A stretch of DNA of 64,000 nt. Origin: a virus. The notes beneath the pieces were generated by a model. It was not told where the DNA came from. It saw only the letters and a program-made list of their open reading frames with translations, and did no database searches. The position numbers were made by a program, and so were the translations under genes. Shown here one piece after another: positions 1 through 64,000 of this stretch (its first letter is position 1; each line of letters starts with the position of its first letter). The stretch lies in IMG/VR virus record IMGVR_UViG_3300036761_001580, positions 69,198-133,197 of that record; one strand, written 5' to 3'.

Positions 1-291
1 GCAGAGGTCCAGGCCGCGTCCGACACAGCCTTGGCGAACCACGACTCTTGGGGTGCAGAGGACTACGAGTCCTATTCACGCTTCATCAAGCCGAAGCTGG
101 AAAACGCGGAGTACAATGTAGAGTGGGCAGGCAAGCTCATCGTGGATCGGGAACGCGAGATCAATCGTGTCAAGAAGATGATGAAGACGTACTTCAGTGA
201 AGAGTGGACCTTCCCCCAGGAAGACCCCTACCGGAAGTTCCTCGAAGACGATCTCGCTTCGGCACCCTCCGAAGAAAACGAAGACCTCTAA
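1..291 (+). CDS. C-terminal fragment of a hypothetical protein (ORF enters from upstream of window)
   Basis: Open frame from nt 1 to TAA 289-291; GC3-rich; acidic tail ...SEENEDL. Confidence 0.45.
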   Translation, partial: AEVQAASDTALANHDSWGAEDYESYSRFIKPKLENAEYNVEWAGKLIVDREREINRVKKMMKTYFSEEWTFPQEDPYRKFLEDDLASAPSEENEDL

Positions 292-299
292 GATCCCTC

Positions 300-820
300 C
301 AAGGTCAACCCTGTAGATCGCACGATCCCCAAGGTTCCAACCTTGAAGGGCCCGAGGTCCCCGGGTTCCTCAACCCTCTTCCAACCCTCCTTCAAGGTTC
401 CCCAACCCTACCTTCAAACCTTCAACCCTACCTTCAAAGGTACCTTCAAACCTTCCCCAAGGTAGGGTTCGACTCGACCGGGTTCGACAACCCTACCTTG
501 ATCCCCTCAACCCTCCTTGACCTCCTTCGATCCCCCCAGACCGAGATCGCGATCCCTATTTTCCCCTGGGGGCCCAACCCCGGGTACCTTTGGTTCAAGG
601 TTCAGCTGAAGGGTTGCTGAAGGTCCAACCCTGCCTTGCCCTGGGGTTGGGGTAGTCTTGGGGAAGGTTGAAGGGTACCTTGAACCTTGAGGGGCCGCTG
701 GCAGCAAGGGGTTCCGTCTGAAGGGTCTAGGGTTCCTCCAGCCACCCTTTGGAAGGTTCGGTCGACCTTGGGGCCCGGGGGATCGGCCGGGCTCGGGCAA
801 CCCTACCTGTACCATAGGAG
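300..820. repeat. Iteron-like array of 13-15 bp motif AACCCT(A/C)CCTT(C/G)AA in both orientations (>=10 copies)
   Basis: Copies at ~383, 404, 424, 489, 509, 626, 799 (direct) and ~342, 459, 667 (inverted); no coding potential. Confidence 0.6.
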
Positions 821-894
821 GGGACCCAAACCTTGGCCGGATCTAGAAGCCAGGGTCCTTTTTGGGCAGGGTTGTAGGGGAAAAAGGGGACCCG

Positions 895-1000
895 GAATTT
901 CCCGGAAAAATTATTCAATGATTATGGGTATTTGTAAGGTATAGGATGGGACCCGAAAGATATTCGGGAAATGTAGACCACCTCCGTATATGTCGGCAGC
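895..1000. promoter_or_regulatory. AT-rich stretch between iteron array and GATC cluster (DUE-like)
   Basis: Local GC drops sharply (gaaaaattattcaatgattatgggtatttgtaaggtatagg) in a ~63% GC genome. Confidence 0.4.
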
Positions 1001-1500
1001 AGCCCCCGATCTCCAGAGATCGCGCGATCTAGCACGCGATCCGATGGAGATCGCGCAATCTCCCCCGATCTCCCCCGGCCTCCCCAATCCATCGGCCGAT
1101 CTCCGCCCGTACCCGGCGCAACCCTGGCCCGGCCTTGCCAAGCCCACGTAATCATTGGCTAATCTCTACCAACATGTGCGAGCGCCGGCCGATCCATCGG
1201 GCTCGCGCTCAGGTACATCGATTGTGGTTCAAGGTGGGCGGAGATCGGCGAAGGTCCGGGCGGCCCGACAGGGGCCAAGACTGGCCCATGCTCGGCCAAG
1301 GTTGGCCGATCTCGGCCGACTCTTGATGTAGATTGGGGGAGATCATCGAGGGTTGACGGAGGGTTGCGCGATCTCTAGGCGGGGTCGATGGAGATCGCGG
1401 GATCGAGGGTTGGATGTGGCATGTGTTGTGACCTTTTTGCGAGGTACGCAAAGATTGCGCGATCTCTGTCGGGCATGGATGAGATCGTGGGGCTGACCTG
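1000..1500. repeat. GATC-dense cluster with repeated GGAGATCGCG / CGCGATCTC motifs in both orientations
   Basis: ~18 GATC in ~480 bp; motif copies near 1015, 1045, 1240, 1335, 1364, 1392, 1455, 1482. Confidence 0.55.
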
Positions 1501-1639
1501 TCGAGCCTTGCCTATAGTTGCCTACATCTCCCCCCTCCCCCTACGTCCACCCCTAACCGATCCAAATGATCCAAGATTCCCCCATAATCTGTATCTCTTA
1601 CCTATCACCCCGATCTCCCCCTCGTGCCGAGATTCACCG

Positions 1640-1700
1640 GCCCGGTATGGTCACGTATGGTCATGACCATACATGTATGGTCACAGAGACCTATAGCTAT
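1640..1700. repeat. Cluster of GTATGGTCA / TGACCATAC direct and inverted repeats
   Basis: tatggtcacgtatggtcatgaccatacatgtatggtcac seen directly; operator-like. Confidence 0.45.
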
Positions 1701-1809
1701 ACAGTGGCATGGTATAGCTAGAGCCTCGGCGAGTAGTCAAGATCTAAGCCTGTCTCCTATAGGCTTGTCGAGGCTCGCGGAGCGCCGCCGTAGGACTGTC
1801 CCTTGGCCT

Positions 1810-2050
1810 TCCCCCTGGTAGGGGGTAGGGCACCCATTCGGGACGGCTGGCGAGCCTACCAGGGGGCTTGTCTAGGGTTGTCGGGATCTCAGGGTTGCGG
1901 CCTACCTTGGGCGAGGGCTCGGCGAGGGTTGCCGGGATCTGTCGAGGGTTGCCCACGACCTGCGGAAACCATACCCCCGTGGGCGTGCCTGGTACCCTAC
2001 CAGGGAAGCAACCTACCGGGGGAGGGGTACAGCCTGGTAGATGGTACAGT
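1810..2050. repeat. CCTGGTAG / CTACCAGG inverted-repeat family, including a 13-bp perfect inverted repeat (~1811-1862)
   Basis: ccccctggtaggg ... ccctaccaggggg; further copies near 1990, 2013, 2033. Confidence 0.45.
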
Positions 2051-2168
2051 CTACCTTTCCCCCCTGCCCCTTGCGGCGAGGCTAGAGATCTCCCCCTTCA
2101 TCTTTGTTTTGGACGGGTCGAAGGTTGGGGTGGTTGAAGGTGGTTGACTGTAGGTGGGGGAAGGTTAG

Positions 2169-2453
2169 CTAGGTGTGCACTCCCCACCTCGGATCGCTGG
2201 CACCGTAGAAGATCGCGCCGCCGTTGAACCAAACCCGGCCGCCCTTCTCCATGACGAAACTGAACGACTGCGGGGCGAAATCCTTGTAGAGCTTGCAGAT
2301 CGTAACGTCCGGCTCGCCGTGATCCCTCGCATCGCTGTTTGCGTACCCGTCGAGGTAGTCCAACACCTCGCGGAGCTTATCCCCGATCCCGTTCTCCTCC
2401 GCGAAGGTTCGAACCTTCTCGAAATGTTCCTCGTTCCTGATTTCCAGTGCCAT
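2169..2453 (-). CDS. hypothetical protein (94 aa)
   Basis: GC3-rich ORF; RBS GGAAGGTG upstream of ATG; last gene of the leftward early arm. Confidence 0.6.
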   Translation of the reverse strand: MALEIRNEEHFEKVRTFAEENGIGDKLREVLDYLDGYANSDARDHGEPDVTICKLYKDFAPQSFSFVMEKGGRVWFNGGAIFYGASDPRWGVHT

Positions 2454-2490
2454 GGGTTCACCTTCCCCTTGTTTGCGGTCCCCGATCTCC

Positions 2491-2520
2491 CCGGTGTAGT
2501 CCGGTGTAGTCCGGTGTAGT
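2491..2520. repeat. Tandem repeat 3 x ccggtgtagt upstream of 2169..2453
   Basis: Perfect 10-bp x3 tandem copies seen directly. Confidence 0.7.
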
Positions 2521-2930
2521 TACGCGGCGCACACCTCCCCGTCCATGTCGACGGTGCGGTCCGTGCCGTCCTCGATGCACGCCAGGGTGTACGAGTCGCG
2601 AGCGCGGCGGGCGGCCTCGCGGCGACCCTTGTCCTCGGCGGCGATCTCGACACCCATGATCGCCAGGTCCCTCGCATCTACCAGGGCCGCGACCTCGGCC
2701 TTGCACCGGTCCACCACCGCGACGGCGCGGGCCACCTCGGAGGGGTGCGCCAGGTGCCGCACGACTTCGTTGATCTGCCCCGTCGCCCGGTCCACCTCGA
2801 CGCGCCGGACGGTCTTGTCTACCGTGGACAACTGCCGCACCGCGAGCGCGAGGTTCGACTTGGCCTTGTCGATCTTCCGGTTGTAGGTGTCCGCGATGAT
2901 CTTGATCTGGGGGTTGATCTTGGTCGCCAT
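2520..2930 (-). CDS. hypothetical protein (~136 aa)
   Basis: ORF 2520..2939; ATG at 2930 has GGAGGTG RBS 7 nt upstream; GTG 2939 is an alternative start. Confidence 0.6.
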   Translation of the reverse strand: MATKINPQIKIIADTYNRKIDKAKSNLALAVRQLSTVDKTVRRVEVDRATGQINEVVRHLAHPSEVARAVAVVDRCKAEVAALVDARDLAIMGVEIAAEDKGRREAARRARDSYTLACIEDGTDRTVDMDGEVCAA

Positions 2931-2966
2931 GTCTCGCACCTCCGTGGGTTTTTCTGCTACCCTCCC

Positions 2967-2995
2967 AATGTAACCACCCGCAAAGGGCGGTCAAG
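2967..2995 (-). promoter_or_regulatory. class A promoter cassette (minus-strand read: cTTGACc-N16-TACATTgggg)
   Basis: -10 aatgtaacc 2967-2975, -35 gtcaag 2990-2995 (revcomp). Confidence 0.55.
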
Positions 2996-2998
2996 GGT

Positions 2999-3283
2999 CT
3001 AGCCGCTCTTTTTCCAGGCGGCGCTCCGGTCCTTTGGTGTCACCGTCAAGGGGTCGAAACCGTATTCCTTGGCGGTACGATTCAACAGTTCCAACCTCTC
3101 GCGCGCCCTCTCGGTTCCGGCCTTGATCTCCGCGATCCACTCGTCTCCCGGATCGTCGTCACACAACCTTTCCGCCATGGCGATCAATTCAGGCTCACGA
3201 TTGATTCGAAAGATCGCATCGTTCCGCCTGTCGAACCAAGCCGCTCCGAGTCTCCCGTCCTTTTTGACCCAAGGCCTACCCAC
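2999..3283 (-). CDS. hypothetical protein (~94 aa, GTG start)
   Basis: Track ORF 2999..3367 overlaps upstream gene; GTG 3283 follows the upstream stop and an AGGGGCGGG RBS. Confidence 0.4.
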   Translation of the reverse strand: MGRPWVKKDGRLGAAWFDRRNDAIFRINREPELIAMAERLCDDDPGDEWIAEIKAGTERARERLELLNRTAKEYGFDPLTVTPKDRSAAWKKSG

Positions 3284-3293
3284 CGGCCCGCCC

Positions 3294-3605
3294 CTAATCC
3301 GCGCAACCGGCCGACTGTACCGCGATCTCGCGGCGGACGTTGGCGAGCGCCCGCGCCAGGATCTCATGCTCGCGCGGCGAGTAGGACGCGCCCGACAGGA
3401 GATCGACGAGCGCCCGGACGATCCACGACTCCCGGACGACGGCGGGCTTGTCCGCCGCGATGCACTCGTGCGCGAAGCGGGAGATCTTGACGATCCTGTC
3501 CTCGGCCGTCTCGACGGCGCGGGCTTTCTGCTTGGCGAGGTTGATCTGCTTGGCCGTCTTCTTGTCCTCGACCTTGACCCTCGCGATCTCCATCAGCTTT
3601 GCCAT
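3294..3605 (-). CDS. hypothetical protein (103 aa)
   Basis: ATG 3605 with GGAAAGGGG RBS directly downstream of a class A promoter. Confidence 0.6.
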   Translation of the reverse strand: MAKLMEIARVKVEDKKTAKQINLAKQKARAVETAEDRIVKISRFAHECIAADKPAVVRESWIVRALVDLLSGASYSPREHEILARALANVRREIAVQSAGCAD

Positions 3606-3651
3606 GTTGCGCCCCTTTCCGTTGCGGCCGTTCTCTTTCCCCTACCTCCCC

Positions 3652-3680
3652 AATATAACCATCGGTTTCGGCCGGTCAAG
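3652..3680 (-). promoter_or_regulatory. class A promoter cassette (-10 variant TATATT)
   Basis: aatataacc ... gtcaag; stop codon of 3676..3921 lies inside the -35. Confidence 0.5.
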
Positions 3681-3921
3681 GGGTGGACCGGTCGATTCCC
3701 CACGACTCTTTAACCATCCGATCCAGATCGAAAACACTGTCCGGGATCGCCCCTTTCCGCCCCAAGAGATTCCGCGCCATGGCCGTGGTTCCGTTTGCGT
3801 ACCAAACCGTAACGGTCCCGGAGCGCCGGATCGAAACCTGCAACACTCCGATCAAGGCCGCGACGAACGACGGCGGGACGATGACTTGAACCATACCGCG
3901 CTCGATCTCGTTGACGTTCAT
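3676..3921 (-). CDS. hypothetical protein (81 aa)
   Basis: Internal ATG 3921 with GAGGGGG RBS; upstream part of track ORF is just the promoter repeat read in frame; C-term ...GIDRSTP. Confidence 0.5.
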   Translation of the reverse strand: MNVNEIERGMVQVIVPPSFVAALIGVLQVSIRRSGTVTVWYANGTTAMARNLLGRKGAIPDSVFDLDRMVKESWGIDRSTP

Positions 3922-3959
3922 TCGGTCCCCCTCGGTTGCGGTCGTTGCCTCTCCCACCC

Positions 3960-3988
3960 AATCTAACCACCGGCTAGCGGCGGTCAAG
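3960..3988 (-). promoter_or_regulatory. class A promoter cassette (-10 variant TAGATT)
   Basis: aatctaacc ... gtcaag. Confidence 0.5.
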
Positions 3989-4004
3989 GGGTCGAGCGGT
4001 CGAT

Positions 4005-4643
4005 TTACCACCCGCGCACGACCTTCCGGTACTCATAGCGCGCGTGATCCGCCGTTTGGCCGCTCACCGCCTCATTCTCGCCCGCTGTCGTCATGGAGAT
4101 CGCGCCCGTTTTGTTCCGCTTCATGAAACCGCCCGCGACGAGGTTATCGATCTCTTCCGTCGTGACACCATACTCTTTCAACGCTTCGAGGCGATACGCG
4201 CCGCCCTTCGTACCCCGGACCGTTCCGAGAATGACCCTCTGACGCTCGGAAAGCTCGGCCTTGGCCGGGAGTAGGGGCGCGAGCGCCGCCGGGTTTACGC
4301 GGATCGTGGCGTACACCGGACGCCCGCCACCTTTGTGGCCCGTAATGACCGCGCCGTTTTCCGGGATCGGGTAATCCGCCCGGTCGTTGTCGACGGCGTT
4401 GCGTGGGTTAAACATGTTCGGACCGCCCCACGATCCCCACGTTGTGCGATTCTCGCCCGTCTCCAGGTTGACGACGGTCGCGAAAGCCTGGTATCCGTCG
4501 CCGCCCGCACTACTCAGGCTCGCCGTTTCGGCTGGCATAACGTCGATGCTTTTCCGCCCGTACCCCACGGAAGCGAGCGCCCTTTGAAGCGCCGCCGGAA
4601 GCTCTTTCACGTCCACCGCGATCCTGCCGTTGTCGAATGCCAT
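4005..4643 (-). CDS. hypothetical protein (212 aa)
   Basis: GC3-rich; ATG 4643 with GGGAGGG RBS downstream of a class A promoter. Confidence 0.7.
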   Translation of the reverse strand: MAFDNGRIAVDVKELPAALQRALASVGYGRKSIDVMPAETASLSSAGGDGYQAFATVVNLETGENRTTWGSWGGPNMFNPRNAVDNDRADYPIPENGAVITGHKGGGRPVYATIRVNPAALAPLLPAKAELSERQRVILGTVRGTKGGAYRLEALKEYGVTTEEIDNLVAGGFMKRNKTGAISMTTAGENEAVSGQTADHARYEYRKVVRGW

Positions 4644-4681
4644 GGGTTAGCCCTCCCGGTTGCGTTGCTTGCCTATCCCCC

Positions 4682-4710
4682 AATGTAACCACCGGCTAGC
4701 GGCGGTCAAG
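4682..4710 (-). promoter_or_regulatory. class A promoter cassette
   Basis: ccccaatgtaacc ... ggtcaagggg. Confidence 0.55.
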
Positions 4711-4761
4711 GGGCGGGCCGGTCGATTCTGCCCACCTCGCCGGAGGGCTCTAGTTGCCCCG

Positions 4762-4905
4762 CTAGCCGGCGAGCGCCCGGAGAACCCACCGGAGGGCCGC
4801 CGCGAGCTTTCCGGCCGCCCTGGTGCCGGTGGGGGCCTCGCCGCAACACCTTTTCAGCTTGCGGCCCGATCCGCACGGACAGGGATCGTTGCGCCCCGGT
4901 TTCAT
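4762..4905 (-). CDS. small SEC-C-motif zinc-binding protein (47 aa)
   Basis: [23 protein letters not shown] matches the SEC-C metal-binding motif; ATG overlaps upstream stop (tagATG); below 60 aa so absent from ORF track. Confidence 0.45.
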
Positions 4906-5040
4906 CTAGAGCGCCTCGTATTCGACCTTTGCGAACGTGACCCTCGCCCGTTGCAGGGACGTGTCGATTCCGAGAATCGTGTACACGTCGAGCATGGCAA
5001 GCTCGACCATGAGACGACGGGCCGCGCGATCTTTCGCCAT
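4906..5040 (-). CDS. hypothetical small protein (44 aa)
   Basis: ATG 5040 with AAGGAGAA RBS after a class A promoter; rest of 336-aa track ORF is an Arg/Ser-rich frame artefact. Confidence 0.45.
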   Translation of the reverse strand: MAKDRAARRLMVELAMLDVYTILGIDTSLQRARVTFAKVEYEAL

Positions 5041-5102
5041 GTGAAATTCTCCTTGTCGTGGGCGGATAGTCGGGCCGCCCGTTGCTTGTCTCGCCTTGCC
5101 CC

Positions 5103-5131
5103 AATGTAACCACCGGGGTGCGGCTGTCAAG
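5103..5131 (-). promoter_or_regulatory. class A promoter cassette
   Basis: ccccaatgtaacc ... gtcaagtgcc. Confidence 0.55.
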
Positions 5132-5134
5132 TGC

Positions 5135-5434
5135 CTAGCTTGCAAACCTTTCGAGGTGCGACTCGACGCCCAAGGCTTTCCCCTTGCGGCGGATCGCCTC
5201 GCGTTGCATATCATCGACGAGGGCGACCATAGCCGCGCCGTCGAACCTCCCCGCGCCGTGTCTCCGGTTGCACTCCAGGTCGACGAGGTCACCGCTACCC
5301 TTCTCGAATTGCGCCCATACGTTCCGCAAGCCGTGCAAGCCGGAACAAGGCCATGAATCCATGAACCCCTCGATCTCGTCTTCTCCGAACGAAACCGAGT
5401 AGAGACTGCCGTTATCGTAAACGCGGATCGCCAT
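5135..5434 (-). CDS. hypothetical protein (99 aa)
   Basis: ATG 5434 with GGGAGGG RBS; track N-terminus MVTLGRWG is the promoter repeat read in frame. Confidence 0.6.
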   Translation of the reverse strand: MAIRVYDNGSLYSVSFGEDEIEGFMDSWPCSGLHGLRNVWAQFEKGSGDLVDLECNRRHGAGRFDGAAMVALVDDMQREAIRRKGKALGVESHLERFAS

Positions 5435-5468
5435 GTCGCCCTCCCGGTTGTTCGCTCCCCACCTCCCC

Positions 5469-5497
5469 AATGTAACCACCGGCTAACGCCGGTCAAG
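5469..5497 (-). promoter_or_regulatory. class A promoter cassette
   Basis: ccccaatgtaacc ... ggtcaagggg followed by GGCCCGGTCGATTT upstream element. Confidence 0.55.
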
Positions 5498-5519
5498 GGG
5501 TGGCCCGGTCGATTTCCGA

Positions 5520-6005
5520 CTACTCGGCCGCAAGCTCCGGGTACCGCTCGATCTTGCGTTGCCGGTCCTCCTCGATCTCGCGGGCGCGTATCGGCGCGAC
5601 GTGGGCGAGCCAACGCTGATGGGACGCCTCGGCCTCGGCGCGTCGGCGGTTGTCCTCGCGCGTCCTCGCGGCCTTCCACGCGGCGGCGCTCCGGGGGCTG
5701 GCGTCCTCGCTGGCGCGCTTTGCGGCGGCGAGCGCCCCGGTGCGGCTGGCGTACCCCTGGAAAGTGCCGGGAGTCGTGACCGCGCCCGTCTTCCGGTTGA
5801 ACCGTCGAACGGTGAACCGGCGCGAGCATGGGATTACCTTCCCGCCGCACGGACCCCGGAACCGTTCCGACGTCACGAAAAAGCATCCGCCGGGACCGTC
5901 GAACGCATCGAGGCACACGCGGGAGTCGAAGAACCGCATAGAATCCTTGTCGAAGAAATGACCCTTCGCGACCTTGCGGATCTCGTCAGTGTTGTAGAAT
6001 CTCAT
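5520..6005 (-). CDS. hypothetical protein (161 aa)
   Basis: ATG 6005 with CCGGAGGTG RBS; GC3-rich. Confidence 0.65.
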   Translation of the reverse strand: MRFYNTDEIRKVAKGHFFDKDSMRFFDSRVCLDAFDGPGGCFFVTSERFRGPCGGKVIPCSRRFTVRRFNRKTGAVTTPGTFQGYASRTGALAAAKRASEDASPRSAAAWKAARTREDNRRRAEAEASHQRWLAHVAPIRAREIEEDRQRKIERYPELAAE

Positions 6006-6038
6006 GCCGCACCTCCGGGGTTTTTCTTGCCTACCCCC

Positions 6039-6067
6039 AATGTAACCACCGGCTAGCGGCTGTCAAG
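6039..6067 (-). promoter_or_regulatory. class A promoter cassette
   Basis: cccccaatgtaacc ... tgtcaaggg. Confidence 0.55.
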
Positions 6068-6069
6068 GG

Positions 6070-6483
6070 CTAAACGCACCACCCGTCTTCGGCACCCCCG
6101 AAAGAGTTGTATGCACCCGTGCGCGGGGTGTGGATCTTGATCGCCGCGCCGCGCGGGTCACCGTTGAAATGGATCGACAGGCCGATCCGCTTGGCAAGCT
6201 CTTCGGCCTCGGCGCGGAGCTTGGCCTCGCGCCGTTCGTCGCGGAGCTTTCCCGCCTCGTCTTCGCGCCCCGTCCGCTCGTGGACGTAGCCGTTGCACTG
6301 GCGGGTGAAGATCGCGCGGAGCGCCCGCTCGATCCTTTCGAACGTGACGGTGTCCTCGACGGCGTTGAGAACCGCGAGCCGGATCTTGTTCTTTCGGACC
6401 GTGTGAAATTCGCTGTCTTTCGTCTCTTCCAAAACCGTCAACGCGGTACGAAGCGTCTCCATTGTGATCTTGGGCTCGTTCAT
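6070..6483 (-). CDS. hypothetical protein (137 aa)
   Basis: ATG 6483 with GGGGGAGGG RBS; upstream MVTLGQGT is the promoter repeat. Confidence 0.6.
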   Translation of the reverse strand: MNEPKITMETLRTALTVLEETKDSEFHTVRKNKIRLAVLNAVEDTVTFERIERALRAIFTRQCNGYVHERTGREDEAGKLRDERREAKLRAEAEELAKRIGLSIHFNGDPRGAAIKIHTPRTGAYNSFGGAEDGWCV

Positions 6484-6526
6484 GGCGTCCCTCCCCCGGT
6501 TGCGGTCGTTCGCTGTCCCTTGCCCC

Positions 6527-6555
6527 AATGTAACCACCGGTTGCGGGCTGTCAAG
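6527..6555 (-). promoter_or_regulatory. class A promoter cassette
   Basis: ccccaatgtaacc ... tgtcaaggg. Confidence 0.55.
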
Positions 6556-6557
6556 GG

Positions 6558-6731
6558 CTAGGGTGCGATCTCCTCGATGATCTTCGCCCTCTCGGCCTGG
6601 ACGTCGGCGAGGAATTCGGCCCGCGCCTCGCTCCTCGTGTAGTACAGGTACTTGCGCCGCACCAGATACCCGTTGACCCTCGCGGACAGTACCAGATACC
6701 CGTTGACCGTCTTTTCGACCGTGATCTTCAT
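6558..6731 (-). CDS. hypothetical small protein (57 aa) with internal in-frame 30-bp tandem duplication
   Basis: ATG 6731 with GGGGAGGAAACC RBS; duplication accagatacccgttgacc at 6661-6708 gives VNGYLV x2. Confidence 0.5.
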   Translation of the reverse strand: MKITVEKTVNGYLVLSARVNGYLVRRKYLYYTRSEARAEFLADVQAERAKIIEEIAP

Positions 6732-6762
6732 GGTTTCCTCCCCGGTTGCCGTCCCTTGTCCC

Positions 6763-6791
6763 AATGTAACCACCGGCTAGCGGCGGTCAAG
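6763..6791 (-). promoter_or_regulatory. class A promoter cassette
   Basis: cccaatgtaacc ... ggtcaagtgcc. Confidence 0.55.
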
Positions 6792-6798
6792 TGCCTGT

Positions 6799-7119
6799 CT
6801 ACCGGAAAAACTCGACGGTGCGGAGCCCTTCGATCTCCCGCACGGCGTCTTTGGCCTCGGCGCGGCTGTCCGCCCGGACGAACACCTCGACGGTACGATC
6901 CGCGTTGACCGCATGGTACAGGTTGGCGGGCATTCCCCAATACGCGCCGCCCGTGTCATAGCAACCGTCCACGAAGCGGAGACGGCGGAGGTGGAGCTTG
7001 CACGCGGGGCCGACGTTGTAGTACGTGGCACCTTTGTACTCTTCCGTGGGAATTCGGTTCCCGCGACCCATCGGAGCACCGTACTTACTGGAAACATTTG
7101 TGATCCCCGGATACGCCAT
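6799..7119 (-). CDS. hypothetical protein (106 aa)
   Basis: Internal ATG with GAGGGAAGGTG RBS; upstream track residues are the promoter repeat. Confidence 0.6.
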   Translation of the reverse strand: MAYPGITNVSSKYGAPMGRGNRIPTEEYKGATYYNVGPACKLHLRRLRFVDGCYDTGGAYWGMPANLYHAVNADRTVEVFVRADSRAEAKDAVREIEGLRTVEFFR

Positions 7120-7163
7120 GGTCCACCTTCCCTCGGTTGCGGCCGTTCGCTGTCCCTTGCCCC

Positions 7164-7192
7164 AATGTAACCACCGGCTAGCGACGGTCAAG
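7164..7192 (-). promoter_or_regulatory. class A promoter cassette
   Basis: ccccaatgtaacc ... ggtcaagggg + GGGCCGGTCGATTC upstream element. Confidence 0.55.
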
Positions 7193-7212
7193 GGGTGGGC
7201 CGGTCGATTCTC

Positions 7213-7677
7213 CTAGAACCACTCCCGCCCGGACATGGACACCGCGAGCGTCCCGTCCGCCCGGACGTTCGCCTCACGACCGAAAAAGAACTTCATGAGA
7301 CGGGCCTGGTTGCCCTTCTCGTCGTCGTCCGCCACCGGGGCCGTGGAAGTACGGGCCGGGGCCGGAACGGAGCTAGAAAGGCCACGCTCGCGCCGCCTGT
7401 CGGCGAGCGGCGGGTACTCCATGACGTTCCGGGGGTTCCACTCCCCCGCGCAGATGTAAGGTTCGTCCCCTTCCGTCTTCGTGTACGATACCGTGTCCTC
7501 GACTCGCCCTCTACGTCGGAGGTGTACCCCGTGGCACACGATAGCGACGATGGTAGCCGGAAGTGCGACAGCGCACCACATACAGATCCGGTGCCCGGTC
7601 GCGTCCTCGATCCCGTGTGTGGGGTACATATCGGTATCGATGCTTGTCGCCCCGCAACACTCGCAAGTGCCTATCAT
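7213..7677 (-). CDS. hypothetical Cys-rich protein (154 aa)
   Basis: GC3-rich ORF with several CxxC pairs; downstream of a class A promoter. Confidence 0.6.
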   Translation of the reverse strand: MIGTCECCGATSIDTDMYPTHGIEDATGHRICMWCAVALPATIVAIVCHGVHLRRRGRVEDTVSYTKTEGDEPYICAGEWNPRNVMEYPPLADRRRERGLSSSVPAPARTSTAPVADDDEKGNQARLMKFFFGREANVRADGTLAVSMSGREWF

Positions 7678-7722
7678 CGGAGTCTCCTTAGTTTGGGTGG
7701 GTAGTCGGCCCGCCTGGCTCCC

Positions 7723-7751
7723 AATGTAACGCTCGCTTTCATGCTGTCAAG
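7723..7751 (-). promoter_or_regulatory. class A promoter cassette (diverged spacer)
   Basis: cccaatgtaacg ... tgtcaagagg. Confidence 0.5.
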
Positions 7752-7754
7752 AGG

Positions 7755-8336
7755 CTAGCGCGAAAGCGCCTCGTACTCTTCCCACGTATCGTAACGGATG
7801 TAATCGTCGTGTTTCATCGGGCCGCACAACTTGTCGAACGTGGGGCGATCCCACAGGTTCGGATGGTGGCACGGGGCCGAGTCGCTACGGGACGTCTCTT
7901 TGAACCCTCGCCGCTCCATCTCCATGACGAACGCGGATTCGTTGTCGAACGTGAGCATCCCCCCTTCCAGGCCGCAAACCATGTACTTGAGCGGGGTGCC
8001 TACGTCCTCCGGGAAGAGCATCGCCTGGCCGCACCCGACGTCTTTCATCCAGTAGCCCGATCCGTCCGATGCGTACCACACGATCTCCAGAAGCGTGTTG
8101 TCCGCCTTCCGAATGATCGCGTGCAGGTTGTTCATGCCGTCGAACCACCCGCCCGACTTGACGAACGTCGTCACCACCTCGACCCTGAACCGGCTCACCA
8201 GGGCCGGAAGCGCCCGCTTGGCGAGCGCGAGGTGGTACTCGACGAACGACTTGGGCACCATGCCGCCCATGAGTGCCGACTTCTTCATGTCGTTGACGAC
8301 TTCGGCCGGAAGCGTGCCCTTCTCCCCGATGCTCAT
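7755..8336 (-). CDS. hypothetical protein (193 aa)
   Basis: GC3-rich ORF; RBS GAGGAGGAC upstream. Confidence 0.65.
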   Translation of the reverse strand: MSIGEKGTLPAEVVNDMKKSALMGGMVPKSFVEYHLALAKRALPALVSRFRVEVVTTFVKSGGWFDGMNNLHAIIRKADNTLLEIVWYASDGSGYWMKDVGCGQAMLFPEDVGTPLKYMVCGLEGGMLTFDNESAFVMEMERRGFKETSRSDSAPCHHPNLWDRPTFDKLCGPMKHDDYIRYDTWEEYEALSR

Positions 8337-8373
8337 GTGGTCCTCCTCGGTTGTTCGTTTCCCCTGGCTGGGA

Positions 8374-8402
8374 ATGTAACCACCGGTTTCAGGCTGTCAA
8401 GT
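8374..8402 (-). promoter_or_regulatory. class A promoter cassette
   Basis: gggaatgtaacc ... tgtcaagtgc. Confidence 0.5.
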
Positions 8403-8403
8403 G

Positions 8404-8541
8404 CTACTCCGGGTCAATCCCCTCCGCCGCTTCCACGAGGTCCTCGACAACCTCGTCCACCTCTTTCGACGTGAGGTCCTCCGGGGTTTCCAAGGCCGCC
8501 GCCGCGCGTCGGAGCAAGGCCGCGAGATCACGAGGCTTCAT
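8404..8541 (-). CDS. small acidic protein (~45 aa)
   Basis: ATG 8541 placed 5 nt after TAG of 8544..8789; the track's longer N-terminus overlaps the upstream gene. Confidence 0.4.
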   Translation of the reverse strand: MKPRDLAALLRRAAAALETPEDLTSKEVDEVVEDLVEAAEGIDPE

Positions 8542-8543
8542 GA

Positions 8544-8789
8544 CTACACCGTCTCCGGGTCGATCTCGACGGCGACCATCTTGTCCCCGTACTCGTCCAG
8601 GAGCTTCGCCAGATCGGACGCGAAGCGGACCGACGCCGACTCGTCGGTCATGCAAAACCGGACGCGCCCGTTGCGTATCGTGCGGACGACGACGTTGTGC
8701 ACCTTGGACCTATCCGAAAGCGTCTGCTCTTCCTCGTACAGATCAACGTGATCCGTGTGAACCGTATCCATGATCTTGAATCCGTCCAT
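8544..8789 (-). CDS. hypothetical protein (81 aa); first gene of leftward early arm
   Basis: ATG 8789 with ACGAGGAGGACAAC RBS directly downstream of the divergent class A promoter. Confidence 0.6.
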   Translation of the reverse strand: MDGFKIMDTVHTDHVDLYEEEQTLSDRSKVHNVVVRTIRNGRVRFCMTDESASVRFASDLAKLLDEYGDKMVAVEIDPETV

Positions 8790-8828
8790 GTTGTCCTCCT
8801 CGTTTGGTCGTTGCCCTGCCTACCGGGG

Positions 8829-8857
8829 AATGTAACCATGGGGAAAAGAGAGTCAAG
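8829..8857 (-). promoter_or_regulatory. class A promoter (leftward member of divergent pair)
   Basis: ggggaatgtaacc ... agtcaagcccc. Confidence 0.55.
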
Positions 8858-8861
8858 CCCC

Positions 8862-8889
8862 TTGACCTCCGAAAACCCGGTGTTACATT
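8862..8889 (+). promoter_or_regulatory. class A promoter (rightward member of divergent pair)
   Basis: ccccTTGACCtccgaaaacccggtgtTACATTgggg. Confidence 0.55.
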
Positions 8890-8930
8890 GGGGCAAGGCG
8901 GCCAGACTACCGCACAACAGGGAGGACGAG

Positions 8931-9155
8931 ATGGCGGATATGAAGTTCAAGAAAGAATGTATCACGAGGAGCGTTTGCCCATACTGCGGGAGTCGCAACA
9001 CGAAGGACGAGGGTGAAAGCCTCTATGAGGCAAACGAAGAGGACATCAAGCTGTACATCTGCGGGTGCCACGATTGCGGAAAGGAATGGCGCAACGTCTT
9101 CCGCCAGATCGACGTGATCGAGGGTGACGTGTACCCGGAGGTTGACGAGCCCTAG
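8931..9155 (+). CDS. small zinc-ribbon protein (74 aa); paralog of 12117..12329
   Basis: RBS GGGAGGACGAG-ATG; CPYCG...CGCHDCGKEW motif; conserved 5' leader. Confidence 0.65.
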   Translation: MADMKFKKECITRSVCPYCGSRNTKDEGESLYEANEEDIKLYICGCHDCGKEWRNVFRQIDVIEGDVYPEVDEP

Positions 9156-9159
9156 GCAC

Positions 9160-9187
9160 TTGACAGCCACTATCCTGTGGTTACATT
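9160..9187 (+). promoter_or_regulatory. class A promoter cassette
   Basis: cTTGACAgccactatcctgtggtTACATTgggg; leader near-identical to 8890-8930. Confidence 0.55.
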
Positions 9188-9228
9188 GGGGCAAGGCGGC
9201 ACGACTACCGCACAACAGGGAGGACGAC

Positions 9229-9411
9229 ATGGGAAAGAAGAAATCCAAGACGTTCGACGTCACGATCCGGGCAACGATCACGAAGACCATCACCGTCGAG
9301 GCCAAGGACGAAGACGAGGCCTGCGAGATCGCGCACGGGGAGTTCTCGGTGCTGAACGACGATGACCCCGAGGATTACGACGAGGAAACCGTCAACGTCG
9401 AAGAAGTCTGA
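9229..9411 (+). CDS. hypothetical small acidic protein (60 aa)
   Basis: RBS GGGAGGACGAC-ATG; GC3-rich. Confidence 0.55.
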   Translation: MGKKKSKTFDVTIRATITKTITVEAKDEDEACEIAHGEFSVLNDDDPEDYDEETVNVEEV

Positions 9412-9412
9412 C

Positions 9413-9610
9413 ATGACGAAACGAGCACAAAGGATAATCATCAGTCCCGAGCAAGAGGCCAGGGACGAGTACCTCTCGGCGCTCGCGACCTACCGGGAGG
9501 TCCGGCACGCGCCGGGCTCCGAGGACGAGGCGATCCGTGCCGTGCGAGCGGTCATGGATCGGGCCTATGACCTGTACGTCAAGACGTGCCACCCGAGGAG
9601 GGCAACATGA
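9413..9610 (+). CDS. hypothetical protein (~65 aa)
   Basis: ATG 3 nt after the previous TGA; GC3-rich. Confidence 0.5.
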   Translation: MTKRAQRIIISPEQEARDEYLSALATYREVRHAPGSEDEAIRAVRAVMDRAYDLYVKTCHPRRAT

Positions 9611-9861
9611 TCAAGAAGAAGCCGGAAGAGACGGGGATCGAGTTCCTCCGTCGTCTCGTAAGCGTGGCGAATTACACGAACGAGGAGGTGTTCGACGATC
9701 TCTCCGTCGAGGAGACGATCAAGCTCATCCGCGCGTGTTGGGATTCCGAGTTCGACATCTACGCAGACGCACTGTCGCCCAGCGAGAGGGCTTTCGCGGC
9801 GCGGACCGGTAAGCTGTCGAAGAAAGCCGTTGACCGGCTCAACAGCCTGTATGGGGACTAA
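9607..9861 (+). CDS. hypothetical protein (84 aa)
   Basis: ATGA overlap with upstream stop; RBS GAGGAGGG. Confidence 0.6.
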   Translation: MIKKKPEETGIEFLRRLVSVANYTNEEVFDDLSVEETIKLIRACWDSEFDIYADALSPSERAFAARTGKLSKKAVDRLNSLYGD

Positions 9862-9877
9862 AAGACCGCGCAACCCC

Positions 9878-9905
9878 TTGACACCCCGCAATCGATGGTT
9901 AGATT
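9878..9905 (+). promoter_or_regulatory. class A promoter cassette (-10 TAGATT)
   Basis: ccccTTGACAccccgcaatcgatggtTAGATTagggg. Confidence 0.5.
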
Positions 9906-9940
9906 AGGGGTACGAGGGCAACGCAACCGAGGAGGTCGAA

Positions 9941-10258
9941 ATGAGATCCGAAATGAAGAGTGCCGGACGCGCAGCGGCGGCCGTTCCGTTCGAGAAGGTG
10001 GAGCTGTCGAAGACGCTGGAAGCCGTGGCGTTCGTCCAGGTGTGCCTGGGGTGCGCTTACGACTCTCTCAAGTCGGGTGAGGTCGAGGACAACCCCGAGC
10101 CGCCCATGGACCTGGAGGGGATCGTGGAGGACATCAATCACGCTTGCGAGAAGCTCCAAAGGGAGATCCGCAAGCTCGACAGGAACACGCGCCTGGCGCT
10201 CGACATCGAGGTGGATCACACCTACGATCTCGTGCACCGCAACAGCCCGACGAGGTAG
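9941..10258 (+). CDS. hypothetical protein (105 aa)
   Basis: RBS GAGGAGGTCGAA-ATG. Confidence 0.65.
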   Translation: MRSEMKSAGRAAAAVPFEKVELSKTLEAVAFVQVCLGCAYDSLKSGEVEDNPEPPMDLEGIVEDINHACEKLQREIRKLDRNTRLALDIEVDHTYDLVHRNSPTR

Positions 10259-10269
10259 GGGAGGACGTC

Positions 10270-10545
10270 ATGAGCGGTTTCAATTGGGCAGGGTTCGTTA
10301 GCGTAATCCCCGAGGACATCACCCTCGTGGGCAACGCCAGGGGCAACATGAAGATCCTGGCGCAAGTCTTGGACGAGGGGTTCGAGGGCATGAAGCCGAT
10401 CTCCGAGGCGCGCAAGCGGGTGCTCGTGAGGAGCATCGAGAAGTTCACCATGGCGGCGACCGAGCTGAAACTGCTCTTGGAGGCGTTCTCCGCCGATCTG
10501 GAGTGCCGCGAGGCCGGGATCGACCCCACGGGCAACGAGGGCTAG
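10270..10545 (+). CDS. hypothetical protein (91 aa)
   Basis: RBS GGGGAGGACGTC-ATG; the track's upstream 42 aa are an Arg-rich artefact. Confidence 0.6.
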   Translation: MSGFNWAGFVSVIPEDITLVGNARGNMKILAQVLDEGFEGMKPISEARKRVLVRSIEKFTMAATELKLLLEAFSADLECREAGIDPTGNEG

Positions 10546-10563
10546 AAAGAGCCGAGTAGCCTC

Positions 10564-10591
10564 TTGACACCCCGCTAGGGGTGGTTACATT
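10564..10591 (+). promoter_or_regulatory. class A promoter cassette
   Basis: cctcTTGACAccccgctaggggtggtTACATTgggg. Confidence 0.55.
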
Positions 10592-10638
10592 GGGGATAGG
10601 CGGGATGACTACCCGCCGGCAACGACAAGGAGAACCCG

Positions 10639-11082
10639 ATGGACGAGAAGACGAAAATCCCGATGGATCTGCGGATCTTCATCGACGATGAGACGGAGTT
10701 CTACAACGGCATCCCGGACGGGGTGGGCAAGATCTTTTCGGCGCACCTCTTCGACGCGAACCTGGACGTGCACATCTGCTCGTTCCAGGCGAACAAGGAG
10801 TGCTACTACATCGGCCACACGTTCACCACGACGCGGGATATGACCGATGAGGAGCTGGAAGCGGCGGACGAGTACCTCCGGGAAGCGAACCGCGAGGAGC
10901 CGCGCGTCGACTACTTCGACGGCAAGATCAAGGGGCACCCCTATACGGTCGAGCCGCGCCCCAAGGCAGACGACCCCGAAGAGGCGCAGAGGCTTTACGA
11001 AGAGGTCATGGAGGAGCACATCGAGTACCTCGTCTGCAACTCCGAGACATGGGATTGTCTGGTCGGAAAGCCGGTCGAGTAG
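10639..11082 (+). CDS. hypothetical protein (147 aa)
   Basis: RBS AAGGAGAACCCG-ATG; leader stem-loop GGCGGG-atgACTAC-CCGCC. Confidence 0.7.
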   Translation: MDEKTKIPMDLRIFIDDETEFYNGIPDGVGKIFSAHLFDANLDVHICSFQANKECYYIGHTFTTTRDMTDEELEAADEYLREANREEPRVDYFDGKIKGHPYTVEPRPKADDPEEAQRLYEEVMEEHIEYLVCNSETWDCLVGKPVE

Positions 11083-11085
11083 CCC

Positions 11086-11113
11086 TTGACAGCCGCTCCC
11101 CGATGGTTACATT
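11086..11113 (+). promoter_or_regulatory. class A promoter cassette
   Basis: cccTTGACAgccgctccccgatggtTACATTgggg. Confidence 0.55.
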
Positions 11114-11147
11114 GGGGATAGGCGAGAAGAACAACGGGAGGGACATC

Positions 11148-11645
11148 ATGGACGCAAGGATGAAGGTCGCGAACGAGCTGAAGAAGGAGATCCGGCGATC
11201 CCTGGGCAACTACCCCAAGGTGACGAAGGTCGAGGTTCTCGGCCTGGAGAACGAGGGGCTCATGATCGCTGTCCGGTACCACACGACCGACGTCGTGAAG
11301 CTGTACCTGAACAAGGCGGGTTACGCGGTCATGTCGGTCGTGGTGACTTCGGGCGGGTGGATCTCGAAAACGACCGCCGAGCGGATCAACGCGGTGCTCC
11401 GCCACTTGAAGACGGGGTTCTTCGTGCGGTTCACCTACAAGCGGGAGACGTTCGCACGGGGCACCATGGGCCGCCAGATGGGCGACAGCCTGTACGACCA
11501 GAAGTTCACGCTCGTGGGACAGGGGATCGAGATGCCCTTCGAAGACGGGATGACGTTCAAGCGGGGCCGGGACGGGTTCAAGCTCACGTACCCCGGCAAG
11601 GCCGCGCAGAAGAGGCTCGCGAAGGTCGTCGTCGCGAAGAGGTAG
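11148..11645 (+). CDS. hypothetical protein (165 aa)
   Basis: RBS GGGAGGGACATC-ATG. Confidence 0.7.
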   Translation: MDARMKVANELKKEIRRSLGNYPKVTKVEVLGLENEGLMIAVRYHTTDVVKLYLNKAGYAVMSVVVTSGGWISKTTAERINAVLRHLKTGFFVRFTYKRETFARGTMGRQMGDSLYDQKFTLVGQGIEMPFEDGMTFKRGRDGFKLTYPGKAAQKRLAKVVVAKR

Positions 11646-11654
11646 GAGGACGCC

Positions 11655-11885
11655 ATGAAGAAGGTTATCGAAGTCAGCAAGGCGACAAAGGGTCAGATCT
11701 CGGTGCGGCTCGCGTTGCTCCGAGAGCAGGTAGAGACGCTCCGCGAAGACCTCGTGGTCGAGGACAGCGACAGCCAAGAGGCAAGCGACACCCTGGGGAC
11801 CATCCTCGACCTCATGATCGAGGCCGAGGGCTACCTGGACGCGGACGATCCGAACCAGGCAGAACACCTGGAGACGGGCGTCTAG
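11655..11885 (+). CDS. hypothetical acidic protein (76 aa)
   Basis: RBS GAGGTAGGAGGACGCC-ATG. Confidence 0.6.
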   Translation: MKKVIEVSKATKGQISVRLALLREQVETLREDLVVEDSDSQEASDTLGTILDLMIEAEGYLDADDPNQAEHLETGV

Positions 11886-12073
11886 TGCCACTCTTCATAG
11901 TGACGAAAAAGGAGATCTGGCGGCAGCGTGTCCTCGTCGAAGCCGAAGACGCAAACGAAGCCCGGTACAAAGCCGAGAAGGGCGAATCCGAGATCCATGA
12001 AGATCCACAGTACGAGGATGACCTCCTCGACAGGTTGTGGGCGGTAGAAGAGATTGAAGACCACACCGCTTGA
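11886..12073 (+). CDS. possible small protein (62 aa, GTG start)
   Basis: GTG immediately after TAG; GC3-rich acidic frame; stop TGA sits inside the next -35. Confidence 0.35.
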
Positions 12074-12097
12074 CAGTCACTCAGGGATGGTTACATT
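12070..12097 (+). promoter_or_regulatory. class A promoter cassette
   Basis: cgcTTGACAgtcactcagggatggtTACATTcc. Confidence 0.5.
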
Positions 12098-12116
12098 CCA
12101 AGCAGGAGGGACGAAC

Positions 12117-12329
12117 ATGGCGAAGATGAACTTCAAGGACGAGTGCCTGGCGAGCGGCGGATCGAAGTGCCCGTACTGCGGAAAGTACAACACCTGGGAG
12201 CACTCGATCACGGACAGCGACGACGAGGACGACGTCAAGAAGGTCACCGTCGAGTGCCACGATTGCGGCAAGGAGTGGACCGCCACCTTCCGCATCGAGG
12301 ACGTGACCGAAGTCGACGAGGAGGTCTGA
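12117..12329 (+). CDS. small zinc-ribbon protein (70 aa); paralog of 8931..9155
   Basis: RBS AGGAGGGACGAAC-ATG; CPYCGKYN...CHDCGKEW. Confidence 0.65.
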   Translation: MAKMNFKDECLASGGSKCPYCGKYNTWEHSITDSDDEDDVKKVTVECHDCGKEWTATFRIEDVTEVDEEV

Positions 12330-12330
12330 G

Positions 12331-12525
12331 ATGGCAACGAAGAAAACCATGCCGAAATGGCTCCGGAAGCTCTCGGCCGTGCAGAGGAAGCACCTCGCGG
12401 AGACGTGCGACGACGGGGTGACGCTTCGAGCATTCTGGAACAACCGCCAGTACCAGAAGGATCACTACATCGTATGCCGGGAATGCGAGGACATCGAGCA
12501 CCGGCTGACCGCCGAGAAGAGTTGA
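12331..12525 (+). CDS. hypothetical protein (64 aa)
   Basis: RBS CGAGGAGGTCTGAG-ATG; CRECEDIEH. Confidence 0.6.
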   Translation: MATKKTMPKWLRKLSAVQRKHLAETCDDGVTLRAFWNNRQYQKDHYIVCRECEDIEHRLTAEKS

Positions 12526-12535
12526 ACCCAGCCCC

Positions 12536-12563
12536 TTGACAGCCGCTCCCCGATGGTTACATT
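12536..12563 (+). promoter_or_regulatory. class A promoter cassette
   Basis: ccccTTGACAgccgctccccgatggtTACATTagggg. Confidence 0.55.
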
Positions 12564-12612
12564 AGGGGTAGGAGAGGCGAGCTGACTACTCGCACTGAAC
12601 AAGGAGAACATC

Positions 12613-12885
12613 ATGGACCTGAACAAGCTGATCGAGATCGTGGACGAGGGATACCCGGACGGGTTCGTGAAGCGGTGCTTCGACAACCCGAAGAAGGACC
12701 ACGGGGATACCCTGGCACTCTTCCTGGCCCGAGAGGTCAAGGACACGTTCGACGCGGACGCGACCGACGAGGCGCAGGTAGCCGAGGCGATCCGCGTCAT
12801 GGAGATGGCCCGGCGGGAGCTGGGAGACGTGCTCGTGGTCCTGGAGCGAGTCAAATTCACCAAGACCGGCAACGCGGTGAGGTAG
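12613..12885 (+). CDS. hypothetical protein (90 aa)
   Basis: Conserved leader hairpin GCGAG-ctgACTAC-tCGC + AACAAGGAGAAcatc-ATGGAC. Confidence 0.65.
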   Translation: MDLNKLIEIVDEGYPDGFVKRCFDNPKKDHGDTLALFLAREVKDTFDADATDEAQVAEAIRVMEMARRELGDVLVVLERVKFTKTGNAVR

Positions 12886-12889
12886 TCCG

Positions 12890-13135
12890 ATGGGCGAGGC
12901 ACGACGCCGAGCGGCAACCCGAGAAGAGCGCGCAGCTCAGAGCATCGCGCGCAAGGCTCGTGCCGAGGAGGCCAAGCGGGAAGACGCGCACAAGTGGTGG
13001 GAGGGCCTGACCGAAGAGGAGAAGGAATCCCAGCGGAAGGTGTGGCACGAGAAGGACAAGAAGCGAGCCAACGCGCGGCTGGTCATGGCGGCAGCAATGG
13101 GTCTGTTCGTCGGGGCAGATAGGGGGCTGAAATGA
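12890..13135 (+). CDS. hypothetical basic/coiled protein (81 aa)
   Basis: RBS GAGGTAG; Lys/Glu/Arg-rich. Confidence 0.55.
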   Translation: MGEARRRAATREERAAQSIARKARAEEAKREDAHKWWEGLTEEEKESQRKVWHEKDKKRANARLVMAAAMGLFVGADRGLK

Positions 13136-13353
13136 AACTGTGCCGCGACCAATTCGTAAAGAATGCATCGATAGGCCCCGATGCCCTCGTGGAGTTCTAT
13201 TGCACACGGAAAGCCGGTCATGCAGGGAAGCATTCCTGTGAGGTACAGAGCCTTCGTAGGGAGTCCGATAAAGGCTGGGTAAATGACGGATTCCCAATGG
13301 ACGACGTGAGTGACGGAGAGGGCACGCGCAAGGTGGGTATTCTTTCCTGGTAG
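13132..13353 (+). CDS. hypothetical protein (73 aa); start of a lower-GC patch
   Basis: ATGA overlap; local GC ~52%. Confidence 0.5.
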   Translation: MKLCRDQFVKNASIGPDALVEFYCTRKAGHAGKHSCEVQSLRRESDKGWVNDGFPMDDVSDGEGTRKVGILSW

Positions 13354-13359
13354 TAGCCC

Positions 13360-13387
13360 TTGACAGCCTCTCCCGAGTGGTTACATT
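13360..13387 (+). promoter_or_regulatory. class A promoter cassette
   Basis: cccTTGACAgcctctcccgagtggtTACATTcc. Confidence 0.5.
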
Positions 13388-13404
13388 CCAGGTAGGAGGA
13401 CAGC

Positions 13405-13562
13405 GTGGACACCGAGAAGAAACGACGTGCGAAGAGTGACAAGCTGGCGCTCGAAGAGCTGGTCGAGGAGATCGAGCCGGTAGAGCCGGTCGAGAAGAGG
13501 GTACGATCCTGGTTGCCGAAATTGGGTGACGTCCTCAACCTCCAGCCGACGAGAGCAAAGTG
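13405..13562 (+). CDS. possible small protein (52 aa, GTG start)
   Basis: RBS AGGTAGGAGGACAGC-GTG; below ORF-track size cutoff. Confidence 0.35.
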
Positions 13563-13799
13563 ACTTTGAAAGTCAAGATGCACCGTATCGTCCAAGGAGA
13601 CGACCTCTTAGAAAGAGCAGAGAAGCTCGGGCTCCCCGACGACTGCCAGCTCGCACTCATAGACGGACAATGGGCTCCGGCATTCCGTTGGGTTAGAGAA
13701 TATTACCTCCGCCGGGGTTCGTCGGATATCAGAAGTACGGCATGGGTTCTTATCAACGCCCACATCATAGAAGAGTATGAAGTCGAAGTGCAAGAATGA
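13560..13799 (+). CDS. hypothetical protein (79 aa)
   Basis: Overlapping start with previous stop; lower GC. Confidence 0.5.
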   Translation: MTLKVKMHRIVQGDDLLERAEKLGLPDDCQLALIDGQWAPAFRWVREYYLRRGSSDIRSTAWVLINAHIIEEYEVEVQE

Positions 13800-14104
13800 A
13801 ATCGAACGAGTGTATAGGTTGCGGATTTTGTTGCCGCAAAAGTCCGTGCAGTTTCTACCAGCTCGAAGATTGGGCAGCGTGGCACGGGTGCCCGCACCTC
13901 TTGTGGGACGGCACTCGGTGGGTGTGCGGAAAGTACGTCGAAGAGCCCGATACGAAGGTGAAAGAGCGTATGAAATTCTATCTCGCATTCGGCGCGGGTT
14001 GCAACTGCAATTTGAACACGTATAGGCGCACTTGCCACGTCCCGACACCGGAGGAACTGAAGGATGAAAAAGCCCTGCTTGACCGACTCCACAAGACCAA
14101 GTGA
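13796..14104 (+). CDS. hypothetical Cys-rich protein (102 aa)
   Basis: ATGA overlap; CIGCGFCC...CNCN pattern; lower GC (moron-like). Confidence 0.55.
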   Translation: MKSNECIGCGFCCRKSPCSFYQLEDWAAWHGCPHLLWDGTRWVCGKYVEEPDTKVKERMKFYLAFGAGCNCNLNTYRRTCHVPTPEELKDEKALLDRLHKTK

Positions 14105-14333
14105 GCCGGTCGTAAAGTCTCCCGGGGTCAATGTGCCCCCGGAATTCAAGGTCTTCATGATGCTCATGGCGCGGTCGTTCTCCGGGAGTGACTCCGTCTC
14201 CACGGCACTGAACCAACTGAGAAAACTCCTCACAGACAAGCACGGTCCCGAGTACGCAAATGCTTACGTGTACGAGCTAGCGCAAGCCTACGCTTCGAGG
14301 CGCTCGAAGTTCATGCAGGATTTCTGCGGTTAG
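14064..14333 (+). CDS. hypothetical protein (up to 89 aa; start uncertain)
   Basis: ORF overlaps previous gene by 40 nt; an internal ATG at ~14157 is an alternative start. Confidence 0.35.
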   Translation: MKKPCLTDSTRPSEPVVKSPGVNVPPEFKVFMMLMARSFSGSDSVSTALNQLRKLLTDKHGPEYANAYVYELAQAYASRRSKFMQDFCG

Positions 14334-14337
14334 CTCT

Positions 14338-14365
14338 TGACAGCCTCACTATAGTAGTTATATTC
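14338..14365 (+). promoter_or_regulatory. class A promoter cassette (-10 TATATT)
   Basis: ctcTTGACAgcctcactatagtagtTATATTccc. Confidence 0.5.
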
Positions 14366-14412
14366 CCAAGTAGGAGAAGCGAGCTGACCCTCGCTGAACA
14401 AGGAGAAGATCA

Positions 14413-14508
14413 TGGACATCTACAAACGTCCCGATGACGATGAGGGCCCCGATGACGATGAATACGATGAAGACCGCTACGGCGACAATCACGAGGACGA
14501 GGAGTAGA
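14413..14508 (+). CDS. tiny acidic peptide (31 aa)
   Basis: Conserved leader hairpin + AACAAGGAGAAgatc-ATGGAC as at 12613; MDIYKRPDDDEGPDDDEYDEDRYGDNHEDEE. Confidence 0.35.
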
Positions 14509-14510
14509 CC

Positions 14511-14696
14511 ATGAAGAACTGTGACCGCTGCGGAGGGAAGCTGACGACGCTCTACATCCGGGATGCCTACACGGCCAAGGAGTGCTCCGAGAAGGGGCTC
14601 GATCCGAACGAGCCGACCGGCAAGGCCTGTTTCAACCCCGAGTGCCCGAAGCACCCGGACATGAAGGCAGCCCTCGACGAGCTGCTGGATCTGTAG
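14511..14696 (+). CDS. small zinc-ribbon-like protein (61 aa)
   Basis: RBS GAGGAGTAGACC-ATG; CDRCGG...CFNPECP. Confidence 0.55.
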   Translation: MKNCDRCGGKLTTLYIRDAYTAKECSEKGLDPNEPTGKACFNPECPKHPDMKAALDELLDL

Positions 14697-14705
14697 GAGG
14701 GCACT

Positions 14706-14993
14706 GTGGGAGAAATCAGATCGCAGCGAGAGAAGCTCCGGGACGAACTAACGCGGCAGCTCAACAGGGTGGGGATGGGGTTCGGTGACATGGGGCCGAC
14801 CTGCGTCTGCTGCACCGAGGATCTCATGAAGGATGGTGTCGTGCGCCTCTACGACGAGTGGTGCTCGTACACCACGACGTTCGAGGACGCCATCGACCGG
14901 CTGCGGCAGCTCCCGAGCGGTACGGGCGACAACACGGTCGATTACGAGAACTTCTGCGAGGCGTTCCGCACTCTGCCCAAGGAGGTGGATTGA
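14706..14993 (+). CDS. hypothetical protein (95 aa, GTG start)
   Basis: RBS TAGGAGGGCACT-GTG. Confidence 0.5.
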   Translation: MGEIRSQREKLRDELTRQLNRVGMGFGDMGPTCVCCTEDLMKDGVVRLYDEWCSYTTTFEDAIDRLRQLPSGTGDNTVDYENFCEAFRTLPKEVD

Positions 14994-15012
14994 TGGAGAA
15001 GGGAAACGGCTA

Positions 15013-15252
15013 GTGCCCCAAGCCATTCATCAGCCGGGCTGCTACTATCGACGCTACCTGCTCACCCCGTTCGTCCCGCCCGAGAGGGACAAGAAGGGTC
15101 GGTTCCGACCCGGAGGCCACGACTGCGGAGGGACGTTCGTGTGCCCAGGTTGTGGGCGCACGGTCGGGTGGTGCTACGGGTGCGACGACGAGCTTTTCGA
15201 GCTGTGTGACGACTGCTGGGGCAAGGCGATGAAGGAGAAGAAGGTGAGCTGA
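15013..15252 (+). CDS. Cys-rich small protein (~79 aa, GTG start)
   Basis: RBS GGAGAAGGG; the track's upstream 60 aa are an Arg/Ser-rich artefact; CGGTFVCPGCG...CYGCDD. Confidence 0.5.
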   Translation: MPQAIHQPGCYYRRYLLTPFVPPERDKKGRFRPGGHDCGGTFVCPGCGRTVGWCYGCDDELFELCDDCWGKAMKEKKVS

Positions 15253-15647
15253 TGACCATCTGTAAAGTATGTCACCGAGAAGCTCTCTCCGGTCTGGTCT
15301 GCGATACCTGCTTCTCTACTCTTCTTGCTTCTCGGGGGCAGGTAGAGCGGATCGCCAAATCCATGGGTTGCGATCCGGCTCGGGTAGAAGAGGCTGTCGA
15401 CACCTTCTGCGAAGATGCGATCTTGTCAGCGAAGAGGTGCAACGAACTCGAAGAAGAGAACACGCGGCTACGGGAAGAGCGGGGCGACGACGACCCCGAC
15501 GTCTACTACCGGTCATGTCCCCGATGCAAGGGAAGCGGACAGGCCTACGGAGTGCAGGGGGCGTCTCTCCCGGGGATCGAATGCTGCGTGACTCCGGGAT
15601 ACACGACCTGCCCCGAGTGCAGCGGCACCGGCAGACAAAGGAGGTGA
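15252..15647 (+). CDS. Cys-rich protein (131 aa)
   Basis: ATGA overlap; multiple CxxC pairs (CKVCH, CDTC, CPRCKGSG, CPECSGTG). Confidence 0.6.
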   Translation: MTICKVCHREALSGLVCDTCFSTLLASRGQVERIAKSMGCDPARVEEAVDTFCEDAILSAKRCNELEEENTRLREERGDDDPDVYYRSCPRCKGSGQAYGVQGASLPGIECCVTPGYTTCPECSGTGRQRR

Positions 15648-15650
15648 ACG

Positions 15651-15845
15651 ATGATCCCAAAACGAAAGTACGGCAAGGATGTCCTGGACTGGCGGAAAGA
15701 GGCCAAGACCTGCCGCTTCAGATCCAAGGAGATCTCGAAGAATCCGTGGTGCACGTTCTGTTGCGGACTCCAGAGGTGCACTTACGAGCGTTGCCAGGAG
15801 ATCATCAAGGCGGGCGTGGCGGTTCCCGGCGATGAGGAGGTCTAA
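15651..15845 (+). CDS. hypothetical small protein (64 aa)
   Basis: RBS AAAGGAGGTGAACG-ATG. Confidence 0.55.
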   Translation: MIPKRKYGKDVLDWRKEAKTCRFRSKEISKNPWCTFCCGLQRCTYERCQEIIKAGVAVPGDEEV

Positions 15846-15848
15846 ACC

Positions 15849-16070
15849 ATGAGCCGCAAGGAGAACTTCGACCGGGACTCCTACCTCGGACCCACCTGGG
15901 GGTGGATCTTCAAGCGGTACAAGAACCCGAAGCTCGCGGACTTCTTAACCGCCCGGATCGCCAAGGTCCACCGGGACGGCTACTGCTGCACCAGCCACCT
16001 TCGCCTCGCGGAGGTGGGGAACGAGAAAGAGATGGAGGCCTACAAGGAGATCGCCGCCGAGGGCTGTTGA
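15849..16070 (+). CDS. hypothetical protein (73 aa)
   Basis: RBS GAGGAGGTCTAAACC-ATG. Confidence 0.55.
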   Translation: MSRKENFDRDSYLGPTWGWIFKRYKNPKLADFLTARIAKVHRDGYCCTSHLRLAEVGNEKEMEAYKEIAAEGC

Positions 16071-16169
16071 GGCAGCTTTGGACGTGAGTTCACGTTCACA
16101 GACCACGAAGACGGCGGCAGGGTTCGAAGGTTCAGGTACGGCTTCAACTACGGGCACTGAGAGCAGCCC

Positions 16170-16379
16170 TTGCAGGAGAAGCTCGCCAAGCTCCGCTGTC
16201 TAAGTTGCGGATACCATTGGGAAGATCACCCGGGTCCGCACTCGTCTTTCTGGACCAAGCCCGAAGATCAGAACAAGTTCTGCCCCAAGTGCGGCCACCT
16301 CTACGCAGTCTGGGAGAACTACTCAGAATTCTCGACCGCTTGGGAGGAGTACAACGCTACCCGGCACAGGAACTCCTGA
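16170..16379 (+). CDS. zinc-ribbon-like small protein (69 aa, TTG start?)
   Basis: CLSCGYHW...CPKCGH; start codon and RBS weak. Confidence 0.4.
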   Translation: MQEKLAKLRCLSCGYHWEDHPGPHSSFWTKPEDQNKFCPKCGHLYAVWENYSEFSTAWEEYNATRHRNS

Positions 16380-16695
16380 CGCAGCCCCTCTAAGCCTTTC
16401 GACCAAAAACCCGCACTCGGACAGCCTGAACGCCGGCAGGGCCTTAGAACGGCTCCTGGAGGGCTCAGAATGGATCGGGTATTGACTTAGGTGGGACCTT
16501 CGGAACCACCTTCCAAGGGCATGTAGTTATTTCCTTCGTACACCGACGATCTTCATCCCGAAAGGAGCAGGCAGACGACAAGGGCTTGACGCACCGAGCC
16601 TTCACCCGGGGCGGGACTGTAATCGGACGGGTGGGCTCGTCTTCGCGGATCATGAGCCCCATCATACAACTCTACGGTTTGGAAATGTAAAAAAT

Positions 16696-16763
16696 GGCCC
16701 CCGGCGGCGACAAGGAGAACACCGCCAGGGGCCGAGGGTAGTGGCCGGGTGACTATTCCGGCC
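16696..16763. terminator. Pair of GC-rich hairpins in the convergent intergenic region (putative bidirectional terminators)
   Basis: ggcccccggcgg-N14-ccgccaggggcc and ggccgg-gtgactatt-ccggcc between the + and - gene blocks. Confidence 0.3.
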
Positions 16764-16899
16764 TCCTCAGTGACAGGGCCGAAGCCCTTAGGGCATTCTG
16801 AACAGGTGCCCTGGTCCTGTGGGAGCGTGATGTCTCTGCGCTCCGTTCAGTGTTAAATATAGCCATGCCAAGGACGATGTCAAGAAGACCCTTCAGCTA

Positions 16900-17139
16900 T
16901 TAATGACTAAAAGGGGGGTCCCATGTGTCGCCCCGAACATCTTCTATAGGGGCCGTTGGGTGCTTTTGCACCACTTCAAAGTACGGATACTTCGTATCCG
17001 TCTTCTCAAATTTCTTGCACTGTGGACAAAAGAGCCCTCGGTCAGTACCCTCGTTGGAGTAATGACAGTAGTCCACCATATCTGTTCCGCAGTCACAAAC
17101 TGCGGTAACAACGAGTACACTAGTCTTCTTTTCCTTCAT
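16900..17139 (-). CDS. hypothetical Cys-containing protein (79 aa); low-GC patch
   Basis: ORF in ~48% GC region; CDCG...CPQC. Confidence 0.5.
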   Translation of the reverse strand: MKEKKTSVLVVTAVCDCGTDMVDYCHYSNEGTDRGLFCPQCKKFEKTDTKYPYFEVVQKHPTAPIEDVRGDTWDPPFSH

Positions 17140-17190
17140 CGATCTTCTCCTCGTGGGTTGGTCTGAACTATGAAGGGCGCTTCCAAGATC

Positions 17191-17379
17191 CTACTCCTTC
17201 TCGTGCGCAGGCACACCACGAAGGATGATGTCCTTCTTCGTGATCTTGCGAACACGGAACCGACCGCCGTTCACGTTGACGATCTCCCCCACTCGAAAGA
17301 CCGCCTTGCCCTCGGTATGGAGCTGCTTGTACTTCTCTTCGGAGATAGGCTCCAGACGTCCGGTATTAGGGTTCTGCAT
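17191..17379 (-). CDS. hypothetical small protein (62 aa)
   Basis: ORF with AGGAGGATCAAG-ATG RBS. Confidence 0.5.
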   Translation of the reverse strand: MQNPNTGRLEPISEEKYKQLHTEGKAVFRVGEIVNVNGGRFRVRKITKKDIILRGVPAHEKE

Positions 17380-17413
17380 CTTGATCCTCCTGCGTTGGAA
17401 AACGCCCTACAAT

Positions 17414-18340
17414 CTAGACACCGGGTTTGCTCTCCCTGATCGCTCGGATGGCCTCGACGATCAGATCGCACCTGCCCTGCGGTGGCACATTCTCCTCGAA
17501 GACCAACCCCAGCTCCGACATCACGTCGCACAGCACCCGCCGATAGGCCAGCATGAGATCGTCCGTTGTCATGTTGTGCCAGTCCTTCTCGACCGCAGCC
17601 TTGTATGCTTCGTCCTGCACCGCTTGTTCCGTCGTCTGCTTGAAGGTCGGCGGGATCTTCTCTGAGACGTTTCCGGACGGACAGCACGTCTCACACTGCG
17701 TGACCTTGAACCCGCCCTCGAAGATCTCATCCTTACCCGTGACAGGGTTCCCACAGCCGAAGCATCTCCGCTGCGCGAGCAACACGTCGGGATGACAACA
17801 CGATACCATCAGCGGGTCGCCTTCCTTCTCCGCGCTCACAGAGAGGCAATTGCAGTGCACCCCGAACTCCAGGCTGGACATGCTCGCCGTGAATTTGCCG
17901 TCCTTGGACTCAATCACACTGATCTTCATGTCGGGCTCTACCCCAACCTGTCCACTGCCCTCGTCGGTAGTGCCCTTCCAGCGCGCTATCTCTGCGGACC
18001 GCTCCTTGTCCCAGAGGGAGGACAACTCCTCCGCATTCACCGCCCGCGTCCAGAACTTACAGGAGTAGTGAGTCAGGAGATCCAGCCGCGTCCGGAATAC
18101 CTCCCGATTGAGCATCTCGACGATCTGCGCCGGGTTCGGGGTGGGGCCGATGGCGATCTGCGTCGTGCACTCGCACGCAGACCCGCCATGCTCATCCTTC
18201 AGGTCGCGTGTTCCAGATCCGATCACGACCCCAGTCCGAATTTCCTCCAGACTGTTTTCCCCCTCGGGAAGCACCCACACAACGGTTCCGAACTGCGGAA
18301 CCCAAACCGGATCATTCTCAGTCGTCGTCTGATTTTTCAT
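17414..18340 (-). CDS. hypothetical Cys-rich protein (308 aa)
   Basis: Long GC3-rich ORF; RBS GGGAGGATGCG. Confidence 0.7.
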   Translation of the reverse strand: MKNQTTTENDPVWVPQFGTVVWVLPEGENSLEEIRTGVVIGSGTRDLKDEHGGSACECTTQIAIGPTPNPAQIVEMLNREVFRTRLDLLTHYSCKFWTRAVNAEELSSLWDKERSAEIARWKGTTDEGSGQVGVEPDMKISVIESKDGKFTASMSSLEFGVHCNCLSVSAEKEGDPLMVSCCHPDVLLAQRRCFGCGNPVTGKDEIFEGGFKVTQCETCCPSGNVSEKIPPTFKQTTEQAVQDEAYKAAVEKDWHNMTTDDLMLAYRRVLCDVMSELGLVFEENVPPQGRCDLIVEAIRAIRESKPGV

Positions 18341-18379
18341 CGCATCCTCCCTTGTTGTGCGAACTCGTGTTCGCTGCTA

Positions 18380-18904
18380 TTAGTACTTCTCCGCCGGGCG
18401 TGTCTGCTGATACCAACTGCGCTGGTCGATGGGCACACCTTCGAGAAACAACCCCCATGCCTCCTCTGCGGTGTACGCCGAAACCCCCATTTGTTCTTCG
18501 GGGAAGAAGTATCCGGGTGTGGTCTCCTCACCTGGCTTGACGCATTTGAAATGCACCAGGAATTTCGACCTCTCGCCGCAATCCTCCGTGTGGGTATCTT
18601 CGAACCCCGTATCGGTGCTTATTCCGCCGCATGTGCATTCACGTTCCATTTCCCCCTCCTTCTGTTCTCCCCAGCACATATCCCAATTGTCGCGATTGGG
18701 GTTGTTCTCTTCCTCTTGCTCACGGAGCTTGGCCGTCTCTGGATTTCCAGGAATTCCGAGTTGCGGGTAGTCATCCCAGAACTTCTCGCTCAGTGCGTAG
18801 TGCTCCGCGTCGTCCAAGTAGACATCCCCTGGCTTCTCAACCGACCGCGCGGCACAGAGTGCGACGACATGACCATCGATTCGTCTGATTCGTATAGACA
18901 TCAC
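18380..18904 (-). CDS. hypothetical protein (174 aa)
   Basis: GC3-rich ORF. Confidence 0.65.
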   Translation of the reverse strand: MMSIRIRRIDGHVVALCAARSVEKPGDVYLDDAEHYALSEKFWDDYPQLGIPGNPETAKLREQEEENNPNRDNWDMCWGEQKEGEMERECTCGGISTDTGFEDTHTEDCGERSKFLVHFKCVKPGEETTPGYFFPEEQMGVSAYTAEEAWGLFLEGVPIDQRSWYQQTRPAEKY

Positions 18905-18971
18905 GTCACTCCATCATACCTTCGCAGCCAAAATCGCATTCAGGGTCCGATCATTCTTCGGGTGCTCAGAC

Positions 18972-19148
18972 TCACCGCAAGCCCCGGCGTATAGCGACCA
19001 CGGCCTCCCTCTGCACCCTCTGCGACTCCGACTCCAGTGGGTTAATTGGACAGATCCGCCCGGTGCCGTAGGCGCAGCGCTCTCCCACGAGGCGGCTCGT
19101 ACAAGATGCACCGTTGCATTCAACGACCTTGTTCGGTTTCGTTTTCAC
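18972..19148 (-). CDS. possible small Cys-rich protein (58 aa, GTG start)
   Basis: GTGA overlap with stop of 19145..19522; GC3 ~75% in this frame. Confidence 0.35.
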   Translation of the reverse strand: MKTKPNKVVECNGASCTSRLVGERCAYGTGRICPINPLESESQRVQREAVVAIRRGLR

Positions 19149-19522
19149 TTGTCGTTCTCCTTCCCGTCGAACTGTGCCAGATAGCGGCGAGCCGCGTCTC
19201 TCACCGCGCAGATTACACGCCCACCCAATGCCGTTGCGTCCCGGTACCAGACGGTATTGATCCCGCTGTCGTGCTCCGCGTCCAGCCACTCCGCGAACGC
19301 CTTCACCGCATCGGAGCGCGCGGCGGCGAGGGCGGATTCGCATTCCGCACCCAAATCGATCAACAACCCGTTACCCCGATTCAGTGCGGCCATTTGGAGA
19401 TGGAGTCGTTCGTTCTCCTCCTCCACCGCCGCAAGCTGCAACTCCAGGTCGGCGATGCGGGCTTCGTTCTCATTTCTGCTCAGAGTTGACATCCTGTCCC
19501 CGAATTCTGTCATTCCGCTCAT
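19145..19522 (-). CDS. hypothetical protein (125 aa)
   Basis: Internal ATG forms ATGA overlap with stop of 19522..19836. Confidence 0.55.
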   Translation of the reverse strand: MSGMTEFGDRMSTLSRNENEARIADLELQLAAVEEENERLHLQMAALNRGNGLLIDLGAECESALAAARSDAVKAFAEWLDAEHDSGINTVWYRDATALGGRVICAVRDAARRYLAQFDGKENDK

Positions 19523-19836
19523 CACATCCTCCTCGCCCACCCGACACTGTTCGGCCCATACAGTTCCCCCGTGGTTCGTATCGGTTGCACAAATGTGCCA
19601 CCCACCCACTTGCCGTCCGGATAGCGCTGTTGTATCACCTGCTCTCGCGACGGCCCTGTGATCGTCTGATACAACGCTTCGTTCTGCAACCCTCGGTATT
19701 CAGAGAACAGCTTCAAGAACTTTTCCTTGAGATGTTCGCGATACCGTTTCGTATTCGCAGTTCGCGCATGTTCAGCCAGTCGTTCCATCTCCGACTCGAT
19801 AGAATCCATGCGCTGTGAAATCTCCGCTCGCGTCAT
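19522..19836 (-). CDS. hypothetical protein (104 aa)
   Basis: GC3-rich ORF. Confidence 0.6.
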   Translation of the reverse strand: MTRAEISQRMDSIESEMERLAEHARTANTKRYREHLKEKFLKLFSEYRGLQNEALYQTITGPSREQVIQQRYPDGKWVGGTFVQPIRTTGELYGPNSVGWARRM

Positions 19837-19845
19837 CTGCCTCTC

Positions 19846-19929
19846 CTATCTCCACCAATGCCAGAAGAAAAACACCACCCAAATCGCCGTACATAACAGC
19901 ACGACGGAGACCTGGATTTCGGTACTCAT
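19846..19929 (-). CDS. possible 27-aa hydrophobic peptide
   Basis: ATGA overlap with upstream stop; RBS GAGGAAG; MSTEIQVSVVLLCTAIWVVFFFWHWWR. Confidence 0.35.
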   Translation of the reverse strand: MSTEIQVSVVLLCTAIWVVFFFWHWWR

Positions 19930-20570
19930 AGCTTCCTCGGCGGCTCTTCTGTCCATTCCGACGCGGGAGGTGTAAGATCGGGTGGATCGTACTTGTTGCA
20001 TGGCAAGATCATCCCCAATTTGCAATCCTCACATTCGATGATACACGAGTTGTAGTTCTTGCAGCCCAGACCCGTCCGCACGACCAACAACTTCCTTCGA
20101 ACGTTTGCCAGTTGAGCCACCAGCCCAGCAACCTCCTGCACCGTCTGATCCTGCACTGTGACCGACCGGTCGCGGAGCACATCATGGATGGCTTCGATCT
20201 TCGCCCGGAACTCGGCCAACGATTCGCCGTTCAGATCTGCACGTGCCCGCTCGTGTTCCAACTCTCCCGCGAGACGGCACCGGAAGTCGTGTTCCCGCTG
20301 CCTATCGCTACGGCACTCCGACAACTCCTTTTCGGCCCTGTCTCGCTCCTGCTTCACGAACTCCCAATCGGATGTACGATCTGCAAGCGCGGATGTTAGC
20401 TCAGTGACCTCCTCGTGTATACCAACCAGGAGTTGGCAGGCGGCGAACACGGGTTCTTCTGCTTCGATTTCCTCCTGTGTCGCGTCCGGCTCGACACACG
20501 GGTCGGTGTCTCCCATCGAGATGTCTAATAGACTCACGACGTGCAAAATCCGATCTGCTAGTGTACTCAT
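19926..20570 (-). CDS. hypothetical protein (214 aa)
   Basis: GC3-rich ORF. Confidence 0.65.
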   Translation of the reverse strand: MSTLADRILHVVSLLDISMGDTDPCVEPDATQEEIEAEEPVFAACQLLVGIHEEVTELTSALADRTSDWEFVKQERDRAEKELSECRSDRQREHDFRCRLAGELEHERARADLNGESLAEFRAKIEAIHDVLRDRSVTVQDQTVQEVAGLVAQLANVRRKLLVVRTGLGCKNYNSCIIECEDCKLGMILPCNKYDPPDLTPPASEWTEEPPRKL

Positions 20571-20591
20571 CTCACTCCTCCTCTAATCGAC

Positions 20592-20819
20592 TCAGCCCCT
20601 GTCGGCAGCTTCCCAGTACAGCTCGTCTTCGCGTCGGTCGTACTCGTCCTGGGCAGCTTCGTCTCGGGCAGCTTGTACCTTGGCGCACGTCTCCTCGTAG
20701 GGGCAGTCCTCGGCACACGTCTCCTCGTAGGGGCAGTCCTCGCACATCTCACAAGGGTAGTAGCCCTCGGGGTGGCAGCGGGAGCAGTCGAGCGCACCGC
20801 AGCAGCAAGGTTCACGCAC
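20592..20819 (-). CDS. Cys-rich small protein (75 aa) with in-frame 30-bp tandem duplication
   Basis: CPYEETCA(E/K) repeated; DNA duplication 20686-20745. Confidence 0.55.
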   Translation of the reverse strand: MREPCCCGALDCSRCHPEGYYPCEMCEDCPYEETCAEDCPYEETCAKVQAARDEAAQDEYDRREDELYWEAADRG

Positions 20820-20822
20820 GAC

Positions 20823-21623
20823 TCACCTCTCGATGATGGCGACGTAGAAGTACCCGCAGATCCGCAGGGCTTCCGCCACCTTCTCCGCGCCCTCGCGGCT
20901 GGAGAACTCGATCTCGCTGGGCTTCCCCTCGTAGAGGGTGTCCGTGATCTCCTTGGCGTCCTTCAGCCCGATATTGAGATGCTGGCGCAGCTCCTTGATC
21001 GCGTAGATCTGGGTCGAGGAAGGCTGACGCTGCGATCCCTCCACGCTCTTGTAGAGCCCGTCCGTCTTCGTGAGCTGGACGATGAACTTGGGGACCCGGG
21101 GGGCCTCGAAGCCGAACACCGTCTCGATGTACCCGAGATCCTGCATCGCCTGCTCCAAGGTCGCACCCTTCAGAGACGAAATGAGCAGGCTCAACGACAT
21201 GTCCGCGCGAGAGATTGCCGACTCCGCCGGGAGCATGTGGTCTACAGACGCTGGGCTGAGATCGAGCTTCTTGATCCCCACCACCCAGCTCGCGTACATC
21301 TGGAAGCGCCCTCTCAGATTGGCGATCTCGCTGGTCTTCCCCAACAGGGAGTACCTGTGCAACTGAAGATCGATCTGGTGACTTCTCTGGAGGTTGATCA
21401 GCTCGACTCGGTGGTCATCACGCTCCTGACTTCGGACTTGATTGCTGGTAGCCCAAGCCTCCGTCATGCACGAGAGCCGCCTGTCGAGATCCAGGTTGGC
21501 GAGGCTCACACGCTCGACCTCCTCTTTCAAGGACTCGATCTCCCTGTCGTAGTCGTCCCTCAGGATCTCCGAGAGCAGCCCATTGTCCTTCTTGGTCGTC
21601 TTCTTCTTCGTTGCCATACCCAC
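20823..21623 (-). CDS. protein with C-terminal ribosomal L7/L12 CTD-like domain (266 aa)
   Basis: C-term IKELRQHLNIGLKDAKEITDTLYEGKPSEIEFSSREGAEKVAEALRICG resembles bL12 CTD; class B promoter upstream. Confidence 0.6.
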   Translation of the reverse strand: MGMATKKKTTKKDNGLLSEILRDDYDREIESLKEEVERVSLANLDLDRRLSCMTEAWATSNQVRSQERDDHRVELINLQRSHQIDLQLHRYSLLGKTSEIANLRGRFQMYASWVVGIKKLDLSPASVDHMLPAESAISRADMSLSLLISSLKGATLEQAMQDLGYIETVFGFEAPRVPKFIVQLTKTDGLYKSVEGSQRQPSSTQIYAIKELRQHLNIGLKDAKEITDTLYEGKPSEIEFSSREGAEKVAEALRICGYFYVAIIER

Positions 21624-21656
21624 TCCTTGATAGCTTTAGCCCTGCTGAACTATATA

Positions 21657-21686
21657 GCCACTGTTGGGAAGGAAGTCAAGAAGTCA
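21657..21686 (-). promoter_or_regulatory. class B promoter (TTGACT-N18-TATATA on minus strand)
   Basis: revcomp: cttcTTGACTtccttcccaacagtggcTATATAgttc. Confidence 0.5.
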
Positions 21687-21962
21687 GCAGAACTCCTTGC
21701 CGGCACTCTTGGTATCGGAGGTGAGGCACTCGTCGAGCACATCTTGGAACTCCGCCGTGTTGTAGAGCCCGCCACGCTCGTCGAAGACCCCACAGATCTC
21801 GATCCGAGTCTTCAAAGACTTGGTCATCTTCTGCGCCCAGACGAAGTGCATCCGGCCCTCGTGAAGGAGGCACACCTTCCCGATGTGGAACTTAGGGTCT
21901 TCCAGGAGGTCAGACCGGCCCAACGGGAGATCACCAACGTAGTAGTTCGTGCCCATGATCAA
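21684..21962 (-). CDS. hypothetical protein (92 aa)
   Basis: GC3-rich ORF. Confidence 0.55.
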   Translation of the reverse strand: MIMGTNYYVGDLPLGRSDLLEDPKFHIGKVCLLHEGRMHFVWAQKMTKSLKTRIEICGVFDERGGLYNTAEFQDVLDECLTSDTKSAGKEFC

Positions 21963-22333
21963 CCCCTTACACCGATCCTGTTTTCGAGAAATTCGAGCTT
22001 GTCCTCCAGAACTGCGATGCGCTCCAGGAGCTTCTCCACGTACTCCGTGAACACCTCCGGGTCGAGGCGGTAGCTGGTTCCCGGCTCGTAGATCCCGCGA
22101 TGCACGAACCCGAGCTTCTCGGCCAGCTTGTTGAGCCTCGCCATCCGCTCATCTGCCCACTTGGCCTCCATCTCGTAGCGGAAGTCCCGAAGCTCTTCAC
22201 GAACGTCCTCGAAGCCCTCGGTGTCCTCTATGTCGAAGCACGGGTCCGAAGCCCAGCCCGCCTTCAGCTCATCGATCTCCTGGCGGTGAAGCTCCTCCGG
22301 CGTAGAAGGCACAACATCCTCAATATCGAACAT
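21959..22333 (-). CDS. hypothetical acidic protein (~124 aa)
   Basis: Internal ATG (MFDIEDVV) just after stop of 22335..22688; upstream track residues Arg/Ser-rich. Confidence 0.55.
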   Translation of the reverse strand: MFDIEDVVPSTPEELHRQEIDELKAGWASDPCFDIEDTEGFEDVREELRDFRYEMEAKWADERMARLNKLAEKLGFVHRGIYEPGTSYRLDPEVFTEYVEKLLERIAVLEDKLEFLENRIGVRG

Positions 22334-22334
22334 C

Positions 22335-22688
22335 TCAGCCACCGCAGACCTCCCTCCAGAGAGCCACGATCCCGATAGGCTCCCAGCCCCGGGAAGTGCC
22401 CTCCTCCAAGAAGGCATCCATGTCCACCGGGATGCCGTTCAGCATGGCAGACACGGCCTGGAGGCCCTTCGACTCCCATTTCAGGCGCTCTTGGTCCTCA
22501 CCCTCCGAGGACATGATCGTAGCCGCAACCGCAGCCCTGAACTTCTCATCAGGTGTGAGGACACCGATGCCGACCACACCCTCGTGAGCTTCCTTCATCG
22601 CAAAGCGCAGCTTCTCCTTTAAGGTGCCCTTGAAGTCCTTGAGGTGCTCTTTGAGCACAGACGCTTCGAGAATCAACACGTTCGACAT
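22335..22688 (-). CDS. hypothetical protein (117 aa)
   Basis: Downstream of an isolated class A promoter copy. Confidence 0.6.
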   Translation of the reverse strand: MSNVLILEASVLKEHLKDFKGTLKEKLRFAMKEAHEGVVGIGVLTPDEKFRAAVAATIMSSEGEDQERLKWESKGLQAVSAMLNGIPVDMDAFLEEGTSRGWEPIGIVALWREVCGG

Positions 22689-22718
22689 CTAGCCCTCCTT
22701 GTACTCGGACACAACCCC

Positions 22719-22747
22719 AATGTAACCACCCCAAGCGAGGTGTCAAG
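22719..22747 (-). promoter_or_regulatory. class A promoter cassette (isolated copy in late block, abutting IS right end)
   Basis: ccccaatgtaaccaccccaagcgaggtgtcaagacc. Confidence 0.5.
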
Positions 22748-24045
22748 ACCATTCGGATCGTGGTCACCGAAGTGAACTATCGTTGCTTACGCAACGATTT
22801 CCGCCTTCACCGGGACCCGCGACACGGAAGGCTTTCGCCCCCTGCGCCGACTGACAGTCCCTCCAGCGGCAGCCGCCCCAGCTCCTGAGGCAGTTACCGG
22901 AATCGCACCGGCCAAGATCATTCTCTTTGCTTCGTCTCGGATGTTGCACGCAGCGTTCTCGTCCCGGTCGTGTACGGACCCACAGTGCCGACAGGTCCAG
23001 TACCGTACCGACAACTTCATGCCTTCGTGAAGACACCCGCAAACGTTGCACATCTTCGTAGACGGATAGAAGCGGTTCGTCTTGATGAACCCCTTCCCCG
23101 CTCGCTCGGCCTTGTACTTCGCAAAGTTGGTGAACATTCCCCACCCAGCACTCGAAATTGCCTTTGCCAAGTTGGGGTTCTTCACCATTCCCTTCACATT
23201 CAAGTCCTCGACAGCGATCACTTGGTTCTCGTTGACCAACCGTCTGGACAGCTTGTGAACGAAGTCCTTCCGAGCGTTCTTTACCCGTTCGTGTACACGG
23301 GCTACCAGCTTCCGTGCCTGATCCCGGCTCTTCGAGCCCTTCTTCTTCCGTGACAGCTTCTGCTGCTTGCGCTTCAAGTTCCTTTCTGCCTGCTCCAGGT
23401 GCTTGGGGTTTTGAAAGTGGCTGCCTGTGCTTGTTACTGCGAAGTCCTTCAACCCCACGTCCATTCCGAGCACCGATCCCTCGAACGACACCACGGGCAT
23501 CGGAGCGCCGTCGTCGGTGAGTACTAATGCGTAGTAGTGGCCGCACGGTTCGCACTTCACCGTGACCGTCTTGATCTCGCCCACGATGGGTCGATGAATG
23601 ACGGCCTTGAACCATCCGATCTTCGGTAGAAAGACGCGCTTGGCATCGACCTTTACACACTGGGGAAACTGGATCGACTTCGGACCGAACTTGCTCTTGA
23701 AGCGTGGATATTTCCCCCGACGCTCAAAGAAGTTCACGAAGGCCCGCGACAGGTTGCGTAAAGACTGCTGAAGCATCTGAGCGTTAGCTTCTTTCAGCCA
23801 TTCGTACTCTTCTTTAAGAACTGGAAGACGTGCTGACATGCCCTCGTACCCAAGACCCTTACCAGTCTCCCTATACAGACGTTGCGTCTCGGCCAACGCA
23901 TCATTCCACACCCAGCGGGAGCATCCAAATTGCCGCGCCAACACTTGTCCCTGACATGCGTTTGGGTACAGACGAATTCGAGTAGCAGACAACATTGATT
24001 ACAGTATATCTAATTATCTGCAAAGTGCAACTCTTTTCCAGTACA
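22748..24045 (-). mobile_element. IS200/IS605-family TnpB-only insertion sequence (~1.3 kb)
   Basis: tnpB ORF; GC ~54% vs ~63% flank; right-end hairpins cgttgcTTAcgcaacg (stop codon in loop) and gacca-N9-tggtc; AT-rich left end 23996-24045. Confidence 0.6.
22787..23995 (-). CDS. tnpB: TnpB (OrfB_IS605 RuvC-like RNA-guided nuclease family), 402 aa
   Basis: Family-typical RuvC-like motifs (GMDVGLKDF, VAVEDLNVKGM) and C-terminal zinc finger (CNVCGC...CRHCG, RDENAACNI). Confidence 0.9.
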   Translation of the reverse strand: MLSATRIRLYPNACQGQVLARQFGCSRWVWNDALAETQRLYRETGKGLGYEGMSARLPVLKEEYEWLKEANAQMLQQSLRNLSRAFVNFFERRGKYPRFKSKFGPKSIQFPQCVKVDAKRVFLPKIGWFKAVIHRPIVGEIKTVTVKCEPCGHYYALVLTDDGAPMPVVSFEGSVLGMDVGLKDFAVTSTGSHFQNPKHLEQAERNLKRKQQKLSRKKKGSKSRDQARKLVARVHERVKNARKDFVHKLSRRLVNENQVIAVEDLNVKGMVKNPNLAKAISSAGWGMFTNFAKYKAERAGKGFIKTNRFYPSTKMCNVCGCLHEGMKLSVRYWTCRHCGSVHDRDENAACNIRDEAKRMILAGAIPVTASGAGAAAAGGTVSRRRGRKPSVSRVPVKAEIVA

Positions 24046-24630
24046 TCACACTCCTGAAGTCAGTTCCTTGACCACCATCTCGGCAAGAGCCTTGTGACCC
24101 CGGTAGTTGAGGTGCAGACCGTCCCCGGCGTCGTACTCCTTGAGCAAGGTGTCCTCCTGATCGGCGAGGTACCTGGTGTCGACCATGCGGATGTAGCCCT
24201 CCCAGCGCGACTCCATCATCGAGTTGAGCAGGTACGAGCAGGCAGAACCATGCCACGACTTCGGCTCCCCGAACCATCCGTGGTGCTTCACTACGACGGG
24301 CGTCGAGTCTGAGAACTCGATCTTCCGCACCAGACGTTCAAGCCTGTTGAAGACGATGTAGGGATCCGAATTCGCATCCGCGCAGTCGTTGAGACCGGCG
24401 TACAGCACCACGTAGGTGGGCTTCTTCGCGAGCGCCTTGTCGACCAGCTTATGGATTCGCTTGATCCGCGCCCCTTGCACTGCGTACCGGTACAGTGGCG
24501 TGTGCAGGGCCTTGGCCGCGATCTCAGGGTAGTACCCGGCCGTGATGCTGTCCCCCACGAAGACCACCGTGTCGGTGGGCTGGAACAGCGCGAGCGCGAG
24601 GATGAGAAGGAGTGTGTTCATTTCGACCAC
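24046..24630 (-). CDS. secreted SGNH/GDSL-family hydrolase (esterase), 194 aa
   Basis: N-terminal signal peptide MNTLLLILALALF; FVGDSIT block I motif; DxxH near C-terminus. Confidence 0.75.
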   Translation of the reverse strand: MVEMNTLLLILALALFQPTDTVVFVGDSITAGYYPEIAAKALHTPLYRYAVQGARIKRIHKLVDKALAKKPTYVVLYAGLNDCADANSDPYIVFNRLERLVRKIEFSDSTPVVVKHHGWFGEPKSWHGSACSYLLNSMMESRWEGYIRMVDTRYLADQEDTLLKEYDAGDGLHLNYRGHKALAEMVVKELTSGV

Positions 24631-25013
24631 CTGTACTTTTCCTCTCCAGGGTTGCGAGCGAACAGATTCTCCCGTGTCGTACCCAGCTCCTCACAGATCT
24701 TCTGAATGGTGCGGTCTCTTAGAGGCTTGTCCTTGAAACCGCCCTGGCGGAAGATCCCTGTGTGGTAGATGGTCGAGATGAGCTTCTGACCGTCCTCGGT
24801 CTCGTAGAGCCTCAGGCTCATAATCTCACGAACACCCTCAAGGCTCTCTTCCTCGGAAAGGTAGATCCGGTACGTGCTGCCGTCACCGTGAGCGAAGTTC
24901 TCCGGAGCTTCTGCATGGTGGTCCTGTATGGCGTCCATAACGGAGCCCTCGGACTCGATCCACTCGGAGACCACCGGCTTGAGGACACGGAACTTCACTC
25001 GTTCACCCAGCAC
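24618..25013 (-). CDS. hypothetical protein (131 aa)
   Basis: GC3-rich ORF. Confidence 0.55.
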   Translation of the reverse strand: MLGERVKFRVLKPVVSEWIESEGSVMDAIQDHHAEAPENFAHGDGSTYRIYLSEEESLEGVREIMSLRLYETEDGQKLISTIYHTGIFRQGGFKDKPLRDRTIQKICEELGTTRENLFARNPGEEKYRWSK

Positions 25014-25258
25014 ATCGACTTGGCTTGCTTGATCAGCTCCACATCCTCGTGCTCGAAGACCCCCATGATGCTGTTGCCGTCTTCGTCCTCCCAGTCGTTG
25101 TGCTTCACGTTGAAAGAGATCTCGGGTGCAGCCGGGTCAGGATGAATCTCCACGACCTTGGCGTAGCCTCCGGGGTAGTCACCCATTGCGGGCGTCACGA
25201 CCGTCCGGCCGATGAGGCGCTTCCCCATGTTCTTGACGAGTGCCTTCGCGAGAGTCAT
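24995..25258 (-). CDS. hypothetical protein (87 aa)
   Basis: GC3-rich ORF. Confidence 0.55.
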   Translation of the reverse strand: MTLAKALVKNMGKRLIGRTVVTPAMGDYPGGYAKVVEIHPDPAAPEISFNVKHNDWEDEDGNSIMGVFEHEDVELIKQAKSMCWVNE

Positions 25259-26058
25259 GAGTCCTCTCCCTTCTCGGGGGCCCCGAGCCCCTTCGTGACG
25301 TGCACTTCCTTCGAGTCATCTATCCCGGCCTGGAGGTGCTTGTTCCCTGTCCACATAGGCGGCGGGGGCGGCAGCTCCGACAGGTCGGGGTCGATCATCA
25401 GTGCGATCTCGTCCGCGACCGTCGAGTACGAAATCGCCAGTGCCGTGGTGGGCGCGTCCTCGGGGGTAGCGGCTTCCTGCTTCCGCAGCTCCTCCAGGCG
25501 AGCGTTGAGCCCGACCACGATCCCGAAACAGTACTCGGACTTGGCCTTGGTCCTGTACTCCTCCCAGGTGCGGAAGCGGAGTTGCAGGAGGCGGGAGTAC
25601 GACCAGCTCTTGTCGTCCACCTTGTACTTCTTGGAGAGCACCCGGATCTGGTTTAAGACGGAGTCGAAGGCATACGCGGAGGCCTCGATGCCCACGTTGA
25701 CACCGCAGAAGATGATCTCACCCTTCAGCTTCTTCGTGGCCGGGATGTAGATCGCCTTGCACGAGAAGTAGTCCGCGATGACGACCGCCAGGGACAGCAC
25801 CCACTTCGCCGGCTTGGACATCGACAGGGTGACCGTCAGAGCACTGCCCTCAGCAGGAGTGCCACGACGGATCGTGGTGCCCTCCAGCTCCGACTCCTCG
25901 ATCCCGTGCTGGAGCATCAGCCGACGCGCCGTCTCCAGCGCGAGCTGTGCTTCGTGGTCTACGGAAGCTGGGTCGTCTGCATCGATCACGGCCCTCTCGG
26001 CTCTGTTGAACAGGAGCCGGATCTTCTCGATCAGAGCCTTGCGACGGTCGGTGCTCAC
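25255..26058 (-). CDS. DUF2786-like domain protein (~267 aa)
   Basis: N-term KIRLLFNRAERAV...HEAQLALETARRLMLQHGIEESEL resembles DUF2786; GTG start in GTGA overlap with upstream stop. Confidence 0.45.
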   Translation of the reverse strand: MSTDRRKALIEKIRLLFNRAERAVIDADDPASVDHEAQLALETARRLMLQHGIEESELEGTTIRRGTPAEGSALTVTLSMSKPAKWVLSLAVVIADYFSCKAIYIPATKKLKGEIIFCGVNVGIEASAYAFDSVLNQIRVLSKKYKVDDKSWSYSRLLQLRFRTWEEYRTKAKSEYCFGIVVGLNARLEELRKQEAATPEDAPTTALAISYSTVADEIALMIDPDLSELPPPPPMWTGNKHLQAGIDDSKEVHVTKGLGAPEKGEDS

Positions 26059-26258
26059 TTCTTCTTCCTGGAGGCCTTGTGCAGCTCGGCGTACCACTTG
26101 ATCCACATCGCCTTGTCATCCTCAATGGAGAGCTGGAAGTAGTCGTCATACCGCTTCTTCAGCTTCTTCACCTCCCAGCCACGCACGACGAAGCCCCAGA
26201 TGAAGCCGCCTCCGAAGAGAACGACGAAAACACCACAGATCGCCCACAGGATGTTCAT
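26055..26258 (-). CDS. small membrane protein (67 aa)
   Basis: Hydrophobic N-terminus ILWAICGVFVVLFGGGFIWGFVV then Lys-rich tail. Confidence 0.5.
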   Translation of the reverse strand: MNILWAICGVFVVLFGGGFIWGFVVRGWEVKKLKKRYDDYFQLSIEDDKAMWIKWYAELHKASRKKK

Positions 26259-26485
26259 GAATTCAGCTCCCGCTTATGGCCCTCATCGAGCTTGCGAACG
26301 GCGTCTCGCATGATCTCGTCGCTCTCACTTTTTGTCAGAGACTTCCAAATGGCATTGATCCTCTTCGTAATACTGCTCTTCGCTGCTTTGAAGTTCCCCG
26401 CGCCGCGTGCGCACAGCCGGGATCGCAGACGCTCCAGTTTGGTGATTTCACGCAGAGCGCGTGCAGCATTTGTGCTCAACGGCAT
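26255..26485 (-). CDS. hypothetical protein (76 aa)
   Basis: GC3-rich ORF. Confidence 0.5.
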   Translation of the reverse strand: MPLSTNAARALREITKLERLRSRLCARGAGNFKAAKSSITKRINAIWKSLTKSESDEIMRDAVRKLDEGHKRELNS

Positions 26486-26701
26486 CTACTTCTTCTCCTC
26501 GGGGATCCCCATCTTATTGAAAATCTTGTGCAGATCTTCCTGGAACTTCCGATACGCATCCCGCTGAGCGATGTAGTTGTCAGCCAAAACCTTACCCACC
26601 ACTGCATAGGGATTCAAAGCAGGATCGAGACCGAGTGCTTCGTGCACGAGCGCATTGATCTGCTCCTTGGCTTCCTCGACCTGGGTCTTCGGCTTGTCCA
26701 T
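26486..26701 (-). CDS. hypothetical protein (71 aa)
   Basis: GC3-rich ORF. Confidence 0.5.
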   Translation of the reverse strand: MDKPKTQVEEAKEQINALVHEALGLDPALNPYAVVGKVLADNYIAQRDAYRKFQEDLHKIFNKMGIPEEKK

Positions 26702-27010
26702 CTACTTCACCCTGAAGGATCCCGAGGAGAAGGTGATCACGCATTTGGAGCGACGGGCCCTCTTGGTCACATCACTCAAGAGCTGCTGCTCTTCCCGAGA
26801 CAGTGGTCTGATTGAGCTGCGCTCCCACCACCCGCAGTCACCAGCCTTCGTGAGCCCATCACAAGCGTCAGGATCATCTTGAAGGAGCCGGCAGTAGACT
26901 TGGTGTCCACGAGCCGAGATGTACTTTACCAGGACGTCTCGACCCCGACCTTTGCCCTTGGTGCGTGTGAGAGAGCCTCTGCTCAGCCAGACAATGGCAC
27001 CGAACTTCAT
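26702..27010 (-). CDS. hypothetical protein (102 aa)
   Basis: ORF with ATGA overlap to the DnaJ-like gene. Confidence 0.5.
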   Translation of the reverse strand: MKFGAIVWLSRGSLTRTKGKGRGRDVLVKYISARGHQVYCRLLQDDPDACDGLTKAGDCGWWERSSIRPLSREEQQLLSDVTKRARRSKCVITFSSGSFRVK

Positions 27011-27432
27011 GACTTCACCAGCTTGCTCATCGCTGCGTTGAGAGCCTGCATCTTGACCTTGTCGCCTCCGTGGTCGGGATGATATTTCTGCGCCAGCGCA
27101 CGGTAGGCCGCTTTCACGACCTCAATCGGTGCTCCTGGAACCAGGTACAAGGTGGCCCAAGGTCCCGCAGGGGCGTTCTCCACGAAGTTCACTGCACCCT
27201 TGCAGCGCTCCTTCTTGTGCAGCACCACCCAGCTACCACCCTCGCCATCCTTCCAGAGCAGGATCTCCTCGCCCAGCATGATCCGGCCCATGCACTCGTT
27301 GCACCGGGTCTCGTACTTCGAAGCCATGATCAGGATGCGGTGGTGGGTGCAGACCTTCCATCCAGCCCGGCGAGCTGCACCCCCGGGCTCCAGGTTCTCC
27401 CCGCAGAGTGGGCATATTTCAGAGGCCTGCAT
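27007..27432 (-). CDS. J-domain (DnaJ-like) protein with N-terminal Cys cluster, 141 aa
   Basis: C-term YRALAQKYHPDHGGDKVKMQALNAAMSKL = J-domain with HPD motif; class B promoter upstream. Confidence 0.7.
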   Translation of the reverse strand: MQASEICPLCGENLEPGGAARRAGWKVCTHHRILIMASKYETRCNECMGRIMLGEEILLWKDGEGGSWVVLHKKERCKGAVNFVENAPAGPWATLYLVPGAPIEVVKAAYRALAQKYHPDHGGDKVKMQALNAAMSKLVKS

Positions 27433-27461
27433 GGGTCAAGATCCCTCCTTGTGCTCTCTGA

Positions 27462-27490
27462 ACTATAGCCAGCCACAATAAGAAGTCAAG
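27462..27490 (-). promoter_or_regulatory. class B promoter (TTGACT-N17-TATAGT)
   Basis: revcomp: cctcTTGACTtcttattgtggctggcTATAGTtcag. Confidence 0.55.
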
Positions 27491-27719
27491 AGGTCTTTCG
27501 ACGATCCTTGAGCCGCTCCTGCGGCTTCAACTTCTGGACCAATTCTGAGGGGTCTGGAAGCTCCGCCACGCGGCGCTTGTTGCCGCAGGGCAGGCACACC
27601 GGGGTCGAGGTCTTCTCGTGCCAGTAGCGTGTTGGGGCCCCGCAGAAGAAGCACCGGCCGCAGATCCAGGAGTCCTCGCCACCCTTCTTCGGGGAGAGCT
27701 GTTCCTTGAGGTGGATCAC
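27486..27719 (-). CDS. zinc-finger small protein (77 aa)
   Basis: CGRCFFCGA...CLPCG. Confidence 0.55.
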   Translation of the reverse strand: MIHLKEQLSPKKGGEDSWICGRCFFCGAPTRYWHEKTSTPVCLPCGNKRRVAELPDPSELVQKLKPQERLKDRRKTS

Positions 27720-27722
27720 CGG

Positions 27723-28304
27723 CTACTCGTGCGCAACCTCTTGCGTCTCGGACACCGGCAGCGTGGGCATGGTGCCCTCCTCGACGGGGTACTCCTCCTC
27801 GTCGAGAACGGGCTCCTCGGACAGCGGCTCCAGCGGGATGCCCTCGGAGGTGAGGCGGGCGTGCAGCTTCGCGGACTCTCTCCGGTACTCCACCGCCATC
27901 GCCGTAGCCAGCTTGACCTTGCTCCGCTTCCTCTCCACGTCGAGCTTGAGGTTCTCAATGTCCATCTTCAGGCTCTCGATGACCTTGTTGGCGACCACGA
28001 GCTTGCTCTTCGCCTCGCAGGTCTCCTTGACCGCCAGGTTGCGGGTGATCTCGGCGTCGGCGATGCTCTTGTCCTTCGACGCGAGCACCAGATCCCGAGC
28101 GGCTACGATGGCTTTTTCCGCCACCAGCTCGGCCTGGGCCTTGCTCAAGAGCTTGAGCGTGATCGCGTGCTGGTCCTTCTCTGCTTCCAGCTGCTTCAGC
28201 GGCACCACGCTGGCAGCCTCCGCCAGCGTTGCCACGGACTTGCCCTCCGTCTTGGCGACCACCTTGTTCTCGGGCTCCGCTTTCTTCTCCGACTTCTCGT
28301 TCAT
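27723..28304 (-). CDS. coiled-coil protein (193 aa)
   Basis: Lys/Glu/Ala-rich heptad-like sequence; class B promoter upstream. Confidence 0.6.
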   Translation of the reverse strand: MNEKSEKKAEPENKVVAKTEGKSVATLAEAASVVPLKQLEAEKDQHAITLKLLSKAQAELVAEKAIVAARDLVLASKDKSIADAEITRNLAVKETCEAKSKLVVANKVIESLKMDIENLKLDVERKRSKVKLATAMAVEYRRESAKLHARLTSEGIPLEPLSEEPVLDEEEYPVEEGTMPTLPVSETQEVAHE

Positions 28305-28347
28305 ATCGTCCCTCCGGGTGTTGTAGCTATACGCAGCTAGGTTTCAC

Positions 28348-28376
28348 ACTATAGGTATGCCTGGGGGAAAGTCAAG
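28348..28376 (-). promoter_or_regulatory. class B promoter (TTGACT-N17-TATAGT)
   Basis: revcomp: gcctcTTGACTttcccccaggcataccTATAGTgtga. Confidence 0.55.
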
Positions 28377-28382
28377 AGGCAA

Positions 28383-29105
28383 TCATCGAGCGTCGTGCAG
28401 GTGGATGATGGTGGGGCTGGTCTTGTCCTGGAACAGAGCACCTGCGCAGTAGAACTGCGTGATGGCTCTCTCCTCGGGCTCCTTCATCGGGTAGTGGGAT
28501 CGCTTCTCTTTGTGTTCGTGACCCATGAGCACGTAGTCCGCCTGGCCGAGCACCGTGTCGAAGAACTTCTTGGCGTCCTGGAGACGGCAAAACCACTCCG
28601 CGTAGAAGGGGGTGTGGTGCATGATGACGATGCTGACCATCCGGCTCTTGTACGTCCGCGCGAGGAACTTCTTCAGCTCGCGCCTCTGCCAGAACCCGAC
28701 CCTGCCCTGGGAGAAGTCGACGATGCTTCCGTGACCCAGACAAGTGTCCAGAGCCAGGATCTGCCCGACCACGAACCCGTCGACCTTCAGCTCGGTGAGG
28801 TCGTGGACCTCCAGATCCTCGCAGAGCCGGTACCAACGTCCTGCGGCCTTGGGGTCGTAGAAGCTCCCGAGAAGCCCCAGATCGTGGTTCCCCGGGCACA
28901 TGACGATGCGCCCCTTGAACGGCAGGAGCATCTCCAAGGCCTGTGCGTACTGGCACTCCAAGCCGTCGTCGGTGATGTCGCCCGTGACGATGAGCTTATC
29001 GGTCGAGCCGACGAGCTTTAGAGCCCCGTGCAGCTTTTCGCGGACCGCCTTGTTCTCCCTCGGAAGGGCTTTGATGTGCAGATCGCTGACGTGTATGAGA
29101 CGCAT
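28383..29105 (-). CDS. calcineurin-like metallophosphoesterase (~240 aa)
   Basis: MRLIHVSDLHIK, GDITDDG, GNHD, MGHEH motifs; AAGGAGGTGCTCA-ATG RBS fixes the start. Confidence 0.75.
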   Translation of the reverse strand: MRLIHVSDLHIKALPRENKAVREKLHGALKLVGSTDKLIVTGDITDDGLECQYAQALEMLLPFKGRIVMCPGNHDLGLLGSFYDPKAAGRWYRLCEDLEVHDLTELKVDGFVVGQILALDTCLGHGSIVDFSQGRVGFWQRRELKKFLARTYKSRMVSIVIMHHTPFYAEWFCRLQDAKKFFDTVLGQADYVLMGHEHKEKRSHYPMKEPEERAITQFYCAGALFQDKTSPTIIHLHDAR

Positions 29106-29430
29106 TGAGCACCTCCTTGCTCGGAAGAATATCCTCCGGATCGCCGTCGCCCATCGTAACATACTCATGGGACCCATCCGTCTCTTTCTCGACGGATTTG
29201 ATCCTGTGGAAGGCCCTTCGTACCTTGGGCAACGCCGCCTTCAAAAGCTCCATCGCTGCGGTAAGGCTACCCACAGGACCCGGCTCATGGAGATCGTTCA
29301 TCCGGTCCCTGGCAGCCCCCAGAATGAGGTCGTACGTTTCCATGTTCGTGATGCAGTTCTTCAGGCCCTTGAGGACCGCGGTACGGACCTCACGGTTGGT
29401 CGCAGGGGTGTGCTGGTTCTTGCGGTACAT
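28996..29430 (-). CDS. hypothetical protein (144 aa; 3' end uncertain)
   Basis: GC3-rich for ~100 codons, then the frame degrades where it overlaps the phosphoesterase start. Confidence 0.4.
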   Translation of the reverse strand: MYRKNQHTPATNREVRTAVLKGLKNCITNMETYDLILGAARDRMNDLHEPGPVGSLTAAMELLKAALPKVRRAFHRIKSVEKETDGSHEYVTMGDGDPEDILPSKEVLNASHTRQRSAHQSPSEGEQGGPRKAARGSKARRLDR

Positions 29431-29436
29431 CGGCAG

Positions 29437-29985
29437 CTAGGGCTCGGTGACCTCTTCGAAATCTTCGGCCAGGATGTCCGTCTGCGATGCGAGCCACGGG
29501 ATGAGGTAGTCCCCGACCGTCTTCATGTAGATGTACGGCAGGGTCATCTTCGAGTTCACGTCCGGCTTCTGGAGGGCGATCCACATGCCCTTGCCGTTCC
29601 AGCCGGACCTGCGGAACTTCTTCCCCGGGAACGCCTTCAGCTCGCGGATGACCGTGGCGAAGTCGACGGGCGTGGGGGAGTCATCCCCCGTCCAGTTGAG
29701 CTGCTCGCAGTTCACGGTGCCGACCCCCTCGGAGGTCTTCGTGGCATCCGCGAGCGCGAGGTTCGGAACGCCGAACTCGACGCGGCCGGGGCCGGGGGGA
29801 TCGAACAGCCGGAAGACCGACCCCCTCTTGATGGCCTCGAACTCCGCCGGCTCCCACTTGCCCGTCTGGGTGTTCAGGATGTCGCACTGACGCTGATTCT
29901 TCTCCACAATCCCACCTCTTTCTTTTGGTACGTCTATTGGGTCTGCCCCAGGAAGCCACCCGCATGGACTTATGAGCACTTTCAT
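29437..29985 (-). CDS. DUF2829/Tad2-like domain protein (~182 aa)
   Basis: C-terminal half FRRSGWNGKGMWIALQ...LPYIYMKT...IPWLASQTDILAEDFEEV resembles DUF2829 (Thoeris anti-defence Tad2 fold), from memory; start in ATGA overlap. Confidence 0.45.
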   Translation of the reverse strand: MKVLISPCGWLPGADPIDVPKERGGIVEKNQRQCDILNTQTGKWEPAEFEAIKRGSVFRLFDPPGPGRVEFGVPNLALADATKTSEGVGTVNCEQLNWTGDDSPTPVDFATVIRELKAFPGKKFRRSGWNGKGMWIALQKPDVNSKMTLPYIYMKTVGDYLIPWLASQTDILAEDFEEVTEP

Positions 29986-30191
29986 CTTTCGATCCCTGGA
30001 CGCGGCGCACCACAGTTGGTGCACTTCTCCCCCCACCGCACAATTTTGCTACAATACTCGCACCGCACCCCACCCAGAGCTGCAATGAACTCAGAGCTGG
30101 TCATGCCCATCTTCCGAAGAACACCAGCGGGACCGGTAGCTGAGGTCTTAGGCTTCGGAGGAGCTTTTTGAGATACGCACCCCATGACCAC
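29982..30191 (-). CDS. zinc-ribbon small protein (69 aa)
   Basis: CEYCSKIVRWGEKCTNCG. Confidence 0.45.
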   Translation of the reverse strand: MVMGCVSQKAPPKPKTSATGPAGVLRKMGMTSSEFIAALGGVRCEYCSKIVRWGEKCTNCGAPRPGIER

Positions 30192-30192
30192 C

Positions 30193-30480
30193 TCAGCCTT
30201 TTTTATTTTTCAAATCTTCAGCTACACCGGACAAGTCCTCCACAGCGGATGCGATATTTGCGACTTCATCCGCGATTCCACCCAAAAGCTCTCGCTGATT
30301 ACCCTGGGAGATCGCGTCACCAATACGATCCCCTGCATCCTTCACCTCTGCGGACAATACTAATATCGCTTCAGCTATGTTGGAAGGAAGAGATTCTCTG
30401 CGAAAAGCAAAGTCCTCGCTTACCATAAAACAGTTTCCAAGAGTCTCACACAACCGGTCCATATCTTCCTTAGTGGTCAT
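30193..30480 (-). CDS. hypothetical protein (95 aa)
   Basis: GC3-rich ORF in MVP operon. Confidence 0.55.
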   Translation of the reverse strand: MTTKEDMDRLCETLGNCFMVSEDFAFRRESLPSNIAEAILVLSAEVKDAGDRIGDAISQGNQRELLGGIADEVANIASAVEDLSGVAEDLKNKKG

Positions 30481-30506
30481 ACCAGCCTCCTTCTTTCCCC
30501 AGGATC

Positions 30507-30737
30507 CTAGTGCGGCAGCTCGGCCGCGTCCACCATCATGTCGCCGTCATTGTAGTACAGGACCATCTGCTCAGCTCCTTCGTCCGTGGTGGGGTAGGCC
30601 TCGAACATCTCGTCCCACACGTCCGGCTTCTCGACCGCTTTGATGATCGCCCGAACCTTGTGCTCTTCCGAGATGAAGTGGAACTTCACTTTCGCTCCGC
30701 TCCCAAAGGCCCACACCACCACGACGAAGTTCTTCAC
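30507..30737 (-). CDS. hypothetical protein (76 aa)
   Basis: GC3-rich ORF directly downstream of the MVP-like gene. Confidence 0.55.
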   Translation of the reverse strand: MKNFVVVVWAFGSGAKVKFHFISEEHKVRAIIKAVEKPDVWDEMFEAYPTTDEGAEQMVLYYNDGDMMVDAAELPH

Positions 30738-30746
30738 GTTGTCCTC

Positions 30747-33449
30747 CTACTCGGGCTTCCGAGCCTTCTTGCCGGCGGCCTCCTCGGGCTTCTCGGACCT
30801 GCCGAGCCCCTTGCCGATCCTCTCGATGAGGCTGTCGATGCCCAGCCCGCCGAACCTGGACTTGAGCAGCTCGACGACGTCCTTGTCCTCGAACATCGCC
30901 AGCGGGCCGAGCGCCGTCGCCAGCGTCCCCGCCGTGTTGCTCTCCGCCAGCATCCTGAGGGTCGCGATGAGCTGCGGATCCACGGCCTCGCCGAGGACCT
31001 TCGCCTTCTCGGCCTCGGCCACGAGCAGCTTGATCTGGAGGTCGATCTCCTGGGTCCTCGCCCCGATGCGGAACTCGAAGTTCTCCTCCTCCTTGGTGAG
31101 GTTGCTGGTGAACTCGGCCTTGTCGATGACGATGCCCTTCTCGACCTCCTCCAGCCTGCCCTCCAGGTGAGCCAGAGCTTTGGTGTGCTCGATGGCCTCC
31201 ATCTCCTGGGCCCTCTTGAGCGCGTCGATGGCGAAGCCCTCCCGGGTCTTCGCCAGCGTATCGCGGATCTTCGCCGCGGTCGCTTCACCCTCGGCCTTGG
31301 TCTCCTCTTCGTTCAGGCTGAGCGCCGTCAGCTCCTCGGTCCTCAGGACGCGGGCCTTGGCCTCCTCGATCTCCAGGGCATCGATGAGGGCCTTGCGCGC
31401 CCTAGCGTCGAGCTTGGCGGCCAGGGACTGGTCGGCCAGCTGGACCTTGTGCACCTCGACGTCGTACACCTTCATGGAGTTCTCGGAGAAGTAGAGCCCC
31501 TTGCGCTCGCCGTTCTCGACCTTCGCCCCCAGGATGATGTCCCGGATGATGTTGATGGCGTTGCCGTAGAAGTCCCGGATCGAGATCGCCTGGACGGCGT
31601 TCTTCAGCCGGCTCCGGGCGTGGTCGCAGAGGAACTTCACGTAGTTCTCCACGTCGAACCACTTCGCCTTCTGCTCGCCGTCGAAGTCCACCCGGTAGGA
31701 CAGCTTGATGTGGACCGGGCACATGTCCTTGGTCTCGACAGCGACGACGTCGGAGACGATGTTGTTCCTGGCCCGCAGGTAGACCGTCTCGATGAGCTTG
31801 TCAGACGTCTTCGGCGTCCCCGTGGACAGACTCAGCGGCTCCAGGGTCTCGTCGTAGTCGAGCAGCAGGGTCGTCGGCCCCTCGACCACGCGGCGGGTGC
31901 CGTCCTTCTTGACGACCATGACGGCGTACCCGTTCCACACGTTGACGGTGACCACCCCGTCGTACTTGCTGTCGAGGGTGAGGGTGCGCGGCGCGTTGTA
32001 GCGGGTGGCCCGGTCGAACTCGTCACCACCGATGCCCTCCGCCACGTTGCCGAAGCCCTCCGGAGCCACAGCCATGTCGAGGAGCATGGAAGAAGAGAAG
32101 ACCGCACTGGCTGTCGCTGCCGCCATGTTGACCGAGGAGCCGCCCTTGTCGAAACCACGGGAGGTCATCTGACGGCGGACGGCCGCGTCCTCCACGTAGG
32201 TCTGGGAGTTGTCGCTGATCAGATTCATCAGCTCCGCGTTGAACTGCGCGGCGACCGTGTTGCCGGGGTAGTACAGCTGGACCTGCTTCTGGGAGAGGAT
32301 CCTCCGCACGATGACCTCGGTGCGGGGGTCGGGCAGCATCATCTTCGGCCCCTTGGTGGTCTCGATCTTGCCACCCATGCGGTCGAGGACGTACCGCCCC
32401 TCACCCTCGGGGATGATGACGGCGTGGTGCCGGTCCTTGCCGTCGTACCGGATGACGGCGTGCTCCGGCCTCGGGAAGTAGATCTTCTGCTCCTTGCCGG
32501 TGATGAACAGCTCGTCGCCCTCGCTGTACTTCTTCCCGCCCTCCTCGTAGGCCTTGATGACCTTGATGTAGAGGCCGGAGATCTCGTTCAGCTCGATGGC
32601 CCGGAACTTCTTCGCGGCCACGCCCTTGGCGGTCTTGTCCTCCACGAACCACTGCGTGGGCTTCGGGAACACCACCGCCGGCCCGCGGACGTACTCCTTG
32701 TTCCCATCCTCGTCCTGGAGGATGCAGTATTGGAGCTGCTCCAGGGTGATCGCGCTCTGGACGAAGTCAGCCGTGCCGGACGTGGTGTTGCCCATCTGAG
32801 CGACCTCCACTCCGTCTGGCGGGATGTAGAAGTGGACCTTGGTCCCTTTGACGACGAAGAGCTGCCCGATGGGGAGCGCGGCGGCGAGGCTCGTGGTGGA
32901 GTCGGGCACGTCCTTGCTCTCGTTCCCGGACTTCGCGGGCTTCTCGATCTTGTCGAGACCGTCGTAGATGGACAGGTCCGCCGGGCGGTTCTTCAGGGCC
33001 TTCACGAAGAGATCGGTGTCGTAGACCCGGACCATGAGGTACTGGTTGGACCTCAGGGTGTGGCCCTTGATCACCTTCACCATCTGGCCGGGCCAGAGCG
33101 CGAAGGAGTCGGGACCGGAGATGTTGACCTTGCGGCCGATGTCGAGCCCGGCGACGGTGAGATCGTTGATCCCCTTCTCCGGATGCTTCTGCTTGGTGGC
33201 CGGGTTCTTGATGTGGCAGTACCAGCCCTCCGGGATCACGACGAACCGCTGGATGGCGGCGCTGCTGCCGGCGGGCATGAAGCGCTTCTTCTCGTTGTCC
33301 CACACCACGAGCTGATCCGTGTTGGACAAGCTGTGCTTGTAGGGCCCCACCACGACGCTGACGATACCCTTCGTCTTGTCGAGATAGAAGGTGAACTCGT
33401 TGGGAGCCAGGACCAACTCGGCTTCTCGGACGGGGACTTGCTCGGTCAT
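30747..33449 (-). CDS. major vault protein (MVP) homolog, ~900 aa
   Basis: N-terminal MVP-repeat-like motifs (VGPYKHSL, RFVVIPEGWYCHIKNP), shoulder-like ETKDMCPVHIKLSYRVDFD, long C-terminal coiled coil; probable start M13 with AGGAGA RBS; class B promoter. Confidence 0.8.
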   Translation of the reverse strand: MTEQVPVREAELVLAPNEFTFYLDKTKGIVSVVVGPYKHSLSNTDQLVVWDNEKKRFMPAGSSAAIQRFVVIPEGWYCHIKNPATKQKHPEKGINDLTVAGLDIGRKVNISGPDSFALWPGQMVKVIKGHTLRSNQYLMVRVYDTDLFVKALKNRPADLSIYDGLDKIEKPAKSGNESKDVPDSTTSLAAALPIGQLFVVKGTKVHFYIPPDGVEVAQMGNTTSGTADFVQSAITLEQLQYCILQDEDGNKEYVRGPAVVFPKPTQWFVEDKTAKGVAAKKFRAIELNEISGLYIKVIKAYEEGGKKYSEGDELFITGKEQKIYFPRPEHAVIRYDGKDRHHAVIIPEGEGRYVLDRMGGKIETTKGPKMMLPDPRTEVIVRRILSQKQVQLYYPGNTVAAQFNAELMNLISDNSQTYVEDAAVRRQMTSRGFDKGGSSVNMAAATASAVFSSSMLLDMAVAPEGFGNVAEGIGGDEFDRATRYNAPRTLTLDSKYDGVVTVNVWNGYAVMVVKKDGTRRVVEGPTTLLLDYDETLEPLSLSTGTPKTSDKLIETVYLRARNNIVSDVVAVETKDMCPVHIKLSYRVDFDGEQKAKWFDVENYVKFLCDHARSRLKNAVQAISIRDFYGNAINIIRDIILGAKVENGERKGLYFSENSMKVYDVEVHKVQLADQSLAAKLDARARKALIDALEIEEAKARVLRTEELTALSLNEEETKAEGEATAAKIRDTLAKTREGFAIDALKRAQEMEAIEHTKALAHLEGRLEEVEKGIVIDKAEFTSNLTKEEENFEFRIGARTQEIDLQIKLLVAEAEKAKVLGEAVDPQLIATLRMLAESNTAGTLATALGPLAMFEDKDVVELLKSRFGGLGIDSLIERIGKGLGRSEKPEEAAGKKARKPE

Positions 33450-42248: not shown

Positions 42249-42499
42249 GCCGAGATCCTGTTCTTGCGGGCCTGGTCATGAACCGCCTTGACCAGCCGGC
42301 GGACGGCATCCCGAGCACTCCACGAGTGCTCCTTCACGGTGTACCCGCACTTCGGGCAGGTGTACTCCGCCCAGTCCTGGGTCTCCGGGACCTCCATCAG
42401 GCCGCGGCGGTGACACCGAGGGCAGTCGATGACCTGACGGATCATGGGGATGGAGTTCTCGGGCTCCGGGGCACTGTCTTCTGCGTAAGCCTCTTCCAT
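42245..42499 (-). CDS. zinc-ribbon protein (84 aa)
   Basis: CPRCH...CPKCG. Confidence 0.55.
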   Translation of the reverse strand: MEEAYAEDSAPEPENSIPMIRQVIDCPRCHRRGLMEVPETQDWAEYTCPKCGYTVKEHSWSARDAVRRLVKAVHDQARKNRISA

Positions 42500-42703
42500 C
42501 TACGCCTCCCCGTCCATCTCGTTGGCGAGCATCTGGAGGTCGACGTCCGCCTGGGTCATCTGCCTCCTCGGGGAGACCTTGATCTCCTTCTGGCTCCGGA
42601 TCGGGGGCGTCCTGCATACTGTACAGATGTCCCGTCCGTCCTTCTGCCTGGGGAACAGCTGGTACCAGGGAAACTCCTTGCCACACTGCGCGCACCTTGC
42701 CAT
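42500..42703 (-). CDS. zinc-ribbon protein (~67 aa)
   Basis: MARCAQCGKEF...CTVC; start at internal ATG just after the upstream stop. Confidence 0.5.
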   Translation of the reverse strand: MARCAQCGKEFPWYQLFPRQKDGRDICTVCRTPPIRSQKEIKVSPRRQMTQADVDLQMLANEMDGEA

Positions 42704-42705
42704 GG

Positions 42706-43197
42706 TTACCTCACCTCCTCTACGGAATCGAACTTCGGGTTGTCCAGACACCAAGCCAAGGCGGTGATGCCCTTCATGCCCTTCTTGGACAGCGCGGGCA
42801 TAAAGAAGATCCCCCCGTTAGCAGCTGTGGGCTGCACCTTCACGTTCTTCCCGCTCTTCGGGCTCTTCGTGATGGAGAACGCCAGGACGGCGAACACCGC
42901 GGTCAGCATCAACTCGCAGCGCACGAGCGGTTCGATCTTGAAGCGGACCACCGCCATCTCGGGCATCTCGTGACGGGCTCCCTTGCCGACCTGCCAGTAG
43001 AAGACCGGCTCGGGGGTCTTCTTCCTCAGCTTCGATTCGGTGACCCGGAGGCTCGCACAAGACGAACCACCTTCGATCCCGAACGGCTCGAATCGGATCC
43101 TCCGTCGGAAGCCTTCGATGCAGAAGGCAGCCCCGACGGGGATGTCATGAACGGCGTTTCGGTCGACTTGCCAGAATGGCTTGTACGGCTGTCCCAA
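42706..43197 (-). CDS. hypothetical protein (163 aa, TTG start) with internal hydrophobic segment
   Basis: Strong GC3 bias; AGGAG 5 nt upstream of TTG. Confidence 0.55.
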   Translation of the reverse strand: MGQPYKPFWQVDRNAVHDIPVGAAFCIEGFRRRIRFEPFGIEGGSSCASLRVTESKLRKKTPEPVFYWQVGKGARHEMPEMAVVRFKIEPLVRCELMLTAVFAVLAFSITKSPKSGKNVKVQPTAANGGIFFMPALSKKGMKGITALAWCLDNPKFDSVEEVR

Positions 43198-43327
43198 AGC
43201 GCACTCCTGTTCAGCGCCTCTTCCAGGCCCCGCAAGGCCAGGCGCATTCGATGTGTGTAGCTGAACGTAATGTACGCCCAGCGGCCCAGGATGATCAACA
43301 CCCCACCCAGAAGAATGATGTCGTAGG

Positions 43328-43663
43328 TCATGATCCCCTCCGCCCCCAACGGCTATCGGTCAGGGAGTGGTCCCCGAGTGCCTGGAGCTTGCTCCGCAGA
43401 AGCTCCAGCTCGACGTAGATCCCCAGGATCTGATCCTTCCGAGCAGCCTCGGCGGTCGGGTAGCAGTCCGCCGGCTTCAGATCGTAGGCCTTGGACTTGC
43501 CCTCCGACGACAGCTCGATCAGGCTGTAGCTCTCGTTCGTGGTGCCCGGGAAGATGATGCACTCGACCTGGGCGCGGGCGATGCGGATCACGGCCTCCCC
43601 GTCCCGAGTGCCCTCGACGGGGAAGTACACGAACCCTCCGACCCGTGCCTCACCAGGGTGCAT
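43328..43663 (-). CDS. hypothetical protein (111 aa)
   Basis: GC3-rich ORF. Confidence 0.6.
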   Translation of the reverse strand: MHPGEARVGGFVYFPVEGTRDGEAVIRIARAQVECIIFPGTTNESYSLIELSSEGKSKAYDLKPADCYPTAEAARKDQILGIYVELELLRSKLQALGDHSLTDSRWGRRGS

Positions 43664-43884
43664 CAGTTGAGATTCCCCCCGCCTGACATCTGAGAGGGCC
43701 CATCGATCTTGATGAGACGGACCCCCTCAGTGACCTCGAACATCTTCTTGTCGGGGTTGATGTTCACGTTCAAGGGTACGCTGAGAGGCTTCTTCTCCTG
43801 CTCCTCGATGTGCGCCTTGATGAGTTCGATGACCTCCTCGAAGGTCAGCAAGTAGATCGTCTGGTGTGAAGTACCCTTTTGCAT
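43663..43884 (-). CDS. hypothetical protein (73 aa)
   Basis: ORF with overlapping start/stop. Confidence 0.55.
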   Translation of the reverse strand: MQKGTSHQTIYLLTFEEVIELIKAHIEEQEKKPLSVPLNVNINPDKKMFEVTEGVRLIKIDGPSQMSGGGNLN

Positions 43885-43891
43885 CTGTACC

Positions 43892-44080
43892 TCAGGCCGG
43901 CTCCTCAGCCGGCATCCTGCGCTCCTCGTTCTTCTCGTACGTCCCCACCCACTGCCGCGCCATCACGTCGAAGCGCAGCTGCCTCGGCGGCTTCCCGTAG
44001 GTGCTCTCGAAGTAGGTCCAAGCGACCTTAGCGGCCCGCGGACCGGTGGGACGGCTTTCGTACGTGATCTGTTTCCCCAT
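43892..44080 (-). CDS. hypothetical small protein (~62 aa)
   Basis: Internal ATG with AGAGGAGAAAGG RBS. Confidence 0.5.
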   Translation of the reverse strand: MGKQITYESRPTGPRAAKVAWTYFESTYGKPPRQLRFDVMARQWVGTYEKNEERRMPAEEPA

Positions 44081-44274
44081 CGATGCCTTTCTCCTCTTGT
44101 TTGAAAATACTCTTCTCAGGTGGACTATCGCTCGCCCACCCGTAATGTGGGTGTATTGCATACACGAACTTGTGGCAGGTCTGTGGCGAGGGCCCCGCGG
44201 CGTACGGCGGGTAGAACAGCGTCGGAGCCGTCTCCAGCCGCAGGACCCCGTAGAAGTCGAGCGGGCCGAGTTGT

Positions 44275-44742
44275 CTAATTGAGTTCAGGACCCGCCTCCG
44301 GAACGGCCACCAGGTGCGATCTCCCGGACTCCCGGTAGTTCTTCTCGCGCTGCTGGAGCCACTTGCGGTGGTTCTCGATCTCCGAGGGCGTACCGAACAG
44401 GTCCTCCTCGGTCACGCGCTCTCCGAGCTTCCGCGGCACCGCGGCCGGCATCAGCTGGGGCATGGCCCGCGACCACCACCAAATGTGCTCCCCGTCCAGC
44501 TCCTTGATCGTGCACAGCGCGCCGTCGCGCACCCTGGCCGTCAGCTCCTTGGTCTCGGCATCGTAGAAGACGAACACCTCACCCGTGACCCGGCCGGCCC
44601 GGTTGGCAATGACGTACTTGCCCGGACGCTCCGGGCGCTCCTTCGTCCACTTCCCGTTCAGGAACGCCATCCAGCTGAGTGCTACCGCCGACTCCAGAAC
44701 CTTCCCGTCCTCGATGATCTCGACTTTCACCTTCCGTGCCAT
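44275..44742 (-). CDS. hypothetical protein (~155 aa)
   Basis: Internal ATG (MARKVKVEII) with GGGAAGAGAGGGACGAG RBS downstream of a class B promoter. Confidence 0.6.
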   Translation of the reverse strand: MARKVKVEIIEDGKVLESAVALSWMAFLNGKWTKERPERPGKYVIANRAGRVTGEVFVFYDAETKELTARVRDGALCTIKELDGEHIWWWSRAMPQLMPAAVPRKLGERVTEEDLFGTPSEIENHRKWLQQREKNYRESGRSHLVAVPEAGPELN

Positions 44743-44782
44743 CTCGTCCCTCTCTTCCCGGGCATGATGCCCCTGCCTTCGC

Positions 44783-44812
44783 AATATAAACATGCCTAAG
44801 CAGGATGTCAAG
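44783..44812 (-). promoter_or_regulatory. class B promoter (TTGACA-N18-TATATT)
   Basis: revcomp: cctcTTGACAtcctgcttaggcatgtTTATATTgcg. Confidence 0.5.
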
Positions 44813-44815
44813 AGG

Positions 44816-45211
44816 TCACACGTCCGATTTCCCCATGACTTCGACAACGTACTTATGAACGTCTTCATCAAGCCACACACTGAGCGGCCGGCACTGAGGG
44901 CATTCGGAACCCAGGGAGTTGCATCCGTGCTTCAGCCAATCCCTCCGGCTCTCCAGGTCTCCGCCCACCATGAAAGGCACGAGAGGATGGTAGGAAGCGC
45001 ACCGGTCGCTGGGGAGGATGGTCTTGATGCCCGGGTCCATCTCACTGGACAGATGTACAAGTACCTTTGAGGCCAAGGAGCCGTTGTCGACGACCACCAG
45101 GCCCTCACCGTCCCAGTGATCGTACCAGGCCTTGATGCGCATCATCGCGAGACGGATCTTGGACTCCACGGGGAGGGACTGCTTCTGGTCCAGCTGGTAG
45201 GTTTCGTACAC
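44816..45211 (-). CDS. hypothetical protein (131 aa)
   Basis: GC3-rich ORF; C-terminal CPQC. Confidence 0.55.
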   Translation of the reverse strand: MYETYQLDQKQSLPVESKIRLAMMRIKAWYDHWDGEGLVVVDNGSLASKVLVHLSSEMDPGIKTILPSDRCASYHPLVPFMVGGDLESRRDWLKHGCNSLGSECPQCRPLSVWLDEDVHKYVVEVMGKSDV

Positions 45212-45217
45212 GACGGG

Positions 45218-45433
45218 CTACTGCCGGCTGTCCCGCATCTTGACGACCTTGATAATGGGTCCGCACTGGAGCTTCGCTTCGAGGTAGCCCCCGCCCAGCT
45301 CGTCGTAGGAGATGAGCTGGCAGTCGGGGTACTTCGCCTGCACGAGAGGTATCATGGGGTTCGTGCAGCCGTGGAAGAACATGAGGACCAGGAACGCGGT
45401 CACGATCAGGAGGCCTATGAGGTGCTTGGTCAT
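45218..45433 (-). CDS. small membrane/lipoprotein-like protein (71 aa)
   Basis: N-terminal hydrophobic LIGLLIVTAFLVLMFFHGC. Confidence 0.55.
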   Translation of the reverse strand: MTKHLIGLLIVTAFLVLMFFHGCTNPMIPLVQAKYPDCQLISYDELGGGYLEAKLQCGPIIKVVKMRDSRQ

Positions 45434-45439
45434 GGTGTC

Positions 45440-46213
45440 CTACCCGAAGATCGGAGTGTTGTCCCGGTCTACCACGAACCGGACATCACCACCAGGAAAG
45501 TCCGGATCCATGGTGGCTTCGAACTTCAGGTCCTCGTCATCCGCAGAGGGGTTCTTGCCCAGCTTGCCCTCGATGGGGTGCACAAGCTCGTCCACTCCTA
45601 CGAAGTGCCAGACCCAACCGCCTTCGGAAGGGTTGTCCTCCTCCCACCAGTAGATCTCGACTTGAGGGTTCTGAACGCGCTCCTGCTCCGCGGCAGGGGC
45701 CAGGAGCTGCGCCAAGAGGCGGTGGTCGTCATCACTAGATTTTCTGCGATATGTCGCAACAGTAAGCGGTTCGTCAAAGGCATAGGCAATATTTACACGC
45801 CCCCAACCGTCCCCGAAATAGTGATTTCCGTTTTCCTCTATAACGATGACAGGGGACATCCCCCCAGACGCTCGTTGTGTAAGAGATCCCGAGAAGTCTC
45901 GATCCGTTCCAGATCCCGCCTCCTCAAAATATTCTTGTGGATCGCTATACAGTAGCGCGGCACCGCGCTCTACCATCATGTAACCAGAACCCAGGTCTAA
46001 TCCGGCGTACTGAGCAAGATCCTCAACAGACATCACTTCGATACGAACCTGTTCGAAATCGTCTGGTTCAAGATTACCAAAATCGTCATCATCCAAAAAC
46101 ACCCATCCAACCTGCTCAATAGCATCACGAATATCTTGCCACTTAGCCTGTGTCCCGGACAGTGCCTGCGCCAGACGAAGGAGCCCAGAGTCGGTGATGC
46201 CGAACGCCAGCAC
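45440..46213 (-). CDS. hypothetical acidic protein (~257 aa, GTG start)
   Basis: GGAGG 6 nt before GTG, which follows the upstream TAG; the track's N-terminal 38 aa are an Arg/Ser artefact. Confidence 0.55.
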   Translation of the reverse strand: MLAFGITDSGLLRLAQALSGTQAKWQDIRDAIEQVGWVFLDDDDFGNLEPDDFEQVRIEVMSVEDLAQYAGLDLGSGYMMVERGAALLYSDPQEYFEEAGSGTDRDFSGSLTQRASGGMSPVIVIEENGNHYFGDGWGRVNIAYAFDEPLTVATYRRKSSDDDHRLLAQLLAPAAEQERVQNPQVEIYWWEEDNPSEGGWVWHFVGVDELVHPIEGKLGKNPSADDEDLKFEATMDPDFPGGDVRFVVDRDNTPIFG

Positions 46214-46214
46214 G

Positions 46215-47639
46215 CTACGCCTCCAGCAGGCCTTCCATGTACCCGTAGAAGGAGGACTCCTTCTTCTTCCCGCCAGCGAGGTCGCTGAAGAGCACCCGGG
46301 CCATCTGGCCGTCCTCGAAGCGGACATAGTAGAAGTCGCCCTCGCCGTCGTAGCGGGACTCGACCACGCACGGGGTGCCCTTGGCGTAGTCCTTGGGCAC
46401 TCCGCCGCCGATCATGAGTTCCAGCTTCTTGTTGAGCGTCACCTTCTGGTTCGGCTCGAACTTGTAGTCCTCAGGATCGATGCAGCCGGTGTCGAGGTCA
46501 TGCCGGATCTCGCCGCCCTCGGTCTCGCGGTCCTCGGCAGTTTCGAACTCCTCGAAGGCGCGGCGAGACCGCTTCTTGCTTCTCGCGTCGTTGAGGCCTT
46601 CCACCCACTGATCGAAACCCCCAGAATCGCCACGGTAGGGGTTGTCCGCAGGAGAAGATCCTTTCAGACCCGCCTGGTATCCATCCTCATAGGGATCGGC
46701 ACTCTCGTCCGGACCGAACCGCTCTACGCTCTCGAACCCGTCGTCAGCCAGCAGCTGTGCCCTCTTGCGAGCCGACAGCGGCGCGTGCAGATCGATCCCC
46801 TCCATCAGCTCGGCGATGTCGTTCGCCATGTTCGGAGCGCCGGCAGCCCCCGCGGGAGCGTGAACTGCGTGCTCCTGCACCGAGGTGAGGATGAGGTCCT
46901 GGAGCTGCATCTCGATGGACTCCACCTGCTTCCAGTGCTCGTCCCAGCCCTCGCAGGTGTCGTTGGTGCTCTGGATGCGCTCGTCGATGTCGAGGATCCC
47001 CTTCATGATGTTGACGGCCTCGGCCTCCTGAGGACTACCTGCAAATATGTCCAGGTAGAGTGGGATCTCGATGTCGTTCAGGTAGGCCCTCTTGCGACCC
47101 GCCATGATGATGAGCATCTGCTGCTCGGGGCTGTTCTTGAGCAGCTCCAGCTCCAGCAGGTTCAGCTCGTAGATGAGCTTCTGCTTCTCCTTGCGGAGGT
47201 CCTTGGTCTTGTCCTCCCACTCGGGCTCGTTGAGGTTGAGGTCGAGCCACTGCTTGACCAGCTCCTCGGCCTTGCCCTCGAAGGTGGTGCCCTTGAGCTG
47301 GAGGTAGTAGTCCTGCCACTCGCTGCCGCACGCCGTGATCGTACCTTGAGTCTTCTTCATCGCAGCAACCTCCAACGCACCGGCACCCTGCCCCAGGGTA
47401 TCGCGGGAAGATTCGAACAAGTCCACAGCCGCCTCGGCCACCAGGGTCAGCAGCTCGTTGGAACCATCGACGTCATCGTCTTCCTGGCCTTCGAAGTTCT
47501 CCAGGTTGATCGGAAGCTCCACCGTCCAGGGAACACCGCCACCCTCGACGACGTGGACCTTGTAGGTATCCGAGGACTCAGCGGCCTCGACCGTCACGTC
47601 GAACCCGCGGATCATGGTCGTGAAGGAATCGGTGCTCAT
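46215..47639 (-). CDS. hypothetical protein (474 aa)
   Basis: Long GC3-rich ORF. Confidence 0.7.
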   Translation of the reverse strand: MSTDSFTTMIRGFDVTVEAAESSDTYKVHVVEGGGVPWTVELPINLENFEGQEDDDVDGSNELLTLVAEAAVDLFESSRDTLGQGAGALEVAAMKKTQGTITACGSEWQDYYLQLKGTTFEGKAEELVKQWLDLNLNEPEWEDKTKDLRKEKQKLIYELNLLELELLKNSPEQQMLIIMAGRKRAYLNDIEIPLYLDIFAGSPQEAEAVNIMKGILDIDERIQSTNDTCEGWDEHWKQVESIEMQLQDLILTSVQEHAVHAPAGAAGAPNMANDIAELMEGIDLHAPLSARKRAQLLADDGFESVERFGPDESADPYEDGYQAGLKGSSPADNPYRGDSGGFDQWVEGLNDARSKKRSRRAFEEFETAEDRETEGGEIRHDLDTGCIDPEDYKFEPNQKVTLNKKLELMIGGGVPKDYAKGTPCVVESRYDGEGDFYYVRFEDGQMARVLFSDLAGGKKKESSFYGYMEGLLEA

Positions 47640-48253
47640 CTTGAGTTCCTACTTGCGGGACGGTCTATGAAGCCCTCATCGGCCTCCTCACGAGGGAAAG
47701 CCCCGCTGACGTCCGTCTCCGCCGGCATCTGGATGTGGGAGAGCAAGAGGCTGGTCATGTCCTCGACGGCCTCCATGAGCCTGCGCAGGTCCTGCTGCTC
47801 GACCGCGGCGGTGACCTCGACGGAGAGGTCCTGAAGGTCCCTCCAGTCGAGGCCTTGCTGCTCGGCGGCCTGGGCCTTCTTACCCCGCCCTGCCTGAATC
47901 TCTATCGGAGGCGGCTCATAAAGACTATCATCAACGTTGTAGCCTTGAAATTTTAAGTGCTCTACAAGATTTGGCGTTTCCTTAATGAACGCATAGGCGA
48001 AATCGTCACCGTCAGCCTCCCACGGAACCCCCAAGATGGCCTGATCCTGTGCGGCCCACATCGCAACACCTGGACCGGAGATAGAGGCGAGTACCAAGTC
48101 GTCCTTGCTCCACTCCAGAACGACGTCCGGCTCTAGCATCGCGCCCTCAGGGTCCCAACCACCACGGTTCGGGATGATGTCGTCCGTCCTCGCGGTGCGA
48201 ATCGCCGAAGCGATCCGACCCAGAGCAGCGCTGTTGAGTCCGAGCCTCATCAC
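47636..48253 (-). CDS. hypothetical protein (205 aa) sharing a ~70-aa domain with the C-terminus of 48250..51339
   Basis: GPGVAMWAAQDQAILGVPWEADGDDFAYAFI...FQGYNVDDSLYEPPP vs GPGAAAWAKNDQSIMGSNWETDGPDFAYAII...SEGYEVNDDDYSP. Confidence 0.65.
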   Translation of the reverse strand: MMRLGLNSAALGRIASAIRTARTDDIIPNRGGWDPEGAMLEPDVVLEWSKDDLVLASISGPGVAMWAAQDQAILGVPWEADGDDFAYAFIKETPNLVEHLKFQGYNVDDSLYEPPPIEIQAGRGKKAQAAEQQGLDWRDLQDLSVEVTAAVEQQDLRRLMEAVEDMTSLLLSHIQMPAETDVSGAFPREEADEGFIDRPASRNSR

Positions 48254-51200
48254 CGAACAGGCTCCTCACCCTCTTTCGAAAGAAGGTCAACGTACTCGTC
48301 TGTGACGTACCCGAAGCCCTCCTCGAACTGTGCGTCGGAGCCGATCATGTGCATGACGTCTTCAGCGCTCATCAAGAGATCACCTTCATGACCTGCGAAG
48401 GTCACGATGTAGCTCCCGTGGTGGGGCTCCCACTCGGCCATCACGAGATGGCTGTACTGGGGGTGGCGGCCGTCAGGCCCGGGAGGGTCCATGTGAATCG
48501 CGAGATCCTCCGACTCCTCCTCGTCCATGGGGGAGTAGTCATCGTCGTTGACTTCGTAGCCCTCGGATTCCAAAGCCTCCACGAGACCAACCTCGTCCGA
48601 GATGATCGCGTAAGCGAAATCTGGACCGTCGGTCTCCCAGTTGGAACCCATGATGCTCTGATCGTTCTTGGCCCACGCGGCAGCTCCCGGTCCCTGCGCA
48701 TGAACGGTGACCATTCCATCGTCGTGGTCCAGGTTGTCCAGGTAGATGGTAAACGTCTCGGGCTCTTCCTCGCCCTCGTCGTCCATCTGAGCCGACCGAG
48801 AGAGCTTGGGCTCGATGGGAGCTTCGGGCTCCTCGCCGAAGCCGTCCTCGGGCTCCTCTTCCTCTTCACGGTTGTCCGTGAAGTCCAGGACCTGAAGCTC
48901 AGACCCGTTGATGCCGGCAGTATTCTGCACCACCTCTTGCAGCTCCAGCGTGGTCATGGTGAAGACCGCCCCGTCGAAGCTCTCAGTGAGGGGGTTGTAC
49001 CCCTCCTCTTCCTCCGTCTTCCACGACTCTTCGAGATCTTCCGGAGAAGCATCCTCTCGGATCCGCTCTTCGAGAATCTCATCCGCTATCTGGAGAGCTT
49101 CATCACCCGAACGCTCACTACACGCCAGAGCAGCCCCTGGAGTGTAACCTGATCCGTCGTGCATGATGGCAACGTAGATCTTCGTGGGCTCCCCGTTGTA
49201 CTCGTAGAGGTTGAACCAGTCACGCTCGACGCAACCCTTCAGGAGCACCACCCCTTCGAGCCACCTCGACAACTCCTCTGCGCCGCCGCCAGGACCCGCA
49301 GTACGACGGGATCCCTCCCGCACCGGCCGGCCCCTGTTCGGCCCCTTGCCGTACGGGTTCAGCGCGAAGCCGTCGTTGATGAGGTGCGGCAGCCACTTGT
49401 CCCGGGAGCAGGTCGGGTACCTGCGAAGGATGTAGTTCCGCTCGATGTGCGAGTACGGCCGCGGGAACGTGTCCAGTCCGTCCTCTTCCGCCTTGACCAT
49501 GTCTTCGAGCACGAGATCGTACCCGGCCGGCATGTACCGCTTCATCGGCCGGTTGTCGTCCTCGTCGACCTCCATCTCCTTCACGAGGTTCGTCTGCTGC
49601 GCGAGCTTCTTGCAGTTCGCAGTGAAGGTCTGCCAGTAGTCGGTCGGGACCTCCTGCTCCTGCGGGACGTCGGTGAAGGAGAAGGCGTTCTCCAGCTCCA
49701 CCAGCAGGTCCTTCGCGGTCTGCTCGTCGCCACCCTGGAGAGCGGACTGGGCCTCCTGCGCGATCTGCTGGTAGTAGGCCAGCTCGTCCGGCTTGAAGGT
49801 GTCCTGCGCGCTCTGGAGGTAGGTCGTCATCTCAGCGAGCGCGGTCGCAGTGTCAGCTGCCGCCCGCCTCCGGCCGAACCTGCGCCGGCCGGTCGCGTAC
49901 TCGGCGATCATGAGCGCGACCTTGCGGACCTCGGCCTTGCCGATCTTCGAGGCGGTCGTCCCGCCGAGCCCGGCCTTCAGGTCATCGAGCAGGAAGTCCC
50001 ACTCGACGTCTTCCGTCCGGAGACCGAGCACCGACATCATCGGGCTGATCATCTGCGAGATGTTGTCAATGAGGGTCTCCCGCGAGGGGGTCAGGATGTC
50101 CTGGACCTGCTGCATGATCGTCGGCTGCGCCAGGATCTGCCGGTACAAACTGTCCGTCGCGCTCCCCGTCTCGGCGTACTGGCCGTAGGGGGTCTTCTCC
50201 CCACCGGGAACCCCCGCCATGGTCGGATCCGTCGCAGGGTTCGAGATCTGCGTGGCGTCACTCTGGGTGGCATCTCCCGCCGGAGGATTCGCCAGGCTGC
50301 TCGGTGTGCCGGGGTTGGTCTGGTCCTGGCCCATGAGACGCTTCGCGTAGGTCGTGAAGTGCTGCATCTGCGGCTCGCTGTAGATGGAATCCATGAGGTC
50401 ACGGTTCTCCCTGCCGATGCCCTCTGGAGAGGTATCCCCGTACGGAAGGATGTCCTGAAGGATTCGTTCGAAAAACCCAGAAGGGTTCGGGTTATTCGGA
50501 GACGTCTCTGGGTTCCAGTAAGCGGAGACCATTGTACCCTGGTACAGGTAGATCTCCTTGTCCCGAGCACCACCCTGGCTCCGCATGTAGTCGAGACAGG
50601 CTTGGTAGGCCTCGTCGTAGCTCCCCCCTTGGTAAAGAGTCTCCCCGTCGATCACGAGTGTGAAGGTGTTCGGATCAGGGGTCACGCCCTGGGCCTGACG
50701 CCGGCTGTGCCGGATCCCCATCCCGTCCGTGACCACCTCGCGCGGCATCCAACCCAGTGTGTTGCGCTCGGCCGCGGCGCGATCCAGCTCCTCGCCGCGC
50801 AGCGGCGGATCGTACATCCGGCGCATCGGCGGCAGCTGGTAGGAGGTGTTCCGCTGGACGATCTCGTCGATGGTGCTCTGCGCGATCACCTTCATCTGCT
50901 GATCGTAGATGAGGGTCGACGGCGGCACGACCACACCCCGGGACACGACCACGGGGAGGAGCGCCTGCCGGATCGCACCCGACTTCGTGCAGATGCGCAC
51001 GTTGAACAGGATCTCCGCATCGACGACCTGGCTGTCGTCGTGGGCGGCCATCTTGACACCCTTCACGTTGTTGAACGTGATCTGCGGCAGCATCGGGAAG
51101 TCGCACATGTCGAGCACCGAGCGCGCCGCGAGGGCGGCCTCCTGGATGTACGCCCGCACCGAGCGGTCGTTCGTCCCGAGACCCACCGCCTTCTGAGAGG

Positions 51201-51339
51201 AGAAGACGTCCCTCAGATCAGGAGCGGCAGACTTCCGGCTCAGCCTCTCGCGAGCCGTCTTGAGCCGATCATCGAAGCCTCGGAACATCGGGTGGTTCCG
51301 TACGTGGTCTTTTGCCATCAGCTCGTTGAACTTAGACAT
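48250..51339 (-). CDS. giant hypothetical protein (1029 aa)
   Basis: Long GC3-rich ORF; acidic C-terminal third. Confidence 0.8.
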   Translation of the reverse strand: MSKFNELMAKDHVRNHPMFRGFDDRLKTARERLSRKSAAPDLRDVFSSQKAVGLGTNDRSVRAYIQEAALAARSVLDMCDFPMLPQITFNNVKGVKMAAHDDSQVVDAEILFNVRICTKSGAIRQALLPVVVSRGVVVPPSTLIYDQQMKVIAQSTIDEIVQRNTSYQLPPMRRMYDPPLRGEELDRAAAERNTLGWMPREVVTDGMGIRHSRRQAQGVTPDPNTFTLVIDGETLYQGGSYDEAYQACLDYMRSQGGARDKEIYLYQGTMVSAYWNPETSPNNPNPSGFFERILQDILPYGDTSPEGIGRENRDLMDSIYSEPQMQHFTTYAKRLMGQDQTNPGTPSSLANPPAGDATQSDATQISNPATDPTMAGVPGGEKTPYGQYAETGSATDSLYRQILAQPTIMQQVQDILTPSRETLIDNISQMISPMMSVLGLRTEDVEWDFLLDDLKAGLGGTTASKIGKAEVRKVALMIAEYATGRRRFGRRRAAADTATALAEMTTYLQSAQDTFKPDELAYYQQIAQEAQSALQGGDEQTAKDLLVELENAFSFTDVPQEQEVPTDYWQTFTANCKKLAQQTNLVKEMEVDEDDNRPMKRYMPAGYDLVLEDMVKAEEDGLDTFPRPYSHIERNYILRRYPTCSRDKWLPHLINDGFALNPYGKGPNRGRPVREGSRRTAGPGGGAEELSRWLEGVVLLKGCVERDWFNLYEYNGEPTKIYVAIMHDGSGYTPGAALACSERSGDEALQIADEILEERIREDASPEDLEESWKTEEEEGYNPLTESFDGAVFTMTTLELQEVVQNTAGINGSELQVLDFTDNREEEEEPEDGFGEEPEAPIEPKLSRSAQMDDEGEEEPETFTIYLDNLDHDDGMVTVHAQGPGAAAWAKNDQSIMGSNWETDGPDFAYAIISDEVGLVEALESEGYEVNDDDYSPMDEEESEDLAIHMDPPGPDGRHPQYSHLVMAEWEPHHGSYIVTFAGHEGDLLMSAEDVMHMIGSDAQFEEGFGYVTDEYVDLLSKEGEEPVR

Positions 51340-51344
51340 CGTCC

Positions 51345-51728
51345 CTACCTTTTTCTACCAGCCCCATGAGGGATGGCTTCCTGCCCTATGGTCACGCGAC
51401 CGCCCCGCTGAGCTGCATGCTGAGCCTCACGCCGCTGCTGATCGGCTCTGCGCTGCAACTCCAGATTGGGCTGCGCTATCGAGATCTCTTCGTCGGCGGT
51501 ACGCACCGCGATCACCTTGGTCGCGTCCACCCAGATGTCCGTGTACTTCCCACCGTTCGGTGGGTTCCAGAACTTGATGATCGATCTCGGCTTCGCCCGC
51601 GCCGAGAACACCGCCTCCCAGACGCTCTCCGCGGTGTTGCGATCAGAGAGAGCCCGCATCACCGAACCGTCGAAGTACAGGATGTAGCCGAACAGCGTAT
51701 CTGGGAGCTTGTCAGTCAATTTCACCAC
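51345..51728 (-). CDS. hypothetical protein (127 aa)
   Basis: GC3-rich ORF. Confidence 0.6.
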   Translation of the reverse strand: MVKLTDKLPDTLFGYILYFDGSVMRALSDRNTAESVWEAVFSARAKPRSIIKFWNPPNGGKYTDIWVDATKVIAVRTADEEISIAQPNLELQRRADQQRREAQHAAQRGGRVTIGQEAIPHGAGRKR

Positions 51729-52323
51729 CCACTATCGCGCTCGCCAGGCTGGCGATGCACTCGCTCGGGTTGATCACTTCCTCGTTCTGGATCGCGACCC
51801 TGTCCGCCTCGTAGGCCTGAATGTCTTGATCAGAGTAGGCGAAGAAGATGAGTTGATCACCTACTCTGATAGTCTTGTCCTTGCAGAAGCCGGCAGTCAC
51901 CTCGATCACGCTGTCGCACCCCTTGCAGGACCACCGATCAGAGCCGCCCACCTTCGTGTTGCACTCGATCTGGATCACGGAGCCTTCCCGGATGAACATG
52001 ATGTCGAGCGGGAAGGGGACTGTACCTTGGTGGAAAGTGACATCGGTGGGGCCCGCGTACGGGAAGAACAGACCTCTGTTCTGCCCCAGGGCAGTGTGCA
52101 TCTGCAAGCCGCGGATCTTCTTCTCGTGGGTGTCGGCCACCTCACAAGAGAGTCGTGCGTCCTTGTCTACCCAACGAGCCTTGACCTTCACGACGGGAAC
52201 CGGCCTCATGCTGGAGTTCACCCGCACGACACCGTTCTCGAACATGTGGATGAAAGGCTCGGGCCCCTCAACGAGGAGCCCGAAATCGTCCACAAAGGCA
52301 CGGGTGTTCAGCTTGACGAGCAA
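51712..52323 (-). CDS. hypothetical protein (203 aa)
   Basis: GC3-rich ORF. Confidence 0.6.
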   Translation of the reverse strand: MLVKLNTRAFVDDFGLLVEGPEPFIHMFENGVVRVNSSMRPVPVVKVKARWVDKDARLSCEVADTHEKKIRGLQMHTALGQNRGLFFPYAGPTDVTFHQGTVPFPLDIMFIREGSVIQIECNTKVGGSDRWSCKGCDSVIEVTAGFCKDKTIRVGDQLIFFAYSDQDIQAYEADRVAIQNEEVINPSECIASLASAIVGGEID

Positions 52324-52335
52324 GAGGACCCTCCG

Positions 52336-52890
52336 CTACGGCTTCGAGTTCCCCTTCGCCGTGTTCTTCCCACCCTTGACCTTGCCTGTACGGACCGGCT
52401 CTGGGGCTGCCGGAGCCGCTCCTGGAGGCAGACCGGCCGGCATCGCGACCGGAGGAGCTTCGGGAACCTTCTCGGGCTCCGGAGCTGGCTTTGGCTCTTC
52501 CACGGGAGGAGCCGGAGGCGGAGGAACGACCGCCTCGCGCACGGGCTCGGGAACCTTCTCGACAACCGGAGGAGGAGGAGCCGGGGGTTCTGGCTTCGTC
52601 TCGACCGGAGGAGGTGGCGAAAGCGCCCCTGCGGGATCCTCCATCCACCTCACGTTCGGGTTGCGCAGGATCGTGAGGACCTCGGGCAGCTGCCGCAGGA
52701 CCCCCACAGAGAGGCCCGTTTTCTCCACCAGGTCGACGGAGCCGGCCTGGGGGATCACGATGCTTTGCACGTTCTCGCGGAGCGCCTTGCGCCGCTTGTG
52801 CTTCGGCATCCCGTCCTCCATATGGACTGGAGGATTGAGCATGAAGGCGATCTGCCCTCGACCGGTGTTCTGAAGCGTGAATGACTCCAT
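52336..52890 (-). CDS. Pro-rich hypothetical protein (~184 aa)
   Basis: Internal ATG with AAGGAG RBS; C-terminal PxxP/PPPP low-complexity. Confidence 0.55.
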   Translation of the reverse strand: MESFTLQNTGRGQIAFMLNPPVHMEDGMPKHKRRKALRENVQSIVIPQAGSVDLVEKTGLSVGVLRQLPEVLTILRNPNVRWMEDPAGALSPPPPVETKPEPPAPPPPVVEKVPEPVREAVVPPPPAPPVEEPKPAPEPEKVPEAPPVAMPAGLPPGAAPAAPEPVRTGKVKGGKNTAKGNSKP

Positions 52891-52900
52891 GACTACTCCT

Positions 52901-55900
52901 TTACTGGAACAACTTGTCCAACCCACCATCCGACGGAATGCCGAACAGTTGCTTGGCGTCACTGGTGGTCATTCCTATCTCAGTGAGCAGCCTTCTGGCA
53001 AGCTCAGACACCTTCGCGCTCAGAACCTGCTCCGGAGAAGCGGCAGACACCGGGGCCTGCTGCACCGCCTGGAGGATGTCGAACGCCTTCTGGTCCGCAG
53101 AGCCCTCACCGCCCGGAGGAGGAGCCTTCGGAGTGGCAGCAGCACCTGGGGCGCTCTTGCCCGGACCGGCCGTAGGGCCGGCAACCGGAGCCCCTGGCTG
53201 AGCAGCCGTGGAGGTGCCCACCGGGGGCGTCATGTTCGGATCGGCCGACCCCGGCGGGGTGACCTGGGCGCGGATGGCCCGACGACGGCTCACCTTCTTC
53301 AGGATCATGGCCGCGAGGCGCTCCCGAACAGCCGCGGTCGGCTTCGGAGCCCCGGGGGCCGGAGTCGCACCCGCCGGCACGTTGCCCGGAGTCGGCGCGA
53401 GTGGCGACGGCGGGATCGTGGGGGCTACGGGACCGGCACCGGGACCAGCACCGCCAGGACCCGCCGGAGCCTTCTGATCGGCACCCGGGGTCTTCGGCTT
53501 GGCGTTCGAACCCGGCTTCGAGAGCTTGATCTGGAGGATCTTCTTCTTGTCCTCCTCGTCCATCAGGCTGATCTCCTCGGCCGTCCACCCGAGCGCCTGC
53601 AACCCGGAGTCACCCGAACCCGCAGGCATGGGACCTGGGGGTGTTTTGGTGGTCATCGGAGCCGCCCCAGGAGCACCCGGAGCCGGCTTGGGAGCCGCGG
53701 GAGCACCGGGGGTAGCCGGCGGGGCACCGCTCGCCGGAGGGTTGGTCGGGGACGGGGCCGGAGGAGCCGGCTGGGCTATCGGGGCCGCGGCTTGGGCGAG
53801 CTTCCGCGCCCGTAACGCGGCCTGCCGACGAGCCTCCTTCGGGTCTTCCTTCTTCTTGGATCCACCCGACGGTGGCTTCGTGAGCTTCTTCTCCTCGGTC
53901 AGGTCCTTGCCGTACTCGCCGAAGTAGCCACCCCAGTAGTCCTTGGCCTTCTCGTCGACCGCCTCCTTCGAGGCAACCTTCTTCACGAACTCGATGTACT
54001 CGTCATGGGCTTCTGGAGGGAGCATTTCGAGAACATCGAAGGCCAGCCTGACGTTTCCCTGGATGGCGTTGATGACGTCCTCCCAGTTGCCGTTGATGTA
54101 GTTGTCCGCAACGCTCTGGGAAGACCCCCCAGCTCCAGCCGGAACCTCGTCATCCTCGTAGAACCCGCCGGCCTGACGGCGTGAGTTCTTGTTGCGGTAG
54201 GGGCCCTGGCCTTCATCCGTCCAGTTTACCCGCTTCTCGGGACCACCACCGGTTCCAAGACCAGCCCCCGACTGCTCTTCTGGATTCACCTCACCCAGAT
54301 GCTCTTCGATGATCTCTCCATCCAAGAATAGTGTGACGTCCTCACCACTTGCTCGACCGTAACCACTCTTGGACTGGTCCACGTACTCCACGAAGTCATC
54401 ATGGGCTTCTTGCTCATCGCTCCCGTAATAGACTGAACCGATATTGCCGACGACAACCTCGTACACACCCTTCCCCATCTGAGCGCGACGGCCCTGCTTG
54501 ATCGGGCTGCCGGGGGTCATCTGCTGGCCCTCGTCAACCGGAGGGTTGCCCTCGGCGTGGAGGAACTCGTCCGTCGGGTTGCCCTGGGGCTTGGGCTCGT
54601 TCGGATCGACGAAGTCGGCGGGACCCGCACGCCTGCGGGAAGCGAGGTGCTCTTCGCCCCCCACCTCTTCCTCTTCCTCTTCCTCTTCCTCTTCGAAGTC
54701 GTCACCGTAAGTCTCTTCGAGGTAGGCCATCGCCTCCTCTTCGGTCTCGAAGAAGTCCCAATCGGTCGCGTCCATGTAGCCCGGAGCGCTCAAGCGGGCA
54801 CCGAAGCCGTGCTTGACTTCGATCTCGTACAGCTCATCATTCTGGGTGTACTGCTGTAGATCCGTCCCCGGCAGCTCTACGAAATCGAGAGGACCTCGCT
54901 CAAGGGACTTCTGCATCTTCTGGATCTCCGCCATGTCAACGAGATCCGCAGGAATCACCTCACCCCCGTAGTTGCCATTGACGATGACCCAATCACCCTC
55001 TTCGATGTTGGGCTGCATGAAGGCGTTGGGATCGAGCCTTGAGGCCGCTACACCCGGCATCTGCGCGCCTGCGTGGGAGGCCTCGAACGCCTGGTTCATG
55101 TCCTCCTGGGTGTAGTCCTCGGGACGCTTGTGGCGCAGGGTCTTGGAGCACCACTTCTGGAACTCCTGAGCAGACCACTCCGGAGCTTCCTCACCGAACA
55201 TGCCGGTGTAGTAGTCGTAGGCGTCCCGAAGGTTAAAAAAACCCAGGCCGCCCTCCGCGGCCTCTTCCTCGAACTCGTCGCGCATCTGCGCGGTCACCGG
55301 AGCTGCCGGCGCGGGAGACGGAACCCCACCACCTTGAGCCTTCGGGCCCTCGGGCTGGGTGCTCTGCTCGCCCTCCTCGCCCTCTCCACCCTCGGGCATG
55401 GTCGGGCGGAAGCGACTCCAGTCGACCTCCTGCCCGCCGAGCGCCAGCGTCAGAGCGTGCAGCTCCTCGCCACTCTCGGCTTCGAGATCACGGCCGTACT
55501 CGCCGGCCGCTCCCCAGTTCTCACGGAGACGCGGACCTGCCTGACGGCGGCCCCTCACGGGCATCGAGCCCTCGGGGACATCCTCGGCACCGTGGAACAC
55601 GCCCTGCTCGACACCGGCCGGTGGAGCAGCTTCCTTGTCCTTGCCGCCGGGCGTGTAGCCCTTGTTCTTCATGTCGTTCGCGAGCGCCCATGGATTGTCG
55701 ATCCCGGGTTCCTTCTTCATCTTCTTGATGGTGTCTTCCCAGCCCTCGGGAGCCACGGCCTTCACGTCCCCACCGGAGCAACCCTCGACCGCGGCATCCG
55801 CCTGACCGGCCTTCGGCCAGACATCGCCGAACTCGCCGTGGAGGATCGCCGGGTTGTAGTGCTCGGCCAGCTGCTGCGCGGCCTGCTGCCGCACCGACGT

Positions 55901-57262
55901 CGGGAAGAGCTTGTGCCACGGCATGGGGCGGACGGAGCCCTCCATCTCCTTGGCGTACTTCTGCGCGCCGGCCTCTGCCAGGTACCCCCAGAGCTTGACC
56001 GAGAGGGACTCATCGAAGGTGCCGTTCTTCACCTTCCGCATGAGGTTCTTGACGATGGGCATGAGGTTGCGCTCGTACAGGTCGTTGTCGTTCGTGATGT
56101 ACAGGACCAGCTCTTCCGCATCCGGCTCGAAGTAGTCCTCGCCCTCACCCTCGACTGGGCCGGGCATGTCCTCATCGGGGAGGGGCTCCAGCTCGTTGGA
56201 GTCGTCGAAGGTGGCGGCGGGATCCATCAGGTTCCCCGCGGCCCACTTCTTCGGGTCCAGGATATCCTTCAGAAGCTCCGCGCTCGGTCGCCTCGCCGTC
56301 ATCTGGCGGTAGGCCTCGGAAGCGTCGACCTTCGGGAACTGGAAGGAGTCCTCGAAGCGGCCTTCCTTGTCGTGCTGTCCCTCCGTCTCGGTCCGAAGCT
56401 CCTCGCCCTCACCCTGCTCGGTGGTGATGACCTCTTTCGGATCGGACGGATCCTCACCCTTGTTCAGCTTCTTGCCGGGCTCCTCGACCGGGGTGACGTC
56501 GAAGGGATCGGAGTCGGCGCGACGACGTGCCACGATCCCGTCCGTCGGACCAGAGCCGTCCACCATGGGAGCAGCTTCCTCGCCCATCTGGGCCTTGCCG
56601 TACCCGAGCTGACCGGGGCCGCGGCGGGGCTTCTGAGCCGGGTGGAGGGCCTCGTGACGACCCGTACGGCCGTCCTCCTGAACCTTCACGATCCGGTCCC
56701 TCCAGTGCGTCGGAGCGCTGGAGCTGTCCTCGCCGAGGCTCGTGTCCGGGAGCCCACCGCGGCCAACCGGGTCCTTCGGACGCTTGGTGATCTGCGGATT
56801 GAAGTGGGGAACGTTCTGGCTGGAGGTGTCGACGCCGAGGTTCTTGTTCGGAGCCGAGGTGCCCTTCTGATCCAGCCCGGTCGGGCGCTCGTTGACCTTC
56901 GGGTTCTTCCAGCCCTCACCCACGGACGAGTCGGGGCCGAGGACCTTCGAAGGCGAGCCCACGCTGACCTGGTCCTTGGGGTGCTTGTTCACCCCGGGGA
57001 TCGGCATCTCCGCGAGCTTGCAGAAGTCCTTGACCGCCCGATCCAGGTGGCACAGATCGGTCTCGAACGCCTGGTGCCGCGTGTCACCCTCGGGAGGGAA
57101 CACCTCGATGGTGTCCTTCTCCCCGTTGATGCGGATCAACCACCCTCGGTGCTCCACCGGCACGTCGTGGTACAGAGCTTCCGCGACTTTCTTGGGCTGG
57201 AGCCGGTCGGCCTTACGTCCCTGCGTCTTCGTGTTCGGCATGTTCCCTATCCTTTTCGTCAA
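52901..57262 (-). CDS. giant hypothetical protein (1453 aa) with Glu-run and ~350-aa Pro/Ala/Gly-rich tail
   Basis: Long GC3-rich ORF; EEEEEEEE run (GAA/GAG repeat ~54663-54696); KDYWGGYFGEYGKDL motif shared with 58327..59178. Confidence 0.8.
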   Translation of the reverse strand: MTKRIGNMPNTKTQGRKADRLQPKKVAEALYHDVPVEHRGWLIRINGEKDTIEVFPPEGDTRHQAFETDLCHLDRAVKDFCKLAEMPIPGVNKHPKDQVSVGSPSKVLGPDSSVGEGWKNPKVNERPTGLDQKGTSAPNKNLGVDTSSQNVPHFNPQITKRPKDPVGRGGLPDTSLGEDSSSAPTHWRDRIVKVQEDGRTGRHEALHPAQKPRRGPGQLGYGKAQMGEEAAPMVDGSGPTDGIVARRRADSDPFDVTPVEEPGKKLNKGEDPSDPKEVITTEQGEGEELRTETEGQHDKEGRFEDSFQFPKVDASEAYRQMTARRPSAELLKDILDPKKWAAGNLMDPAATFDDSNELEPLPDEDMPGPVEGEGEDYFEPDAEELVLYITNDNDLYERNLMPIVKNLMRKVKNGTFDESLSVKLWGYLAEAGAQKYAKEMEGSVRPMPWHKLFPTSVRQQAAQQLAEHYNPAILHGEFGDVWPKAGQADAAVEGCSGGDVKAVAPEGWEDTIKKMKKEPGIDNPWALANDMKNKGYTPGGKDKEAAPPAGVEQGVFHGAEDVPEGSMPVRGRRQAGPRLRENWGAAGEYGRDLEAESGEELHALTLALGGQEVDWSRFRPTMPEGGEGEEGEQSTQPEGPKAQGGGVPSPAPAAPVTAQMRDEFEEEAAEGGLGFFNLRDAYDYYTGMFGEEAPEWSAQEFQKWCSKTLRHKRPEDYTQEDMNQAFEASHAGAQMPGVAASRLDPNAFMQPNIEEGDWVIVNGNYGGEVIPADLVDMAEIQKMQKSLERGPLDFVELPGTDLQQYTQNDELYEIEVKHGFGARLSAPGYMDATDWDFFETEEEAMAYLEETYGDDFEEEEEEEEEEVGGEEHLASRRRAGPADFVDPNEPKPQGNPTDEFLHAEGNPPVDEGQQMTPGSPIKQGRRAQMGKGVYEVVVGNIGSVYYGSDEQEAHDDFVEYVDQSKSGYGRASGEDVTLFLDGEIIEEHLGEVNPEEQSGAGLGTGGGPEKRVNWTDEGQGPYRNKNSRRQAGGFYEDDEVPAGAGGSSQSVADNYINGNWEDVINAIQGNVRLAFDVLEMLPPEAHDEYIEFVKKVASKEAVDEKAKDYWGGYFGEYGKDLTEEKKLTKPPSGGSKKKEDPKEARRQAALRARKLAQAAAPIAQPAPPAPSPTNPPASGAPPATPGAPAAPKPAPGAPGAAPMTTKTPPGPMPAGSGDSGLQALGWTAEEISLMDEEDKKKILQIKLSKPGSNAKPKTPGADQKAPAGPGGAGPGAGPVAPTIPPSPLAPTPGNVPAGATPAPGAPKPTAAVRERLAAMILKKVSRRRAIRAQVTPPGSADPNMTPPVGTSTAAQPGAPVAGPTAGPGKSAPGAAATPKAPPPGGEGSADQKAFDILQAVQQAPVSAASPEQVLSAKVSELARRLLTEIGMTTSDAKQLFGIPSDGGLDKLFQ

Positions 57263-57280
57263 TGACGTGAGATCCCAGAA

Positions 57281-57922
57281 CTACTCTGCGTCTTCGCCGT
57301 TCAGCAGGGCAAGGACGTACCTACGTGCCTTGACCTGATGCGGAGCCGGCCCGCTCAGCCCGTAGTAGACCATCGCCTTGTCGAAGTCCGCCTGGCTCTC
57401 GATGGTCGACGCGATGCGGGTGAGATCGGACAGCGGCAGCGTGGCGTACCCCTTGTGACCGATCTCCTCGATCACCTCCACCGCGGCAGACCTGGGGTAG
57501 CGCCCCTTGTAGTGATCGTGGAGGCGGAGGTAGCTGCTCGCGGAGATGGAGGCCGAGCGGTTCTTCTTCCACATCGCCTCCAGGTGCCCGAAGAGCGCCC
57601 GCAGACCCGGATCCTTGTCCACGTCCTTCCGCGCCTTCACGATCTGGTAGGCATCGAAGACGGACGCGATGGGGAGGTTGCCGTTGACCTCGTCGGCCTC
57701 GGCAGCGAGCTGCTCCGCGATCCTCTTCTGGACCATCTCCACCATCGGAAGGTTCAGGTTGAACTCTTCCTGGTTGGCCTCATCCCGGGCGTGGCGCTCG
57801 GCAGCGGCTTGGGAGTACCGAGCCGCGAGTCGGCTCATGTTGATGCCGTGCACGTCCTGTCCAGCGAGGTCCGCGAGGTCCTGGCACACGTTGCGTCCGA
57901 ATGGGTTCATTTTCCTCTCCAT
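57281..57922 (-). CDS. hypothetical protein (213 aa)
   Basis: GC3-rich ORF. Confidence 0.6.
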   Translation of the reverse strand: MERKMNPFGRNVCQDLADLAGQDVHGINMSRLAARYSQAAAERHARDEANQEEFNLNLPMVEMVQKRIAEQLAAEADEVNGNLPIASVFDAYQIVKARKDVDKDPGLRALFGHLEAMWKKNRSASISASSYLRLHDHYKGRYPRSAAVEVIEEIGHKGYATLPLSDLTRIASTIESQADFDKAMVYYGLSGPAPHQVKARRYVLALLNGEDAE

Positions 57923-57979
57923 TGTCTACAAAGAATCTCAGCTTCGCAGGCAACTCTAGCACAAGGTCTTTGCCTATTT

Positions 57980-58324
57980 CTAAAGTGGGGCGGACGTTTT
58001 CGGTTTCCTCAGGATGTCCCTCATAAGGGCCCCCAACAGGTACTCCTTGCCGCACTGCCTGCAACTGACCTTCAAAGGTAATGTCCCGAAGACTGTAGAT
58101 ACAGGTACACTGCAACAAGGGCTGATGACGTCCGAACAGTCCTCAACGTCCTCAGGACAGTCGTTCTCGGGCTTCTTCTCTTCAGGAGCTGCGGGAGGCT
58201 TCTTCGCCTTGGCCTTCTTCATGAGGGCCAGCAGCTCGGAGAGGCCCTTGGCCTTGCCGGTACCGTGCTTCTCTACGAAGTCTTTCAGAATTTCCTGGAA
58301 ATTTTCGGGGGTTTCAAGGGGCAT
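57980..58324 (-). CDS. hypothetical protein (~114 aa)
   Basis: Internal ATG just after stop of 58327..59178; Lys/Ala/Pro-rich middle, C-terminal CxxC. Confidence 0.5.
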   Translation of the reverse strand: MPLETPENFQEILKDFVEKHGTGKAKGLSELLALMKKAKAKKPPAAPEEKKPENDCPEDVEDCSDVISPCCSVPVSTVFGTLPLKVSCRQCGKEYLLGALMRDILRKPKTSAPL

Positions 58325-58326
58325 TT

Positions 58327-59178
58327 CTACCGCTTGGCGTTCGAGGGGGACAGCTTCTTCGGGACCACGGTGACCCACTTGTCTCCGTACTCACCGAAAT
58401 ACTTCCTCCAGTATTCGGCCGCCACCTCATCGACCCCGTTCTTCCGGAGCCAGATGCCCGCGAGGTCGGCGCGGACGCGCTTCTGCACCTCACGGACCAG
58501 CTCCTTGCCGAACGGGCCGTAGTAGGACTGCCAGTAGGCCGAGGCCTTCTCGTCGACCGCGAGCCGACGCGAACTCGGATCGCTGTACTCCTCGAAGATC
58601 TTCGCCACCCGACGCGCGATGAAGTCCATCGTGGACCCTACCCGCCTATCGGGAGGAGTCGACCGGATGAACTCGACCGCCTGGGCCACCCGCTCCAGAG
58701 GAACGCTCGGGAACTGGTCCATGATGTCCGACGTCATCAGGAACGGAAGGTTCCACATCTTCGACGTCAGCCGGGTCTGCATCCCACGGCCGATGGCCTT
58801 CCGGGCGTGCGCGATCTTCTCTTCGCCAAACGCCCTGCGCAGCTCAGCCCACTCGCGGATCCGAGGAACCGCTTCATCGCGAGCTGCCGCGTTGAAGCGC
58901 CCCACGACCCCGATGGGGAGGTCACTGTTCAGGGTCGGATCGTCGACCAGATCCGCACCGAACAGCCCCAGGCAGGCCACGCACTTCTCGGCCGCAATCT
59001 TCTGCGACAACGTCGCCGCGGTCTTCGCGGTCTTCGGCTCTCCAGGGAACATCTCAGGCTCCTGTCTGTTGCGACGGACGTGAACGCCACCCTCGTCCTC
59101 ATCAGCGGCCCACAGGTGGTGAGCGACCCGAGGATCTTCGTGGTGATCAGCGATGCGTCGTTCCGTTCTCATCGTCAT
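58327..59178 (-). CDS. hypothetical protein (283 aa) with C-terminal YWxxYFGxxGK motifs
   Basis: AYWQSYYGPFGKEL and AEYWRKYFGEYGDKW resemble the motif in 52901..57262. Confidence 0.6.
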   Translation of the reverse strand: MTMRTERRIADHHEDPRVAHHLWAADEDEGGVHVRRNRQEPEMFPGEPKTAKTAATLSQKIAAEKCVACLGLFGADLVDDPTLNSDLPIGVVGRFNAAARDEAVPRIREWAELRRAFGEEKIAHARKAIGRGMQTRLTSKMWNLPFLMTSDIMDQFPSVPLERVAQAVEFIRSTPPDRRVGSTMDFIARRVAKIFEEYSDPSSRRLAVDEKASAYWQSYYGPFGKELVREVQKRVRADLAGIWLRKNGVDEVAAEYWRKYFGEYGDKWVTVVPKKLSPSNAKR

Positions 59179-59189
59179 CTCTCCGTACC

Positions 59190-59516
59190 CTAGTAGTACG
59201 TGTGGCTCCAGCTGCTGTCACTCGAAGGGACGTTCTGAATCAGGTTCACGTTGTAACCGTACTCAGTTTTTCTCTGCGTTTCCGCATACTCCCTACGTTT
59301 ATCATCGAGCCAGGACTCAAGCAACTTCGAAATCGCTCCGAGCTTCCAGTCCAAGGTCCCGATGGCAACAACAGTCAACGCCTTTGCCGCACCCTCCAGG
59401 AGGTTCATCCAGTACGGATTTTCCGCTGGGTTCGAAGCACGCTTGCCTCTGTAGAGGCTCAGCGCCTTCGCGTGCCCCATGAAGTCCAGTAGAAATTTTT
59501 CCGTAACTGGTCCCAT
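59190..59516 (-). CDS. hypothetical protein (~108 aa)
   Basis: Internal ATG after upstream stop; lower confidence start. Confidence 0.45.
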   Translation of the reverse strand: MGPVTEKFLLDFMGHAKALSLYRGKRASNPAENPYWMNLLEGAAKALTVVAIGTLDWKLGAISKLLESWLDDKRREYAETQRKTEYGYNVNLIQNVPSSDSSWSHTYY

Positions 59517-59526
59517 GACGAGTCTA

Positions 59527-60489
59527 CTATACGACAGGTCCTTTCGATTTTTTAAATTTCGTGTCCTCCTTAACAACCGCGGGACCGCCGCCCACCTCAG
59601 AGGCCTTGATCAAAGCCTCCGCCACCTGGATCCCGAAGTCCGTCAGCTCGATCACTTTGCTGTCGTCCGGAGAGAGCCTGAAGAGCGCGGCGTGCTGGTA
59701 CAGCAGGCGTCTCGTGTTGTTCGCCCGGGGGTGTTCACCCTCGCAGGTCAGGATGCTGAAGCGTATCCTATCGACGGTCGAGGAGCCCCCAAGCGCATGC
59801 AGAGCTGTGAGGACTTTTTCACGGAATTTCAGGGTTCCAGGTATCCGAGGGGGTCTCTTTTTCGGTACTTGATCGCGCTGCTTGGCCTTCTTGACCTTCT
59901 TGGCTGGAGTGCCCTGGTGCAGATCGAGGTACACCGGGTGCTCCAGGATGAACATGATCGGATCGGGCACGAGGGCGAAGACGTCGTCCGAGATCTTCTC
60001 GATCCGGGGCTTCCCCCGGAGCACCGACTGCATGACTTGCAGCGGCGCGTTCGTCATGATCAGGTTCCGCTCCAGGGCATTGAGGCACGCGCAAAACCTC
60101 TTGGCCTTGATCTTCTTCACCACGTAGTCGTTCCGGCTGTACGTCGACCGCCCGAGATCAAGGTGGTAGCACTGCCCACGGGACGACTTCTTGCAGATGT
60201 ACCTCCTGCGGAACTCCTGGAAGGACATGTCGTAGTAGCGCAGGATCCAGTGGTAGACCGTGACGAAGCTCACCCCGACGTAGTCCGCCATACTGCCGGC
60301 CGACTGGAAGGAGCTGGCCTCCAGGAGCAGCTCCTTGATCGGCATGCCATGTTGCGTCTGTGCAACGAGGACCCTGTACGAATGCTCACCACGGCACCGA
60401 TCACAGAAGTGATACCCCTCCTTCGTCGCGCGCTTCAGGCGTGCCGAAGGTATCAGCCGGGGGCAGTAGGGTGTGTCACACGTCTTCAT
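59527..60489 (-). CDS. putative DNA-binding regulator (320 aa) with N-terminal Cys cluster and HTH
   Basis: CDTPYCPR...CDRC; MADYVGVSFVTVYHWILRY helix-turn-helix-like; basic linker. Confidence 0.6.
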   Translation of the reverse strand: MKTCDTPYCPRLIPSARLKRATKEGYHFCDRCRGEHSYRVLVAQTQHGMPIKELLLEASSFQSAGSMADYVGVSFVTVYHWILRYYDMSFQEFRRRYICKKSSRGQCYHLDLGRSTYSRNDYVVKKIKAKRFCACLNALERNLIMTNAPLQVMQSVLRGKPRIEKISDDVFALVPDPIMFILEHPVYLDLHQGTPAKKVKKAKQRDQVPKKRPPRIPGTLKFREKVLTALHALGGSSTVDRIRFSILTCEGEHPRANNTRRLLYQHAALFRLSPDDSKVIELTDFGIQVAEALIKASEVGGGPAVVKEDTKFKKSKGPVV

Positions 60490-60540
60490 GATCGGCCATC
60501 CTATGACCCGAGAAGCTGCCTGCTTTAGCTGACAGAGTCA

Positions 60541-60978
60541 TCACTCCTTGACGTCGAAGAACTCGTGGAGGAACACCTCGAACTTCATCAGCTGGCGCGG
60601 CACGCTGAGACGCCCACCCTCCTTGATCTCGATCATGTCCACGTAGGTGTGGAGCGCCCGCTTGAGCCGGTCCACCGCGCTGAGAGGCTCCCCGTTCTTC
60701 ACGAAGGTCTTCTTCCCGCGAGCGACGTCGTCCTCCGTGATCGGCGAGGCATCGATCCCGCGGATCTCGCGCAGGTCAGCCGGCACCGGGATCGCCAGCC
60801 GCTCGTTCAAGAAGTGCGAGCAGTTGTCCGCCGAGTGCGAGTGGCTGACCGTCATCTTGAACTCGTCCTCGGTCATCATGTCCGTGGGGAGACCCGTAGC
60901 CGGGACGTCCCCAACGCACGCATTGGTCTCCCTCAAGAAATCGACCGCCCAGTCCTTCCAGCTCTTCTTCTGCGTCAT
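60541..60978 (-). CDS. hypothetical protein (~145 aa)
   Basis: ATGA overlap with stop of the trigger-factor-like gene. Confidence 0.55.
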   Translation of the reverse strand: MTQKKSWKDWAVDFLRETNACVGDVPATGLPTDMMTEDEFKMTVSHSHSADNCSHFLNERLAIPVPADLREIRGIDASPITEDDVARGKKTFVKNGEPLSAVDRLKRALHTYVDMIEIKEGGRLSVPRQLMKFEVFLHEFFDVKE

Positions 60979-62321
60979 GGCTTCTCCTCCTCGTTGACCC
61001 ATTTCACGTTGTCGAGCATGCTCTCGAACATTTCGTCGGAGCCGGGGGCCACGCTGAACAGCTCCCCGTACTTCCGAGCCGCCAGCTCCTGCATCAGACC
61101 ACGGTATGCCTGACCGGTGAATCGGTGTATGAAGTCCTCTTCGCTCTGGGCTCCGATAGCCCTCATCGCGGCGTTCTTATTCCCACCGAACTGACGAAGA
61201 TGCTGCTGCGCCATTTCAACGATTTTACCGTTGATGTATCCCTGAGGGATCGGAGGAACGGTCGAATTCTGCACGATGTGACCGATCACATGATCGGCCA
61301 CCAGACCGCGCTGCGCTCTCCTCAGGAACGCATCGAAGTCCTGGTGGAACCGATCCTCGAAGGACTTCAGATCATCGAACTCCGCGTCCCTCGCCAGCTC
61401 GTCGTCCACCGGAGGGATGACGATCTTCTGGAGGTTGTGGATCTTGATCGCCGCGTGCACGGTCTTCCCGACGTTCTCTTGGTCACGCGGGCTCGCCAGG
61501 TAGTCACACTCGAAGAGATCGCCGACCTTGTGGCCGATCAGCTGCTCGACCAGGTCCTTCATCGGGATTCCGGAAATGTCCACCCACTGGCGCTGGAAAG
61601 AGCCGTTGGCGTAGGGCTTCCCCTCAATGCTCGCGATCACATCCATCTGGATGTTGCTCAGCATCGTGATCGCGCCGTCAGGATCGTCTTCGAGCTTCCG
61701 GAACTGCATCTGCAACTCCCGGAGCCGGGCCTCGAACTGCACCTGCCGTGAGGGCTCCTTCGGCTTCTTGCAGGCCCAGTTGATCGGTTCTCTGAGTGTG
61801 GTGATCTTCGGATAGAAGTAGATGATGCCCACCATGTGAGGAGTTTGACCCTTCTCGAAATTGAACAGCTCGAACCCCTCCAGAAGGAGGACATCAGGGA
61901 CAACGTTAGCAATCTTGTCCCCGAGAACCTGTTGGTACAGAGCCTTCAAAGGGACGCGACTTTCTGCCATCTTCTGCGCGCCCTTCATAACGCCCCCAGC
62001 GCCCTTCTTACCCTTCAGCTTGTACTTCCAGATGAGCTGGTCCGCGTTCTCTTTCCAGAACTTGTCGAACTCCGCCCGAAGCTCATCGTACTTGAACCAG
62101 AGCACCACCCTGTAGGGTGGGGCCAAAGGCTCAATGATAGGCTCCTGGAGCTTCTCCTCGACCATCGCGTCCGCCTCCGGAGTCTCGATCCTCACCGCGT
62201 CGGCGGGGATGATGGACTCCTCGGGAGGGGCGAGCGCGGCCTCCTCAGCTGGGAGGAGCGATTCCGCAGCAGGCACCGAGGTATCTTCGGACGGTGATTT
62301 CGGTTCGAGGTTCTCCGACAT
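60975..62321 (-). CDS. trigger factor-like chaperone (FKBP-type PPIase domain + TF C-terminal domain), 448 aa
   Basis: Alignable to E. coli Tig: IGHKVGDLF~[36 protein letters not shown]~[39 protein letters not shown]~RRQAAQRFGGNEKQAL; divergent acidic/Pro-rich N-terminus. Confidence 0.7.
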   Translation of the reverse strand: [448 protein letters not shown]

Positions 62322-62760
62322 AGTTGATGTCTCCTTCCACGATCTTCAGGATCGTTCCTTTGCGAATGCTGATGTCGTTCTGCAATACCGCTGCGACCTT
62401 GACCCCTGCCGCACCCTTCACCTGTATGCCCTGCATCGCGTCACAGACGATGGCCGGCAGGTTGTCCAGATCGGGCTCGTGGCCCCTTGCCACATAGAAA
62501 ACAAAGTCGACCTCCACATGAAAGTCGAGAGGTCTCTTACCACCTTGGCGCTGGAACTGCGAGTACATCTCGTTCGCCAGGCGCTCCCGGGCGTGAGACA
62601 TCTCGGCAGAGTGGCCGATGAACGGACCCGACTTCGCACGGGGGTTCTTGTACCGGATGATAAGGTTATTCTTCTGCACCCACGGCTTGCCGGGGATCTT
62701 GAACCGGTACTCCTCGATGGGGATCCGGATGGGACGAGGCTCTGTTACCGACACATCCAT
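62245..62760 (-). CDS. RusA-like Holliday junction resolvase (171 aa; 3' end overlaps next gene)
   Basis: DLDNL catalytic-site-like motif and overall RusA-like layout. Confidence 0.45.
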   Translation of the reverse strand: MDVSVTEPRPIRIPIEEYRFKIPGKPWVQKNNLIIRYKNPRAKSGPFIGHSAEMSHARERLANEMYSQFQRQGGKRPLDFHVEVDFVFYVARGHEPDLDNLPAIVCDAMQGIQVKGAAGVKVAAVLQNDISIRKGTILKIVEGDINYVGEPRTEITVRRYLGACCGIAPPS

Positions 62761-62993
62761 TTTCGAAGAATATCCATCACCTTCTCATCGTTCGTGAACC
62801 ACAAGTTGTTGATCACGTAGTCCCGTTCTTTGACCCCCATCTGGAAGACCTGCGAAGCGTACTTACCCCCGTAGGGCCCCTCCAGAAAGACGATGTCGCC
62901 GTTGTCGACCTGGTACTTGATCGAGTTCGCCCTGACGCGCTTCGCCTTCTTCTCCGCCTTGTCCCGGCGGGCCATGCTCGCAGGCCCGCTCAT
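62745..62993 (-). CDS. hypothetical protein (82 aa)
   Basis: GC3-rich ORF. Confidence 0.55.
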   Translation of the reverse strand: MSGPASMARRDKAEKKAKRVRANSIKYQVDNGDIVFLEGPYGGKYASQVFQMGVKERDYVINNLWFTNDEKVMDILRKWMCR

Positions 62994-63472
62994 GACCTGC
63001 CGAGGTCCTTCAGGTTCGACAGCGCTCCCGGCGGGGCCATGATGAGCCCCGCGTCGTCCACCGTGTACGCCTTCATGGCGTCTTCGTAGATCTGGCGGGC
63101 CTCCTTGTCCTTGCTGGAATCGGCCTTCAAGACGGTGAAGTAGTCGAAGCTGAACCGGGACATCCGCGGCAACGAGAGTGTGTTGAAGATCCTGCCGGCC
63201 GTGAAGGCTACCCCCAGAGGTTGACCTTGCGGACTTCTCTGGATGATCTCCCCAAAGGCAAGCGGGTAGTGGACCCAGACATCATTCAGGAACTCCGGGA
63301 AGTCGTGCACACTCCCAATGACACCGCGGCCACCGCAGGTCCCGATGATCATCACCGTCTGCTCCATGCCCTTGAGGGGGCTTGGGAGCGGGTTCTCACC
63401 CATGAGCTGCTGGAACACCTCGAACAGTGTGGGCGCGGGAGGAGGGATCTGGTCGTTTTCCTGATCGAACAT
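62990..63472 (-). CDS. hypothetical protein (160 aa)
   Basis: GC3-rich ORF; ATGA overlap. Confidence 0.6.
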   Translation of the reverse strand: MFDQENDQIPPPAPTLFEVFQQLMGENPLPSPLKGMEQTVMIIGTCGGRGVIGSVHDFPEFLNDVWVHYPLAFGEIIQRSPQGQPLGVAFTAGRIFNTLSLPRMSRFSFDYFTVLKADSSKDKEARQIYEDAMKAYTVDDAGLIMAPPGALSNLKDLGRS

Positions 63473-64000
63473 TATCGCACCTCGATTGTTGTGACGCCGC
63501 CAGACTTCCTGGCGATCCAGACCTCATCGAAATCCATCAAGTCCTCGACGTGACCCGAGTTGTCCGTGATGAACGTAGTCCCGGTGCTCACGTCGTTGAA
63601 GCTGTCCGCGAGCTTCTGCGAGTTGTTCGCGTCCACGAACGAGAAGATCTCGTCGAGGAGCACGAGGTTGCACCCGTGCCCCGCCTGGACGGCGATGTCG
63701 TGCAGAGAGCGGATCACCGCGTTGGAGATCTTCGAGGTCTCCCCGTCCGAGTAGAGCCGCGGATCGATGTTCTTCTCCCCGTCGACCACCTCGACCTTGA
63801 CCTCGGACTTGAGCGCGTCCTTGATGTCGCCGGCACCCTTCTTCGCCTTCTTCTCCTCGAAGGAGGTGATGTTCACCCGGATCGTGTCGCCCATCTCGGA
63901 CAGGTAGTGGTTCACCTTCTCCGACAGCTGAGTCATCGCCACGGACATGCGGTGCAGCTTGATGTAGGGGATGTTGGAGATGATCCACTCCAGCACCTTG
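63472..64000 (-). CDS. C-terminal part of an ABC/SMC-type ATPase (RecF/SbcC/RecN-like); N-terminus beyond window
   Basis: ABC signature-like YSDGETSKISNAV, Walker B/D-loop LVLLDEIFSFVDANN, H-loop-like TTFITDNSGH. Confidence 0.6.
   Translation of the reverse strand, partial: KVLEWIISNIPYIKLHRMSVAMTQLSEKVNHYLSEMGDTIRVNITSFEEKKAKKGAGDIKDALKSEVKVEVVDGEKNIDPRLYSDGETSKISNAVIRSLHDIAVQAGHGCNLVLLDEIFSFVDANNSQKLADSFNDVSTGTTFITDNSGHVEDLMDFDEVWIARKSGGVTTIEVR

Follow-up and report, generated by a model that had tools for sequence, protein, structure and literature searches.

A TnpB-omega RNA module in a jumbo phage with a predicted guide corresponding to a fragment of a displaced Toprim gene

A tnpB gene and the predicted scaffold of its omega RNA were found in the genome of a jumbo phage of roughly 210 kb, where the 20 nucleotides that adjoin the element at its right end, the predicted guide by standard OMEGA logic, are on sequence comparison a fossil fragment of a TopoVI-A/Spo11-like Toprim gene, carrying codons of its invariant FGDHDPSG (DxD) motif. 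The history that we consider probable, with some reservation, is that the element inserted into the Toprim gene and that later deletions took most of this gene together with the left end of the element, while the nuclease, the scaffold, and the guide survived. TnpB elements are very abundant, and their guides are seldom biologically readable. The element described here is itself ordinary in kind; it is the setting that is informative, as the genomes of sister phages trace the guide to the catalytic motif of the gene displaced by the element, a gene that is widespread and unannotated and of which the guide is a scrap. If the locus is merely a decaying insertion, the finding is an ordinary one. 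The features of the locus, which lies in a window of 64,000 nucleotides (the whole stretch of DNA that was analyzed), are as follows.

22335..22688, minus strand: 117-amino-acid gene of the downstream flank (ORF list), conserved in sister phages
22719..22747, minus strand: phage promoter CTTGACA..GTGGTTACATT, a neighbor of the element and outside it
22752..22771, minus strand: predicted guide TTCGGTGACCACGATCCGAA, the 20 nt just beyond the right end
22772..22779, minus strand: right-end terminus TAGTTCAC; the final base of the element is 22772
22772..22893, minus strand: predicted omega RNA scaffold, 122 nt with five helices, finishing at the right end (RNAalifold consensus)
22779..22798, minus strand: right-end subterminal hairpin ATCGTTGC-GTAA-GCAACGAT, spanning the TAA stop codon of tnpB
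22787..23995, minus strand: tnpB coding sequence, 402 amino acids, stop codon included (ORF list)
24003..24030, minus strand: putative tnpB promoter, what survives of the left end's inner part; TTGCAC (24030-24025), 16-nt spacer, TATACT (24008-24003)
24031..24059, minus strand: junction DNA CTTCAGGAGTGTGATGTACTGGAAAAGAG, in place of the left-end hairpin and terminus
24046..24630, minus strand: GDSL-family lipase/acylhydrolase gene of the upstream flank (Pfam Lipase_GDSL_2; E value, 4e-17)

The tnpB gene and its protein

The 402-residue reading frame at 22787..23995 on the minus strand, which an earlier note had assigned to the TnpB family, was confirmed as such by the ORF list, by three Pfam domains that all score above their cutoffs, HTH_OrfB_IS605 (PF12323), OrfB_IS605 (PF01385), and Cas12f1-like_TNB (PF07282), and by the NCBIfam model guided_TnpB (349.6 bits; cutoff, 100). 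The protein aligns with ISDra2 TnpB (8EXA/8H1J) over residues 6 to 370 with an E value of 2e-80, and a residue-by-residue alignment of the two showed no loss in the RuvC D/E/D residues or the CxxC..CxxC zinc finger, with the motifs GMDVG, AVEDL, and HDRDENAA and both CxxC pairs kept. The reading frame contains neither a frameshift nor an internal stop, every catalytic residue and zinc ligand is present, and the dN/dS ratio against relatives is 0.04 to 0.15; by this sequence measure, purifying selection acts on tnpB. The element has a GC content of 54.9%, compared with 58.5 to 59.0% in the flanks and 60.6% in the window, which places it within the lowest 1.3% of windows of equal size. The low GC noted previously is thus real, at a deficit of 4 to 6 points rather than the 9 that had been given.

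TnpB homologues were found in 603 phage records, with a top identity of 53%, and a megablast search of the tnpB locus against INPHARED phages returned no matches. The closest relatives, at 72 to 78% identity, were found among phage or phage-like neighbors at differing sites wherever the contigs were long enough to judge, and no TnpA was called beside them. Likewise, the Y1 transposase domain (Y1_Tnp, Pfam) had no match among the 43 called genes of L027, a contig identical to the window, in agreement with the earlier description of an IS1341-like element without TnpA. No terminal inverted repeat of note was found in the element.

Ahead of tnpB, relatives keep the block TTGaCt-N16/17-TATACT-GTAAnnnATG. 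The corresponding TTGCAC/TATACT block of the window would be tnpB's own promoter, with a -35 hexamer (TTGCAC) weaker than the TTGACT or TTGACA of relatives. The ATG of tnpB follows the -10 hexamer by 7 nt, a spacing that suggests a leaderless mRNA. Expression from this promoter of the element probably still yields both TnpB and the omega RNA.

The right end and the omega RNA scaffold

In L001, L028, and L029, which carry relatives of the element in other phage contexts, similarity ceases directly past TTCAC. About 40 relatives, with protein identities as low as 55%, share the terminus (T/A)A(G/A)TTCAC, beyond which each has unrelated sequence; among the 29 relatives examined for this, the sequences past TTCAC were mutually unrelated, as copy-specific guides. 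Of the several family-typical hairpins that had been described at this end, a single one was recovered, the one that spans the tnpB stop codon (-10.7 kcal/mol as folded DNA; z, -3.2). Its stem is kept in relatives by compensatory changes, for example, CTGTCGCA-TTCA-TGCGACAG.

The scaffold that had been predicted for the 3' end was recovered as a structure overlapping the final 107 nt of tnpB. Covariance model R1 matches it with 110.6 bits (E value, 4e-20), the sole significant match in the window, and in the model 26 of 37 pairs are compensatory and 96.9% of cells are paired, compared with 34 to 51% in slid controls; none of 500 shuffles reached these covariation values. The copy described here scores on par with any member of the family, and its terminal hairpin carries compensatory changes particular to it. 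An Rfam search around the locus (E value of ≤1) matched no omega RNA family. These comparisons support the reading that the right end and the 3' end of tnpB encode an omega RNA scaffold, and they provide a covariation-backed model for a largely phage-borne TnpB clade that could seed an Rfam family.

The promoter-like site at 22719 to 22747 that had been reported beside the element belongs to a family, CTTGACA..GTGGTTACATT, with 26 matches in the window versus 0.4 expected. The sequence upstream of it, tggtCTTGACAC, matches that of the promoter at the GDSL end in L204, L030, and L205 and that of no other promoter copy in the window, and the site probably corresponds to the promoter of the sister phages' gene cassette, hereafter P. 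The element had been thought to end within a few base pairs of this site, so that the guide would be promoter sequence. Placement of the right end at 22772, not 22748, leaves 24 nt between the two, and the first base of the -35 hexamer is 25 nt past that end. A complete and recent IS1341-like insertion with a promoter guide, engaged in targeting or regulation of class A promoters in the manner of TldR, is therefore highly improbable. While the promoter is close enough that read-through transcripts would include it, TnpB guides are about 16 to 20 nt long, as in ISDra2, and the next 20 nt here are Toprim sequence that is unique in the window; moreover, the RuvC residues are intact, in contrast to those of TldR, and the left end is incomplete.

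The predicted guide and the Toprim gene of sister phages

Read in codons, the guide TTCGGTGACCACGATCCGAA is F-G-D-H-D-P. It occurs once in the window and matches the Toprim gene of three sister phages at 19 of 20 positions in L205 and at 18 of 20 in both L204 and L030, a match found in none of 200 shuffles in L204 or L205. A tblastn search of the window with the 304-amino-acid Toprim protein gave a sole match, at the guide (IVHFGDHDPNGLD versus VLYFGDHDPSGLD). Among 215 tnpB loci, none shared the guide apart from that of L027, which is identical to the window.

In all three sister phages the Toprim gene is intact in the slot and tnpB is absent. The slot of L204 holds, in order, the GDSL gene, P, the 304-amino-acid Toprim gene, and the 117-amino-acid gene; that of L030 holds the GDSL gene, a spacer, P, a 104-amino-acid gene, the 304-amino-acid gene, a 151-amino-acid gene, and the 117-amino-acid gene; and that of L205 holds the GDSL gene, P, a 95-amino-acid gene, a second P, and a 298-amino-acid Toprim gene. 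The omega RNA model found no match in any of the three at an E value of ≤10. The sister genomes lack tnpB at this position, and insertion, as originally proposed, is thereby supported. The site was not an otherwise intact one cleanly interrupted, as had also been supposed, for the sisters hold a whole gene cassette there, of which the window keeps only 20 nt.

The flanking genes are shared. The GDSL gene is conserved in the sister phages, with 97% protein identity in L030, and the region of the 117-amino-acid gene is homologous DNA with 84 to 85% identity in L030 and L204. The 117-amino-acid protein has no match in Pfam, PHROG, or NCBIfam; a search of IMG/VR with this neighbor returned nothing, and an exact search with the first 23 nt of its gene returned the L030 contig only. 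The 264-nt spacer of L030, in which 13 consecutive nucleotides of the left-end motif recur exactly (AGGTGAATGGCGT; E value, 0.05), was considered as a miniature remnant of the same element. This reading is not supported, as the omega RNA model finds nothing in L030, and the 13-mer is left unexplained.

The Toprim gene family has 4,897 homologues and no Pfam domain, and FGDHDPSG is invariant in 37 homologues. Pfam, NCBIfam, PADLOC, and PDB sequence searches with the 304-amino-acid gene were all without a match; we regard it as a TopoVI-A/Spo11/MksG-like Toprim gene. A side gain of the analysis is thus a fold assignment for a family of about 4,900 members that lacks a Pfam domain.

The left end and the history of the locus

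The left end of relatives consists of the hairpin CTGTCGTC-TTTA-GGCGACAG followed by GTGAATGGCG, with TTTAT, TTTAG, or GTAG ahead. Both the subterminal hairpin and the terminus are missing from the window, where the fold of the left region is no better than that of shuffles (z, +1.09). In L028 and L001 the stem is clear in the minimum free energy and centroid folds, though z is only -1.5 and -0.3, respectively, and in the nearest relative, L212, the left-end hairpin was likewise not seen. The DNA that stands in its place in the window (24031..24059) completes the GDSL reading frame, providing its final codons and stop. The window loses its homology to the sister phages at about 24060, which puts the left boundary of the foreign DNA at about 24059, within the last GDSL codons, and not at about 24045 as first suggested; it bears no hairpin or terminus of the IS605 type by which the end could be delimited. 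Two candidate sequences at this boundary were rejected. The alignment of 24059..24041 with the 5' side of the Toprim gene (TCAGGA-GT--GTGaTgTAC, compared with L205) was not significant (297 of 2,000 shuffles), and CAAGGAACTGAC, a candidate for the left end's 5' arm, more likely belongs to the GDSL gene, as its 3' end, which is homologous to L030.

Because the left-end hairpin and terminus are absent, the copy is not a complete, mobile IS605-type element, and it appears unable to transpose. Its assignment as a tnpB-only (IS1341-type) OMEGA module of the IS200/IS605 family in a phage is supported by the TnpB domains, the right-end hairpin and shared terminus, and the absence of a Y1 (HUH) TnpA, as well as by a structured RNA that runs to the right end, a copy-specific guide, and an intact RuvC D-E-D triad and zinc finger; the feature of the family that the copy lacks is a left end with a subterminal hairpin abutting a TAM.

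In the history that we favor, the Toprim gene of an ancestral phage would first have received the element in sense orientation, at a site 3' of adjacent Leu and Tyr codons that supplied a TTAT-like TAM. Under insertion in situ, the progenitor may be expected to have had the junction GTAGTTCAC/TTCGGTGACC and, where the left end met the Toprim gene, a sequence such as CTTTAT/CCAGAGGGCTG. The interrupted gene and the outer portion of the left end would then have been lost by deletion; the slot consists of promoter-led gene cassettes, an arrangement that would favor such deletions, and one of them may have fused the gene fragment to the cassette promoter through the microhomology GTGG(A/T)CT(C/T)GA. 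P lies downstream of the element here and upstream of the Toprim gene in the sisters, so a history in situ needs at least two deletions. The arrangement of P counts against this history, as the sole P in the slot of L204 and of L030 is upstream of the Toprim gene and the two of L205 are upstream as well; the alternative to two deletions is an ancestor with an extra promoter past the Toprim gene, an arrangement that was not observed. The 5' half of the Toprim gene has left no demonstrable trace at the locus, and IMG/VR yielded no progenitor in which the same element, complete at its left end, sits in an otherwise whole Toprim gene. The phage may also carry the Toprim gene a second time, undamaged, beyond the 64 kb seen of the approximately 212-kb genome, which would speak against our main reading.

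Predicted targets and possible function

The TAM of ISDra2 is TTGAT. The left-end flanks of close-clade relatives of the phage element read TTTAT, TTTAG, GGTAG, and CGTAT, and those of the 60% clade read TTAT or TTAAC, from which we infer a TTAT/KTAK-like TAM for this TnpB family. The complex would cut DNA with a suitable TAM followed by TTCGGTGACCACGATC..., that is, intact Toprim alleles. The phage's own guide sequence would be protected from cleavage, because it is preceded by TTCAC and not by a TAM. In the three sister alleles, CTAC stands 5' of the protospacer, where the TTAT-like TAM would be expected, and L030 and L204 each mismatch the guide at its position 6, which lies in the seed. 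Natural alleles that read CTT TAT/TTYGGTGA... exist, and a 17-of-17 match to the guide after GTAT was found in two IMG/VR contigs, L031 and L042.

Two further readings of the surviving module bear on these targets. One is that selection has kept the cassette as an RNA-guided weapon or homing device against the Toprim gene of related phages at coinfection: a cut would destroy the rival genome, or repair from the phage's DNA would swap the Toprim cassette for tnpB, with the GDSL and 117-amino-acid flanks, 84 to 97% identical to those of the sisters, as possible homology arms. This would be transposon non-restorative homing, or localized marker exclusion, by TnpB, a concept that a 2026 review puts forward for both phages and plasmids (PMC13565253). 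Consistent with it, the nuclease and guide module is intact and the transposition module, i.e., the left end, is lost, and L212 likewise shows no left-end hairpin; the retained Toprim fragment is about the size of a guide (19 to 23 nt) and abuts the next functional element; and the motif targeted is catalytic, invariant, and shared by a widespread family, as is typical of homing endonuclease targets. The phage or phage-like neighborhoods of the closest TnpB relatives, at other sites and with no TnpA called, point the same way, as do the 19-of-20 match in L205 and the 17-of-17 matches after GTAT in L031 and L042. Against it stand the CTAC of the sister alleles in place of a TTAT/KTAK-like TAM and the seed mismatch in L030 and L204, and every one of these features would also be expected if a gene interrupted by a selfish element were passively decaying around it. 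We therefore regard selection for such a weapon or homing device as unlikely, if worth entertaining, and put forward still more tentatively the specific proposal that a TnpB-omega RNA module without its left end persists as a homing or interference nuclease directed at the Toprim DxD motif of competing phages. If that proposal is true, the locus would exemplify transposon non-restorative homing between viruses in nature and could represent an intermediate on the way from selfish OMEGA elements to defense-type RNA-guided nucleases.

The other reading is that the locus is a dead relic, immobile and with its nuclease and guide idle, in which the reading frame is intact merely because the insertion and deletions are recent. 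The loss of the left end, the weaker -35 hexamer of tnpB, and the lack, in the closest sister phages, of a matching target that bears a plausible TAM would all fit. The undamaged reading frame with its full set of catalytic residues and zinc ligands, the high score of the scaffold together with its compensatory changes in the terminal hairpin, and the preservation of a guide-sized flank beside the deletion junction make it a doubtful explanation. Insertion into the Toprim gene followed by deletion, with nuclease, scaffold, and guide retained, remains the account that we prefer.

Comparison with known systems

Among the closest counterparts is the ISDra2 TnpB/omega RNA (reRNA) system of Deinococcus radiodurans (8EXA, 8BF8, and 8H1J), whose protein is homologous and has the same D/E/D residues and zinc finger. 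As in ISDra2, the predicted scaffold extends over the 3' end of tnpB and the right end, and the guide corresponds to the DNA immediately beyond. In contrast to ISDra2, the phage copy has no tnpA partner, left-end hairpin, or left terminus and would thus undergo no excision or restoration; the TAM suggested by its relatives is TTAT-like rather than TTGAT, and its host is a phage genome. The nuclease-dead TldR repressors of phages are likewise phage-borne TnpB-family proteins with a guide RNA beside a promoter, but the RuvC residues are intact here, and the guide corresponds to Toprim rather than promoter sequence.

By functional analogy, the intronless homing and localized marker exclusion of the free-standing T-even phage homing endonucleases SegF, SegB, and MobE likewise involve a nuclease gene in a variable slot between conserved genes, and here as there the predicted target would lie in the related phages' allele at the same locus, while the phage's own DNA would lack a cleavable site (PMC13565253). 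Here, however, recognition would be by a guide RNA and a TAM, not by protein, and is predicted from sequence; furthermore, the nearest sister alleles appear to lack the TAM. Homing of TnpB between genomes has been proposed for phages and plasmids, with experimental support for plasmids only, and for phages the idea is theoretical (PMC13565253); the locus described here is a concrete natural candidate for TnpB acting between coinfecting phages. IS1341-type elements in other phages, such as Microcystis phage Mic1 and the Cluster F mycobacteriophages, are likewise stand-alone tnpB genes and are annotated as transposases. In contrast to those cases, the left end here is truncated, the sister phages show what the element replaced, and the predicted guide can be traced to a named motif.

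A tnpB-only OMEGA element in a phage genome

The locus is an IS605-family, tnpB-only OMEGA element in a phage, and its decayed state reveals where its guide came from. The features concerned are as follows.

24030-24025 and 24008-24003, minus strand: TTGCAC and TATACT of the tnpB promoter, the sole piece of the left end that is kept
22787..23995, minus strand: tnpB ORF, 402 aa
22798..22779, minus strand: right-end hairpin ATCGTTGC-GTAA-GCAACGAT, spanning the stop codon (-10.7 kcal/mol; z, -3.2)
22771..22752, minus strand: predicted guide, the 20 nt after the right end (TTCGGTGACCACGATCCGAA), matching an internal site of a 304-aa gene
22747..22719, minus strand: class A promoter CTTGACA..GTGGTTACATT, neighboring the element
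33554..33630, minus strand: tRNA-Pro(UGG), adjoining the tmRNA
34385..34750, minus strand: tmRNA (Rfam RF00023 at 74 bits, gathering score 47; tag peptide from ARAGORN, ADADVIPFPKMAVPSLQRAA)

The assignment of the 402-aa product to TnpB was borne out. All three TnpB domains (HTH_OrfB_IS605, OrfB_IS605, and Cas12f1-like_TNB) are present, the protein scores 349.6 bits against the NCBIfam RNA-guided TnpB family (cutoff, 100), and ISDra2 TnpB (8EXA, 8BF8, and 8H1J) aligns with residues 6 to 370 (E value, 2e-80), with the RuvC acidic motifs GMDVG, AVEDL, and HDRDENAA and both CxxC pairs kept. The dN/dS of 0.04 to 0.15 indicates purifying selection on tnpB. TnpA is absent, as had been claimed: the neighbors are a GDSL lipase gene and a gene for a 117-aa protein without a family, and the 43 genes called on L027, an identical Logan contig of 20.8 kb, include none with a Y1 transposase match. 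The GC content is low, within the lowest 1.3% of equal-sized windows, but the deficit is smaller than the ~9% given in the earlier note (element, 54.9%; flanks, 58.5 to 59.0%; window, 60.6%). The nearest TnpB relatives, at 72 to 78% amino acid identity, occur in unrelated contexts on other phage or phage-like contigs; the best identity in cellular genomes is only 57 to 59%. On a phage-like contig (L206 523..2878 and L207 523..2878), a 74%-identical tnpB adjoins a tandem pair of genes whose Pfam matches are AcrVA2-like (anti-CRISPR).

The surrounding genome is that of a phage; over the aligned stretches, this region is 78 to 98% identical in DNA to a 211,982-bp IMG/VR contig. The tmRNA and tRNA-Pro are unusual cargo, found mostly in very large phages. 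The class A promoter proposed beside tnpB belongs to a real family, as the motif CTTGAC(A/C)..(G/A)TGGTTACATTGGGG has 26 copies in the window, on both strands, against 0.4 expected. They lie mostly between 2.9 and 14.4 kb (2900..14400), with others at 16884, 22747, 33526, and 41431, and the cluster suggests a divergent early region in which each small gene has its own promoter. The strand switches at ~8.86 kb, where copies stand back to back at 8857(-) and 8861(+). A Tad2-like (anti-Thoeris) Pfam match lies ~5.4 kb from the tnpB locus (~29437..29907, minus strand; 3676..4146 of L027). A protein of ~900 aa (30747..33485, minus strand; L027 134..2836) has Pfam matches to MVP_shoulder and Vault_3 (weak), families of the major vault protein, and no PHROG match; such a protein is odd in a phage.

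Ends of the element and its omega RNA

When the element and its flanks were aligned with five loci carrying related tnpB genes (L001, L002, L025, L028, and L029), similarity was lost abruptly directly after ...TAGTTCAC. The terminus (T/A)A(G/A)TTCAC is common to ~40 relatives, with identities as low as 55%, and what comes after it is unrelated from one to the next. This places the right end at 22772, 24 nt short of the previously claimed 22748. The predicted hairpin over the stop codon was found, and its stem shows compensatory changes between the window and relatives (ATCGTTGC/GCAACGAT versus CTGTCGCA/TGCGACAG).

The omega-RNA scaffold expected at the 3' end was located at 22772..22893. When the final 125 nt were aligned across 25 family members, the consensus had five helices and 37 pairs, with changes on both sides in 26 of the 37. 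Standard pairs occupy 96.9% of cells, versus 34 to 51% with partners slid 1 to 3 columns, and none of 500 shuffles attained any observed measure. The covariance model from this alignment matches the window at 110.6 bits (E value, 4e-20), a match to be expected, since the training alignment included the window sequence; more informative, it has no other significant match in the window and no score at all in the sister phages. No Rfam family matches this RNA.

In relatives, the left end consists of a short AT-rich flank, ~12 nt, a subterminal hairpin, a conserved box, a promoter (TTGACT-N16/17-TATACT), and the ATG. Hairpin and box are CTGTCGTC-TTTA-GGCGACAG and GTGAATGGCG in the close clade and CCCCGGCC-TTCA-GGCCGGGG and ATATAAGGCG in the 60% clade. 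Across the family, the ATG lies 7 nt past the TATACT -10 box (window 24003..23993) with no Shine-Dalgarno sequence, which suggests that these tnpB mRNAs are leaderless. A complete left end near 24045, as claimed earlier, is not there. The stretch 24031..24059 is related neither to relatives' left ends nor to sister phages, and is no more stably folded than its shuffles (z, +1.09); at the corresponding place a clear stem is seen in L028 and L001, albeit with weak 80-nt z-scores (-1.5 and -0.3). Sister-phage homology restarts only at ~24060, within the last codons of the GDSL gene, whose C terminus is thus altered. With hairpin and terminus missing, this copy falls short of a complete IS605-type element in one defining feature and presumably cannot be mobilized by TnpA. 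The nearest relative, L212 (78% identity), has no left-end hairpin either.

Apparent origin of the guide

Comparison with related phages at the insertion site, as the earlier note proposed, yielded three sister phages without tnpB between the GDSL and 117-aa genes. Their layouts, in which P is the cassette promoter of the slot, are as follows (window, 22335..24630, with the GDSL gene at 24046..24630 and the 117-aa gene at 22335..22688).

L204, 4404..6272: GDSL, P, 304-aa gene, 117-aa gene
L030, 5001..7911: GDSL, 264-nt spacer, P, 104-aa gene, 304-aa gene, 151-aa gene, 117-aa gene
L205, 1..1580: GDSL, P, 95-aa gene, second P, 298-aa homologue of the 304-aa gene, short homologue of the 151-aa gene

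The slot is therefore made of promoter-led cassettes. It is hypervariable among four sister phages, the present one included, holding one to three small genes, each with its own copy of the phage promoter. Such variability resembles the promoter-mediated cassette shuffling of T4-type phages. In the spacer of L030, an exact 13-mer (5655..5667, AGGTGAATGGCGT; E value, 0.05) equals the conserved box after the left-end hairpin in L001 and L206; the omega-RNA model shows no right-end remnant there.

The guide matches the 304-aa gene on the same strand at 19 of 20 positions in L205 and 18 of 20 in L204 and L030, a match to L204 or L205 that none of 200 shuffles gave. When the window was searched with the 304-aa protein by tblastn, the sole match was the guide spot (IVHFGDHDPNGLD versus VLYFGDHDPSGLD). 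Directly 3' of the gene fragment stands TGGTCTTGACAC..., the context that P has in each of the three sister phages and that accompanies no other promoter copy of the window, and the junction falls within microhomology (GTGGACTCGA in the gene, GTGGTCTTGA at P). The matches and the P context identify the guide as a fossil of this gene rather than the promoter sequence it had been taken for; the -35 hexamer begins 25 nt past the right end, beyond the 20 nt from the gene. The position of the right end, the intact RuvC residues, and the single occurrence of the guide 20-mer in the window all contradict a promoter-derived guide or a TldR-like repressor.

The 304-aa family, that of the TopoVI-A/Spo11-like Toprim gene, is very large, with 4897 matches at E values of ≤1e-5, its members being unnamed or "hypothetical" in the sources. 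Pfam, NCBIfam, and PADLOC have no match for it, and PHROG 6247, "DNA topoisomerase," matches with an E value of 1e-95. The guide spans the Y-x-G-D-H-D-P-S-G codons, invariant in 37 homologues of 52 to 95% identity, which we take, from the fold match and general knowledge of Toprim domains, to be the Toprim DxD metal-binding motif.

Proposed history and possible activity

An intact nuclease gene, an intact scaffold, and a guide-sized Toprim fragment are in place; the left end and the Toprim cassette are missing. In the most likely history, the element would have entered the Toprim gene in sense orientation, and the disrupted gene and outer left end would have been lost later by deletion in a slot rich in repeated promoters, leaving GDSL, truncated left end, tnpB, right end, 20 nt, P, and the 117-aa gene. 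This history has weak points: P lies downstream of the element, on the "wrong" side when compared with L204 and L030, a search for a 5' remnant of the Toprim gene demonstrated none, no progenitor insertion was found in IMG/VR, and the view is confined to 64 kb of the phage genome. The module may still be expressed and is predicted to be able to cut intact, TAM-bearing Toprim alleles, while its own guide-matching sequence would be spared, as TTCAC stands where the TAM would be. That it is instead a dead relic, no longer functional, is quite improbable given a scaffold and active site in perfect order.

This copy's left junction is gone; judged by the left-end flanks of relatives, the TAM would be TTAT- or KTAK-like. 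The boundary (slash) is clear in four close-clade copies, which read TTTAT/CCAGA (L001), TTTAG/CCCGA (L206), GGTAG/CCAGA (L028), and CGTAT/CAGCT (L214); the 60% clade has TTAT/C or TTAAC/. Leu-Tyr codons precede the protospacer in the Toprim gene and read CTC TAC in the sister phages. Four IMG/VR phages have CTT TAT/TTYGGTGA..., that is, TTTAT, but with 4 to 6 guide mismatches, and two IMG/VR contigs have GTG TAT/TTCGGTGACCACGATCC, matching the guide at 17 of 17 positions. Natural alleles preceded by TTTAT and GTAT make it plausible that an ancestral Toprim allele had a suitable TAM. Of the alleles known today, the nearest look nonpermissive for cutting; guide position 6 is also mismatched in L030 and L204.

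This TAM mismatch in sister alleles weighs against a further reading, which we consider rather unlikely, that selection keeps the cassette for RNA-guided interference or homing between phages, an activity proposed from sequence. In its favor, nuclease and guide were retained despite loss of the left end, the kept fragment is almost exactly guide sized, the target is an invariant catalytic motif, and the closest tnpB relatives on longer contigs are phage borne, without a called TnpA. A 2026 review (PMC13565253) treats such "transposon non-restorative homing" toward co-infected phages or plasmids as theoretical, its evidence coming from plasmids only.

What the first reader, a model, noticed from the sequence alone, without database searches (positions are those of the whole stretch)
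60975..62321. Phage-encoded trigger factor homolog
The central and C-terminal parts align convincingly with bacterial trigger factor. The FKBP-type PPIase region aligns ([20 protein letters not shown] vs [18 protein letters not shown]). So do the following linker ([30 protein letters not shown] vs [28 protein letters not shown]) and the C-terminal domain hallmark ([17 protein letters not shown] vs LRRQAAQRFGGNEKQAL). The N-terminus is divergent: acidic and Pro-rich, with the canonical GFRxGxxP ribosome-binding signature unclear. A virus-encoded ribosome-associated chaperone is unusual. It sits next to the giant (structural?) proteins and may fold them co-translationally.
Basis: partly seen in the sequence, partly recalled or inferred. 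Interest (0 to 1): 0.65.

Follow-up and report, generated by a model that had tools for sequence, protein, structure and literature searches.

The report
Divergent trigger factor in huge phage
A roughly 200-kb tailed phage carries its own divergent copy of trigger factor, the bacterial chaperone that meets new proteins at the ribosome; all three domains are kept, but the ribosome-docking motif and the prolyl-isomerase pocket have been remodelled.

Summary
The ORF at 60975-62321 (minus strand, 448 aa) is real and is a true trigger factor (TF) homolog. TIGR00115 scores E=8e-22. The best Foldseek matches of a confident AlphaFold model are full-length TF structures. Each of the three domains matches canonical TFs separately in profile-profile comparison (probability 98-99%).

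It fails strict membership. It scores below the TIGR00115 and Pfam cut-offs. The GFRxGxxP ribosome-docking motif is replaced by a conserved Lys/Gly loop (K-x-K-G-G-K). Three of the five key PPIase residues are substituted or deleted, and the C-domain is about 45 residues shorter.

It belongs to a monophyletic family of at least 63 clusters at 50% identity. The family sits in conserved synteny (SbcC-like, RusA-like, TF-like, four small genes, giant acidic proteins) on six viral contigs of 57-212 kb. One of these contigs also carries a baseplate gene and a full phage replication module. dN/dS is about 0.27.

The most likely function is an ATP-independent, PPIase-independent chaperone for phage proteins. 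Ribosome docking is plausible but unproven.

It is not unprecedented. I found no paper that discusses them.

The parts
60975..62321 (-). TF-like gene, 448 aa from the ATG at 62321. JGI calls a GTG start 15 codons later (433 aa). Another in-frame ATG at codon 53 also has a GGAGG 8 nt upstream.
62145..62321 (-). N-terminal extension, residues 1-59: acidic, Pro-rich, predicted disordered. Its length varies, or it is absent, in relatives.
   Evidence: pLDDT below 50; net charge -12; indel-rich in alignment A1; many family members start about 10-20 aa before the IEPLAxPYR motif
62245..62321 (-). 77-nt dual-coding overlap between the TF-like 5' end and the RusA-like 3' end. The conserved TF peptide MSENxExKSxSEDT is encoded by the same bases as the conserved RusA C-terminus Y(V/D)GEPRTEI(T/I)(V/I)RRY.
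   Evidence: three-frame translations in six phages
62331..62336 (-). Shine-Dalgarno-like AAGGAG about 9 nt upstream of the ATG, inside the RusA-like codons VEGD. An SD-like purine run (AAGGAG, GAGGGAG or AAAGGGG) sits at this position in all six phages, which suggests translational coupling.
61797..62144 (-). N-domain, residues 60-175, equivalent to the TF ribosome-binding 'tail' domain
   Evidence: hhalign against 15 canonical TFs: probability 98.4%, E=6e-15; secondary structure beta-alpha-loop-alpha-alpha-beta-beta
61980..62024 (-). Basic Lys/Gly loop, residues 100-114 ([15 protein letters not shown]; family consensus KGKKxKGGK), at the position of the TF signature GFRxGxxP
   Evidence: R45 to K in 51/63, G47 kept in 54/63, K48 kept in 32/63, F44 variable, P50 is a gap or Asp. 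Net charge of residues 100-115 is +5.
61698..61796 (-). Linker, residues 176-208, including a long helix (192-206)
61413..61697 (-). FKBP-fold 'head' domain, residues 209-303, with a degenerate catalytic pocket
   Evidence: hhalign probability 98.4%, E=8e-15; Foldseek match to the TF PPIase domain 1l1p; in the family F198 to L (38/63), Y221 deleted (60/63), F233 to A (38/63); Pfam FKBP_C found in 0/63
60978..61412 (-). Helical C-domain, residues 304-448, equivalent to the TF substrate-binding body and arms; about 45 residues shorter than in canonical TFs
   Evidence: Pfam Trigger_C, residues 318-415; hhalign probability 99.1%, E=5e-19, aligned only to the first 131 of 178 template columns
62245..62760 (-). 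Upstream RusA-like Holliday-junction resolvase gene, a conserved neighbour
   Evidence: Pfam RusA E=1.7e-4; PHROG 140; synteny
60541..61002 (-). Downstream 153-aa gene of unknown function. It overlaps the TF 3' end by 28 nt, is a conserved neighbour, and shares the elevated dS of the TF body.
   Evidence: no family hit; AlphaFold model unusable

Best explanation
This is an intact, selectively maintained, three-domain paralog of bacterial trigger factor. It is fixed in a lineage of huge (about 190-212 kb) tailed phages. It is transcribed within a long co-directional gene array at the end of the DNA replication/recombination module, and it appears translationally coupled to the RusA-like gene upstream and the 153-aa gene downstream. 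The most likely function is an ATP-independent holdase/foldase for phage-encoded proteins, using the TF cradle formed by the helical C-domain arms and the FKBP 'head'. Catalytic prolyl isomerisation is probably lost or very weak. The N-domain keeps the TF ribosome-binding fold, and its signature loop is rebuilt into a strongly conserved basic K-x-K-G-G-K loop. I read that conservation as evidence for a retained docking function, probably at the ribosomal tunnel exit with different contacts (more rRNA or acidic uL23 surface). Shown: homology, architecture, family, synteny, purifying selection, phage context. Inferred: chaperone activity, loss of PPIase activity, ribosome docking, identity of the clients.
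For: Homology: TIGR00115 E=7.9e-22 over residues 150-431; PDB TF 1t11 E=4e-7; family profile against TF structures E=2e-21 and 1e-19. Fold: AlphaFold pLDDT 81.7, about 90 in the body; the top 8 Foldseek PDB matches are TFs, E=1e-16 to 5e-12, five of them aligned over 397-446 columns. Each domain is separately homologous to canonical TFs that carry GFRxGxxP (probability 98.4, 98.4 and 99.1%). Family: 63 representatives at E<1e-30 that grade into 5240 TF hits, monophyletic in a rough NJ tree. Selection: dN/dS 0.27 overall and 0.21-0.27 in each domain, against the 80%-identical homolog. Synteny is conserved across six viral contigs at 37-80% identity, and a more distant TF-like gene also follows SbcD/SbcC-like genes. 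Phage context: baseplate wedge (PHROG 6, E=1.6e-25), a beta-helix protein of 1588 aa, and PolA, DnaB, primase and clamp loader on the syntenic 212-kb contig. In the window itself: Tad2-like anti-defence gene, Lar, tmRNA, tRNA. The loop is among the best conserved parts of the N-domain (K103 in at least 90% of members, G110). Literature: algal chloroplast TIG1 proteins keep only the first Gly and last Pro of the motif; chloroplast TIG1 still associates with ribosomes, and Chlamydomonas TIG1, with substituted key PPIase residues, has 100-fold lower PPIase activity (PMC9527764). F198A abolishes TF PPIase activity without affecting TF's enhancement of ClpXP-dependent degradation (PMC7804408).
Against: The score is far below the TIGR00115 equivalog cut-off (77.7 against 180.2 bits). 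Pfam Trigger_N and FKBP_C are not detected. F44 and P50 of the docking motif are not conserved. The FRK tripeptide is needed for E. coli TF ribosome binding (from my own knowledge: Kramer et al. 2002), so docking may be lost. There is no experimental data on activity, clients or timing of expression. The C-domain lacks roughly the last 45 residues of canonical TFs, with unknown consequences for the cradle. The host is unknown, so co-evolution with uL23 cannot be checked.
Confidence: 0.6

Rival explanations
1. It is an off-ribosome assembly chaperone. The protein has lost ribosome docking and acts post-translationally as a holdase or assembly factor for particular phage proteins, for example the giant acidic low-complexity proteins downstream or virion components. 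This would resemble TF's documented assembly activity and the TF proposed to chaperone giant proteins on 'Hodor' megaplasmids.
For: The signature motif is not conserved at F44 and P50. Synteny with giant acidic proteins of 1453 and 1029 aa is conserved in all related contigs. These proteins are ORFans with no structural hits. They share a recurrent R[RK][RQT]A[QG] motif, 8 copies against 0.25 expected (post hoc), which suggests processed proteins. A megaplasmid precedent exists (PMC12934698). PDB 3gty ('folding and assembly activities of TF') is among the best structural matches.
Against: The loop that replaces the signature is one of the most conserved parts of the N-domain and is strongly basic. 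That is hard to explain if the N-domain had lost its docking role. The gene is separated from the giant ORFs by four genes and sits next to recombination genes.
Confidence: 0.25
2. It is a ribosome-directed takeover factor or decoy. The protein occupies the tunnel-exit site to displace host TF, SRP or PDF, or to protect ribosomes. It would then be part of a phage toolkit that reprogrammes host translation, rather than a folding helper.
For: The same window encodes a tmRNA (Rfam 74 bits), a tRNA-Pro, an RMF-like domain protein, a J-domain protein and a weak L7/L12-like protein. Huge phages are known to carry translation genes (PMC7162821). Plant Tig2, which is a TF ribosome-binding domain alone, has taken on a non-folding, ribosome-surface role (PMC11731035).
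Against: A decoy would not need the full cradle. All three domains are under similar purifying selection (dN/dS 0.21-0.27) and the C-domain is the best conserved relative to TFs. There is no direct evidence of ribosome binding.
Confidence: 0.1
3. It is not a phage gene. It is a cellular or megaplasmid TF captured on a misclassified or chimeric contig.
For: No capsid, portal or terminase gene was found in the 64-kb window or in the roughly 40 kb of additional contig I examined. Large plasmids can carry TF and translation genes (PMC12934698; PMC7162821).
Against: The same gene order occurs on six IMG/VR contigs. The syntenic contig carries a baseplate wedge homolog, a tailspike-like beta-helix protein and a phage-type replication module. 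The window has Tad2-like, Lar and RusA genes and mostly ORFans. The plasmid database has no member of this family, only distant cellular tig genes at 24-27% identity. The family is monophyletic and separate from canonical TFs.
Confidence: 0.04

Closest known systems
Bacterial trigger factor (Tig; E. coli P0A850, PDB 1w26/2vrh; V. cholerae 1t11; TIGR00115)
   Same: Same three-domain order and folds: N 'tail', FKBP 'head', helical C 'arms'. All three domains are homologous. Conserved linker and C-domain motifs are shared (PxxDDxLAK and FGG/G-D-K regions). Both are acidic overall (net charge -19 against -23).
   Different: 16% identity. Scores fall below the curated cut-offs. GFRxGxxP is replaced by KxKGGK. 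The PPIase residues F198, Y221 and F233 are replaced or deleted. The C-domain is about 45 residues shorter. There is an extra disordered acidic N-terminal extension that overlaps the upstream gene. It is encoded by a phage and sits next to recombination genes, not next to clpP-clpX.
Chloroplast trigger factor TIG1 (PDB 7zgi) and algal TIG1s
   Same: A precedent for a TF with a degenerate signature motif and substituted key PPIase residues that still works as a ribosome-associated chaperone (PMC9527764). 7zgi is among the significant structural matches.
   Different: TIG1 keeps the Tyr equivalent to Y221 and has measurable (100-fold lower) PPIase activity. Here that residue is deleted in 60 of 63 family members. 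TIG1 is cellular, not viral.
Trigger factor genes auto-annotated in huge-phage genomes of Al-Shayeb et al. 2020 (e.g. PPR-W_PHAGE_36_0, GWD1_PHAGE_CIR_38_79)
   Same: TF homologs of about 427 aa in phage genomes over 200 kb, embedded in replication modules next to DnaE. The GWD1 protein also lacks GFRxGxxP and is a remote relative of this family (hhalign probability 98.4%, E=8e-15).
   Different: They are not members of this family (BLAST not significant). PPR-W keeps the canonical VPGFRKGKAP motif. None is mentioned in that paper's main text.
Trigger factor of 'Hodor' conjugative megaplasmids
   Same: A TF encoded by a mobile element near giant proteins, proposed to be their chaperone (PMC12934698).
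   Different: It is on a plasmid, co-transcribed with a class B sortase gene and located near a Sec operon, and its proposed clients are secreted S-layer-type proteins. It is not related in context to the gene here.
Plant Tig2 (TF ribosome-binding domain only)
   Same: It shows that TF-derived proteins can take on new ribosome-surface functions (PMC11731035).
   Different: Tig2 lacks the PPIase and C-domains. The phage protein keeps all three.
Other phage-encoded chaperones (T4 gp31 GroES-like; phage EL GroEL-like); from my own knowledge, not tested here
   Same: Phages supplementing or replacing host folding machinery for their own proteins.
   Different: A different chaperone class (the Hsp60/Hsp10 system, ATP-dependent). 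There is no homology.

Membership tests
Trigger factor (Tig; TIGR00115; Pfam Trigger_N + FKBP_C + Trigger_C) | Three-domain architecture in the order N (ribosome-binding) - FKBP - helical C, with the TF fold | tested here: met
   AlphaFold model pLDDT 81.7. The top 8 Foldseek PDB matches are TFs (E=1e-16 to 5e-12), five of them aligned over 397-446 columns. Domain-wise hhalign probabilities 98.4, 98.4 and 99.1% against canonical TFs.
Trigger factor (Tig; TIGR00115; Pfam Trigger_N + FKBP_C + Trigger_C) | Score at or above the NCBIfam TIGR00115 equivalog cut-off (180.2 bits) | tested here: not met
   77.7 bits, E=7.9e-22, residues 150-431 against profile positions 82-364 of 410
Trigger factor (Tig; TIGR00115; Pfam Trigger_N + FKBP_C + Trigger_C) | Pfam Trigger_C (PF05698) above the gathering score | tested here: inconclusive
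   The window protein scores 21.9 bits against a cut-off of 22.7 (E=1.9e-4). 23 of 63 family members match at E<0.01, best 3.9e-8. Two homologs carry the precomputed Pfam hit.
Trigger factor (Tig; TIGR00115; Pfam Trigger_N + FKBP_C + Trigger_C) | Pfam Trigger_N (PF05697) and FKBP_C (PF00254) detectable | tested here: not met
   Neither is found in the window protein at E<=10. Trigger_N is found in 1 of 63 members (E=0.0044) and FKBP_C in 0 of 63.
Trigger factor (Tig; TIGR00115; Pfam Trigger_N + FKBP_C + Trigger_C) | Signature motif GFRxGxxP in the N-domain loop (contacts uL23, uL29 and 23S rRNA; PMC9527764) | tested here: not met
   The window has [12 protein letters not shown]. Family consensus is KGKKxKGGK: G43 to K in 54/63, F44 variable, R45 to K in 51/63, G47 kept in 54/63, P50 is a gap or Asp. 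All 15 canonical TFs in the same alignment have G, F, R, G and P at these positions.
Trigger factor (Tig; TIGR00115; Pfam Trigger_N + FKBP_C + Trigger_C) | Key PPIase residues E178, I195, F198, Y221, F233 (PMC9527764, citing Liu et al. 2010) | tested here: not met
   Window residues: A238, M254, L257, gap, A290. Family: E or D in 31/63; I in 14/63 (gap in 20/63); F in 5/63 (L in 38/63); deleted in 60/63; A in 38/63 with no Phe among the listed residues. The alignment register in loops is uncertain.
Trigger factor (Tig; TIGR00115; Pfam Trigger_N + FKBP_C + Trigger_C) | Binds the 50S subunit at the tunnel exit; chaperone activity on nascent chains | not testable with these tools
   This needs ribosome co-sedimentation or cross-linking and aggregation-suppression assays. 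The host and its uL23 are unknown.
Generic FKBP-type PPIase | FKBP fold with an aromatic active-site pocket | tested here: inconclusive
   The fold is present: Foldseek matches to the TF PPIase domain 1l1p, FKBP13, SlyD and FKBP12 at E=4e-4 to 1e-2, target-normalised TM-score about 0.5-0.6. The pocket aromatics are largely replaced. No Pfam FKBP_C hit.
Tailed phage (Caudoviricetes) genome | Virion hallmark genes on the same replicon | tested here: met
   On the syntenic IMG/VR contig 3300031952_000001 (212 kb; neighbouring proteins 89-100% identical to the window's): baseplate wedge PHROG 6, E=1.6e-25, a weak tape-measure hit and a beta-helix protein of 1588 aa. Capsid, portal and terminase genes were not reached in the roughly 100 kb examined.

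The most novel reading that the evidence does not exclude
A whole lineage of huge phages has re-engineered trigger factor into a virus-specific, ribosome-docking chaperone. The canonical GFRxGxxP/uL23 contact is replaced by a Lys/Gly loop and PPIase catalysis is discarded. During infection the protein sits on host ribosomes, displacing or supplementing host TF, and selectively handles the phage's giant acidic low-complexity proteins. It would act as part of a translation-takeover toolkit together with the phage tmRNA, the RMF-like protein and the J-domain protein.
Probability: 0.25. Interest if true: 0.7.

Novelty: new variant of a known kind. Interest (0 to 1): 0.5.

Why it matters
Trigger factor is regarded as a cellular (bacterial and plastid) chaperone. 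It is essentially absent from cultured and deposited phage genomes. Only 32-33 of 50,697 records gave any TF match, and most of those are short, unannotated records or near-identical to host tig, which looks like host DNA. None belongs to this family. A conserved, purifying-selected TF family in huge phages would add co-translational or early protein folding to the list of translation-linked functions that large phages bring with them. The family is also a natural experiment on TF. It keeps the cradle but rewrites the ribosome-docking loop and empties the PPIase pocket. That makes it useful for asking which TF features are needed for chaperoning and which for docking. Practically, it shows that automatic 'trigger factor' labels in huge-phage genomes are real homologs and deserve experimental study.

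Tried and rejected
1. tblastn of the protein against 50,697 GenBank phage records found no match, so no cultured relative is available.
2. tblastn against plasmids found only distant cellular tig genes.
3. Pfam, PHROG and PDB sequence searches of the giant ORFs (1453 and 1029 aa) and of the four genes between them and the TF gene found nothing. tblastn of the 1453-aa protein hit only a 58-aa stretch in Burkholderia jumbo phages. I therefore could not establish whether the giant proteins are structural.
4. Downstream 153-aa partner: only 3 homologs were found and the AlphaFold model has pLDDT 54.5, which is unusable, so no fold search was run.
5. The sigma-70 promoter and terminator scan around the gene found nothing above shuffled expectation. 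The repeated early-promoter-like element of this phage is absent near the gene.
6. My first N-domain hhalign used a template set contaminated with intermediate, non-canonical sequences. I discarded it and redid it with only motif-bearing TFs.
7. I first suspected that the strongly conserved N-terminal peptide MSENxExKSxSEDT was a targeting signal. I now favour a simpler explanation: it is dual-coded with the conserved RusA C-terminus.
8. I considered accelerated evolution to explain why TF is only 80% identical between two otherwise 92-100% identical phages. I rejected this because dS is elevated as well (0.49 against 0.03-0.25) and dN/dS is 0.27, which points to a recombination mosaic.
9. The listing of cluster members on the nearest non-family relatives showed only metagenomic sequences with no organism names, so the donor lineage and the host remain unknown.
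10. BFVD contains no full-length viral TF-like structure.
Full report
**1. The observation**

The window has a 448-aa ORF at 60975-62321 on the minus strand. Its codon-position GC pattern (0.62/0.35/0.79) is typical of the real genes in this roughly 60% GC sequence. They are reproduced again in an alignment with the E. coli tig product, which I fetched from NC_000913.3 rather than recalling it.

**2. Is it a trigger factor homolog?**

Yes, over its whole body.

- NCBIfam TIGR00115 matches residues 150-431 with E=7.9e-22.
- Pfam detects only Trigger_C (E=1.9e-4, 21.9 bits against a gathering score of 22.7).
- An AlphaFold model built on 11 family sequences is confident (mean pLDDT 81.7, about 90 from residue 70 on; residues 1-59 are disordered).
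- The best Foldseek matches in the PDB are TFs: 1t11, 1w26, 2vrh, 3gty, 3gu0 and the chloroplast TF 7zgi (E=1e-16 to 5e-12). Five of them align over 397-446 columns. The isolated TF PPIase domain and other FKBPs follow. TM-scores are low, as expected for a flexible three-domain protein.
- I split the protein into domains and compared a 63-sequence family profile with a profile of 15 TFs that carry the canonical motif. The N-domain gave probability 98.4% (E=6e-15), the FKBP domain 98.4% (E=8e-15) and the C-domain 99.1% (E=5e-19). An earlier run with a contaminated template set was discarded.

**3. How it differs from TF**

It fails the curated thresholds: 77.7 against 180.2 bits for TIGR00115. 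Pfam Trigger_N is found in 1 of 63 family members and FKBP_C in none.

The ribosome-docking signature GFRxGxxP contacts uL23, uL29 and 23S rRNA (PMC9527764). It is invariant in the 15 canonical TFs of my alignment. In the phage family it is replaced by a Lys/Gly loop with consensus KGKKxKGGK:
- R45 to K in 51/63
- G47 kept in 54/63
- K48 kept in 32/63
- G43 to K in 54/63
- F44 variable
- P50 a gap or Asp

Some sequences show transitional forms such as GFKKGKGGK and KGFRKGKKK.

The five residues listed as key for E. coli TF PPIase activity are E178, I195, F198, Y221 and F233 (PMC9527764). In the window protein they correspond to A238, M254, L257, a deletion, and A290. Family-wide, Y221 is deleted in 60/63, F198 is Leu in 38/63 and F233 is Ala in 38/63. 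F198A alone abolishes PPIase activity (PMC7804408). The Chlamydomonas TF keeps the Tyr and is already 100-fold less active (PMC9527764). I therefore infer little or no isomerase activity here.

The C-domain aligns only to the first 131 of 178 template columns, so about 45 residues are missing at the end.

**4. The N-terminal extension**

Residues 1-59 are acidic (net charge -12), Pro-rich, disordered and variable in length. The first 15 residues (MSENxExKSxSEDT) are more conserved than the body. The reason appears to be dual coding. The ATG at 62321 lies 77 nt inside the upstream RusA-like gene. In all six phages examined, the same bases encode the conserved RusA C-terminus Y(V/D)GEPRTEI(T/I)(V/I)RRY in another frame. 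A Shine-Dalgarno-like purine run (AAGGAG, GAGGGAG or AAAGGGG) lies about 9 nt upstream, inside the codons VEGD.

The TF frame stays open through indel-rich linkers in all six phages, which argues that this ATG is used. An internal ATG at codon 53, also with a GGAGG, cannot be excluded. JGI calls a GTG at codon 16. Many family members lack the extension altogether.

**5. The family and its context**

- A word-indexed search found 11 close relatives on contigs up to 212 kb. JGI already names them 'FKBP-type peptidyl-prolyl cis-trans isomerase (trigger factor)'.
- An exhaustive profile search found 63 representatives (50% identity clusters) at E<1e-30. These grade into 5240 TF hits.
- In a rough neighbour-joining tree without support values, the 63 form one clade. 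Their sister group is a set of non-canonical TF-like proteins with a KGG[YF]R loop.
- All near relatives come from metagenomes.
- IMG/VR holds six contigs (57-212 kb) with a homolog.
- All six show the same gene order: SbcC-like, (160 aa), 82 aa, RusA-like, TF-like, 153 aa, 320 aa, 283 aa, 213 aa, and then, wherever the fetched sequence extends far enough, the giant protein. RecA, SbcD-like, clamp-loader and ThyX genes lie further upstream.
- A more distant TF-like gene (P0012) also directly follows SbcD/SbcC-like genes on an 83-kb contig that carries DnaE, ThyX and an amidase.

**6. Is it a phage?**

The 64-kb window has no capsid, portal or terminase hit. I therefore walked along the syntenic 212-kb IMG/VR contig. 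Upstream of the TF region lies a complete phage-type replication module: PolA (PHROG 17, E=1e-105), DnaB-like helicase, primase, clamp loader, 5'-3' exonuclease, SNF2 and UDG. Before that lie a 1588-aa beta-helix protein and a baseplate wedge homolog (PHROG 6, E=1.6e-25). The window itself has a Tad2-like anti-Thoeris gene, Lar and RusA, and mostly ORFans. Together this supports a huge tailed phage. The megaplasmid alternative is unlikely.

**7. Selection**

Against the 80%-identical homolog on that contig, the TF gene has dN=0.134, dS=0.49 and dN/dS=0.27. Each domain gives 0.21-0.27. Flanking genes have dS of 0.03-0.25. The elevated dS of the TF body and of the following 153-aa gene points to a recombination mosaic, not to relaxed or positive selection. 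The breakpoint lies after the N-terminal extension, where dS is 0.02. The gene is functional and all three domains are constrained.

**8. Expression context**

The gene lies in a co-directional minus-strand array that runs from about 64 kb to about 17 kb. No promoter or terminator signal near it exceeds shuffled expectation. The phage's repeated promoter-like element (TTGAC[A/C]-N13-GGTTACATT) has 21 copies in the divergent small-gene cluster at 2.9-14.4 kb and is absent near the TF gene. The gene is therefore probably not in that temporal class, which I presume to be early. It probably travels with the replication/recombination genes.

**9. Mechanism**

Most likely (0.6), this is an ATP-independent, PPIase-independent chaperone for phage proteins that uses the TF cradle. 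The N-domain probably still serves as a docking module through its conserved basic loop. Ribosome docking is an inference from two things: the conservation of the loop, and the chloroplast precedent that the motif can drift while ribosome association is kept.

Rivals:
- An off-ribosome assembly chaperone for the giant acidic proteins (0.25). A megaplasmid TF provides a precedent (PMC12934698).
- A ribosome-occupying takeover factor (0.1). The neighbouring tmRNA, RMF-like, J-domain and L7/L12-like genes fit this idea. Purifying selection on the full cradle argues against it.
- Not a phage gene (0.04).

**10. Novelty**

No paper in the searchable library discusses a phage-encoded TF. One virome study reports finding none (PMC8407431). 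In deposited phage records, E. coli TF or a canonical huge-phage TF matches only 32-33 of 50,697 records. Most are short, unannotated records or near-identical to host tig. BFVD has no full-length TF-like viral model.

However, the GenBank-format supplementary genomes of Al-Shayeb et al. 2020 contain CDSs auto-annotated 'Trigger factor' in at least 11 of the first 200 files. One has a canonical GFRKGKAP motif next to DnaE. Another is non-canonical and remotely related to this family. That paper's main text does not mention them.

So the gene class is visible in databases but uncharacterised. The family here is a distinct variant of a known kind. Interest is moderate (0.5).

Noticed in passing
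window 34385-34750 (-) and 33554-33630 (-): A phage-encoded tmRNA (Rfam RF00023, 74 bits, full length; ARAGORN tag peptide ADADVIPFPKMAVPSLQRAA) and a tRNA-Pro(UGG) lie next to each other.
   Followed up: partly
window 30747-33485 (-): A 912-aa protein is homologous to eukaryotic major vault protein: Pfam MVP_shoulder E=1.8e-29 and Vault_3; PDB MVP chains E=3e-17 over residues 511-905 against MVP 457-873. An MVP homolog in a phage is unusual and deserves its own look.
   Followed up: partly
window 46215-47639 (-): A 474-aa protein has a ribosome modulation factor (RMF)-like domain near residues 310-360 (PYEDGYQAGLKG...QWVEGL). Pfam RMF E=3.6e-5; phmmer against E. coli RMF E=0.002 within the window's protein set.
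   Followed up: partly
window 27007-27432 (-) and 20823-21623 (-): A 141-aa protein has a J-domain (HPD at residue 117-118; Pfam DnaJ E=1.5e-5). A 266-aa protein shows a weak similarity to the ribosomal L7/L12 C-terminal domain (Pfam E=7e-4).
   Followed up: partly
window 2900-14400, both strands; single copies near 22746 and 44811: A repeated promoter-like element, TTGAC(A/C)-N13-GGTTACATT, has 21 copies. They face outward from a switch point near 8.4-8.9 kb, each upstream of a small gene. In total there are 23 matches against 0.03 expected from shuffles. This is probably one promoter class of the phage, and naive ORF calls translate it as 'MVTLGQG...'.
   Followed up: partly
window 52901-57262, 48250-51339, 34824-36812, 46215-47639 (all -): The large acidic low-complexity proteins (1453, 1029, 662 and 474 aa) share the motif R[RK][RQT]A[QG], 8 copies against 0.25 +/- 0.5 in shuffles. 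The pattern was chosen post hoc. These may be protease-processing sites. Several proteins (662 aa, 170 aa at 37474-37986, 205 aa at 47636-48253) share an N-terminal 'G(R)(I/V)ASA' motif. A 'YW..YFGEYG' motif is shared by the 283-aa protein (58327-59178) and the 1453-aa protein.
   Followed up: partly
window 22787-23995 (-): A 402-aa transposase (PHROG 506, E=1.6e-121) sits inside the phage gene array.
   Followed up: no
window, ORFs not localised: Pfam hits among the window's proteins to a Tad2-like Thoeris anti-defence domain (E=1e-19), Lar restriction alleviation, DUF7168, DUF2786, DUF7447, Metallophos, GDSL lipase and a DNA methyltransferase. I did not determine which ORFs carry them.
   Followed up: no
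window 60541-62144 compared with L004 (IMG/VR contig 3300031952_000001): Recombination mosaic. The TF body and the downstream 153-aa gene have dS of 0.37-0.97 between two phages whose flanking genes have dS of 0.03-0.25. The breakpoint lies just after the TF N-terminal extension.
   Followed up: yes
L011 (JGI 3300072490 contig, 83 kb) 10001-11419: A second, more distant TF-like lineage (472 aa, with a 'KGG[YF]R' loop in place of GFRxGxxP) also follows SbcD/SbcC-like genes, on a contig with DnaE, ThyX, thymidylate kinase and an Amidase_2 gene. The link between TF-like and SbcCD genes may therefore be old.
   Followed up: partly
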